Assembly (NCBI RefSeq): GCF_032062105.1 | Contig: NW_026919181.1 | Coordinates: forward strand, 1 to 64,000 | Source: Saccostrea cucullata | Lineage: Eukaryota | Length of the DNA: 64,000 bases | Direction: 5' to 3' | Shown here: positions 1 through 64,000 of the stretch, piece after piece | Numbering within the stretch: position 1 is the first letter of the stretch | How the letters are laid out: each line of letters starts with the position of its first letter | The notes under the pieces: generated by a model | Seen by the model: the letters and a program-made list of their open reading frames with translations, nothing else | The model's database searches: none | What the model was told of the DNA's origin: nothing | Program-made: the position numbers and the translations under genes

Positions 1-12870: not shown

Positions 12871-13010
12871 TAAAAACAACACATTGTGCTAAAATGCTTG
12901 AATGTATGATGAGAGGAGATCCCAGTAAGTTTCCTTGGGAAAATAACGAAGCAATATAATGCACAGTCTGTCTTTGTGTATATGCTATTCATAGCTTATT
13001 TAAACTTGAT

Positions 13011-13318
13011 GATAAATCTAGGTCTCTTCCGAGGGGACGAATATACGATCCGAGGATAAATCTAGATGTCTTCCGAGGAGACGAATATACGATCCGAGGA
13101 TATATCTAGATGTCTTCCGAGGAGACGAATATACGATCCGAGAATAAATCTAGATGTCTTCCGAGGAGACAAATATACGATACCAGGATAAATCTAGATC
13201 TTTTCCGAGGAGACGAATACACGATCCAAGGTTAAATCTAGATCTCTTCCGAGGAGACGCATATATGATTCGAGGATAAATCCAGATGTCTTCCGAGCGA
13301 CGAATACACAATCCGACG
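13011..13318 (+). repeat. 44-bp minisatellite, ~7 copies
   Basis: Unit gataaatctagatgtcttccgaggagacgaatatacgatccgag. Confidence 0.95.
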
Positions 13319-13441
13319 TAAACTTAAGAGGACTCCATTTAATGATTTAGAACTTTAAATACCATGCTTAACGAAATTATATATTAAAAGAGATAATGGT
13401 TCCAAATGTTTATTTTAATTGAAAGAAAACGAAACATTATG

Positions 13442-15386
13442 TTACAGAACACTCTTCTGGCTCCAAACAAAAGAGAAATCCTCACAAATAAAGGGAAGTT
13501 TCAGTCCGTCTTCTCCCGTATAGTACGTGTAGTTTCTCTCCGTCACCCAACGCCACCTACCGTCGTTATGATAAGTCAAAAGGAGACCAAAGATTGGGTC
13601 AACTGCTGTCTCGCCTTCGTCGTTAGGATTCCAGTTCTGATACGTCACAGATGTCTCGCCCCTATCGTTAGGATTCCAGTTCTGATACGTCAATGGTATC
13701 CAATCATCAAAAATGAGTCCCTCATTGTCGTCAAATGTCAAATGCAAATGAACCGTTGACATCAACTTCTACAGCAAAGGACAAGAAAAATTTATATTAT
13801 ACTCAAAAAACTTTATTTTATTTTTATGAATAAGGATTAGTAGTATCTTTTCTAGAATGTTTTTTAACACCGCCTATACGACATGACTTGATGCTTTAAA
13901 TCCTGTTGCTCTAAAAATTGATAAAATTTGATCTGTTGTATCCAAATTCAAAAGACATTGAAAGGGAGCGTATCCTTTTTTGCGTGGTAGCATATGTAAC
14001 AATAGAAAATTTTCTAACGAGCATAAGCTAACCTAGGCAAAACTACAATTCAATTTAAAGAACAAAGGTAAATAAGTGCCTTTGGTGGATGGTGTTCCTG
14101 TCCAAAAATACTGTTGTTTGAATGAAATTAATAATTAACAATTTTGATACACTGCGAAAATATGCTTTCCAGATTAAATGTGAAGTTTGTTTTCTTTATT
14201 TCAAAAATTTAAAATCAGATTTGTAGAACGCTAAAAAATATCTCACTATTTATCAAAGGTGTTTCAATATAATCTATATTATTTTTTGATGAAAGAGTAT
14301 CTATTTTTATTCAAAGGCAAGTTAGAGAAATTCGAAAAAAAAAACGATTGTATTCATTTCATTTAAATAAAAGCATTTTATGAATAAATTGTTTTATTAC
14401 CCAGGCTTACGCCTTGAAACCTCCCAAGGAACAACAGCATGTAATAAAAAGAAAATTAATGACTGGATTGTATACAGGCGTCTCATTATATCGCGGTACT
14501 TAAATCTTTTGCATAAAAAGTGTATTTTGATTTTTTTAAATTAACTTTCATAAAATGATATTAGTAATGCAAACTATGGCCTAACTTTTTAGTATCAAAT
14601 TATTTCCCAAGCTTGCATCGTCTAAGTTGAAGTCTATTTTTAACTCCTAAACTGGAGAGTCTCAAAGTATCGCGGTTATGGGAAAACGTGGAAACTTGAG
14701 GTTGACATGGACTTCAATTCTTATTTTTTTTTATTTTACCATGTAATTTTACGTAAGAAAATAAACAATTATACAAACTAAAGATTTTAAAACATTAACT
14801 TTATATGAATTTTACTATAAACTCGGTGGGCTAAAAATAATAAAAACGGAGATCGATTTTTGTAAAATTATGTTTAATTTGAATAATTTTTTTTTCATAC
14901 ACATTTTCCATACTTTTTAATCATCACAAAAATTTACATTGAGATGACAGACTGATATTTTTTCATCAAAAAGCATATGAGCTATGTATCTGATTTTTTG
15001 AAATATACCGCGATACAATGAAACCCGCGGTATAATGAGAATCGAGTACATATGGTAAAATTACTTGATAAGTAGATTGTTTACATACCCGGATGAAAAC
15101 AGTTAACTATAAAATGTATTAGCTAGATGAACTATATTGTTCAATTACCCGGATGTATGCGGTTTACGCCTAAAAATCTTCCATATCCATCACCATACCA
15201 GACCAGAAGCTCTTCGACCGGCTCTACGTCACGTTACGTCATATAGAAGATGATGCCCTTGCACTTGATAGAGATGACATTTTCCTGTTGATATTTGGTG
15301 GGAGAATTAACGAATCGTAACCAGTTACTACAGGCCGGATCTTCTGCATCTATGTTGTAAGTACCATCGGTCCCCAGTTTATCTAC
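13442..15386 (-). pseudogene. PR/SET (PRDM-type) domain exon (15386-15149) spliced to a C-type-lectin-like terminal exon (13768-13442); disabled; upstream exons not found
   Basis: Exon A translates VDKLGTDGTYNIDAEDPACSNWLRFVNSPTKYQQENVISIKCKGIIFYMT*RDVEPVEELLVWYGDGYGRFLGVNRIHP and has an AG acceptor and a phase-1 GT donor. Exon B contains IFDDWIPLTYQNWNPND...WRWV...LPFICE. Lesions: TAA at 15236-15234 and a 7-bp tandem duplication (atttgac x2) near the start of exon B. Confidence 0.82.
14475..15046. mobile_element. TA-flanked MITE (Tc1/mariner-pogo type) in the intron of the PR/SET-lectin pseudogene
   Basis: TA|CAGGCGTCTCATTATATCGCGG ... CCGCGGTATAATGAGAATCGAG|TA. Confidence 0.65.
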
Positions 15387-15544
15387 CTTTGAACACAATA
15401 AGATCCTAATTGTTAAGAATTAATTTTAGTTCGGAATATTTAATATATTTAATACTTTAACAGAACCAGATCAATATTGATCAAAACTACTTTAAGGTAA
15501 TGAATTTTTAGGATTTAAAAGAATCTAAAAAATAAAGCATTGTG

Positions 15545-15930
15545 AGAGTGTTGCATTAGCAATACAAGTCCCCTACCGGCAAGTGTAATCTTGTCCTTTC
15601 TAAAATTGAAAATTTTATCATACATTTTTAAAGTGGAAAGAAAAAAAAATCTATCTATAACTTAATAACTCATTAAGGTCAAGCAACTTTCACTAGAAAT
15701 AACTCAATATCTCCAAGTGTTTAGAAAAATGAAGGGATCATTGAAGCGTTACAAAATGAAAACTTGATTTGAAACTTACATACATAAAATCAGATCAAAA
15801 TCTTCAAGGGTTTACATGTAGGAGGGAAAAATGCAGAAAACAAAGTTGAACAGAATGAGTGACAGCTAGACGGACGGATAAACAGGCAGACAGGCGGGGG
15901 ACGAAAGGATAGGGAAAGCTAGACGGGCGG
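15545..15930 (+). mobile_element. HINE-like (Helentron-associated) fragment
   Basis: Head gagtgttgc...agcaatacaagtcccctaccgg, one decayed central repeat, then a GACG/GACA-type microsatellite (15860-15930). Confidence 0.55.
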
Positions 15931-17051
15931 ACACTTCATCTTACTGATCAGGGGAACAATGATGTTAATTAAACGCCACTAGGTAAACAACAATTCATCT
16001 TACTGATCAGGGGAACAATGATGTTTATAAAACGCCATTAAGTAAACAACACTTTATCTTACTGATCAGGGGAACAATGATGTTAATTAAACGCCACTAG
16101 GTAAACAACACTCCATCTTACTGATCAGGGAAACAATGATGTTTATAAAACGCCACTAAGTAAAGAACACTTTATTTTACTGATCAGGGGAAAAATGATG
16201 TTAATAGACCACCACTAGATAAACAACACTTCGTCTTATTGATCAGGAGGAAAATTATGTTAATGAAAGGCCACTAGGCAAACAACACTTCATCTTACTG
16301 ATCAGCTTGCAGGGGAACAATGATGTTAATAAAACGCCACTAGGCAAAAAACACTTCATCTTACTGATCAGGAGAACAATGATGTTTATTAAAAACCACT
16401 AGGTAAACAACACTTCATCTTACTGATCAGGGGAACAATGATGTTAATTAAACGCCACTAGGTAAACAACAATTCATCTAACTTGTCAGGGGAACAATGA
16501 TGTTTATAAAACGCCACTAAGTAAACAACACTTTATTTTACTGATCAGGGGAACAATAATGTTAATTAAACACCATTAGGTAAACAACACTCCATCTTAC
16601 TGATCAGGGGAACAATGATGTTAATTAAACGCCACTAGGTAAACAACTCTTCATCTTACTGATCAGGGGAACAATGAGTTTAATTAAACGTCACTAGGTA
16701 AACAACACTTCATCTTACTGATCAGGGGAACAATGATGTTAACAAACTGCCACTAGGTAAACAACATTTCATCTAACTGATCAGGGGAACAATGATATTT
16801 ATAAAACGCCACTAGGTAAACAACACCTCATCTTATTGATCAGGAGAACAATGATGTTAATTCAACTACACTAGGTAAACAACACTTCATCATACTGATC
16901 AGAGGAACAATGATGTTAATTAAACGCCACTTGGTAAACAATACCTCATCTTACTAATCAGAGAAACAATGATGTTAATAAAAAGCCATTAGGTAAACAA
17001 CACCTCATCTTCCTGATCAGGGGAACAATGATGTTAATAAACCGCCACTAG
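15931..17051 (+). repeat. 59-bp satellite, left block (~19 copies)
   Basis: Unit acacttcatcttactgatcaggggaacaatgatgttaattaaacgccactaggtaaaca. Confidence 0.97.
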
Positions 17052-18393
17052 CCCAGATAGCAAGACATAGTTGGGCCAACGTTGGCCCAATTTTTTTTCC
17101 AACGTTGGCCCACTGTTGGTAACCTTACGTTGGCCAACGGTAATTTTGCTCATCGGCCCAACATTTGGTCCAACATGTTGGCATATTGTTGGGCCAACAT
17201 AGGTATAATTGTATGACAACTAACAGCCAATCTTAATAACTGGTTGGTTAGGTTGGCCCAACGTTGGCCCTTTGTTGAAATGTCAGATGGCATATTGTTG
17301 GGCCAACGTAGTTATTAGTGTATGCTAACTAACAGCCAACCTTAATACTGTTTTGTTAGGTTGGCCCAACGTTGGCCCTGTGTTGAAATGTCAGATGGCA
17401 TATTGTTGGGCCAATGTAGTTTTTAGTGTATGCCAACTAACAGCCAACCTTAACAACTGGTTGGTTAGGTTGGCCCAATGTTGACCCTTTTTTTACAATG
17501 TCAGATGGCAAATTGTTTGGCAACGTAGTTATTACATAGAAACAATTGCAATTGGTTGAGTGATTCTTTACATAAACCTTTTTTATGAATGTTTAAAAAA
17601 ATTAATACACAATTCAATCTGCATTCATAATGCATTCATGGACATGTTCAACATGAAAACATTACTAATGATTCACTGTGATAATATTTTATATACATCA
17701 ATTCAATCATAATTTACAAAATAAATTTTAAAATAGACAACAGAGGTAAATTATGAAAAATTATCAATTAAAAGTTCTTAATCAAGGCTCACTTCCTTTA
17801 TTATAGTTCTTTTGTTGTATTCCCGCTCTTTTTCCGTCCCTTCGTCGCCTCCCGTTTTCTTCATCTTGATCTTTGTCATACGGACTCATACTTTATACAC
17901 TTCTTTATGCATGGTCTTCGATTTCATTGTTATTTACATGTACCGCCACATTTGTTTTCCTTGCAGTCTCTGGCTGAATTTCTTTGTTACAATCGTGTCT
18001 GAAATAGACAGTTAAGAATTAGATAGATAGAAACAACTTAAAAGATGTTATTTAACCTTTACTTACAGTGCTTGTGTGCAAAAACATGACAAGAATGAAT
18101 TCCGAATCAATGTTAATAGTTAACCTGAATAAATAAATATAAATATACTTACATCGCTTCTAAATGCAGCTGTATAGCAAATGTATAATCCACAAGTTTA
18201 AATTTCACTTCTTCTTGCTTGCCCAGCATTATCACCACCTGTGAGCAATTGAATCTGACAGCTCACTCCACAATTTGGTCACGTGATAGCGAACGCCTAA
18301 CTTTTGTTTCAATTTAATTATAAAGCTGTGTCATTTTGATTTATGTATATGTAGGCTTTATTCACATCCTGTTCCTGAGAACGTATTCAGTCT

Positions 18394-18999
18394 TAGTCTC
18401 GCTCAACCAGACGCTCGGCTGTCTCCGTAAACTCCGACCAGCAGAGAGTCTGGTAAAGAGTCACATTAGCGTTTGTTACCGTCAGAGGGCGCTATCTTGT
18501 TTACATTTTGACGACTTCTTTTTGAAACGAATATTGTACATGTTTTTCCTGTTAGATTGTGAGTTTATATTAATAAATTGATCTTTAAAATTGGACATAA
18601 CAACGAGTAATTACAATATCAGTCGAAGAAATATGTATTCCGCAGGTAGCTAAACTACTTTCACTTTAGCTTCCGTAAAAAAATAATAATACATGATATT
18701 TTTTTTTCAAAGACACTTACCTATAACCCGTTCACATTACCATAAATAATAAAATTATTCCTCTTTAACTGCTAGAACTTTTAGACATTTAACTTTTAAA
18801 ACTTTAAGTTATTTTTCTGCCGATTTACGATGTATTTGTTTAAATTGTGGCTGTGTGTTCTTTTCAGCCAATCAAAAACTTTACCAGAATTTTGGTCAGC
18901 CTCGTTTTGGCGTCACAAACGATATCACGTATGTTTACCAGACCCTCTGGCTGGTCGGAGATTTACGGAGACAGCCGAGTGTCTGGTTGAACGAGACTA
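18394..18999. mobile_element. AcademH-type MITE, 606 bp, nested in the CMC element
   Basis: TAG...CTA termini, ~65-bp TIRs (TAGTCTCGxTCAACCAGAC...GTCTGGTAAA), perfect 9-bp TSD ATTCAGTCT (18385-18393 and 19000-19008). Confidence 0.88.
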
Positions 19000-19449
19000 A
19001 TTCAGTCTTCTCTAAATTCTCATGAATACAACGCTTATGAAAAAATTCATAATTTCAAGGGTTTTATTTCAAATAAATAATCATGCATGTGCACAATTCA
19101 AAAAATATAATAAAACACTCTTTGGAGCTGTGATCACTTAAGTTAAAATTTAAAATGTTGAATATATCAGATCTGAACAAAAAGAGTCATCCAATTAAAA
19201 GCATGGACATAGAATGTCAGCTCAGCAGCTAAAATTGACACCATCTTTAGTTGGTAGTATTATAATTGGGCCAGCGTTGGCCCAATATAAATATCCCATC
19301 TTTGAAACACCTAAACAAAAGAACACTCGTGCTAACATCGGGCCAACGTACTACAATGTACTACCAAATTGTACTACCACATTTTTTGAGGATGTATTAC
19401 AAACATTGGGCCAATATAATACTACCCATTTGATAAGACACTTTCTTTA

Positions 19450-19990
19450 AGGGTGTATAACAAACATTGGGCCAACGTTGGGCCAACACACTACTACCAG
19501 TTTGATAAGACACTTTATTAAGGATGTATTACAAACATTTGGCCAACGTTAGGCCAACATACTACTATCAACTTGATAAGACACATTCTTTATGGGTGTA
19601 TAACAAACATCGGGCCAACGTTGGGCCAATATACTACTACCAACTTTAAAAGACACTTTCTTTAAGTGTGTATTACAGATATCGGGCCAACGTTGGGCCA
19701 ACATACTACTACCAACTTTAAAAGACACTTTCTTTAAGGGTGTATTACAAACATTGGGCCAACGTTGGGTCAACATACTACTACCAACATTAAAAGACAC
19801 TTTCTTTAAGGGTGTATCACAAACATCGGGCCAACGTTGGGCCAACATACTACTACCAACATTAAAAGACACTTTCTTTAAGGGTGTATCACAAACATCG
19901 GGCCAACGTTGGGCCAACATACTACTATCAACTTTAAAAGACACTTTCTTTTAAGAGTGTATTACAAACAGTTGGCCAACATTGGGCCAA
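19450..19990 (+). repeat. 72-bp subterminal tandem repeat (~7 copies) of the CMC element; ~108-bp repeats at 17180-17530 at the other end
   Basis: gggccaacgttgggccaacatactactaccaac...aaagacactttctttaagggtgtat recurs with 72-bp period. Confidence 0.92.
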
Positions 19991-20192
19991 CATCAACATC
20001 CCTCCTTCCTTGGGAAGTTAAGTGAATGGAAGTTGCTAACGTTGGACCGACGTTGGGCCAACATAGGAATTCTGTCATGGTCGAGGAGGTTGGCATGGTG
20101 ACATTGGTCCAACGCTGGCCCAACGTTGTTCCCCCAACGCCAACCATACAACCGTTTGCCAATGTTGGCCCAACATAGTCTTGCTATCTGGG

Positions 20193-21687
20193 AGGTAAAC
20201 AACACTTCATCTTACTGATCAGGGGAAGAATGATGTTAATTAAACGCCACTAGGTAAACAACATTTCATTTAACTGATCAGGGGAACTATGATGTTTATA
20301 AAACGCCACTAAGTACACAACACTTTATTTTACTGATAAGGGGAACAATAATGTTAATTGAACGCCACTAGGTAAACAACTCTTCATCTTAGTGATCAGG
20401 GGAACAATGATGTTAATAAAACGCCACTAGGCAAACAACACTTCATGTTACTGATCAGGGGAACAATGATGTTTATAAAACGCCACTAAGTAAACAACAC
20501 TTCATCTTACTGATCAGGGGAACAATGACGTTAATTAAACACCACTAGGTAAAAAACACTTTATCTTATTGATCAGGGGAAGAATAATGTTAATTAAACG
20601 TCACTAGGTAAACAACTTTTCATGTTACTGATCAGGGGAACAATGATGTTAATAAAACGCCACTAGGCAAACAACACTTCATGTTACTGATCAGGGGAAC
20701 AATGATGTTAATTAAACGTCACTAGGTAAACAACACTTCATCTTACTGATCAGGGGAACAATGATGTTAATAAAACGTCACTAGGTAAACAACTTTTCAT
20801 CTTACTGATCAGGGGAACAATGATGTTAATAATACGCCACTAGGTAAAAAACACTTTATCTTATTGATCAGGGGAAGAATAATGTTAATTAAACACCACT
20901 AGGTAAACAACACTTAATCTTACTGATCAGGGAAACAATGATGTTTATAAAACGCCACTAAGTAAACAATACTTTATCTACTGATCAGGAGAAAAATAAT
21001 GTTAATAAACCACCACTAGATAAACAACACTTCGTCTTATTGATCAGGGGAACAATGATGTTAATAAAACGCCACTAGGTAAACAACACTTCATGTTACT
21101 GATCAGGGGAACAATGATGTTAATAAAACGTCACTAGGTAAACAACTTTTCATCTAACTGATCAGGGGAACAATGATGTTAATAAAACGTCACTAGGTAA
21201 ACAACTTTTCATGTTACTGATCAGGGGAACAATGATGTAAATAAAACGCCTCTAAGTAAACAACTCTTCATCTTACTGATCAGGGGAACAATGATGTTTA
21301 TAAAACGCCTCTAAGTAAACAACTCTTCATCTTACTGATCAGGGGAACAATGATGTTAATTAAACGCAACTAGGTAAACAACACTTTTTCTTACTGATCA
21401 GGAAAACCATGATGTTAATAAAACGCCATTAGGTAAACAACACCTCATCTTACTGATCAGATCCTCAATGATGTTAATAAAACGCCACTAGGTAAACATC
21501 ACTTCATCTTACTGATCATAGGAACAATGATGTTAAAAAAACGCCATTTTGTAAACAACACCTCATTTTACTTATCAGGGGAACAATGATTTTAATTAAA
21601 AGCCATTAGGTAAACAACACCTCATCTTACTGATCAGGGGAACAATGATGTTAATTAAACGCCACTAGGTAAACAACACTTCATCTT
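20193..21687 (+). repeat. 59-bp satellite, right block (~25 copies)
   Basis: Same unit as 15931-17051, resuming in register after the transposon. Confidence 0.97.
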
Positions 21688-22590
21688 AAAAAAACAAATT
21701 TACTCTTTGATATTTCCTTAAACATTTGAAACGGCTATGAAAAATTCTAAGAGTCGATTTTATTTTTAAATATTATTTAATTGTTTTATTTTTTTTCAAT
21801 TTCTAACAGATGGATATTCAAACTGGTTTTACCACAAATTTACAAAGACAACCCATTAGTCAGATGAAACATCTCTGATAAAATAACCAATTTTTAAAAT
21901 TCATCATGGGAATCTTTTCCTTGTTTTTTTTAATAATGTTTATTGCCCCAAGTGTATCCCTTTACCCTTTTTATATAGCTCATGTGATATTGATTTTGTA
22001 TCCCACAGATGTGAGTCATAATGGGTTTACCAAAGGAAGGAAATTAAAGTGGAGTCCTATATATACAAGCCTGTGTAAACCATGGATTGTGAAGTATTAA
22101 ACATGGGATGAAAAGAATTTCCCATGGTTTTTTTTGTTCGATTTGGTCGGGGATAAAAATCACACAATTTGTTGGATAAAAATAATATCCAACTACAAAT
22201 CATGGGAGATCCTACATAGATCAAACAGAAAAAAAAATTGTGAAGGATTATGTTTTGAGAAGTTTGGGGTTGAACTCCTGAAGGATTAAAAGTTTCATTA
22301 ATTCTCTTTACTGAATGCTCCCAAATAAAAGCTGTACATTATCTGTGTTGTAATAAATTGAAAATCAGACATGTTTTGTTCTTTTTTACGAGCTCTGCAG
22401 AATGATGATGTCTGGGCTGAGAATTAGAATAAATATGGTTTTTTTTAATACATCTTACAGTGGCAACTTTTCTTTCCGTGGATTTCAACATTGAATTAAA
22501 TTCTAATTTTATAGCATTTATACCTTTTAATGCACCTCCCCTGATACAGACCCTTTGGACTAAATGCATGAGACAGCGCCTAGGAAGAAT

Positions 22591-22708
22591 GGCTGTCTCG
22601 CCCTCGGGGCTGAGATATCTATGTCTCAGCCCGTTGTCAAGGGGCTGTCTCGCCCTCGGGGCTGAGATATCTATGTCTCAGCCCGTTGTCAAGAGGCTGT
22701 CTCGCCCT
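22591..22708 (+). repeat. 52-bp GC-rich tandem repeat (2.3 copies), each full unit containing a hairpin
   Basis: ggctgtctcgccctc-gggctgagatatctatgtctcagccc-gttgtcaag at 22591, 22643 and 22695. Confidence 0.9.
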
Positions 22709-24039
22709 CAAATTTCAATAAATTGTTTTTGTTTAATTTATGTGAATTAAGGGTAAAATTCATATTCCAGTATTAATAGTACAATTCATATTCCAATATT
22801 AAAACAGTATGTATCGAAAAATTTAACAAGGGTCTTTAAAAATTATTTATTTATACTAGAATTTTTGAATATTGTTTTTAGAAAGAGCACCAAATGATAT
22901 TACTTGTGATGCAAGAGTAACACTTGTTTACTTCTATGACAGCAGCAAATAATGTTTTAGGAAAAAATGGACGTTTAGTTGCTTGAATAGTTTGAAATGG
23001 GGTTATATATGTTTAAAGGGGAAAAGAATAAGTCCCTATAAATCTGAGACTTACAACTTGTAATGATTCGTTGGAGAAGTTGGAACCCCAGTTCGATCCA
23101 AAGTGAAAGTAGAATGTTTTTAAGTTTGGGACCTTTTAAACCTTTTTTAATCTAATGTGCTTTGAAATGAAATATATTTATTCAACGTCAAGCAGAATTT
23201 TAGGAACATCAAAATAAAGAAAGATAACTTAAACTTTCTTACTATGAAATTATATAAATTTTTTGATAAAAAAATATCTAAATATTTGTTCCTTTCTTTG
23301 CTTTTAAATAAATGATATAAAAAATATCACACCACTGTTTTGTTTATTATAATTCAGAAATCCCCTTACTTGGACTGACAATTATAACTTGAGTTCATTT
23401 ACTTTAAACCAAGTGGTCTGGAACTTTGCTAATGCATAACCTATATCTATTAAAGAGGTCTACCAGGGGTTACATATTTTTGATGCAGTAACCAGGACTT
23501 ATGCATAGAAACCGTGACATCGCTCAGTTAAGATTTTCACAGTGTGGGGAGAATGCATCAATTCTAGAGTTGTAAGGTTACATGTTTGCGGAAGTGGAAG
23601 TCAGGGTACTTTCGTAAGGTTATGACAGGAGTCAATCAGCTCCCTTCGTTTCTCCTTTGAGTGAGATTCAGAGTAATAAAGATACTATCATGAGTTCAAA
23701 GATAACTGATTTAGAACAAGTCCTGCAGGATCTTTTGTGATTATGAAAAATCTTTTCATAAATGCTCCGTGATGTTGTTAATATCAAAAGACCAAAAAGT
23801 ACATAATAAGAATTAGAAAAGTTTCATGGTAGAAATGGAGCGTCGCAGAAAACGCTGCATTCATTTTTAACAATAATTTACATGTGAAGGAATAAATGGT
23901 GTTTTAAAAAGAAAAATGTAGAAACAAATGTTTTCATGTGGATCAAATTGCATTTATTAATTTGTCATCTTAAATAGTTACATAGACATTTCCATTCAAT
24001 ATATAGTCATATAAAATTTCTTGTGAATGATACAAAGGG

Positions 24040-24200
24040 AGATAACGAACAGTATTCAAGATTTAAAGTCCATAAAATAATACAAAACAGAAGTAGAGCA
24101 AATACGATTTAGCATCAACTGCCGACCGGTCACAGCCACTGTGTGTTCATTCTCATGATCGGGATCCGTCATCAAATCAGTACATAAATAATCGACTAAC
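24040..24200 (-). mobile_element. Decayed Penelope-like (Naiad-type) 3' end
   Basis: ataacgaacagtattcaa...aaagtccat...gccgaccggtcaca matches 31345-31565. Confidence 0.75.
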
Positions 24201-24680
24201 TAGTATTTTGTGGTATTTCATATCATTAATTATAAACCTATGAGTTTAGAACGAACAATTTATTTGAAAATTTTTGGAACATTTTTTACTAGTACCATAT
24301 TAATATTATAATAATTGAACAAACTTTTGCATCAATGTCTACAGCTTATGTAAAAAAAAAAACAGGCAGTTTAAAAACAAAATATAGCATAGTATTTCAG
24401 ATTTAAGTTTCGGATGTCCTTTGTTACATATAGCCAGAGATAACATTATAATTAGGTGTGACGTAAATACTTAGCATGTGGTCGTAAATAGTGCTTTGTT
24501 TCCTTTATCTTCAGGAAAAAGTAAATAGTTTCTATTGCTTAAGTACTTCTGACTTTGTTATTGTTTATACTTTTACCTTAAGTAAACAAGTTAATGACAT
24601 AATGATATAATAAGAAGTATCTTTGTGAGATAATTATCTTTCGTCGCAATAAACGTGTTTCCCGTTATACTTCAAACAAT

Positions 24681-24915
24681 AGGAACTCCCAAGTATTCTG
24701 ATGTTTACACACTAAATTTTTGCGCATTATCTAGACATCTCTTTATCACAGTATGCGTCATTCCTGTTATACTGCACACATCAAGTACTGTCAAGGGTAG
24801 CCCTGTCAAGTATTCTGATGTTTACTAACTACATTTTTGGGCATTATCTAGGCATCTCTTTATACACCTTATGACATCATTTGAATGAGGAAATCCCCAA
24901 ATGTCTCTATATATA
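24681..24915 (+). promoter_or_regulatory. Candidate promoter of FReD gene 2: kB site(s), CRE/AP-1-like motif, TATA box
   Basis: GGAAATCCCC (24889-24898; GGGGATTTCC on -), AGGAACTCCC (24681-24690), TGACATCA (~24872), TATATATA (24908-24915), ~70 bp upstream of ATG 24984. Confidence 0.55.
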
Positions 24916-24983
24916 CAATGTGCAATATCTAACTGCTGCACAAAATTCTTTTCCTCTGGTAATCTCACAACAAAATTGAAAGG

Positions 24984-27367
24984 ATGACGATGTTTTTAGT
25001 TCTTGTACTGATTTTCATGTCTGTATCAAAAATCAGGACGGCTTCCTTGTTAACCGGTACTAACGATCAGAACTCCACTGCTCTGATAAACGAAAGAAAT
25101 GGCGTAAAGGAGATCGATATCCTCCGTCAGCTCGTCAATCAAGAGACACGAATACGGGTATCCGTTGTCAACGACGTCATGGCAGCTCTGGATGACGTCA
25201 ATTCTGTGAAGAAAAACATAGAAATGTTACAAAGAAAGGTTGATTCTCTGACTGAGGAGCAGAAAAGAGTAAACAGTAATTGCCAGGAAAAGATTCAGGA
25301 ACTTGAAAAGAGGTTTACTAAAAAAATCGCCGAAATTTACGAAGGTGCATTCTCTTTCTGTTCCTCTCTTCTTATTGTTCCACGTTTTCTTCTTTTTTAA
25401 ATCATAATGTTTATGACGTCTTTTGTCATACAGATGTCAAACTCAATAAGGATTGTAAGGACCACTTTATAAAGGGACAAACACAGTCTGGTGTCTATGA
25501 AATTCATCCGTTTGAAAACCAGACCCAAGTCAGCGTGTATTGTGACATGGAAACCGAGGGCGGTGGGTGGACAGTAAGATTTCTTTCGATATCTTTCTTT
25601 TTATTACCTTTGTCTATTTTAATTTTATTTAAAATTCCATTTGTACATGTAACATGCGGGCTAATCAGTAGATAAAATACATATATATTAAGAAATAAAC
25701 AATACCGTAAATGAAGCATTTATTTCTTTTTTCAACCCAAAGGCAATTCAGAGACGTGTGGGCGGATCTGTGAGATTTAACAGAACGTGGGCGGAGTACA
25801 AGACTGGGTTCGGGAGTCCTAACCACTCCTACTGGATTGGAAAGTACTTGTGTTAATCTCTCACTCTACAATAGCATGATGAATTCAGGGTATGTACCAT
25901 GAATATATGATTTTTCAAATACAGTTTGATAACACTATCACTACGAGTGTAGTAAAAATAACACAAATCTGATGTTATTTTTTTTTTAAATCGTAGAGTT
26001 AAAAATAACATTGGTTTAAGGTATGGGGAAACTACAAATTTTAATTAAAGTCTGACATTCTTGAAATCCTAATTTATTCTCATTCTAGACGTATGTTATA
26101 CTCCAAAAATTTAAGGGGATGAAGGATGTATGGTCACGTGACTCAGTTGATTTACGTCATAATCTCTGATAAAATATGTACAAAACGAGATTGAAACCAC
26201 AGTACTTGTATAATTTTTTTGACTGTTTGTTTGCGTTCACCATCTAGTATAAAAATATCTGAAAACATTTAAAATTTCTTGCAAATATTATCAAATTACG
26301 GAATAGATTAATCCGCTCTTCTGTTTCTTCTACACTGCGCGTCCAGCGTATCGTTGACGTCATAGTGGATCTCTTAGTTCAGTAAGATCATACACGGTAA
26401 AAACGGGTAGTATAAAATCATAAAAACGGGCCATTATATGTACATGGTAGGGTATTTTGTAAATTTCAGAACGCAAAAAATATTTTTACATGGTTGTTGA
26501 CGGAAAAGTTCTGTTGTTTTGTCTTATATTTCGCTTATATCAGGAATGTGTGACGTCATAGTTGGGTTTTCCCGTACTCGAGAAATGTAAACATGACACG
26601 TTTTTCTCATGATCATGACTCGTTTAACTTTGCCCCGTGCAATATTGAGCTCAGCTTCACCAATCAATATTTTTACAGTTAATCAATACAATGACGACCT
26701 TGAACTTCGACGTAAATTTTCAAATATTGAATGATAGGATTTTTTGCAAATTAATTTTTTCATGGTTTAAGTTGTCCTAAAAAAGTCGTAAATTTCCGTC
26801 TCCAGATGTAGTGTTACAAAAGAATCTTGCTTTTTCGAATTTTTAACCCTATTCATACTCTAAAATATTTTAAAAGACACATTTCCGCAGGTATATTTTT
26901 TATCTATGGTGAAAAATTTCAATTATCGACCGAGTAATGGACCCAGAAACACGGAGAATAAAAACTCCACTCAGACACTGTGGGGTATGGTATTTGTCAC
27001 TCAATATCTCAGAAATAAGTCTAGAAACCTATTGATATGTCTGCTTTATTGTATGTAGGACATACTAAATAAGATATATACAAAATATGAAAAAAATTAA
27101 ATGACAGGTATTTTTTCAGCTAAAGGTCCTTCATCCCCTTAATTCATTTCTAACAATACACATTACGTACATGTATTGTAGGAAACGACGTTATTCAGCA
27201 GTTGACAAAGGGAAGAAACTCATCTCTATACGTCTCCATCACATTAAGAAATGGCACAACTCTGTATGAACTCTATCAACAGTTTGCTATTAGTGATGAA
27301 TCAGGCAAATACAAACTTTTCCTTGGCGGGCCAGCTACCGGGACATTAGGTTAGTAATTGATAAATG

Positions 27368-27415
<48 letters not shown>

Positions 27416-28657
27416 GCGTTTAAAAGAAAAGTTGGGGTTTTTTGTATTTAAAGTTCATGCAACATTTTACATAGTTAATAAAAATAATGATTTGTTAAAG
27501 GACTTTTTCGGTAATAACCAATATGTACCCCCCAAATCAAAATTTAATGGAGATATATTTAGTTCTTAGACATGGGAGTATATGTTGACTTCAAAGCACT
27601 GGATATTTTTATAAGTAATAACGCCATATGTACGTAATGTCGTCACAAACATTATGTAAAATTCAGTTTTTATGAATTTTACAGAAAAATGTACATATTT
27701 CGTCGATATTTTGAGTAAAAACATCGAGTGCATGTGTGTTCAGGATCGATATTTTGATATAATGTGTAGAATGATAATATCAATGAAATATTTCAATATT
27801 CTTCCTGAACATACTTGCGATCTATAAATTTGAATACTAAAAATGTTGAAATAATGTCCATTTTGTCCTCTTTCTGAAAAAGGATATAAAATCGGACTAG
27901 TTTGTGACGTTATAAAAACAGAAATTTTGAATAGACTATAATATTTTCTGTTAATTTATATTTCTCATACAATTTATTTAATTCAGAACATTTCAGGAAG
28001 TTTTCAAAATTTGACTTTTGTGGGGGCAAATATATATAATATACCGCATTTAGTTCTTTTGGTTTCATTCTTTTTTAAATTAATTATCGGCAATTTATCT
28101 ATATTTTTTTTAAAAATAACGATCTAATTTTCTTATCATTTTTTTTCGAGATTCCTTTTTATTTATTTATTAAAAGTCCAATGTGGTGTAGTTATACCAA
28201 ATAGACATCAAAGCATAGATAAAAGATATGTAGATATATCGTGCAGCAAAAAATAGGGATATAACATATCAGACAAGATATTTTTGCATTGGTCGTTCGT
28301 ATTCCTTTATAGTCAATTTTTAAAAAAATCATAACGAAAAGAAGAGAGAGATGACATTAGGTTGATTGATATAATCCAGGTGTTACCTTTACTTCTACAG
28401 GAGACGCTATGTTAGACACTGGGAAGTCTACGAGAGATCTGTCTGGAATGTTCTTCTCCACTCCAGACAGGGATAATGACGGAGCTATGGGTCCGAACTG
28501 TGCCGCAGCTAATGAAGGAGGCTGGTGGTTTAACTACTGCCACCTCGCCTACCTTAACGGTCCCTGGCCCCCGGCAATGTGGGCCGCTCCATGGAAACCT
28601 ATAGTAGAGGACGGATCCTCAGTAAGGGAGACCATGATGTTAATTAAACTTCACTAG
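24984..28657 (+). CDS. Secreted coiled-coil + fibrinogen C-terminal domain protein (FReD; angiopoietin/ficolin-like), ~340 aa; exons 24984-25344, 25434-25573, 25743-25839, 27182-27349, 28401-28657; intron-3 donor is GA (possible null allele)
   Basis: Signal peptide and heptad-rich exon 1. FBG motifs [48 protein letters not shown] and GGWWFNYCH. Exon 3 and 4 lengths (97, 168) are identical to gene 1. Donor at 25840 reads gaaagt. Confidence 0.85.
26115..27138. mobile_element. Kolobok-type non-autonomous element, 1024 bp, in intron 3 of FReD gene 2
   Basis: TTAA|GGGGATGAAGGA ... TCCTTCATCCCC|TTAA. Confidence 0.85.
27372..27410. repeat. (GA)n microsatellite
   Basis: Direct reading. Confidence 0.98.
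27499..28057 (-). mobile_element. Kolobok-type MITE (~560 bp), inverted homologue of 55675-56244
   Basis: Homologous along its length to the reverse complement of 55675-56244; TTAA on the left flank; end taccgcatttagttct. Confidence 0.8.
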
Positions 28658-31339
28658 GTAAACCATTCTGTTATTTTGTAATCAAACACATTCATTATGC
28701 ATTTCCTGATCGTTTTATATTTTAAAACAACAGGTTTCGGCATAATAAATATGAACTTTATTGTTGATATTTCTTTTCTAGTTGATCTTTTTCTCTGTTT
28801 TTGTCTACAGATGCAGATTATACAGGAGGAAAGAAATTGATATAATAATGCAAAAGAATTACGTCCTCAATAATACAACGATGCATAGTTTAATAGTACA
28901 ATTATACAATTTTTATGTGTGATTAAAAAAGCTTACTTCTATGAAATATAGATTTTATTTTGATAATCATTTTACATAGTACACTAAGATGATTTTGCTC
29001 ATAGAGTGTTATTAACTTTTCTTACAAAAAGTATATTATGGTATTAGTAGTTTCGTCATTTTGTCAATAAATGACCTTTTTTCATTTAAAATTTCAATTA
29101 TCTTTTTCCTGTATATCAATCGAAGTAAATAGTTCTGCTTGGATCGGTTGACAAAAACATATCTGTGTTTTACTTCTATTCTAGTTTAAATTTCTGATAT
29201 AATTTGGCATTTTGTTAATTGTTATCTTCTCGAAGGTCCAGGTTATTGTAAGCACCGAAATTTAGAAGTATGTATTTGAAATAAAATAAAAAAAAAATTT
29301 TTGTTTACAAATGCAGCGATAGACAGAAAAAATAGTAAAAACCTGCGCCGAGCTCGTTGCAAAGCAACAAGTAGGTCTTCCGTTGAAGCTATGGACAGGA
29401 AGTACAGACCTTGGGTCAAGGTCACTGCACTTTCTAATGTCAACAACCTTTCTTCCCAGCATGAGCCTCCAATAAATTTTAATTATAAAGTTATACTTAA
29501 ACATTTTTTTTTGTCAGAAATACATTTGATCAGGGTCATGACAAAACCCCAAATCATAAGTAATCTATGTTTCAAGTAAGAGCCTCCAATGATTTTCATT
29601 TACTAATTCATAGCGTAGTAAATAAAATATTTCTTCTGTCAGTGACCTTCTTCTTAACAGAATAACCTTGGCTCTGTGTCAAGACAAACAACTTTTAGTG
29701 ATTAGAAGTTCATAACCCTGACAGGAATTAAACAACTTTTCTGTCATTGGACATTAAAGATGTTTGAAATTATCATTATCTCGCACCATCGTGTCACAGG
29801 TCAGAAAAACAAAATTGACGTATTTTAAAATATCACTGGTTAATGATATTCAAACAACATGGAGTTTCTATTTATGAAAGATAGACGGGGTTGAAAGTCC
29901 TTTCCATAATACGTATTTTAGGTATTATTAGCTTTACTTCAATGAAATTAAACTCAAAGTCCACAAACAAAATATCTTTTCTCATTTGTTTCAAAGTTTG
30001 GGTAAAGGGGGTGAAGAGCATGGAGATGTCATGATGTATACGTAATACATTCGAGGTTATTATTCTGTTAGACAGGAAGACCCAAGGAGTTGTGATTTGC
30101 TGATCATGATCTAAAACACATCGACAAACCGAAACCATATGGTTTTATACACGTTATTCAATCAATTCATTTTTAATTTTTCAAATCACTAAATTAATTT
30201 TATCTCTTCACTAGAAGCCTTTCATCGTATACATGTAATACATAATTCAATTTTTACATTTATTTAATTTTCTTCAAGAAAACATATTTATTGTTTATCA
30301 GAATACAAACGATGGGGAAGCATTTAATGAAAACAACTACCAAATAAAATATAAATTATGTTTAAAAATCAATTATTAATCAAGCGTCTTCCTCCTCGGA
30401 AATTTTTATTTGATTTTAAATAAGTATTTTAAATGCACGAATTTAAAAAAAAAAAACATTGAAAAAAAGATATGGTAGTTTCATTCGCTATTGTCTTAAA
30501 AAACCCGGGTGTCACATATATTAAATGCTTACAGCGACTGTTTTAGTATTAACCGAATTGTATCAATAGTTTCATATGTCACATGCAGTTTATTCGTATT
30601 TATAAGAATTAGGTTGAGGAAAAACAAATTTCATTAATAAAACATATATCAAATGTGTTTGATAATGATTTATTTATTTATTAAAACATAGAAATTAATT
30701 TGTAGTTATCTACAAATCGCAAATTTCAATTGATATTTGTCTATTCAATTACATGAATTATAGAGAAAAGAATTATTGATTGATTTAGACCGTAGATGAT
30801 TTATGAATTATATCCCTTTGTACTGTGCTTAAATGAAGACTGAAATTGAATGGATTTTAATTCCTGAAATATTTGCATGTATTTACTCTTGATATCTATT
30901 CAAATAGCAAATCAGTCACAAAGGTATATAACCTTACCTTAAATTGGATAGACTATTTCTGAAAATAAATAAAACGTCCATTTAAATATAATAGAAAAAA
31001 TAGTATAACATTCAAAATGTCATTGTCAAAGTCCATAACAACACAAATTATATTTTATATTTTTAAGTTTTCTGTCAATGTTAGCAAAATCTAATTTGGT
31101 ACTTATTATTTCTTTTAAAAATTGAGATGAATTTGTTTGTCAATCTACATGAACAGCTTTAATTTCAATTTCAAATTATGTATTTTTGTGAAATAAATAT
31201 ATAATAGCAAAACAAATGTTCATTTGATAATATTTACTTAGATCCATGACCATGAATCTTGAAGTTTATGTGTATGCATATGGTTGAGGGAAAAATATAG
31301 TGGATTTCAATCATTCAAGGGTCTGTTATTATGCCAAGA

Positions 31340-31834
31340 AGGATATGGAAATAACGAACAGTATTCAATCTCAACGTCCATTGAACAAATATACAAAATA
31401 AGAGCAGAGCAAACACGGACCTCCGAAACATCAGAGGTGGGATCAGGTGCCATGGAGGAGTGAGCATCCCCTGCGGACCGGTCACACCCGCCGTGTGCTC
31501 GTTGTCATAATCAGGAAATAACGGAAAAAAATCCGTGGTCAATTCAGTGTATAAATAATGGACTAACAAGTGGTATGAAAAACGTCAGTCAGCATTTCAT
31601 TCAATGATAAATTGTATTTGCTGACAAGGTCATTGTATCGACCATAGAATTTACGAAATGATGACTTTAAACGAGACTGTTGATATTCTTGTTTCATCAA
31701 CTTGCTTGTCAATAATTTACCTCGTTTAAGAAATTGTTCATACGTAGAGCATGCTCTTGCGTATCGAAACAACTGAGATATAAATACTCCGTATGCAGGT
31801 GATGAAGGTATATTGCTGCATAAGTAAGGGAAGT
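31340..31834 (-). mobile_element. Penelope-like (Naiad-type) 3' fragment, young copy
   Basis: ORF 31563..31844 FPYLCSNIPSSPAYGVFISQLFRYARACS...; near-identical to 47395-47889. Confidence 0.93.
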
Positions 31835-32279
31835 AATGATTCACCTCTGATATCTGCTATTTTTGGTAGAACTATGTTTTTCTAAATCACATTTTTCTTG
31901 GAAATAATGCAGTTTGAAAGGCACATATTTAAAATGCTTTCGTCACAAAAATAACTTAACACAAATACTAAAGAACATTTGTATCGATTCACTAAAGGGA
32001 TCAATATCACTATAAAATATGTAAAAATAAATAATTATAAGAGTTAAAATAAAAAAGGTCTTTTTTTTTATTTCTTCATTAAGACATTTGTGAATTTAGA
32101 TATATATATATTTACATTTCCAATGTCTTTGTCCGAGATAAAATTAACAATTGTAAATGTAATTGATTTCCTCATGAATGTTTTGGCGCGGTTACAAAAA
32201 ACCACGTGCAGGGTGGTACAACACCTAGAGAGAAGCAGGCTTGGAGACCGTGGATTGGCGGAATCAAAGCATGTAAATA

Positions 32280-32429
32280 TAAGGAATAACTGTCAGATTT
32301 TTCAAATTCATGAAGATGATCAATGGATTGGCTTGTGTGATAATTTTATGCGGCGTTTTATGCAAATTATCACACAAGCCAATCCATTGATCACTTCATG
32401 AATTCGAAAAATAAGACAGTTATTCCTTA
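32280..32429. mobile_element. 150-bp palindromic (hairpin) MITE
   Basis: taaggaataactgtc...caatggattggcttgtgtgataatt / aattatcacacaagccaatccattg...gacagttattcctta. Confidence 0.8.
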
Positions 32430-34022
32430 AATATATATCTATGATTCTTTTTTTATTTTAAGTTCATGCATAAATTTAGCAGAATTAATAATCCAAAATT
32501 TATTTTTTTTTAAATCCAATCTACATAGTTTACGCTTTACCAGCCAAGAATATGCTAGTTCCCAACCCATTACTTGCATCGTTTTACAAATCTTTGTAAA
32601 AATATATATTAAAATGCATTTTTCCTGGCAATTTGGAGCAAAATTTCATGCTTTTTTAGTTTTGTCTATATTGATATTAGTCCTATTTTTTATAAAGCAT
32701 GTACATGTGTAGTTGTATACGTTGTGCTTTACACTATAACACACAAATCTTGTAGTTCTGATAATGAACTGGAACATATATGATTGCGCCCATGACAAAA
32801 GGGTCCTTATGGCATTTATGCTAAAACAGAGATATAACGTCATAAAGATGTGACGTTGCAGAATGACGGTGAACTTCGATTTTTTTCAACCACGTGTTTT
32901 GACGTTTGACGCATCCAGAGTTTTTATCGCTGTTTCCAACACGTGGAATTTATTTTCATTTACATATTAATTTAATCAATATCTGAATCTCCAAATCCAT
33001 TGATTTTTAAAAGATGTAAATAAAAACATTTAGAACTGGTTTCTTAACAAACATTATTAAATACGTCTCTAATAATACCAAGTTTTCCTACATGCGTAAA
33101 TGTATAGAAGCTGTAGACAAGGTGTTTTCTGATAGAATAATGAACCTTTATACTCTAGATACATTTTATTTACTTATTTATACTTTTTAGAATACATCTT
33201 AGACAGGGTATATCGTAAAAGAAATTGCAAAGGAAAATTGTCTTCCTACTTCTTTAAGATCCGCTCCACCATTCTCAAATATACATCGCGATCGCGTCGA
33301 TCACACGTAAACATTGATTCATCAGTGCATACTGTTTAAACTGTTGTTGAATTATTTGTACAAATGTTGAAACTAAACATACATCTTCAAAGTTTTCTAC
33401 AAATCTAGCAAGAATGTGTAAGAACGATAGTCAAGATTATTTGTATTTTCTATAAATAAAAATAGGAGAGATAACTCTGATGTCAACAATCGATGTTACA
33501 GGGGTACCAGACAGGGACATTCATTTTGCGTACTTTTTTCACATTTCAGCTGCATGTTCGCATGAATTTACTCCCGGATTATAAAAGAGATATTTTATGA
33601 CCAAATAAAAACACTTTTAATCGTCAGCTTAATTATGAATTTTTAAATAAAAAAAAATTTGTTGTACTTTGGGAATAAGATTAATGTAGAAAAAGGAAAA
33701 ACAAAGAAAAAAAACAAAAGAAAAGAAGGAAAACTGCAAAATTGAACCGACTTTAATTTCTTTTTTCAGATCTCTTATCTATAGCTTTTTTTTGCCTGAA
33801 ATAATTTCATGACGAATTTCATTTTTTAAAAAAAATAAAAATGTAAAGCGTCTACCTTATAATCATGATTAAATAAATTAAACTTTAAAATTGTTGTTTT
33901 GTCTTATATTCGTGTTGCACAAAGACACTTCAATTTAGAGAAATTAAAACAAGCAAAAACATCCAAATGAAAAAAAAAATGTTCTTAATGTTCTTACTTA
34001 AATAGAGCTGGTCAAGTAAATC

Positions 34023-34026
<4 letters not shown>

Positions 34027-34066
<40 letters not shown>
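34027..34066. repeat. (GA)n microsatellite
   Basis: Direct reading. Confidence 0.98.
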
Positions 34067-34071
<5 letters not shown>

Positions 34072-34382
34072 GAGGGTAGATAAAAATATTTATATTGAAT
34101 CTATTTATCTAATATTGAGAAATGTGAAACTCTAATAAAAAAGATAAGTTTTAAAAACAAATGAAATAATAAATGAAAGAAAATATCATTTTTGTTCTCT
34201 AAGCTATATATACATGTATAGCTATCTATTTTCAAGATCTCCAAATTTAATATACATGTAACTCTTTGGTACTTAAGTGTTTTTTTTTTTTTCACACGGA
34301 ATTCAAATGTTTTAAGCATTATCTGCAAATTAATTCCTTAAGCCATGACGAACATTGTCTTTCATAAAAGCTGGATCAGCAT

Positions 34383-34999
34383 TATTCTGCCGCAATACTG
34401 ACTTTATTCAACACTCAGCAGAAAGATAACCATATGAGAATATGGTAAAAAGCTGTAATATAACAAAATAAGAAAAATTAATGACAGCTATGGCTTTCCG
34501 TAGAAAAATTTTCACAAACAGGTGTTCTTAATAGTAAAGCAAGCAGATTTATAATTTACACAATAATAAAATTTCTTAAATTGTAAGAATAGTTAAGCGT
34601 ATTGCTTCAAAAAGATAATAATACGTGTTCACTCAAAAATATAGGTGACAATACACGATTCAAAAAACTGATGTACATAATGGTGCACCATACCCTGAGC
34701 ACATGGAATTCATAGATTTACAAAAATTAAGAAAATGCAAAAGTTAGCATCTATAGCATTTAACACACAAGTAAAATAGATAAAGACCAAGAGATTTAAC
34801 ATAAAATAAAATGTATTATCAACTTACACTGTAGATAGTCAGGGTTCCGACAGAAAGACAAAAATCAACAAAGTATGGCGCCAATCTTAAACGTCAAATT
34901 AAGTCGTACGAAAAATATTAGTTCGTACTTCAAACGATTCTATTAAAAAAAATACACTGAATAGTCAAAATAGGAAAAATTGAAAATGAAGCCAAAACA
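34383..34999 (-). repeat. 3' LTR of BEL/Pao element
   Basis: Direct repeat of 39729-40345; about 7 substitutions counted by eye. Confidence 0.96.
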
Positions 35000-35050
35000 C
35001 TCCCCGTCTGATATCTGTCTTGATATCACAAAGTTTTCACTATCAAGAAT

Positions 35051-37430
35051 TCATTCCTCTAACAAAACTACAAAGTCTGTCACCGGTCTGATGTATGTAA
35101 GAGTCTTTCCGTCCTTGCTGACACGAACTTCCACCGTGCGAATTAACTTGTCCTTACCGGGAAACACCTTGATCACAAGCCCCAGGGGCCACATGTTTCT
35201 ATGAGTTTCTACGTCCTTAAGCAGTACGACATCACCCACACTAACGTTTCTTTGATCTTGATGTCACTTCTTCCGAATCTGTAAGGTGTGCAGATATTCT
35301 TTTTTCCATCTGTCCCAAAACATCTTGGAAAGGTGTTGAACTCTTTTCCACTGCACTCTTAGTAGATCCTTAGCATCTGTGTTGCAAACTTCATCATTCA
35401 TAGTGTCTGTCTTTTGAGTAAGCAAGATGTTGGGAGTGAGAATGAAAGGCGAGTCTGAATCTATAGGAATGTAGGTCAGAGGGCGCGAATTTATAATTGC
35501 ACTCGTTTCGGCAAGAAAGGTAGATAAAACTTCATGGGTGAGTCCGTGAGTGCCATGTTCCTTTAGCATATTGTCTAGGATACGGCGTGTTACCCCAATC
35601 ATTCGCTCCCATACGCCACCCATGTGTGACGCATGGGGGGGGGATTAAAGATCCAGACAGATCCTCCTGAGTACAGCAAGTCTTTGATTGGTGGATCCTC
35701 TATGTTGATAGCATTTATACGTAGTGGATCAACAGCACCAATAAAGTTGGTTCCCCTGTCCGAACGATACTCCTTCACACATCCTCGTATGGCGGTGAAT
35801 CTACGCAAGGCATTGATAAAGGATGAGGAAGACATCTCCTCCAGGACCTCAATGTGTACGGCACATGTCACCATACAAGTAAATAATGCTGCCCATCTTT
35901 TGCTGTTTGCGGAACCTCCTCTGGTTCGACGAGTCAACACTTCCCATGGCCCGAAGATATCTACACCGACTGACGTAAACGGTGGCTGTCCTGGTTCAAT
36001 GCGATCTTCTGGTAGGTCAGACATTTTCTGGGTGCTGCACTGCCTACGTTGTTTTCTGCAAGTTACACACTTGTGAATAAGTGAAGAAACGAGACGCTTG
36101 CAGCCTGTTATCCAGTATCCCATTGATCTAACTTTCCCTTCTGTAAAATGTCGACCTTGATGCATAACTAGTTGATGGCATTTGCGAATCAACAAGGTTG
36201 CTAAGTAGTGCTTCCCTGACAGTAGTATGGGATTTTTGCAGATAGCATCTGTTTTCAGGTGCTTCAAACGTCCACCTACTCGGATGATTCCTTCATCATC
36301 GATGAATGGGTCTAAGGTAAGTATGCTGCTGTTCTTCGGTAATGGTTGACTTGAGCGCAAGCAGTCAATTTCTTCAGGGTAGACTTCCTGTTGCACTGTC
36401 TTGATCAAGAAGTGCTCAGCCCGTTGATAGTAGCTCAGTGATTTTGGCAAAATCAGTGATTTGTCTTCCTTCCTGTACACTATAAAGCGTTTTAATAATG
36501 CTAGACTCTCCACCAAACGATCCCAGTCAGAAAATCGCTCAAATCTTGAAGTGCCCAACAATGGTCTGCACTCTGTCTTTAGACAAGTGGGTCGGATTTC
36601 CTTGTCTACTTGAGGTTCAACTAGTGGAAAGGTTATGGTTTGGTCATTCTGATCACTCAAATGAACATCTACTGGTCCATTTAACCAAGTACTTGTAGCT
36701 ACGTCTCCTTGTGACACTCCTCTGGTGCCTTCATCAGCAGGGTTGAGATGAGTCGGGATATAGTGCCATTGATCTGGGTTGCTGAAACTCCGTATTCTTT
36801 CCACTCTGTTAGATACATAGATAAAGAATCGTCGCTTGTCATTGTTTATATAGCCAAGTACAACACGACTATCACTAAAGTACTTCACTGAATCAAACAC
36901 TACATCAAAATGTTCTGTGACAGTTTGTGAAATTTCCACGGCAAGCACGGCTGCACAAAGTTCCAAGCGTGGAATGGTGTGACCAGACACTGGTGCAACC
37001 TTCGACTTCCCGAGCACAAATCCAGTTTTAGAGGAACCATCTGGGTAGAGTACATTCACATAAGAAACAGCAGCTACTGCTTTCTCTGATGCATCACAAA
37101 ACGTCCAAAGTTCCTTTCTCACAGCCTTACTGAGGTATGGTACAGTCACACGGGGAATACATAGATCTTCTAGAGCCTTGAGTGATGAGCTCCGCTCTAT
37201 CCATCGTGACATGAGGTAGTCTGGTAGCAGTTCATCCCAATCTACAGTTTCTGTGACTTCTTCTCGCAGGATAAGTTTACCATTGATAGTCACATGAGAG
37301 AGGAATCCTAACGGATCAAAGATGCTGTTCACTATTGAAAGTACGCCTCTACGTGACAGTGGTTTATCTTCTGTTGTAATGCTGAATTTGAACGAATCTG
37401 TAGTCAAGTTCCACTGAATGCCAAGACTGG
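35051..37430 (-). pseudogene. pol: BEL/Pao pol remnant: Pao RNase H-like region (peptidase A17 family), integrase Zn finger and core, C-terminal domain; frameshifted
   Basis: LGIQW...DPLGF, FCDASEKA, KSKVAP, TIPRLELCAA, NPADEGTRG, GVDIFGP, SDRGTNF, GGVWERMI, WPLGLV. Frame breaks at the G-run 35634-35643 and near 35264. Confidence 0.92.
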
Positions 37431-39712
37431 TCACAAGGTTCAAGAATAGTTCTGCGACCATTCTCAATAATAAAGGTCTTGTACACTGTGGCGACTTTCG
37501 GAATGTGTTTTCCAGATAAACATGTATCACCGATAATCGTCCAGCCTAATGGTGACCTTTGAGCGAAAGTTTCCTCTTCCTGTCCTATTCGTTGTTCTAT
37601 CACATGGTGAGCTTGAGGAAGATCTCTTCCTATCAGTAACATGATTTTCTTTGAAGTGTCGACTGGTGAAAAGGAACTCGCAATATCTCGCATATGTGAA
37701 TAATGAACTGCCACTTCTGGGGTGGGAATCTCTAGATAGTTGTTTGGTATTTCATCACATTCTAGGACACATGGAAGTTGAAGTCTTGTGTGACGGTCTG
37801 CTGACTCAATGAACAATCCTGATGCTGTTCTGCCTGATATCATCACCTGTCCAGAACAAGATGTCATCAGATACTGTATTGTCTGTGAATTTATGCCCAA
37901 CAAGTCAAACAGTTCTTTCTTTGCTAAAGTCTTGTTACTTTGATCATCTAACATAGCATATAAGGAAACAGCTTTTCTATAATAGGTCACTGTTGCAGGA
38001 ACTATCCTGGCACAGGATTTTCCTTTGAATTCCCCACTAATTTCTGTACAGCTACTGTTCACTGTTGTCACATGTTCACTGGGAATAAGGGGTTGTTTAG
38101 GGGGTTCCTCCCCGCCATGGACTGGTGCACGTTTCTGTTTCTCAACACTGCCACTGGAAGCTGAAGCGCTGTCCACATGCAATGCTGTGATGTGAGATTC
38201 ACTTCCGCAGTCTTTGCACTTAATGTTTGCCTTGCAGTCAACTTTTCTGTGAGTTCCAGAACAACAACGAAAACACAGTCCATGCTCTCGCATTAGTCTC
38301 CTGCGTTCTTCCAGAGATTTTGACTTGAACACTCTACAGTTAGCAACACTGTGTTTCACCCCAGGTCCCTTATGAATCACACATCCATCATCCTTATGAT
38401 CTTGGGAATTAGCTGTTTCATTCTGTTGGGTCACAGTTGTCTTTTTGGTGCTCACTTTTCCCTTGAATGCGGTCAATGGTTGTGGGTTACTGTCACTGTG
38501 ATACTTAAAACTGGGATCATTTCTGATTCTGCTCATCTCCTTGATAAAGTCAACAAATATGTTAAAGGGAGGAAAAATGGCTCCATGTGTATTTTTATAT
38601 TTTACCGCACGGTTGGTCCACTTTTCCTGTATGGAATACGGCAATTTGGTAATTATTGTCCTTATTCCCACTGAAGAGTCCAGATAAGATAACATGCATG
38701 AATATTTGGGATCCTCCTTTAGAAACTGTAACTCCCTGAGGATGTCAGATAACTCGTAAAGTTTCTCGTCGTCCTTGTTTCCTAGTTTCGGAAAGTTGGA
38801 GAGTTTGGCCCTAATGGAAGCTTCTACAAGTTCTGGAGCCCCATAGCGTTCGTCAAGGCGATCCCAGAGCCTTTGTAATCCCTTAGACAAATCAAAGATA
38901 TTTGATGTCTTGATGCTTAATGCATGTTTTCTTGATTCTGGTCCTAGATATTTGATCAGGAGATCCATTTGTTCGGACGCCATAATTTGTAATTCGTTCA
39001 CAACAGAAAGGAAACTTGATTTCCATGCACAGTATGATTCTGGTTTGTCATTAAAGCTAGAAAGTCTAGAAAAGAGTAAGTCCTTCCTAAGTAGAAATCG
39101 AGTTACGCCAGCCACTTGAGGTGAGGTCTGTTGATGTGGAATATATGGTTGTGCATACGGGTTCATATGTATGACAGGAGAAGCCTGTATATCAACATGA
39201 CTCGTTGTTCCTTGGGTCAGTGGAGGTTTGGTTTCCTTGACCACAGCTGATATTGGTGACATACATCCCATAGTAGATTCCAGCATCTGACATTCCGCCT
39301 CTGCCTCTTCTGCCTCTCTCTGCAGGTTCAGCACCTCGAGCTCTACTTCTATCTCTGCTTGCTTCTTTCGTAGTTCTAATTCCTTTATCGCATACTGAAT
39401 TTTCGCCTTGGCTGCCTTTGCCTCTGCTCTTTTCCTTGCGAGATCTTCAGTGAAGAGAGTAAAATTACCACTTGACTGAGAAGGAATACTGTCAGTACTT
39501 CCATTGCCATCATGGTCCTTTACTTCTGACAACTGGGAATGAACACTGTGAATACTTCCATTGCCCTTAAGGTCCACTTTGTTCTTTACAGGGTCTGCCT
39601 GTGTAATGTTGTGGTCATCCTTGTTGGACAATGAGGCATTGGTCTCTGGTAGTGTTCCATCACCATGTTCCAAGGTTGATTCAGTTCCTGTTTTCTCCCC
39701 CTGTGTGCTCAT
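37364..39712 (-). CDS. gag: BEL/Pao gag-protease ORF (782 aa), ends at the RT deletion
   Basis: Coiled coil, BEL gag core (LWDRLDERYGAPE), Cys/His knuckles (CVIH...HSVANC; CFRCC..H...C; CKDC...HITALH), aspartic-protease-like YAMLDDQSNKTL. Confidence 0.92.
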   Translation of the reverse strand: MSTQGEKTGTESTLEHGDGTLPETNASLSNKDDHNITQADPVKNKVDLKGNGSIHSVHSQLSEVKDHDGNGSTDSIPSQSSGNFTLFTEDLARKRAEAKAAKAKIQYAIKELELRKKQAEIEVELEVLNLQREAEEAEAECQMLESTMGCMSPISAVVKETKPPLTQGTTSHVDIQASPVIHMNPYAQPYIPHQQTSPQVAGVTRFLLRKDLLFSRLSSFNDKPESYCAWKSSFLSVVNELQIMASEQMDLLIKYLGPESRKHALSIKTSNIFDLSKGLQRLWDRLDERYGAPELVEASIRAKLSNFPKLGNKDDEKLYELSDILRELQFLKEDPKYSCMLSYLDSSVGIRTIITKLPYSIQEKWTNRAVKYKNTHGAIFPPFNIFVDFIKEMSRIRNDPSFKYHSDSNPQPLTAFKGKVSTKKTTVTQQNETANSQDHKDDGCVIHKGPGVKHSVANCRVFKSKSLEERRRLMREHGLCFRCCSGTHRKVDCKANIKCKDCGSESHITALHVDSASASSGSVEKQKRAPVHGGEEPPKQPLIPSEHVTTVNSSCTEISGEFKGKSCARIVPATVTYYRKAVSLYAMLDDQSNKTLAKKELFDLLGINSQTIQYLMTSCSGQVMISGRTASGLFIESADRHTRLQLPCVLECDEIPNNYLEIPTPEVAVHYSHMRDIASSFSPVDTSKKIMLLIGRDLPQAHHVIEQRIGQEEETFAQRSPLGWTIIGDTCLSGKHIPKVATVYKTFIIENGRRTILEPCDQSWHSVELDYRFVQIQHYNRR

Positions 39713-39728
39713 TCTGAAGTCTTTTTAC

Positions 39729-40345
39729 TATTCTGCCGCAATACTGACTTTATTCAACACTCAGCAGAAAGATAACCATATGAGAATATGGTAAAAAGCT
39801 GTAATATAACAAAATAAGAAAAATTTATGACAGCTATGGCTTTCCGTAGAAAAATTTTCACAAACAGGTGTTCTTAATAGTAAAGCAAGCAGATTAATAA
39901 TTTACACAATAATAAAATTTCTTAAATTGTAAGAATAGTTAAGCGTATTGCTTCAAAAAGATAATAATACGTGTTCACTCAAAAATATAGGTGACAATAC
40001 ACGATTCAAAAAACTGATGTACATAATGGCGCACCATACCTTGAGCACATGGAATTCATAGATTTACAAAAATTAAGAAAATGCAAAAGTTAGCATCTAT
40101 AGCATTTAACACACAAGTAAAATAGATAAAGACCAAGAAATTTAACATAAAATAAAATGTATTATCAACTTACACTGTAGATAGCCAGGGTTCCGACAGA
40201 AAGACAAAAATCAACAAAGTATGGCGCCAATCTTAAACGTCAAATTAAGTCGTACGAAAAATATTAGTTCGTACTTCAAACGATTCTATTAAAAAAAATA
40301 CACTGAATAGCCAAAATAGGAAAAATTGAAAATGAAGCCAAAACA
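39729..40345 (-). repeat. 5' LTR of BEL/Pao element
   Basis: Begins TGTTTTGG and ends GCAGAATA on the - strand. Confidence 0.96.
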
Positions 40346-40738
40346 AGCATTGAATGTCTCTTAACAGATCAATTATCATGCTAAAAACTCAATCATCACT
40401 GAACTGATAATCCCATTGCTGTTATCAGTGTGGAATAATATTTTGTTTAACGTGCCATTAAATTTTGGATAAATATTATTAAATATGCTCAAATATGATT
40501 TTATTTGTTTTGGTTGATAAAAGAATCCTTATAAGTTCAGGGTCGGGTTTTATTTCTACATGTAAATGCTAACAGAAAATAAAATTCAATGCTGAAAATA
40601 CATGACATAAAACCTCAACAATATGCTTGCATTTCGTTTTATTTTGGCCGCAGTGCAGGGGATGGGGGTGGGGGTGCCCTTATATATTTCCGTAACATGT
40701 AGGTTTCACAAGGCTTAGCATATCCAAGCTCCTGGCAC

Positions 40739-41161
40739 CAGGCACGTAGCATCGTTTTTGAAAAAGAGGGGGGGGGGGGGCAGCCAGAGAATTTTTTTTT
40801 ACTTCCCTGAAAAAGTTGACAAGCCAAAAAAAAAGGATAATGTTGCACAAAGTCGAAAAACCTATTTTGTGGGGGTGGGGGTAGACCCATCTTTTTTAAA
40901 TGGCAACTACTTTCAGTACCAATTTTTATACTACGTTTTCCGTACATCACTAATAGTAGAGGGGGTAGAGGCCAAATTGTTTTAATATCAACTACTTTCA
41001 GTACCAATTTTTATACTACTTTTCTGTACATCACTAATGGTGGGGGACCAACCAGACTTTCAATTATCAATTCCTATAGTATAAGTAAGGCTGGGGAAAA
41101 AATGAAAGGCCAGGCCCCCTGCCCCCCCCCCCCCCGCCCCCCCTCGGTTGCGACGTCCCTG
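40739..41161. mobile_element. Short G/C-run-rich MITE with internal direct repeat
   Basis: CAGGCACGTAGCA ... TGCGACGTCCCTG, flanked by GGCAC on both sides; internal repeat caactactttcagtaccaatttttatactac at ~40903 and ~40989. Confidence 0.6.
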
Positions 41162-43240
41162 GGCACGGGACCAGAATGGAATTCATACTCTTTAAAACTC
41201 ACTTTATAGAATAAATTAGAAAACAACATTAGAATGAAGGGGATTTTTTTTTAAATTAAGTTATTAATAATATGATGATTTTCTAAGATGTTTACATCCC
41301 TACAAAAATCTTACATTTCAAAGCTCAGCCAGTTCACAGACAATTGTCAGGAAATATGTTATACAAAACAGTCATATTCAACTGACTGTATATTTAGGCA
41401 TAAACAATTACATGTCATTAATCTTTAACCCACCCCTACCACAACAAAAGCTATTCATATAAACCGTAAATGGCAACTTTAATTTAATTCTATGGGTGTG
41501 CTTCTAAACCCATCCATTTCATAAAATAAAACCAGATTTTCTAATTCTAGGGTATCATAATATACATGATTAACAATACTGAATTCATAGCAAGTTCCAG
41601 GCTCATAATTTTTATGATCGCTGTGCGATTTTGAAAATGGCAATGCTCAGAATTAAAGGTACAAATACAAAATGAAGACTAATAGGCAGAATTATTTCGA
41701 ATCTAAATTTTAAAAAAAGTGAATCTGCAAGTTGTAGGGTAAATGGTACTAGGTGCACCTAAAACTTTTGAAGTAAAAAAAAATATTTTTTATTTATTTT
41801 AACTCGTGTTCACAAGAATTGTAAGTTTCTGCAATTTAGATTTTTACCCCCCCCCCTCACCAACATACACATTATCCTACAAATGTTAATCCTGGGTTTA
41901 TCTATTGTGTAAATGATAGCGGATTACAACTCATTCATTTGTTTTTAAAATTTCCACCTTTTGATTGGTAAATATTAAAATATTTTACTACTACACTGAA
42001 AAATATTTTGTGTATCCTTTATATTTTCAAAAAAGCAGTATCATTATTGACCCAATGCAGACAGATAACCTTATAGATGCAGTTAATCAACCGTTTTTCC
42101 TTTTTATTTACTGTCTATTGTGTGTCGTAATTACAAATGTACATGTTACATGTACCACACTTCACAATTTTTCTGTCTATATATAAAATTTAGAAAGAAA
42201 GAACAATCAAATAAATAAATAAATAAATAAATAAAAAAAAAATAAATTTTTACTTCACAGTTTCGCAGTAGCATTTGGGTAGCGTAATGTTGTTCCAGAT
42301 ATAATTAATTTTTTTTTTCACATATATGGTAACTTAAGATATATCGTTTGTGCTGAAATCTTGACCTATCGAGAGCAATGTTTAAATTAAATCAATTTTC
42401 AAATGAATTCTACAGGCTTATCAAATTACTCTTGCATGGATTACCAGTAAATACTTTGTTTGAGAAAATAATTGTTCAAAAAACAATGAATGGATGTTGC
42501 CCACTGTTCAGGTCTCTCCCTGGTGTCATAGAAAAGTGAAATGTAAAACAAACACTCACTTATAATACTATACTCCACTGATGAATCCATAATATATAAT
42601 TAACTATTAAATAACTATTAATAATTAAAAGAGACAATGAAATAAAAATAATGTGCATAGAAAAATATTAAATATTTTACAACTATTAATCAAAGTAGTA
42701 AAATTACAGATGAAAATCATTTAACGTTCACTCTGAAAACGTATGACGTTGTTGAAAAACATGACGTCATTATTAATCTGTTAAAGTATATTTGATAAAA
42801 ATGAAGAAAAAACCTACTTAGAGTTGACGTAGGACCATAAAAATTCATATTTGACAACTTCTAACCTTATTCTATCAGAATCCGTGAAAAACTCAAAATG
42901 CATAAAAATTGCCATAAGGACCCTTTTCACATGGGCGCAATCATATTTGAAAGTGACCATGGAACTTAATATGATTGACTTTTGTTTGCTTCAGATGGAT
43001 AAAATCTTTTCCTTTTTTTGATATCGTGAACGGAATTCGACAGAAGTTGTTGCCTGACTTATGTTTGTCATCAGATTCTGAAAGTTTAATTTGATTTAAT
43101 TTAATTAATTTAATCAATATTTTATTATGTAAGATTACATAATTGGATTGGACATCAGGCATGGCCTATATAAGTCCTCTCCAAGAAAGTTAGGAGCTGG
43201 ATAAATATCTCATTGAAAATTTTACTCTTACTCCAAAAAA

Positions 43241-43554
43241 ATGTACTTTCCTTCTCTTCTACTTATCTTAATATCTTATCCTTCATGTTATGTTTCACAA
43301 ATATAATTTTTTTTTATAACCAGTGACACTTTTTGAACTGCAAGGAGACGGATAAATAAAAAAGTAACTATATACATTTAAACCCGTGAATCCTCCACTC
43401 AATTAGTTTGATGTCAACATCCGCCAGTTACTTATTTTATTATGTATATTTCAATCAATAGTACTGCATTATTTCTTCAGTCTTGATTTTAAAAAGTTCA
43501 GTCATTTTATGAGCAAAACTCCCTCCTCTTGGTAACATTATATATCAAAGGACG
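43241..43554 (+). pseudogene. Possible heavily decayed first exon (signal peptide + PAN) of another FReD paralogue
   Basis: TATATAAG at ~43167. MYFPSLLLILISYPSCYVS is followed by DK*KSNY-x8-HS, the same spacing as NDKKSNY-x8-HS in gene 1, and SW*HYISKD versus GWRYYSDD. Multiple stops. Confidence 0.35.
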
Positions 43555-44294
43555 AAAAGGCGTGATTCGATCTGCAAATAGTTTAAAAGTGTTGACGACC
43601 CAGATTGTTTGCTATTCTATGTAAAGGGTAAATAAAAAGGGTAAATAATAATGGAATTGTTTTCATTGGAAAATTGTCACTGCAAAGATAAAAAGAAGTA
43701 TTGAGGGTAAGCCTATTTAACACAAAGAATGTCAATTTATTATGCGTACCCCAATACACCAGTGGGTATCGTTTATGGTAAACACCCTACGGATAAAAGG
43801 ATTGAACAAATAGGAATAGAATGTTAATTTATATCTTCCTTGTAAGGCTTTATTATGTAGTTTTATAATAAATAATTAACCTGCACAGGCATTCAAAGTG
43901 TTTGTTCTAATTACACTGTTTTTCATCACAACAAAAGGTTTACTTCCAATCAATTGTGTCATTTCCAAACTATTGTCACGAATGTTCAAGATACAGGTTC
44001 CTTATATTTTCAACTAAATATTGATGTTAAATTATAAGCTCCAGAGACATTTTTGTAATGGCGTGAATAATTGAAATCAGACTGAATTGTAAAGTTTAAA
44101 TTATGACTGATACGGAGAAAATCGAGTGTAACTATGAGTTCTGAAGTAATCAATACCCTAACATCCGCCTTCAATATTATTATATATTATAAATCTATTT
44201 AGTGCTCTGGGAAACCCCAAATAAATGTCCAATAAAATTGTAAAAAGAGATGTAAAATTGCTTTATTATAAGTCCAACTTTTGAATTCAAATGA

Positions 44295-45505
44295 AATATG
44301 AAGCGGAAATTGTCCAAAATCGTATACAGGCAAAGAAAAAAAAAACTGTGGTCTTCAACTCGACATTTAGATTCATCAATGACGTGTTGTCAACAATGGT
44401 AATTTCCATTCGTATGTCGATACAATGCATCCTGGTGAGCTTCAGGTAAAAGATATCACAGAAATTGAAACAGCTGCTCCAAATATGAATACTTTACATG
44501 GGAATGACGGAAACGGTAATATAAGAATCAAGCTCTATGATAAAGGAGATAAATTGAACTTTTCTATAGATAACTTCTCTTACTTTTGCAGCAATATACC
44601 TTTATTCCTTTCTGCGTTACTACCCACTAAGATATTAACAGTAATGAAGGAAAAACGTTAAGAATACTGTGCAACAATATATACAAGAAGTCACGTGAAT
44701 CAGATGTAGATACTTTAAAATTCAAAAGGACTTTTGAATATTTTGAAAACACAAGATTATACCAAAATCAACAGCTTAAAACTTATGACTTTTCAACTTT
44801 ATACACAACCATTACCACGATAAATAAAAATCAAAGTTCTATGATATCATTGACAGCTGCTTTTCCAATTAAAATAGAGCTCGTAAGTTCACTTACCCGG
44901 TTATTGGTCATTGGCAAAATTATTTTCTTAAAACGCATTAGGACTGCACACAGAAGTACTCTGATGTTGAAATCAAAGAGATGCTTGAGTTTATGATTGA
45001 CAGTATCTATATGTGGTTAATGGATACCAGGTATTCCAACAAATTCTTAAAGATACCAATTGCGTTATAAGCAGATCTATTTTAATCTTCATATGAAGCA
45101 GTATTTATGCAAGATATTATGCGCAAAAGGAAGAAAAGACTTGATATGGTCTTCAACTCGACATTAATTAACAATGGTCAGTCAGGAGAGCTTGAGATAA
45201 AAGATAGCACAGAGTAGGAGACGTCTATTTCATTCTTGAATATTTCTTTTGAAAAAAAAAAAACATTAATGGTAATCTAACAAAGAAGCTATATGATAAA
45301 CATGACAGTATCACCTGCTAACTGAATATATATATATATATATATATCTCAGTTGGGTATATATTGGTAAATTATTAACAAGCAAGTAGATGAAACAAAA
45401 ATATCAGGAGTCTTGTTTAAAGTTGTCATTTCATAAGTTCTATGGTCGATACAATGACCTTGTCATAAAATAAAATTTATCATTTAGTCAAATGCTGACT
45501 GGCAA
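44295..45505 (+). mobile_element. Two old, tandem Penelope-like (Naiad-type) RT fragments
   Basis: ORF 44425..44661 (HPGELQVKD...KLYDKGD..NFS...CSNIP); KTYDFSTLYTTI motif at ~44778-44813; ttctatggtcgatacaatgacc at ~45438. Confidence 0.82.
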
Positions 45506-45934
45506 TGTCCCCAAAATTAAAAAAAAGATAGGCAATGTCAATGTTTTACTATCACAAGTCCGCCAATATATAAGAAGCTGGGTCAATGTTCTGCTATGAC
45601 AAACCCCTCAAAAGTAAAGAAAAAGACATGTCTGTGAAACAGAGAAAAGACTAAATATCTTGTAGCAAGACAACTGTGGAATTGATTTGAATACCATTTT
45701 TGTGTATACTCATGCGTAGAAATATGCATGAAGAAAGGTGAACTAACGTGACATCACAATTAAGCTACATAAACTTAAGTAAAAATGTACCAATAAAGGA
45801 CCGCGAGCTATTTAAATATTGGATATATTTTTGATGCTTTAAGATATGTTAAAAGTAAATATAAGGAATGTTTTAGAATGAATTGTGAATTATCGGTGTT
45901 AAAATCATACAAAACTGATCACACCATATAAACC

Positions 45935-46114
45935 GAGGCCCCGAGTCGCAGTAGGTGCTGGCACAAAAAAAAGATCCCTAACTGCTCAAAGGCCCTGATT
46001 GCGGAGCATAGGACAAAATTTGAAGCCCTTCACCGGCAAGTGGTGGCGTCTCCATATGAGGGAAAAATTCTTGAGAGGGACGTAAAACAACATACAACTT
46101 TCAATCAATCAATC
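45935..46114 (+). mobile_element. 5'-truncated SINE (resembles bivalve Meta-domain SINEs)
   Basis: gtaggtgctggcac...aaagatccctaactgctcaaaggcc core, gggacgtaaaacaa tail and (caat)n end; family recognised from memory. Confidence 0.7.
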
Positions 46115-46787
46115 ACACAAAACTGGCACTTACACATATTTTTATGATGTTGTAGCGTGAGATGTCTCTATGTTTACTCACCAATATTTCACACAAAACA
46201 AAAACTTTCATATCAATTTAAACGCAAGCAACAAGACAAAGTAGTTGTTGTAGTAATGATCATGAAAATCTTCTGACAAATGATTGCTGTTAAATTTAGG
46301 AACCATTTCACAAGTAAGTTGTTAATAAACGTACACTCCTTTTGATGAATCTAAAAACTAATTGACACGTTTGTTGTTGTTTCTACATGTAAAATTATTC
46401 TGACGAATGCCACCCCCACCCCCTCTGCTCCAACGCCTATGGTTCTAGAAGCGAATTGACAAGTAAGGTTTTGCTTATAAACTTTATTACCTTCTGTCAA
46501 TAAATTAAGAAGCTATTTGACAATCTAGTTGCAACAAATAAAACTTAAAACAAAAAAAAAAAAATAAGTGTACAATAAATTTAGATTAATAGATTTCTTT
46601 TTTAAGTTTTCTTGTCGGGAGATACTGATAATTTATGCTTTATATCCTTCAAGAAAAGTATTTTATAGCTAAAATAAACATTATCGAAGTCCATATAAAA
46701 ACCTAATTTATACTCCCTGGGACATTTAACGTAACGGCCCTGTGCTAGTAAATTCCTCGGCGTTACAATTAAAAAATCAGGATCATA

Positions 46788-47002
46788 CCGTAAATCTGGA
46801 AATTTTTGCTGTAGATAAATTTTTAGAAAATATGCGAGTTCATTGCATTCGCAAAAATAATTTTCTTAAAAATAAATCACCAGTACGAAAATGTAAACAA
46901 AGCAGTGGTCATTTGCAAAATTTTCAAACGTTAAAATTAATTAACAACATTTTGACCCGAATTCGCAAAATAAAATTGACGTAAAAATTTTCAGATAAAC
47001 AG
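46788..47002. mobile_element. Short MITE with imperfect TIRs
   Basis: TA|CCGTAAATCTGGAAATTTT ... AAAATTTTCAGATAAACAG. Confidence 0.55.
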
Positions 47003-47025
47003 TTGTTAAAATAGCATCGCTATAA

Positions 47026-47093
47026 AGATAAGATAAGATATTATTTATTTGAAGTCGGGTATATCAACAAGGAACATAAGCTATTTTCCGACT
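47026..47093 (-). mobile_element. Short 3' tail of a LINE/SINE ending in (TCTTA)n
   Basis: - strand reads agtcgg...ccgactt (stem), caaataaataat, then (atctt)n. Confidence 0.45.
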
Positions 47094-47096
47094 ATA

Positions 47097-47889
47097 GTTA
47101 TTTTTATATTCATATGAAGCAGAATTTATGCAAAATCTTATGCATGAAAAGAAGAGAACACTTGCTGTGGCCTTCAACTCGACATTTAGATATATCGACG
47201 ACGTATTGTCAATTAATAATGATAATTTCCATTCCTACGTCGACACGATATATCCTGGTGAGCTTGAGATAAAAGATACCACAGAGTCCGACACTTCTAC
47301 TTCATACTTGGATATTTTACTTGAAAAAGTCACTAATGGTAATCTAACTACCAAGCTATATGATAAACGTGATGACTTTAACTTTTCTATCGTCAACTTC
47401 CCTTACTTATGCAGCAATATACCTTCATCACCTGCATACGGAGTATTTATATCTCAGTTGATTCGATACACAAGAGCATGCTCTACGTATGAACAATTTC
47501 TTAAACGAGGTAAATTATTGACAAGCAAGTTGATGAAACAAGAATATCAACAGTCTCGTTTAAAGTCATCATTTCGTAAATTCTATGGTCGATACAATGA
47601 CCTTGTCAGCAAATACAATTTATCATTGAATGAAATGCTGACTGACGTTTTTCATACCAATTGTTAGTCCATTATTTATACACTGAATTGACCACGGATT
47701 TTTTCCGTTATTTTCTGATTATGACAACGAGCACACGGCAGGTGTGACCGGTCGGCAGGGGATGCTCACTCCTCCATGGCACCTGATCCCACCTCTGATG
47801 TTTCGGAGGTCTGTGTTTGCTCTGCTCTTATTTTGTATATTTGTTGAATGGACGTTGAGATTGAATACTGTTCGTTATTTCCATATCCA
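47097..47889 (+). mobile_element. Penelope-like (Naiad-type) retroelement, 5'-truncated, best-preserved copy; ORF 47128..47667
   Basis: FRYIDDVLSINN, IYPGELEIKDT, SYLDILL, LYDKRDDFNF, SNIPSSPAYGVFISQLIRY. The ORF stops after the RT thumb with no C-terminal GIY-YIG, as in N-terminal-endonuclease PLEs. Confidence 0.93.
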
Positions 47890-48001
47890 TCATAGACATT
47901 TTGTTGACTTTTAATATATCTTAAAACAGGAAACTAATTTGATTTCTAATTAAGGCCTGATTAAATTTTAAATTAAAATCAATAGGCTTTTCTTAATGCA
48001 G

Positions 48002-49029
48002 GACTTCATCCATCAATTAACAAAAGAAAACTCATCATCCCTTTATGTTTCCATCACTCTCCAGAATGGTACAACGCTGAAATATACGACGGATTCTCTG
48101 TCTTCCACGAAACGGAAAAATATCAACTCTTTCTTGCAGGACCTGCCACAGGGACTTTAGGTAAGTGTATTCACGTTAATTTCTGAAAACCGGATCAAAA
48201 TCATGTATATCATCATATACTTCTTTTCATTGAAAGATTGTTTTGATGTTGATTTGGAGTAAATGATGAATTTTTTTTCAAGTATTCTGTAAACGTTTCT
48301 GATTCTATTTTAATTAAACATTTTTAATATTTCACGATCTCATTTGTAAGTACAATTCACAATTTCCAGGGACATTGAATTCGTCATTGCTGAGTCGAAG
48401 AAAATTAAAATTATAGATTTTAAAAACAAAGAAGATTATGCTGGAAAATTAGGATTATTTGTAATTTTGGGTTCAAATTACTTCACATAATTAATTATTT
48501 GACGTTGCTCTAATAGAACTCTAGGAGAAAAAATAGTAAGTTGTTAGAAGTTATTTCTTATCCTTTTGCTTGTCAATAAAGTATGTTCGAAACAAAAAAC
48601 AAAAAGATGATGCACAATTTTATAAATAAAAGACAGGACCAAAAACCACTCAAAAGCTCAGGATCGAACGTCCTTAAATGTACATCGGTATTGACAATTG
48701 GAATTCGATACAAATTATTGAAGATATTTGTATCCATTATCTCTGTGATATATTTTTCTTTGATAATTTTACAGGGGACGCTATGTTAGACACTGGTAAT
48801 TATAAAGCAGATCTGTCTGTCATTCTCCACCCCGGACAGAGACAATGACAAAGTTAGTTATAACTGTGCTGCTCTCAGTAACATTAGAGGAGGCTGGTGG
48901 TTTAACTCATGTCACCTGGCCTTCCTTAACGGTCCCTGGTCCCCGGAGTCCTGGTTCTGGCCATGGTATCCTGATGTACCAGATGGATCGTTTATAAGAG
49001 GGACAACGATGATGGTCAGACGGCACTAG
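48002..49029 (+). pseudogene. FReD pseudogene: exon 4 (48002-48160) and exon 5 (48775-49029), close paralogue of gene 1
   Basis: [33 protein letters not shown]|, [26 protein letters not shown]. Small frameshifting deletions at ~48002, ~48079 and ~48820. Intron 4 sequence is similar to gene 1 intron 4. Confidence 0.92.
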
Positions 49030-49744
49030 GGAAATATCTGTCATTCTAATTAACATCACTATATTAGAATATCAAATCTATACTTTCCAGTACCAACATA
49101 ATTATTTTTAAAAGTTTATAAGAGAAATTCGATGAGATAGTAAATGTTTATTTTCTGAATGAATATTTTATTTATTTTTTTCAAGAGATGGATATTGTTA
49201 AAAAAAAGAACAACATATTGATGAACAACAAGCAGTCTGGTGAGTCATTCTGATATAAAAGACAATTCTGTCAACCATGGGGTTATGTTTTATCATACTA
49301 CTTTTATACCAACCAAGAACTTGTAAACTATTATATTCTTAAAAAGGTCTTGTGAATGAACTGTTTTCTGAAGCAATATTTTTTTTGAATAATTTTTATA
49401 CTGAATTTTGTTGATTAAACCTTTATATCATAAAGTGTTGTAATAAAATTTACTTTTGATATATCAAATGTTTGACTTTTATTTACGAATACTAGCACAA
49501 AAGGTTCTTGGAAGGACAGTTGGGATAATGATAAGTGCATTATAAAACTTATTGCAATGCAATATGTCTTATCTGCAATCTACATTGAATTTCTTTTTCT
49601 GCGACGAATCCAGGAAATCCTAAGGGAGTGGCAATAGAAGGTAGGGGTCTTGGAGCCGCATTGAAGACTCCAGTTTGTTAAGATGGGAGTGAAGGAGCTA
49701 AACCACCTTGAACACGTAGGATATTCTAACAACTAAGCGATGGA

Positions 49745-50480
49745 AGGATATGGAGGTGATGAACAGTATTCAATCTCAAAGTCCATTTTACAATACAAAA
49801 TAACAGCAGAGCAAACACGGACAACTGAAACGTCACTTGTGGGATCAGGTGCCATGGAGGAGTAAGCATCTCCTGCTGACCGGTCACACCCGCCGTGTGT
49901 TCCTTGTCATGATCAGAAAATAACGGAAAAATCCGTCGTAAATTCAGTGTATAAATAATGGACTTACAATTAGTATGGAAAACGTCAGTCAGCATTTTAC
50001 TCAATTATAAATTGTATTGGCTGACAAGGTCATTGTTTCGACCATAGAAATTACGAAATGATGACTTTAAACGGGACTGGTGATATTGTTTCATCAACTT
50101 GCTTGTCAACAATTTACCTAGTTTTAGAATTTGTTTATACGTAGAGCAAGCTCTTGCGTATCGAATCAACTGAGATATATATACTCCGTATGCAGGTGAT
50201 GAAGGTATATTGCTGTATAAGTGAGGGAAGCTGACGATAGAAAAGTTAAAGTCATCACGTTTATCATATAACTTGGATGTAAGGATACCATTAATGTCTT
50301 TTTGAAGTAAAATATCCAAGTATGAAACAGATATGTTAGACTCTTTGGTATCTTTTATCTCAAGCTCTCCTGGATATATCGTATCGACGTAGGAATGGAA
50401 ATTACCTTTGTTTATTAACAATACGTCGGCGATATATCTGAAAGTCGAGTTGAAGGCCAAAGCAAGTGTTTTTATTTCTT
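49745..50480 (-). mobile_element. Penelope-like (Naiad-type) fragment, diverged subfamily
   Basis: ORF 50005..50460 (FRYIADVL...IYPGELEIKD...LYDKRDDFNF...SQLIRYARAC) plus 3' motif. Confidence 0.92.
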
Positions 50481-51988
50481 TTAATGATTTGTCGTGAAAT
50501 AGGTTTCCTTCTGTAAAGAAAATTATACTTTGCTTCGATAAAAAATGTTTTCACGGGTTTAGCGTAGTAATAATGAGTTCTTTAAAAATTAACGATTCTG
50601 TGCAATATTTCAACCAATCAATATCATTTATACGTTTCACTCCGTTAGCCAGTTAGTTACGAGGAATATAAAGGTAGGATTCTTCTCACAGTTCTTGTGT
50701 TTAAAAATCAATGATTTTTTCACAGAATGTAAGTGATGGTTTCAATGCGATTAAATTCGACCATTTAATATTAAAGGCAAGGCCAGGTCAAGGTCAATAC
50801 CTTTTCCCTGTGCAATAAGAATGAAAAATGATGCTTTTAATCATGCGATCCCTACTTATATTTTAAAATACTGTGTAAAAATTTAAACTAAATTCATTGT
50901 TCTATAACAGGTTTGAGAGCCAGAAAATAAGATAAATTCATACGCAACCAATCCGCCAAAAATTTAGTCCTTGCCAGCTTCCAAACGCAGTTTACAATTT
51001 ACCTTTAAAGTTGTTCAATTGTGACAAGGAAAGAAAGGTAGGGTCTTTTGAATCTCTACACCTAAATATATGACATATTAGCAAATGCACTTTGAATATG
51101 TCATGTTGTCGGAAACCAGAGAAGAATCCTACCATATATATGAATCATTTATTTTAAATAAAACATACATATTTTGCATCAACTACTCATGAAAAGAGCA
51201 GTTTTTCATAAGTAAGTATTGTTTACTAAATATCTAGGATAATGAAGTTAAAAATTTACATAAAATCTTGCGACTGCAAATTGAAATGGGCTTCACATAC
51301 ATATTTCAAAAGCACAACATATCTAAATGCGTTCAGGGAAATAGGATGGTGAGAAAAATTCTTAAAATCAGTTAACAAAGATTTGATTTTTAGTTTACTT
51401 CATAACGTTATGAAATTATTGTTTTCCATCCGAATGTATGGTTGAGGGGGCCACATTCTGTTACTTATCTTGCATCTTTTTATTCTAAGTTTCTAAGATA
51501 TATAGAATTACAGAATATTTCCTTCTTCCGAAACGGTTAGTTAATAAGTTCTAGATAAAATAACTATGGTTTGCAGGGGATATAAATCTGACGTCACGAC
51601 AATTAGGAACATATATAAAATGTTTCCATGGTTTCTGCTGTCTGTAAAAAATGCCCACTGTGGAAATTTTATATAATGTAAGTCCAAAACCTCTTTAATC
51701 TGGTAATAAAATGCTAAGAAAGACAAACTAAAAACGTCAGAGTCACTTATACTACAAGTGTCAACATTTACAGAACCCCGGTCTTTCAGCATAGTTATGG
51801 GATCCTTTTTTTGTTTTGAGAAATAACTAGGCTATAGGCGAAACATGAAAAATAAGAAGACTTTGGCATTTTATCAGAAAAATTGTTCAAGTTTATCACA
51901 GAGACGCATGTTAAGAGATGGAAGGGCAATGGGAATGCTACCTATCCTTCGGCTAGACAGTAACGAAGAAGTGAGAAAAAAGACTTTG

Positions 51989-52066
51989 CTGTATTATACT
52001 ATAGGTTTTTACTGCTGTATTATACTATAGGTTTTTACTGCTGTATTATACTATAGGTTTTTACTG
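51989..52066 (+). repeat. 26-bp tandem repeat x3
   Basis: ctgtattatactataggtttttactg. Confidence 0.92.
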
Positions 52067-54444
52067 GTCCAAGCTTACGAGCAATAAACTGCATTTTCTT
52101 TGTTTATCGGGATGATTATTTTAATTGTATTGTGAAAAAACCGGATTTAACTTTGCAAATGGTGATCCATAACTCCCTTTCTAATGTTTTACATTTTACA
52201 AGATTTCGTACCAATAGGCCTAAGCTATTCTTGACTTCGATCTGGTCAACACTTCTCTTAACAACAAGATTTTCTTAAACACTCCAAAAACTTAAAAGGA
52301 CAACTTGATCCACACTTCTTTGTTAGGGTAGTGTAAGGTTGTATCAAGAATCGAGGGGGATCTATTAAACACAAACATTTTTTTTTTTCTTTCGTATGTT
52401 GTAAATTTCGTTTTTTTTAAAAAAAAATTATACACTGATCAATACAAAATTATCCGTTCACAACGTAAAATGTTTGAGAATGCAGTTGAATTTTTGACTG
52501 AGAATAACAAAATGCAAATGAAGGGACACAGAATCAGAGCTGGACAATCAAGAAAAATTATGGTTTACGAATATTATACTGATAATTCTTAATAGATATG
52601 TTTATATTTGGATATTATAATATATTCAGATTTATATGATTTAACAATTACTAGCCCTCTAAAATGGTCGTGGTCCATCATTTTAAAAATCATACTAAGT
52701 TATGTTGCACTAGACCTTCCACATGAACATAAACATTTTTTTTTTCAAAATTGGACTATAAAAAATAAATCAAGCATTTCCAACAACTGAAATGATTTAG
52801 CAACCCTCGAACTACAATATTCACTCGCTTTAATGCTCGGGGAATGCTGCTCTTGGGGTAGCTTAATTTTCGTATTGTCCTCAAAACAGCAGTTAGTATT
52901 TGATATTATTAACTTTTTATATGAAGATGCATGGATAGACAGATAATAGGTAACATGTCTTCGGCATTGTCAAAAATTTATCTTAATAATAGAAGTAATT
53001 AAACAAAAATCCGTGTTATAAAAATCCTAAGTCATTAACAAAAATATCCTTCAACTTTCATTGCATTTGAACATTATTTTATGAATAAAAAAAACTGTAA
53101 ATTTATTTCTCGAATCAGAATCGGGCAGTTTGGGCATTTTACGAAATTTGAGTGTGAGACGTCATTTGAATTGCCATTTTGACTAAACTAAAACTAAACT
53201 AAATTTTCCGAATTCAAGTGATAATATCCGTGTTCTATTTACATTTTACATAGTTGTACTACGCTCAGTAAGATATTCACAAATCCTTTCTCCTATGTAA
53301 ACGACATTAAGAAATAATTAGAAAAAGAAATAAATATCCGCCATTTTGAATCGCCATTTTGACTTGCATCATCATTTAGTTGTAGAATAGTGAAATGTAA
53401 GGGAGAAAATACAAATCTGCAGTGTATGGATATTTTTCAAATTTAAAATCCTGAACTAAGAAGAATATAGAAAAAAAATAAACAAAACAACAGAGAAAAT
53501 TCGAATTAAGTGCAGAAACGACTAAATTTTCTATTTTTTTTTCTAATAAACTAATTATGTTAGAATTCTATTATATTTTTGATAGTTTTATTACACTCAG
53601 TGAGATATTCACTCATTATTTCTCCATTTTGAACGACATTAAGAAAAAATTAGAAAAATTGGATGTCCGCCATTTTGAATCGCCATTTTGACCTATTTAA
53701 CGCCATTCTCATAAAGGTCAGCATATTTTTTTTCGGATTTAGCATACTCGAATTAGGTTAAAAACTATGCTGGACCAAATAATAATTATTTGCCGTTAGA
53801 AGTTATTTCTAACCTTCTTTTCAAAAATCAGGACCAGACTATAATGATAAATTTTCATTATGTGCATTGCACAGTAGGGGCGCCTTCATATTCAAATATA
53901 CATATACTATAGTCGTTCGATACATTTTCATTCATTAGCGCAATGGTCAATGAAATGATCCTGGACGTTAAAAATATTTTAGTCAGGGCAATACAAATAT
54001 TTTAAGATTTTTTTAAATTACTTTCAAAGTTCAGAAGTGCTGTTCATTCGGCTGCGGGTGCAGAGCACGATGAGAAGTTCCCGAGGGAGAAAAGAAGAAG
54101 GGTGCGTAGCTACCCTTTCGGACTATATATCAGTGCCCACAAAATCAAAGTACAGTAAAAACTGACTTTAGTTGTAAGGCTTATTATATAAATTGTACTT
54201 AAGAAGAACTTGGATTGAATTCTATAAGTGGCAATCCTCCTTATACGCATAGTTCCTTTTCTTACGAATTCTTCAACACATATGTCAGTTTTGAATACTA
54301 GTATTTTTAATATCATTAAGAACCAAAATGAATTTGAACTACCATAATACTGAATACTGAAATTTCTTTAAAATCCTTATAAACAAAGATTAGATAATGG
54401 TTTCAAGTAAATGTTCAACAAAGTAGAAGGCTCTTTCGTTACTC

Positions 54445-54914
54445 TAGCTGCAGATCTGTAGCTCTCCGAAAAAAGTTATTGATAGACCGGAGAGCTACAG
54501 AGCCACCCATTGAAAAAACTGTATATTTATTGTGCACAAAAAATGCGCTCGGTTCTCGATTTATTTCTCCATGTTTTTCAAGCTGTAATCTCAAAATATT
54601 ACTAACCGTGTGTTCCAAACATATTCTTTGACTCTTTCCACAACAAAACATTCCTCATAATTGTTGTTTATAATCATCGGACATTTCGCTTATTTATACT
54701 GCCATTTTGGTTTCAAAGATAATTCGGTCCAATATGCTTCGTTCAGATGTCAACTACGAGAGAACTTGATAGAGGAGAGAGTGATTTTTTGAAATCTTTC
54801 AGTTTTTGCATTTGAGGTAAGAATTTGGAAAAATTAATCAAGAATTGGGCGCACTTTTTTGTGCGCAATAAATATACAGTTTTTTCAATGGGTGGCACTG
54901 CAGATCTGCAGCTA
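54445..54914. mobile_element. AcademH-type MITE, 470 bp
   Basis: TAGCTGCAGATCTG ... CAGATCTGCAGCTA, long TIRs (gccacccattgaaaaaactgtatatttattg), perfect 9-bp TSD TCGTTACTC (54436-54444 and 54915-54923). Confidence 0.88.
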
Positions 54915-55039
54915 TCGTTACTCCTCACTAAGATATTTAGAGTAGTGAAGGAGAAACTTCAAAAGTACTGTACAGCGATATATTAAAAAATGGTGTTAAT
55001 TAATTGCTAATGTTTAAACATTCCAAGAACATTTCTAAC

Positions 55040-55290
55040 AATTTAAAACTTTTCAGCTTAATACACATCCATTCCCAAAGATAAATCGTACAATGCCAAG
55101 ACTTTAAGACATCACAGACAGCTGCTTTTAAAATAAAATTGAAACTCATAAATTTACTAACCTTGTCATTAGTCATTTGATAAATTATTTTGTAAAAAAC
55201 ATTCTGATTGCACGCACAAGTACTCTGAGGTTGACATCAAAAAGATGCCTAAGCTTCTGATTTACAATGTCTATGTTGTGTTTAGAGACC
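55040..55290 (+). mobile_element. Decayed Penelope-like (Naiad-type) RT fragment
   Basis: NYFVK..HSDCTHKYSEVDIKKM-like coding, homologous to 44900-45030 and 150-270. Confidence 0.7.
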
Positions 55291-55674
55291 TGCAGGCATG
55301 TTCATGAAATTTTCCAAAATTTGTCCTAAGACCATTCCTAAGATATGACTTAGGAAAAAATTTAGGATTATCCTAAGATCAACTAAGGACATATGATAAG
55401 ATGTTTCTCGACGGTGACTTAGGAACTTCTTTAATTAGGACATCTTAACGTACAATGAACACTTTTTTCTTAAACATTTCTTGATAAATATAAAATTATG
55501 GAGACAGTACGGGAAAGAAATTAAATAACATTAAAAAGGAAATCCATTTGCATGTCCATGTGACCTGAGTATATCTTCATGTTTGCATTTTTGATATTAT
55601 AAAACATTTTATATAGCTAGTATTGCAATGAAACAAACCAGTTGCAGTTAAGGGGCAATATCTCTCTGCTCCAA

Positions 55675-56244
55675 AGAACTATATGCGGTATATTGCATAT
55701 GTTTGCCCCCACAAAAGTCAAATTTTGAAAACGTCCTGAAATGTGCTGAATTCAATAAATTGTACGAGAAATATAAGTTAACAGAAAATATTATAGTTCC
55801 AGAGCAGTGTATTCACAATTTCTGTTTTTATGACGTCACAAACTAGTCCGATTTTATATCCTTTTTCAGAAAGAGGACAAAATTTCAACAATTTAAGCTT
55901 TAAAATTTATAGAGCGCATGTGTGTTCAGGAACAATATTGACATATTTCATTGATATTATCATTCTACACATTATATCAAAATATTTATCCTGAACACAC
56001 ATGCGCTCGGTGACTTTTATTTAAAATATCGACGAAATATGTACATTTTTCTGCAAAATTCATAAAAAACTGAAATTTACGTCATATTTGTGACGTCATT
56101 ACGTACATATGACGTCATTACTTATGAAATTATTCAGTGCTTTGAAGTCAGCATATACTCCCCTGTTTAAAGACTTAATTAAATATTACTCCATCAAAGT
56201 TTGATTTTGGGGGGCAAATATTGGTTAATACCGCATATAGTTCT
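55675..56244 (+). mobile_element. Kolobok-type MITE (~570 bp)
   Basis: TIR AGAACTATATGCGGTA ... TACCGCATATAGTTCT; second copy at 27499-28057. Confidence 0.82.
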
Positions 56245-56662
56245 TTCACAATTTTTTTTAAAAACCCAAACATTGGTTTTCAGCAACAACTATAGAATTA
56301 AATTCAAATGGAATATAGTTTGAAGGATGAAGCGTTGCTTAATAATCGTTGCGTTGCGTTGAATAATATGTCAAACCATAATGTGAAGAAAATTTGATAT
56401 GGTGAATAAAAAGATCAATATTTTTTTTTTTATTATATAGTCCGCCTCGGTCAATATGAATATTTTTCTGGTGAATAACAAACCATATTCAGCACCAAAA
56501 CAGTCCATAATTGTATATTATCTCACAATTAAATCAGAAATATGAGGTATATTAATAATAATATTTACTCTCATATCTATCTTATTCCCATTAGCAAACA
56601 TACTGAAGCGTTACTTTTTAAATTAGAATATCAAATTGCTTTATGTGCATGTAAAATAACAC

Positions 56663-57577
56663 TCGTACAAATGCCTACACAAACCCACAAACAAAACAAT
56701 TTGCTATAATTGTAACAAACAAGGTCATTTAGCCAAAGACTGTGAAAATGAACCTGTATGTAGATATTGTAAAGAAGAGGGTCATAGCAAGGACAACTGC
56801 GAGTTACTTTCAGAAAAAATGGTACAAAAGTATGGTAAATATGCCGCAAATATCAATGAAGGCAGAGAGGCTTTAAACGACGATGACCAACGAAGCGAAA
56901 CTGACAGTACGGAAGCGGACACGCATGACGATCAGCAGATCAATACCGTTATTCTGGGGGCGTCGAACTGCAAGCGCATTAAGAAGCTTCCGCCAAATAT
57001 CTTAAACGCCTCGGTCTCTGGGTCATCCTACGAAAACGTGACACAATTACTGGAATACGCTAAGAAAAAATTGGACGAAACTACTCCGGAAAATATAATC
57101 GTTCATTTAGGAACAAATGATGTTACCAGATGTCAAGACGAAATTGGTGATTTAACGGGCAATGTTATGACGGGTCTTAGCAAGATTCAAGAAACTTTTC
57201 CCGAAGCTCGAATTGCAGTATGCACAGTCATACCCAGGAAAGGAAAAAGCGCCGCGATTAAAAAAATGAACGACAACACTTGGCATGTGAACAAATTCCT
57301 TGAAAAATTGTGTGAAAAAAATAAATTATTATCAGTGATCGACGTATGCAGCTCATTCATAAATGACCAAGGGCTTGCTACTAGAGCACTGTATGACAGC
57401 AATGACCCCAGCGGTGTGCATGTCAGTAGCGAAGGTGCCGAGAAAATTGCTGATATTTTCTGCAATTACAATTGCTCCGCGAACGGTCCTCCTCGAACCC
57501 CTAGCATTACAAAACGGAAGCTAAGTTCAAATACCCCAGCTTCCACCGAAAAACAGGGCAAAATACAAAAAATGTAA
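56663..57577 (+). CDS. LINE ORF1 C-terminal part: two CCHC zinc knuckles + SGNH/GDSL esterase domain
   Basis: In frame upstream of the track ORF: CYNCNKQGHLAKDC and CRYCKEEGHSKDNC. Then ILGASN (block I), VSGS (II), VHLGTND (III) and DPSGVH (V). Confidence 0.88.
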   Translation, partial: SYKCLHKPTNKTICYNCNKQGHLAKDCENEPVCRYCKEEGHSKDNCELLSEKMVQKYGKYAANINEGREALNDDDQRSETDSTEADTHDDQQINTVILGASNCKRIKKLPPNILNASVSGSSYENVTQLLEYAKKKLDETTPENIIVHLGTNDVTRCQDEIGDLTGNVMTGLSKIQETFPEARIAVCTVIPRKGKSAAIKKMNDNTWHVNKFLEKLCEKNKLLSVIDVCSSFINDQGLATRALYDSNDPSGVHVSSEGAEKIADIFCNYNCSANGPPRTPSITKRKLSSNTPASTEKQGKIQKM

Positions 57578-57722
57578 ACTCTAAGTAACAGAGCTGATCA
57601 ATATGACTTTTGTTAGATAGATTGGTCACTATATGTACATAATTACTACTTGTATATATATTGTACATATTTTTTTTTCATTCGTATTTTGTGGTATATT
57701 TTAGATTGCTCTATCACTTAAA

Positions 57723-60700
57723 ATGACTCTACATATAGCCTCTATTAATGTTAACGGGCTACGAGATAAGAAAAAGAGAATGTGTATTTTTTCATGGTTG
57801 AGTAAACGCAAATACGATATAATTTGCTTACAAGAAACACATGGGACAGATAAAGAAACGCAAAAGTGGGAAAATGAATGGAAAACATTTAAAGGGTCAA
57901 ACTCTATTTGGAATAATTGGTCTAGCGAATCACGGGGTGTGGGGGTGTTGTTCATGATCAAAAAGCCCGAATTTAAAATCACAAAAACTATTTCTGACAG
58001 AGAAGGAAGGGACATAACTGTTAGCATAAAAAATAATGACTTTACAGTAGACATAAAGTGTATTTACACACCGAATAACGGAGTTGATAGAAAGCAGTAT
58101 TTTAACTCACTAAAATTTGATGAATTAGCTCATCATAAAATTATATGCGGTGACTTTAATTGCACTCAAAACAAACAGCTTGATAGGCATCCCGTGCCCC
58201 TACGAAAAGATATTGCAGTATCAGAACTTAAAGATTTAATTAAACGATGTGAATTGCAGGATATCTGGCGAGAACGAAACCCGGACAAACGATGTTACAC
58301 ATTTCATAGGGGCAATTCAAAATCAAGAATAGATTATTTCCTTACAAGTGAAAATATACTACACAAAATAAACAATTGTGCTATTGTCCATTTCCCATTT
58401 AGCGATCACGATTTGATAACATTAAAACTACAATTAGATAATATCCAAAGAGGCCCAGGGTTATGGACAATGAATCATAAAACATTAACAAACGACGACT
58501 TCCGAAAAACATTTGTTGAATTCTGGGAAAATTACAAGAAAAGCTTAGTTAACTGTCAGGATATTCTATACTGGTGGGACTTAACTAAATATAAGATAAA
58601 AACGTTGTGTATTGAGATGTCAAAAAAATTAAATGTTAATAAACAAAAACTAGAGAAATTAGAAAAAGAATTAGAAGAGATTAAAAACAATCCTATGACA
58701 AATAAAAAGTATCAAAATGACCTTGAGCAAAAAATAAAAGAAATTTATATAGATAAGACAGAAGCGGCAATAATACGATCAAAATGTAGATGGTTTAAAG
58801 AAGGAGAAGCTCCTTCGAAATACTTCTTTCAATTAGAAAAGAGTAATGGAGAGAAAAAATTGTGGAATAGAATAAAAACAGAAAATGGTACCTACAAATC
58901 TGACATTGATTCAATCATCGAAGAGCAAATTAATTTTTATTACAAATTATTAAATACGGAAGGTTGGGATAGTGAAAGTGGGGAACAATTATTAGCGGAA
59001 GTACAATGTAAATTAGACGATTGTGATGTAAACATGCTCGATAGTGATATAAGCGATCAAGAAATATATCTAGCAGTGATGTCATTAAAGCCAAATAAAT
59101 CTCCCGGTGAAGATGGGATTTTATCAACTTTTTATCAGATATACTGGGATATAATTAAAAATGAATTTTCAAAAGTTATAAAACACATTTTTCATAGGGC
59201 CACACTTTGTGACTCTCAAACAAAAGGAGTCATTTCATTAATACATAAAGGGAATGAAAGAGAAGAAATAAAAGATTGGAGACCTTTAACAATGCTGAAC
59301 AATGATTATAAAATTATAGCTAAAATACTCGCCGAGAGATTAAAAAAAGTTCTACCGAAATTAATTCACCCAGACCAAAAAGGATTTGTTAAAGGCAGAA
59401 ACATAAGTGATGCAAATAGACTGATTCAAGATATTATTGATTATGCTGATAATGAAGATTTAGAAGGAGCAATTATATTTCTAGATCAACAAAAAGCGTT
59501 CGATAGAATTGAATGGGGTTGGGTAGAAGCAACATTAAAAAGATTTAACTTTGGTAAAAAATATTGCGATTGGATAAAAATGCTTCTTATTAAATCAAAA
59601 ACATCCATTAAAACTAATGGATTTGTATCTAAATACTTTCCAATCTCAAGATCGGCAAGACAAGGTTGCCCTATTGCTCCATTGCTATATGTTCTTCAAA
59701 TAGAGCCTATGGCCTGTGCTATTAGACAAAATCCGCAGATAAAGGGTATTTTAATTCCTAATAAAGATAAAAAAATAGAATGTAAAATAAATATGTTCGC
59801 AGACGATACACAACTTTTTAATAAGGACGAAGAATCTATAATACATTCCTTCAATGTGTTAGAAATATATGAAAAAGCCTCTGGGGCAAAAATCAATTTC
59901 TCGAAAACAAAGGGCCTGTTTATAGGCAAATCAAGAGGTAAAACACCAAAATTTAAAAAGATACAGTGGATAAAAACTAATATAAAAACTTTGGGGGTAA
60001 ATCATGGATATGGCATTGATACTAATGCAATATGGTTGGAAAAAATAGAAAAAATAAAGAACAGCTTGCATGTCTGGAAAACTAGGAACCTTACATTCAA
60101 AGGGAAAACTTTGATAATAAAAAATTTGATAATTCCAATTATTGGCTATGAAATCGAAATGAGGGGAATACCTGATATATATGCAAAACAAATAAATGAC
60201 ATTGTCTGGTCTTTTATTTGGGATAATAAATTAAATAAAATTGACAGAAACGTGTGCTGCTTAAGCAAGAACGAAGGGGGAATGAACATGATAAATTTAT
60301 TCAATTTTATAAAAAGTAAACAAATAAAAACAATTTATAAAATCATGCATTCAAAGTTAGAAACATGGAATGCTATTGGTAAATACTGGTTACAGAGTAA
60401 AGATATGCATTCAAGTCAAGAATATTTCTTATGCACTTGTTCAGATTTATCTCCAATTTCCTTAAATAACATGTCTAGTTTTTATAAGAAAGCACTCATT
60501 GCATACAGCGAATTTCAGTCAAAATTTGTGCCAGAGAATCGAGAGGAAATACTTAACCTCTCACTCTTTGGTAATAAACTTATACAATTCCAAGGGAAAA
60601 GCCTATATGTGGAATCATTTATCAAAAGTGGTTTATTAAAAATTAAAGACATTTGGAATGATGCGGAAAATTGTTTTAAATATAACGACACCATTTTTAA

Positions 60701-61502
60701 TAAATTAGTAGACAAAAGATGTTGGATATTTGAATATAGTAAAATAAAATCAGCCATTCCTAAACTGTTTTATCCAATACTGAAAAGAAACAGCTCAGTA
60801 TCAAATAGCGAAACAAAACTCCCTTATAAATTGAATAATAATTTACTTATAAAAAGAGATACTAATAAAGTGGAAACCTTTGAAGATATCAAGTTAAAGA
60901 ACATAGAAAAAATATTAAACAAGACAATAATTCCAAAATGTCAAGAAAAATGGGAAAATATTTACCAAAATAACATACAGTGGAACTTAGTTTGGGACAG
61001 TATTTCAAAAATGAAAGTTAAAAATAAAATTCAAGAATTCCAATGGAAATGCGTGCATAATATATTGTATACTGAAGATAAATTATGTAAAATCGGACTA
61101 TCCAATGGTTTATGCAACCTATGTAAAAATCATAAAGAAAATCAACAACACCTCCTTTTCCATTGCACAAAAGTTAAAACAACACTTAAATTACTAGAAG
61201 ATATAATTGAAAATGTGCTGCAACTAAATGGAACTTTACAAATTAACCAACAAACAATAACATTAGGCTACTTGAAGGAACCGCAAACCCAAAGAAATGT
61301 TGTTAACATTTTAATATGTATTTATAAATGGGTCATATGGAAAACAAGAAATAAAATTAAATATGAGAATTTAAAAATAACTGACTTCAGCATTAAAAAC
61401 GCATTCAAAAATGAAATGAAATCGAATTTTTCACTTTTACAATCACATGATTTGACAAATTTCAAAGAGAAAATTAATCATGTATTTCAAAATTCCTTGT
61501 GA
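57723..61502 (+). CDS. LINE ORF2: APE endonuclease + reverse transcriptase + C-terminal zinc finger, intact 1259 aa
   Basis: SINVNGL, LQETH, GDFN, SRIDY, SDH; KSPGEDG, WRPLTMLNNDYKI, DQQKAFD, RQGCP, FADD; CNLC...HLLFHC. Confidence 0.97.
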   Translation: MTLHIASINVNGLRDKKKRMCIFSWLSKRKYDIICLQETHGTDKETQKWENEWKTFKGSNSIWNNWSSESRGVGVLFMIKKPEFKITKTISDREGRDITVSIKNNDFTVDIKCIYTPNNGVDRKQYFNSLKFDELAHHKIICGDFNCTQNKQLDRHPVPLRKDIAVSELKDLIKRCELQDIWRERNPDKRCYTFHRGNSKSRIDYFLTSENILHKINNCAIVHFPFSDHDLITLKLQLDNIQRGPGLWTMNHKTLTNDDFRKTFVEFWENYKKSLVNCQDILYWWDLTKYKIKTLCIEMSKKLNVNKQKLEKLEKELEEIKNNPMTNKKYQNDLEQKIKEIYIDKTEAAIIRSKCRWFKEGEAPSKYFFQLEKSNGEKKLWNRIKTENGTYKSDIDSIIEEQINFYYKLLNTEGWDSESGEQLLAEVQCKLDDCDVNMLDSDISDQEIYLAVMSLKPNKSPGEDGILSTFYQIYWDIIKNEFSKVIKHIFHRATLCDSQTKGVISLIHKGNEREEIKDWRPLTMLNNDYKIIAKILAERLKKVLPKLIHPDQKGFVKGRNISDANRLIQDIIDYADNEDLEGAIIFLDQQKAFDRIEWGWVEATLKRFNFGKKYCDWIKMLLIKSKTSIKTNGFVSKYFPISRSARQGCPIAPLLYVLQIEPMACAIRQNPQIKGILIPNKDKKIECKINMFADDTQLFNKDEESIIHSFNVLEIYEKASGAKINFSKTKGLFIGKSRGKTPKFKKIQWIKTNIKTLGVNHGYGIDTNAIWLEKIEKIKNSLHVWKTRNLTFKGKTLIIKNLIIPIIGYEIEMRGIPDIYAKQINDIVWSFIWDNKLNKIDRNVCCLSKNEGGMNMINLFNFIKSKQIKTIYKIMHSKLETWNAIGKYWLQSKDMHSSQEYFLCTCSDLSPISLNNMSSFYKKALIAYSEFQSKFVPENREEILNLSLFGNKLIQFQGKSLYVESFIKSGLLKIKDIWNDAENCFKYNDTIFNKLVDKRCWIFEYSKIKSAIPKLFYPILKRNSSVSNSETKLPYKLNNNLLIKRDTNKVETFEDIKLKNIEKILNKTIIPKCQEKWENIYQNNIQWNLVWDSISKMKVKNKIQEFQWKCVHNILYTEDKLCKIGLSNGLCNLCKNHKENQQHLLFHCTKVKTTLKLLEDIIENVLQLNGTLQINQQTITLGYLKEPQTQRNVVNILICIYKWVIWKTRNKIKYENLKITDFSIKNAFKNEMKSNFSLLQSHDLTNFKEKINHVFQNSL

Positions 61503-62161
61503 TTCTAATACTAGTATATGCTCCCGTGATAAACAATATATACATGTACATGTATTCAAATTTTAAATCCACTATAAGACACAAATGTTTTTGCTATGTT
61601 ATTTTTCATGGTTCTGGAAACTTTATGTTTAAAATATGATTAAAATTATGTATGTGAGGAAAAAAATTTCCTGTCTTTGTAAAATTCATTCATTCTGATG
61701 TGTTTTTTTTTTATATAATCTAATTTTATTATCACAAAACTCTGCATATTGATCCTGTTTTTAAGATGTAAAACATAAAAAAGACCAGTATTTTAGGGTG
61801 ACCTGGCCCTAAATACTAGTTACAGTGAGATTGATATAGACTTTCTTCTTCTTCTTTTTTTTTTACACAATCTCCACTGCAACAAGGGTCATGCTTCTAT
61901 TGATGTTAAACGAATACTTTGATTATATATATATAAATGGTAAAAATTTTCTTTGAGATACTTATGTATATGTATGAAAATGAAGTCAATAATTATATAT
62001 TAGCATAATGTGAAAAATTCTGTGTTCAAATATTGGAAATATATTAAATAATATTATATTGATCCAGGGAGCTCCTGGCATCCCTGATGAAGTATTACCA
62101 GAGGGCTTCTGCGGAAGTTTTGCCTCACTGTTATGTTGTACATTATTGAATAAATGATTTG

Positions 62162-62192
<31 letters not shown>

Positions 62193-62393
62193 ACACGCAT
62201 CCATAAACAAGAGTTATCGTTCCGTTATCGCCCATAAAAATATTTTTAATGAAACAAATTATTAATTTAATGTTTATAAATTTCTGCATCTGAAATTTCT
62301 GTACAATTAAAAGAATTATACGTTAAGAGATAGAGATTTGTCAATTTACACCGTTTAAAGGAACTAGTATAATGTTTTAGGTAAACTTCTATA

Positions 62394-63163
62394 AACAAGA
62401 ACTGTTTGTAAAACACTTAAATGCCCCCCCCCCCCAAACTGGAATTTTTCCACGTCCAAAAGGGCACAGCTCTGATAAAAATGGTGCAATTGTACATGTA
62501 CCCAAAACAGAACTTGACCAAGATAGTCATCTGATAAATCCGTATACCAAATTTCATTTAAGAATGTGCAACCTCTGCAAAGAAAATGAAAGGAGACTGC
62601 AAATAATTGTAATTTTTTTTTCTAAGTCCAAGGGGTATAACTGCCAAAAATGGTGCAATGGTATCTAAAACAGAATTTAATCTAGACATTTATCTGATAA
62701 ATCTGTATATTAAATTTTATCTCGGTACATGCAACGATTGTAAAGAAAATGAACGGAAACTGCAAATAATAGGAATTTTTCCAAGTCCAAGGGGCATAAC
62801 TCTGTCAAAAATGGTGCGATCGTACCCAGAATAAAACTTGACCTAAAAATCCTTTTGTTAAATATGTACGCTAAATATCATTTCAGTATGTGCAACGGTT
62901 GCAAAGGAAATGAACGGAAACTGCAAATTGAAATTTTTCTAAGTTCAAGGGGCATAACTCTGTCAAAAATGGTGCGATTATTCCCAAAACAGAACTTGAC
63001 CTAGATATTTATGTGATGTATTTGTATACCAAATTTCATTTCAGTATGTATAACAGTTGCTAAGAAAATAAGCGGAAACTAAATGGACCGACAGACCGAC
63101 CGACGGACCGACAGGCAGCAGCAAAGCAATATGCCTTCGCTTCTTCGAAGGGGGGCATAATAA
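62394..63163 (+). mobile_element. Helentron-associated non-autonomous element (HINE) with ~4 internal ~160-168-bp tandem repeats
   Basis: AACAAGA head; repeats starting aatttttc..aagtccaaggggcataactctg at ~62443, 62611, 62773 and 62931; GACC/GACA microsatellite (63085-63112); terminal hairpin atgcc...ggcat. Confidence 0.85.
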
Positions 63164-64000
63164 TTAATAAATATACTAGCAATAGAAACTACATATCAAC
63201 ACCTGTAGGTTAGAACAGGCTTGATAAAGGTGACTATAAAATGGTCCTAATGAATGAAATTTGTAAACTCTTGCATGACAATTCGCTGAATTTCATGACA
63301 AAATGTCTGCAGAAAGTTATCTCTCTTATCAGAAGAGTTATCTCTCTTATCAGAGGGATATTCCACAGCAAGATTTATAGTTTAAAAAATCATAATCTCT
63401 CATTGATCTACCTTGATGATGATTATGATATGGAGTTTTATGAAGTTTATGAAGTTTTATAAAAGTTCACATTTTGACAAATTTGCTGATTCAAACTAAA
63501 ATGAATTTTGTGGGATACTAAAAAGCATTCAATCAGGGAAATCACTAATTTAAAGCAAACATTTTATTCTTAAATATTTAAACTCTCAACAGTTTAAATA
63601 TTTGAAGTTTTTTTTAAAATTTTGTATGTTAATTAAAGGATTAGAACATGTCAATAGTTTCATTGTCTCATAATAGCACATAGTATGCTATCAGATCGAG
63701 GGCTGCACCCACCTTATTTTCTATTAAGTTTATTGCTATTCATCTATGTTGAAGTTTTGATAAAGTCATGTTAGAAGGATCAAAAGTTGTACTGTATCTG
63801 TATCCATAGACCACTCATTAGCATATAAAAGAGGGGACATTTGTTTCTTTATTCTTATAATGTATAGGGCATATTAAAGATAAGAATGGGTGGGGAGGCG
63901 GTGATAATACAACGTATGTTACGAATGTTTTTGACAGCGTCTTAACAACGGTCATGAAATGGTTGGAAGGGCGATAAAAAAAAATTAACTAAAATGAGAA

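Follow-up and report, generated by a model that had tools for sequence, protein, structure and literature searches.

A probable 5'-truncated relic of an oyster gene family predicted to nest a PR/SET domain within a C-type lectin-like domain

Two short exons on the minus strand of the window, which is the whole 64,000-nucleotide stretch of Saccostrea cucullata DNA analysed here, raise the question of how part of a PR/SET domain comes to lie next to a lectin-like sequence. In animals, SET/PR domains count as nuclear chromatin enzymes, whereas C-type lectin-like domains (CTLDs) are seen as extracellular recognition modules. An earlier note on this DNA, made from the sequence alone, had proposed a dead copy of a bivalve family that joins the two folds. 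We conclude, with a probability of about 85%, that positions 13437-15386 hold the non-functional exons 6 and 7 of a 5'-truncated gene, and that this gene belongs to an oyster-specific, amplified family in which a PR/SET domain is nested in a CTLD. The features of the relic itself are as follows, all on the minus strand.

15149 to 15386, minus strand: exon 6 of 7 as a relic, coding for the C-terminal half of a PR/SET domain (translation, Pfam, tblastn of P0032)
15234 to 15236, minus strand: in-frame TAA stop inside exon 6 (translation, paralogue comparison)
13769 to 15148, minus strand: intron 6, phase 1 (GT 15148-15147, AG 13770-13769)
13437 to 13768, minus strand: relic of the terminal exon 7 of 7, the predicted C-terminal half of a split CTLD, ending in the PFICE motif
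13739 to 13745, minus strand: site of a 14-bp deletion (MAFFT alignment with four paralogues)
13601 to 13690, minus strand: 45-bp in-frame tandem duplication, 2 x 15 codons (alignment with paralogues)
13468 to 13476, minus strand: 1-bp deletion, its position ambiguous within this stretch (alignment with paralogues)
13409 to 13414, minus strand: AATAAA polyadenylation signal, kept in paralogues

Exon 6 is bounded by an AG acceptor at 15388-15387 and by the phase-1 GT donor that had already been recognised in the earlier note. It corresponds to residues 211-290 of the intact paralogue P0032, to which it is 87.5% identical (tblastn). The exon was searched in two pieces, one on each side of the in-frame stop, and both matched the Pfam family PRDM2_PR (PF21549), at profile positions 57-98 with an E-value of 6.5e-10 and 39.2 bits (curated cut-off 27 bits) and at positions 100-122 with an E-value of 8.5e-4. 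The match is far beyond chance and bears out the 238-bp exon with the C-terminal half of a PR/SET domain described before; a complete PR/SET domain was not found at the window locus, where only profile positions 57-122 are present. The earlier translation was right in its PR/SET motifs, but one of its dots concealed the TAA, at a codon that specifies serine in 12 of the 12 paralogues compared. The intron that follows is homologous to the same intron of paralogous loci, with 70-82% identity.

Exon 7 begins at 13768, behind a tAG acceptor at 13771-13769, and not at 13765 as previously given. Its present frame stops at 13444-13442 and the ancestral stop lies at 13439-13437; since the conserved AATAAA comes after the ancestral stop, exon 7 is the terminal exon. 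The 14-bp deletion shifts the frame and has removed some of the strand that corresponds to 'WIGL' in lectins, and it gave rise to the appearance of a 7-bp tandem triplet. The 7-bp duplication that had been postulated here was rejected: the repeated 7-mer is real (period-7 array at 13730-13750, TRF) and dropping 7 bp opens the frame, but comparison with the paralogues shows the lesion to be the deletion. The 45-bp duplication is specific to the window copy and lies in the variable loop after the conserved Y-x-N-W motif, and the 1-bp deletion near 13471 alters the last ~12 residues.

Homology to intact genes stops at 15930, about 90 bp before the expected place of exon 5, and exons 1-5 have no match anywhere in the 64-kb window. 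The surroundings are made up of the following features.

15387 to 15930, minus strand: remnant of intron 5 (blastn against L024, L023 and L028; exon map)
15931 to 21688, no strand assigned: two arrays of a 59-bp satellite (15931-17051, 20193-21688) separated by other repeats (TRF, blastn)
6205 to 15931, no strand assigned: duplicated cassette common to other loci (blastn)
6894 to 10348, plus strand: convergent neighbour gene with Fibrinogen_C exons and, at its signal-like start, an exon for a PAN domain (Pfam)

The satellite arrays and repeats occupy the place of exons 1-5, the 59-bp satellite beginning inside intron 5, and the same junction is found in a 95.8%-identical copy on contig C23573. 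In the cassette, the fibrinogen-related gene on the plus strand (PAN_1, E 7.7e-5; Fibrinogen_C, E 6.4e-11 and 3.9e-3) and exons 6-7 on the minus strand stand tail to tail; blastn aligns 8.2 kb with C23573 at 95.8% identity, and C14090, C6304 and the 80-90 kb region of C1318 match at 74-86%. Exons 1-5 would have been lost at the junction with the satellite, the truncated copy would then have been duplicated together with the adjoining fibrinogen-related gene, and the stop codon, the two frameshifts and the in-frame duplication would be later lesions of the window copy. With intron 6 retained, exons 1-5 absent, and the TAA and the 14-bp and 1-bp deletions in the coding sequence, the locus has the properties of an unprocessed (duplicated) pseudogene. 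The proposal of a dead copy is thus upheld by the lesions seen against the paralogues.

It is conceivable that exons 6 and 7 of the window still yield a short product comparable to the 184-aa LOC134251505 (P0008), since two-exon models of this kind are annotated (P0008, P0003) and the splice sites and AATAAA of the window copy are intact. However, the TAA in exon 6 and the two frameshifts in exon 7 stand in the way of such a product, an excess of non-synonymous change is common to the window copy and its truncated twin, there is no first exon or evident promoter, and half a SET domain joined to half a CTLD is unable to fold as either. We consider this explanation extremely improbable and treat the window copy as a pseudogene.

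Intact paralogues that carry both parts in one open reading frame, which the earlier note had named as the check to be made, are present. These relatives of ~370-410 aa were found in Saccostrea, Crassostrea/Magallana and Ostrea, among them LOC134244832 and the M. gigas 'PRDM9' models of 368-402 aa, and their exon map was established on contig C17638. Whatever is said of full-length members was taken from proteins in the databases, the window exons having been searched singly and in pieces. An intact protein begins with a hydrophobic, signal-like segment, followed by the predicted first half of a long-form CTLD (strands beta0-beta1 and helices alpha1-alpha2) in exon 2, a helical linker of ~30 residues in exons 3-4, a complete PRDM9-like PR/SET domain in exons 5-6, and the second CTLD half (beta2-beta5, ending PF[IV]CE) in exon 7. 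The two lectin halves would fold together, with the PR/SET domain nested between alpha2 and beta2. In the gene, the insert corresponds to exons 3-6, a symmetric phase 1-1 cassette within a phase-1 intron of a lectin gene, and because exon 2 ends in a phase-1 donor and exon 7 begins with a phase-1 acceptor, gain or loss of the insert keeps the frame. Insert-free loci do exist: at four loci an open exon 7 comes next after exon 2, and the splice phases are compatible. The suggestion that a SET insert interrupts a lectin domain is thus supported by the exon phases and by the models described below, except that it is exon 2, and not the PR/SET exon, which holds the first lectin half.

That the two window exons derive from one gene, as had been assumed, is confirmed by several observations. 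In the Saccostrea cucullata genome, the PR exon occurs in at least 104 copies and exon 7 in at least 153; the former is followed by the latter on the same strand at more than 40 loci, many of which also contain exons 2 and 5. The Ostrea edulis model LOC125673957 reads across the predicted exon 6/7 junction (..RIHP-E-NDPNGSFAF..). Uninterrupted reading frames with both parts are present on run-assembly contigs of 1.3-1.7 kb from at least seven sequencing runs, which suggests that the PR/SET and CTLD parts share one transcript; these short contigs were taken as mRNA on the sole ground that they are without introns. A HMMER search of the whole protein library with an exon-7 profile matched only 21 representative proteins, and all of the long matches combine the half-CTLD, the PR/SET domain and the exon-7 domain. 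The architecture is kept in members from six oyster species, which share 32-70% identity; all named members belong to the Ostreidae, and the family has so far been found in oysters only. Among intact paralogues, dN/dS is 0.125 in exon 6 and 0.19 in exon 7, at an intron distance of 0.205; they are under purifying selection.

The large number of copies also invites another explanation, in which a mobile element or satellite repeat has spread the exons and gene predictors have stitched the debris into a seeming family. More than 100 copies, many of them partial, homology between copies that extends through introns and flanks, satellites of 59 bp and 44 bp adjoining the exons, and the gene model P0009, which splices in a TE-like exon, would all agree with this. 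On the other hand, debris would not be expected to show dN/dS of 0.13-0.19 with introns diverging faster, and on these grounds mobile-element capture was rejected as the main explanation. The full reading frames on short contigs of several runs and the constancy of the architecture across the six species also argue against it, and the amplified unit includes an ordinary fibrinogen-related gene and therefore fits segmental duplication. All in all, this origin is quite improbable, and an amplified family of genuine genes is preferred.

The lectin part is difficult to recognise with sequence profiles. Pfam found nothing relevant at E<=10 in exon 7 of the window copy and of three intact subfamilies, and Lectin_C (PF00059) matched the N-terminal half at profile positions 2-59 with an E-value of 7e-4 and 20.8 and 20.6 bits, short of the cut-off of 22.6 bits, so that the assignment to the lectins depends on predicted structures. 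The best match of the exon-7 profile among PDB sequences was a multi-CTLD receptor (E 0.085), which is suggestive only, and in a phmmer search with an intact member, its residues 42-103 matched C-type lectins of snakes and mosquitoes (E 1.7e-3 and 9.6e-3). It was the comparison of the models with all representatives by VIA-align that revealed the lectin part, the fold evidence for exon 7 being drawn from intact relatives, not from the window copy. The AlphaFold model of P0032 (pLDDT 80.7, pTM 0.72) superimposes on CTLDs over residues 39-381 with Z-scores of 11-13.9 and near-complete coverage of the targets, for example with 134 of 138 residues of SPL-2 (6a7s_B) at an rmsd of 3.1. The model of P0017 (pLDDT 78.3), which is only 32% identical to P0032, gives a Z-score of 15.4 with SPL-2 (132/138 aligned). 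For both models (pTM 0.70-0.72), about 35 different CTLD entries each were matched with Z-scores of 11-15.4 and 112-140 aligned residues, the targets being 112-156 residues long. According to these models, exon 7 and the N-terminal half-CTLD form a complete C-type lectin-like fold, and the numbers and ranges of aligned residues indicate that the two halves would be in contact. The lectin likeness that the earlier note had seen in exon 7 is accordingly recovered at the level of predicted fold in two models, but not by Pfam.

Compared with known CTLDs (SPL-2 6A7S, struthiocalcin, NKp80, SRCL and Dectin-1), the oyster models share the complete fold, and the sequences have cysteines at the positions of the long-form N-terminal hairpin and of the C1-C4 pair, as well as 'Y-x-N-W' and 'PF[IV]CE'. 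They differ in that the domain is split by an insert of ~200 residues between alpha2 and beta2 and in the absence of the C2-C3 disulfide and of the WIGL, EPN/QPD and WND motifs. Every sequence has cysteines at C0, C0', C1 and C4, the putative partners in two of the conserved CTLD disulfides (C0-C0' and C1-C4), whereas C2 and C3 are absent. The EPN/QPD and WND motifs for Ca2+ (site 2) and sugar are missing, the WND position reading W-[RKHS]-W, and members differ in the length and sequence of the loop that follows Y-x-N-W, in which neither EPN nor QPD occurs. SPL-2 is a bivalve Ca2+-independent lectin. The split domain might also be a modelling artefact, with an ordinary PR/SET domain standing between two small domains that are independent of each other, as the structures are all predicted, Pfam misses the C-terminal half and the PDB match of the exon-7 profile is weak. 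However, two models of low mutual identity superimpose alike on full-length CTLDs, at Z-scores of up to 13.9 and 15.4 and with 120-135 aligned residues spread over about positions 35-380 of the models, the C1 and C4 equivalents occur in all sequences with one in each half, and the four insert-free loci bring the halves together in compatible phases. An artefact is very improbable on this evidence, and the split CTLD is retained as the reading.

For the PR/SET domain, PF21549 scores 76.5 bits with an intact paralogous exon and 84-97 bits with full-length relatives (profile positions 2-122), phmmer with an intact member finds PRDM9 at residues 155-285 (E 2e-23, about 35% identity), and a Foldseek search of the model against the PDB filled the match list with SET domains, so that the lectin part did not come to light in it. 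The best match in sequence and fold is the PR/SET domain of PRDM9/PRDM7 (PDB 6NM4, 4IJD, 4C1Q), with VIA-align Z-scores against PRDM9 of 15.0 for P0032 (6nm4_A) and 19.2 for the divergent member P0017. PRDM9/PRDM7 is a histone H3K4/K36 methyltransferase. The oyster family keeps the PRDM9-like motifs GxG, NW.R..N, FY and ELLVWYG.Y; in 26 family sequences, Y194 is nearly invariant and Y259, Y275, N238 and NW.R are invariant. The three tyrosines align with PRDM9 tyrosines that we take to be the catalytic ones of that enzyme. Judged by alignment, the putative active-site tyrosines and the SAM-binding motifs are conserved. Unlike PRDM9, the family is without KRAB, SSXRD and C2H2 zinc fingers, only PF21549/PF00856 being on record, it has an invariant cysteine C253 of its own and a conserved linker cysteine C126, and its PR/SET domain would sit inside a lectin-like domain, with a signal-like N-terminus in front. 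No member shows the layout of PRDM transcription factors, which are nuclear proteins with C2H2 zinc fingers behind the PR/SET domain: no zinc-finger Pfam family is on record, the N-terminus is hydrophobic and resembles a signal, and what comes after the PR/SET domain is the lectin-like half with the stop codon.

A search of the ESM Atlas by fold yielded PRDM clusters of chordates alone; it was their PR/SET part that matched, and no cluster had both domains. Full-text searches of the literature found no description of a PR/SET domain nested in a CTLD or of an oyster SET-CTLD architecture. The members are named PRDM9, PRDM7, PRDM1, PRDM16 or set-17-like in the databases, and in those papers on oyster 'Prdm9' that the searches retrieved, it is regarded as a meiotic gene.

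Regarding function, the N-terminal hydrophobic segments and the six conserved cysteines of family members suggest that the intact proteins may enter the secretory pathway. The lectin-like scaffold, which carries the long and variable loop, would recognise a target, and the proteins may act as immune effectors, as the earlier note had considered. For the PR/SET insert, the odds are roughly even between lysine methylation of that target and a role as a binding module only. The domain may methylate lysines, because the residues aligning with the PRDM9 active-site tyrosines and the SAM motifs are kept, but it would be biochemically unusual for an enzyme that depends on SAM to work outside the cell, which counts against a secreted enzyme. 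A secreted, massively amplified lysine methyltransferase, with a catalytically competent PRDM9-type SET domain on a hypervariable-loop lectin-like scaffold, acting outside the nucleus and co-amplified with fibrinogen-related immune lectins, is put forward tentatively, as a rather unlikely possibility; it would mark or disable proteins such as those on microbes, parasites or gametes. Secreted bacterial SET effectors such as Legionella RomA/LegAS4 and Chlamydia NUE act on the proteins of another organism. They are a precedent for a SET enzyme that is not nuclear, but they are injected by secretion systems, are unrelated in sequence and have no lectin scaffold.

The window's own copy is a dead relic only, and the meaning of the finding lies in its family, which would place a PR/SET domain inside a CTLD behind a signal-like N-terminus across oyster genera. 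Studies of meiosis, recombination hotspots and epigenetics in oysters that count 'PRDM9' genes can be led astray by the database names of its members. Like the exon-shuffled extracellular mosaic proteins, the family uses a symmetric phase 1-1 module (exons 3-6), but the module is a chromatin-enzyme domain that is normally nuclear, and it would have landed inside a domain, not between domains. The family would be a clear-cut example of exon shuffling that places one domain inside another, for which the same genome offers insert-free copies to compare, and, if the PR/SET domain is active outside the nucleus, it would raise the prospect of extracellular or lumenal lysine methylation in invertebrate defence or fertilisation.

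Two exons on the minus strand of the window correspond to exons 6 and 7, the last two exons of intact genes of an oyster family in which a PRDM9-like PR/SET domain is predicted to lie inside a C-type lectin-like domain (CTLD). Residues are numbered on P0032 (LOC134244832), an intact full-length member.

Features of the window copy
15386-15149, minus strand: exon 6 relic, with AG acceptor at 15388-15387 and GT donor at 15148-15147, phase 1
15236-15234, minus strand: in-frame TAA found by translation, the sole break of the exon 6 reading frame
13771-13769, minus strand: tAG acceptor which, with a polypyrimidine tract, opens exon 7 at 13768, about 1.4 kb downstream of exon 6
13414-13409, minus strand: AATAAA in the sequence 3' of the exon 7 stop

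Exon 6 was searched against Pfam as two pieces, which matched PRDM2_PR (PF21549) at profile positions 57-98 (E 6.5e-10, 39.2 bits, cut-off 27) and 100-122 (E 8.5e-4). By profile similarity, this exon encodes the C-terminal PR/SET half, which bears out what the earlier note had claimed for the 238-bp exon. The window exon 7 gave zero Pfam matches even at E≤10, and a word search with an intact exon 7 returned short oyster models only. The Ostrea edulis model LOC125673957 continues through the predicted junction of exons 6 and 7 (..RIHP-E-NDPNGSFAF..), which, together with dozens of paired loci, supports the assignment of both exons to one gene.

As neither Pfam nor the word search settled the identity of the protein, an exon-7 profile was used in a whole-library HMMER search of 1.84 billion proteins (threshold E≤1e-3). 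It matched 21 representative proteins alone, with no ordinary C-type lectins among them. In each of the long matches (326-392 aa), the exon-7 domain comes directly after a full PR/SET domain (PF21549 profile 2-122, E 1e-24 to 1e-28), and two of these proteins also hit Lectin_C N-terminally (profile 2-59 of 107, E 7e-4), slightly below the cut-off. A word search with one full-length member yielded, besides the query itself, 28 relatives from six oyster species (Crassostrea virginica, Magallana gigas, Crassostrea angulata, Saccostrea echinata, Saccostrea cucullata and Ostrea edulis), the first match after them being a spider PRDM9, which is similar only in the PR/SET part; look-ups of clusters gave no taxa beyond these six species. 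In their sources, the members are named PRDM9, PRDM7-like, PRDM16-like, PRDM1 isoform X2, set-17-like or 'uncharacterized'.

In a six-frame search of the genome of the window (1.17 Gb, 23,869 contigs), at least 104 PF21549 matches were found, about 90 of which are the same half-domain exon, as well as at least 153 exon-7 matches. At dozens of loci, both exons lie on one strand, PR exon first and 0.6-3 kb apart, for example on contigs C23573, C18968, C17638, C18262 (three times), C9612, C6304, C8768, C14090, C7284, C3716 and C19620. The window's own contig has a second copy at 86-90 kb, and seven of the loci retrieved are 100% identical to P0032 residues 291-390.

The fold was predicted with AlphaFold2 for P0032 from a 26-sequence alignment (mean pLDDT 80.7, pTM 0.72).

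Elements of the P0032 model (residues)
47-49, 52-61: N-terminal beta strands
63-72, 83-95, then 106-135: helices, the last one long
153-294: SET region
299-307, 339-346, 352-357, 371-377: C-terminal strands

Foldseek found SET domains only for this model, with PRDM9 4C1Q at E 3.9e-13. In VIA-align against 48,161 representative chains, the matches fell into two classes, namely PRDM9 (6NM4, Z 15.0, 151 residues aligned, model residues 122-276) and about 35 CTLDs, which were aligned as near-whole targets at Z 11-13.9 over the model span 39-381, such as the bivalve lectin SPL-2 (6A7S, 134/138 aligned, rmsd 3.1), struthiocalcin (128/131), NKp80 (122/123), SRCL (126/129) and Dectin-1 (125/127). Since about 125-135 residues are aligned over a 343-residue span, the alignment skips an insert of about 200 residues, and the N- and C-terminal segments of the model therefore jointly form one lectin-like domain. 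The second model, of the divergent member P0017 (32% identical, pLDDT 78.3, pTM 0.70), matched PRDM9 at Z 19.2 and SPL-2 at Z 15.4 (132/138 aligned, rmsd 2.6, model residues 30-370) in VIA-align. A lectin domain interrupted by a SET insert, raised as a possibility in the earlier note, is thus found in both models, with CTLD alignments spanning the insert, and the two lectin halves would be in contact. The lectin-like character proposed for exon 7 holds in the CTLD superposition of the two models, but not as a Pfam profile match. In sequence comparison, P0032 residues 42-103 are similar to echicetin A (E 1.7e-3) and to a C-type lectin of a mosquito (E 9.6e-3), and residues 155-285 to PRDM9 (E 2e-23).

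The exon map was obtained by mapping P0032 to contig C17638, which gave seven exons.

Exons of the intact gene (P0032 residues)
Exon 1, 1-18: beginning of the hydrophobic N-terminus
Exon 2, 17-94: first lectin half
Exons 3 and 4, about 95-147: linker
Exon 5, 144-215: first PR/SET half
Exon 6, 211-290: second PR/SET half
Exon 7, 291-390: second lectin half

Both the end of exon 2 (..GAA A/gtaaga) and the start of exon 7 are in phase 1, so that exons 3-6 form a symmetric 1-1 cassette, which occupies what otherwise would be a phase-1 intron of a lectin gene. At four loci, L050 (C18968:16500-20500), L051 (C7595), L052 (C854) and L057 (C6032), an open exon 2 is followed about 700 bp on by an open exon 7, without PR/SET exons between. 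Their splice phases are compatible (1-1), and a lectin-like protein without interruption could be made from these loci, which would serve as a natural control lacking the insert. Their exon 2 is 85-88% identical to P0032 and their exon 7 comes from a different subfamily; because the two exons resemble different subfamilies, the loci may have arisen by recombination with deletion, instead of being ancestral. At six loci (L053-L056, L058 and L059, on C21451, C6152, C5342, C1352, C14908 and C22070), exon 2 is followed about 270 bp on by an exon 7 of which just the 3' portion is left (P0032 residues 327-390); this is an internally deleted version of the gene that recurs. In the annotated isoform X2 of the Saccostrea cucullata gene LOC134283677 (P0001), exon 7 directly follows the signal-like exon 1, so that the 114-aa product contains only a hydrophobic leader and the second half of the lectin domain.

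Cysteine is conserved at six alignment columns, C42 (17/17), C53 (18/18), C70 (18/18), C126 (23/24), C253 (26/26) and C375 (26/26). By position, C42-C53 would be the hairpin pair of long-form CTLDs, C70-C375 the CTLD C1-C4 pair, tying both lectin halves together, and C126-C253 a pair peculiar to this family, joining the linker helix to the SET domain. The CTLD C2-C3 pair and the WIGL, EPN/QPD and WND motifs are absent in the family, and subfamilies differ strongly in both the length and the sequence of the loop that follows the invariant Y-x-N-W. The PR/SET motifs GxG, NW.R..N, FY and ELLVWYG.Y are invariant or almost so and align with PRDM9, presumably including its catalytic tyrosines. A strongly hydrophobic stretch (mean Kyte-Doolittle ≥1.5 over 12 residues) lies within the first ~46 residues in 15/19 full-length members, with P0017 just under at 1.49, and fits a putative signal peptide or signal anchor. 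No clear later transmembrane-like stretch was found among the 19, P0047 being borderline at 1.61.

The ORF of P0035 (402 aa) runs without interruption on a contig of 1,724 bp from the assembly of run SRR5469294, and P0010 (382 aa) lies on eight short run-assembly contigs, six of which were examined and measure 1.30-1.42 kb, from six different runs. As the genomic genes have seven exons over 4-10 kb, these short intron-free contigs are taken to be putative mRNA. Among intact paralogues, mean dN and dS are 0.020 and 0.163 for exon 6 (ratio 0.125) and 0.014 and 0.072 for exon 7 (ratio 0.19), and the adjacent intron differs by 0.205, a pattern that shows purifying selection, possibly alongside gene conversion.

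The lesions of the window copy were called by alignment with four paralogues and twelve exon-6 copies. The TAA in exon 6 is a Ser codon in every other aligned copy. Exon 7 has a 14-bp deletion that takes out part of the strand equivalent to the lectin 'WIGL' strand, an in-frame 45-bp tandem duplication (13690-13601) in the variable loop after Y-x-N-W, and a 1-bp deletion near 13471 that alters the final ~12 residues. A 7-bp tandem duplication had been proposed as the frameshift; the 7-mer repeat does exist (TRF, 13730-13750), but the paralogue alignment rules out duplication as the cause, as it is the 14-bp deletion that leaves three adjacent 7-mers and so resembled one. With eleven family proteins, tblastn found only exons 6 and 7 in the whole 64 kb. 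Homology with intact genes ends in intron 5 at about 15931, where a 59-bp satellite starts. This junction is shared by the C23573 copy, which is 95.8% identical, so the truncation is older than that duplication; the two truncated copies also have extra non-synonymous changes in common. Lacking five exons and the promoter region and disabled three times over, the window copy has no inferable activity and is the dead copy it was claimed to be, given its TAA, 14-bp and 1-bp deletions and missing exons. Long arrays of the satellite lie at 15931-17051 and 20193-21688, and it caps the C23573 twin as well. Another tandem repeat between the arrays (about 19549-19944) has an ORF with a spurious low-complexity Tox-PAAR-like Pfam match, in which no single stretch passes by itself. 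Just 3' of the terminal exon, at 13011-13316, lies a tandem repeat with a 44-bp unit (7 copies, 87% matches), which also occurs at paralogous loci.

The amplified unit exceeds the gene tail: the segment 6205-15931 of the window has collinear counterparts on C23573 (95.8%), C14090, C6304 and C1318:80-90 kb.

Fibrinogen-related genes
6894-10348, plus strand: convergent gene containing a PAN exon together with Fibrinogen_C exons, inside the amplified unit
24984-28654, plus strand: second fibrinogen-related gene

Fibrinogen-related and lectin/PR-SET gene types are duplicated together, and with these two genes in the neighbourhood, the term 'immune-lectin cluster' used before is a fair description. 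The second gene has a signal-like, coiled-coil exon 1 (24984-25397) and a Fibrinogen_C exon at 28409-28654 (E 5.6e-12). Elsewhere, 35264-39712 (minus strand) holds long ORFs of 782, 643 and 119 aa, resembling by eye retrotransposon gag and pol, at a GC of 0.41-0.43 vs ~0.31 around. At 56819-61502 (plus strand) there are two successive ORFs: the first, of 252 aa, has GDSL-lipase/OSK-like matches (E 6.6e-11), and the second, of 1,259 aa, resembles by eye a LINE endonuclease and reverse transcriptase. A repeated ORF family at 2761-3141 (plus), 31563-31844 (minus), 47128-47667 (plus) and 50005-50460 (minus) has no Pfam match and a common stretch, '..LIRYARACSTYEQFLKRGKLL..', which is also an exon of the gene model LOC134276439 (P0009), between its PR/SET and lectin parts, and there probably an exonised repeat.

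The family sequences are already public, labelled as PRDM paralogues, and the precomputed Pfam annotation of members gives SET and PR only. In a non-exhaustive coverage of the literature, no paper was found on a lectin-like domain that has a PR/SET domain nested in it, or on a secreted animal PR/SET protein. The family is classed as a domain-in-domain chimera combining two known folds. In the best reading, an intact member would be a secretory-pathway protein, in which the lectin-like scaffold would give recognition by its variable loop and the nested PR/SET domain would methylate lysines or else provide a pocket that binds peptides. The odds between these two roles are roughly even. The conservation of active-site-type residues favours catalysis; the scarcity of SAM outside cells speaks against it. 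From the neighbouring genes and the copy number only, an immune role of the family is suggested.
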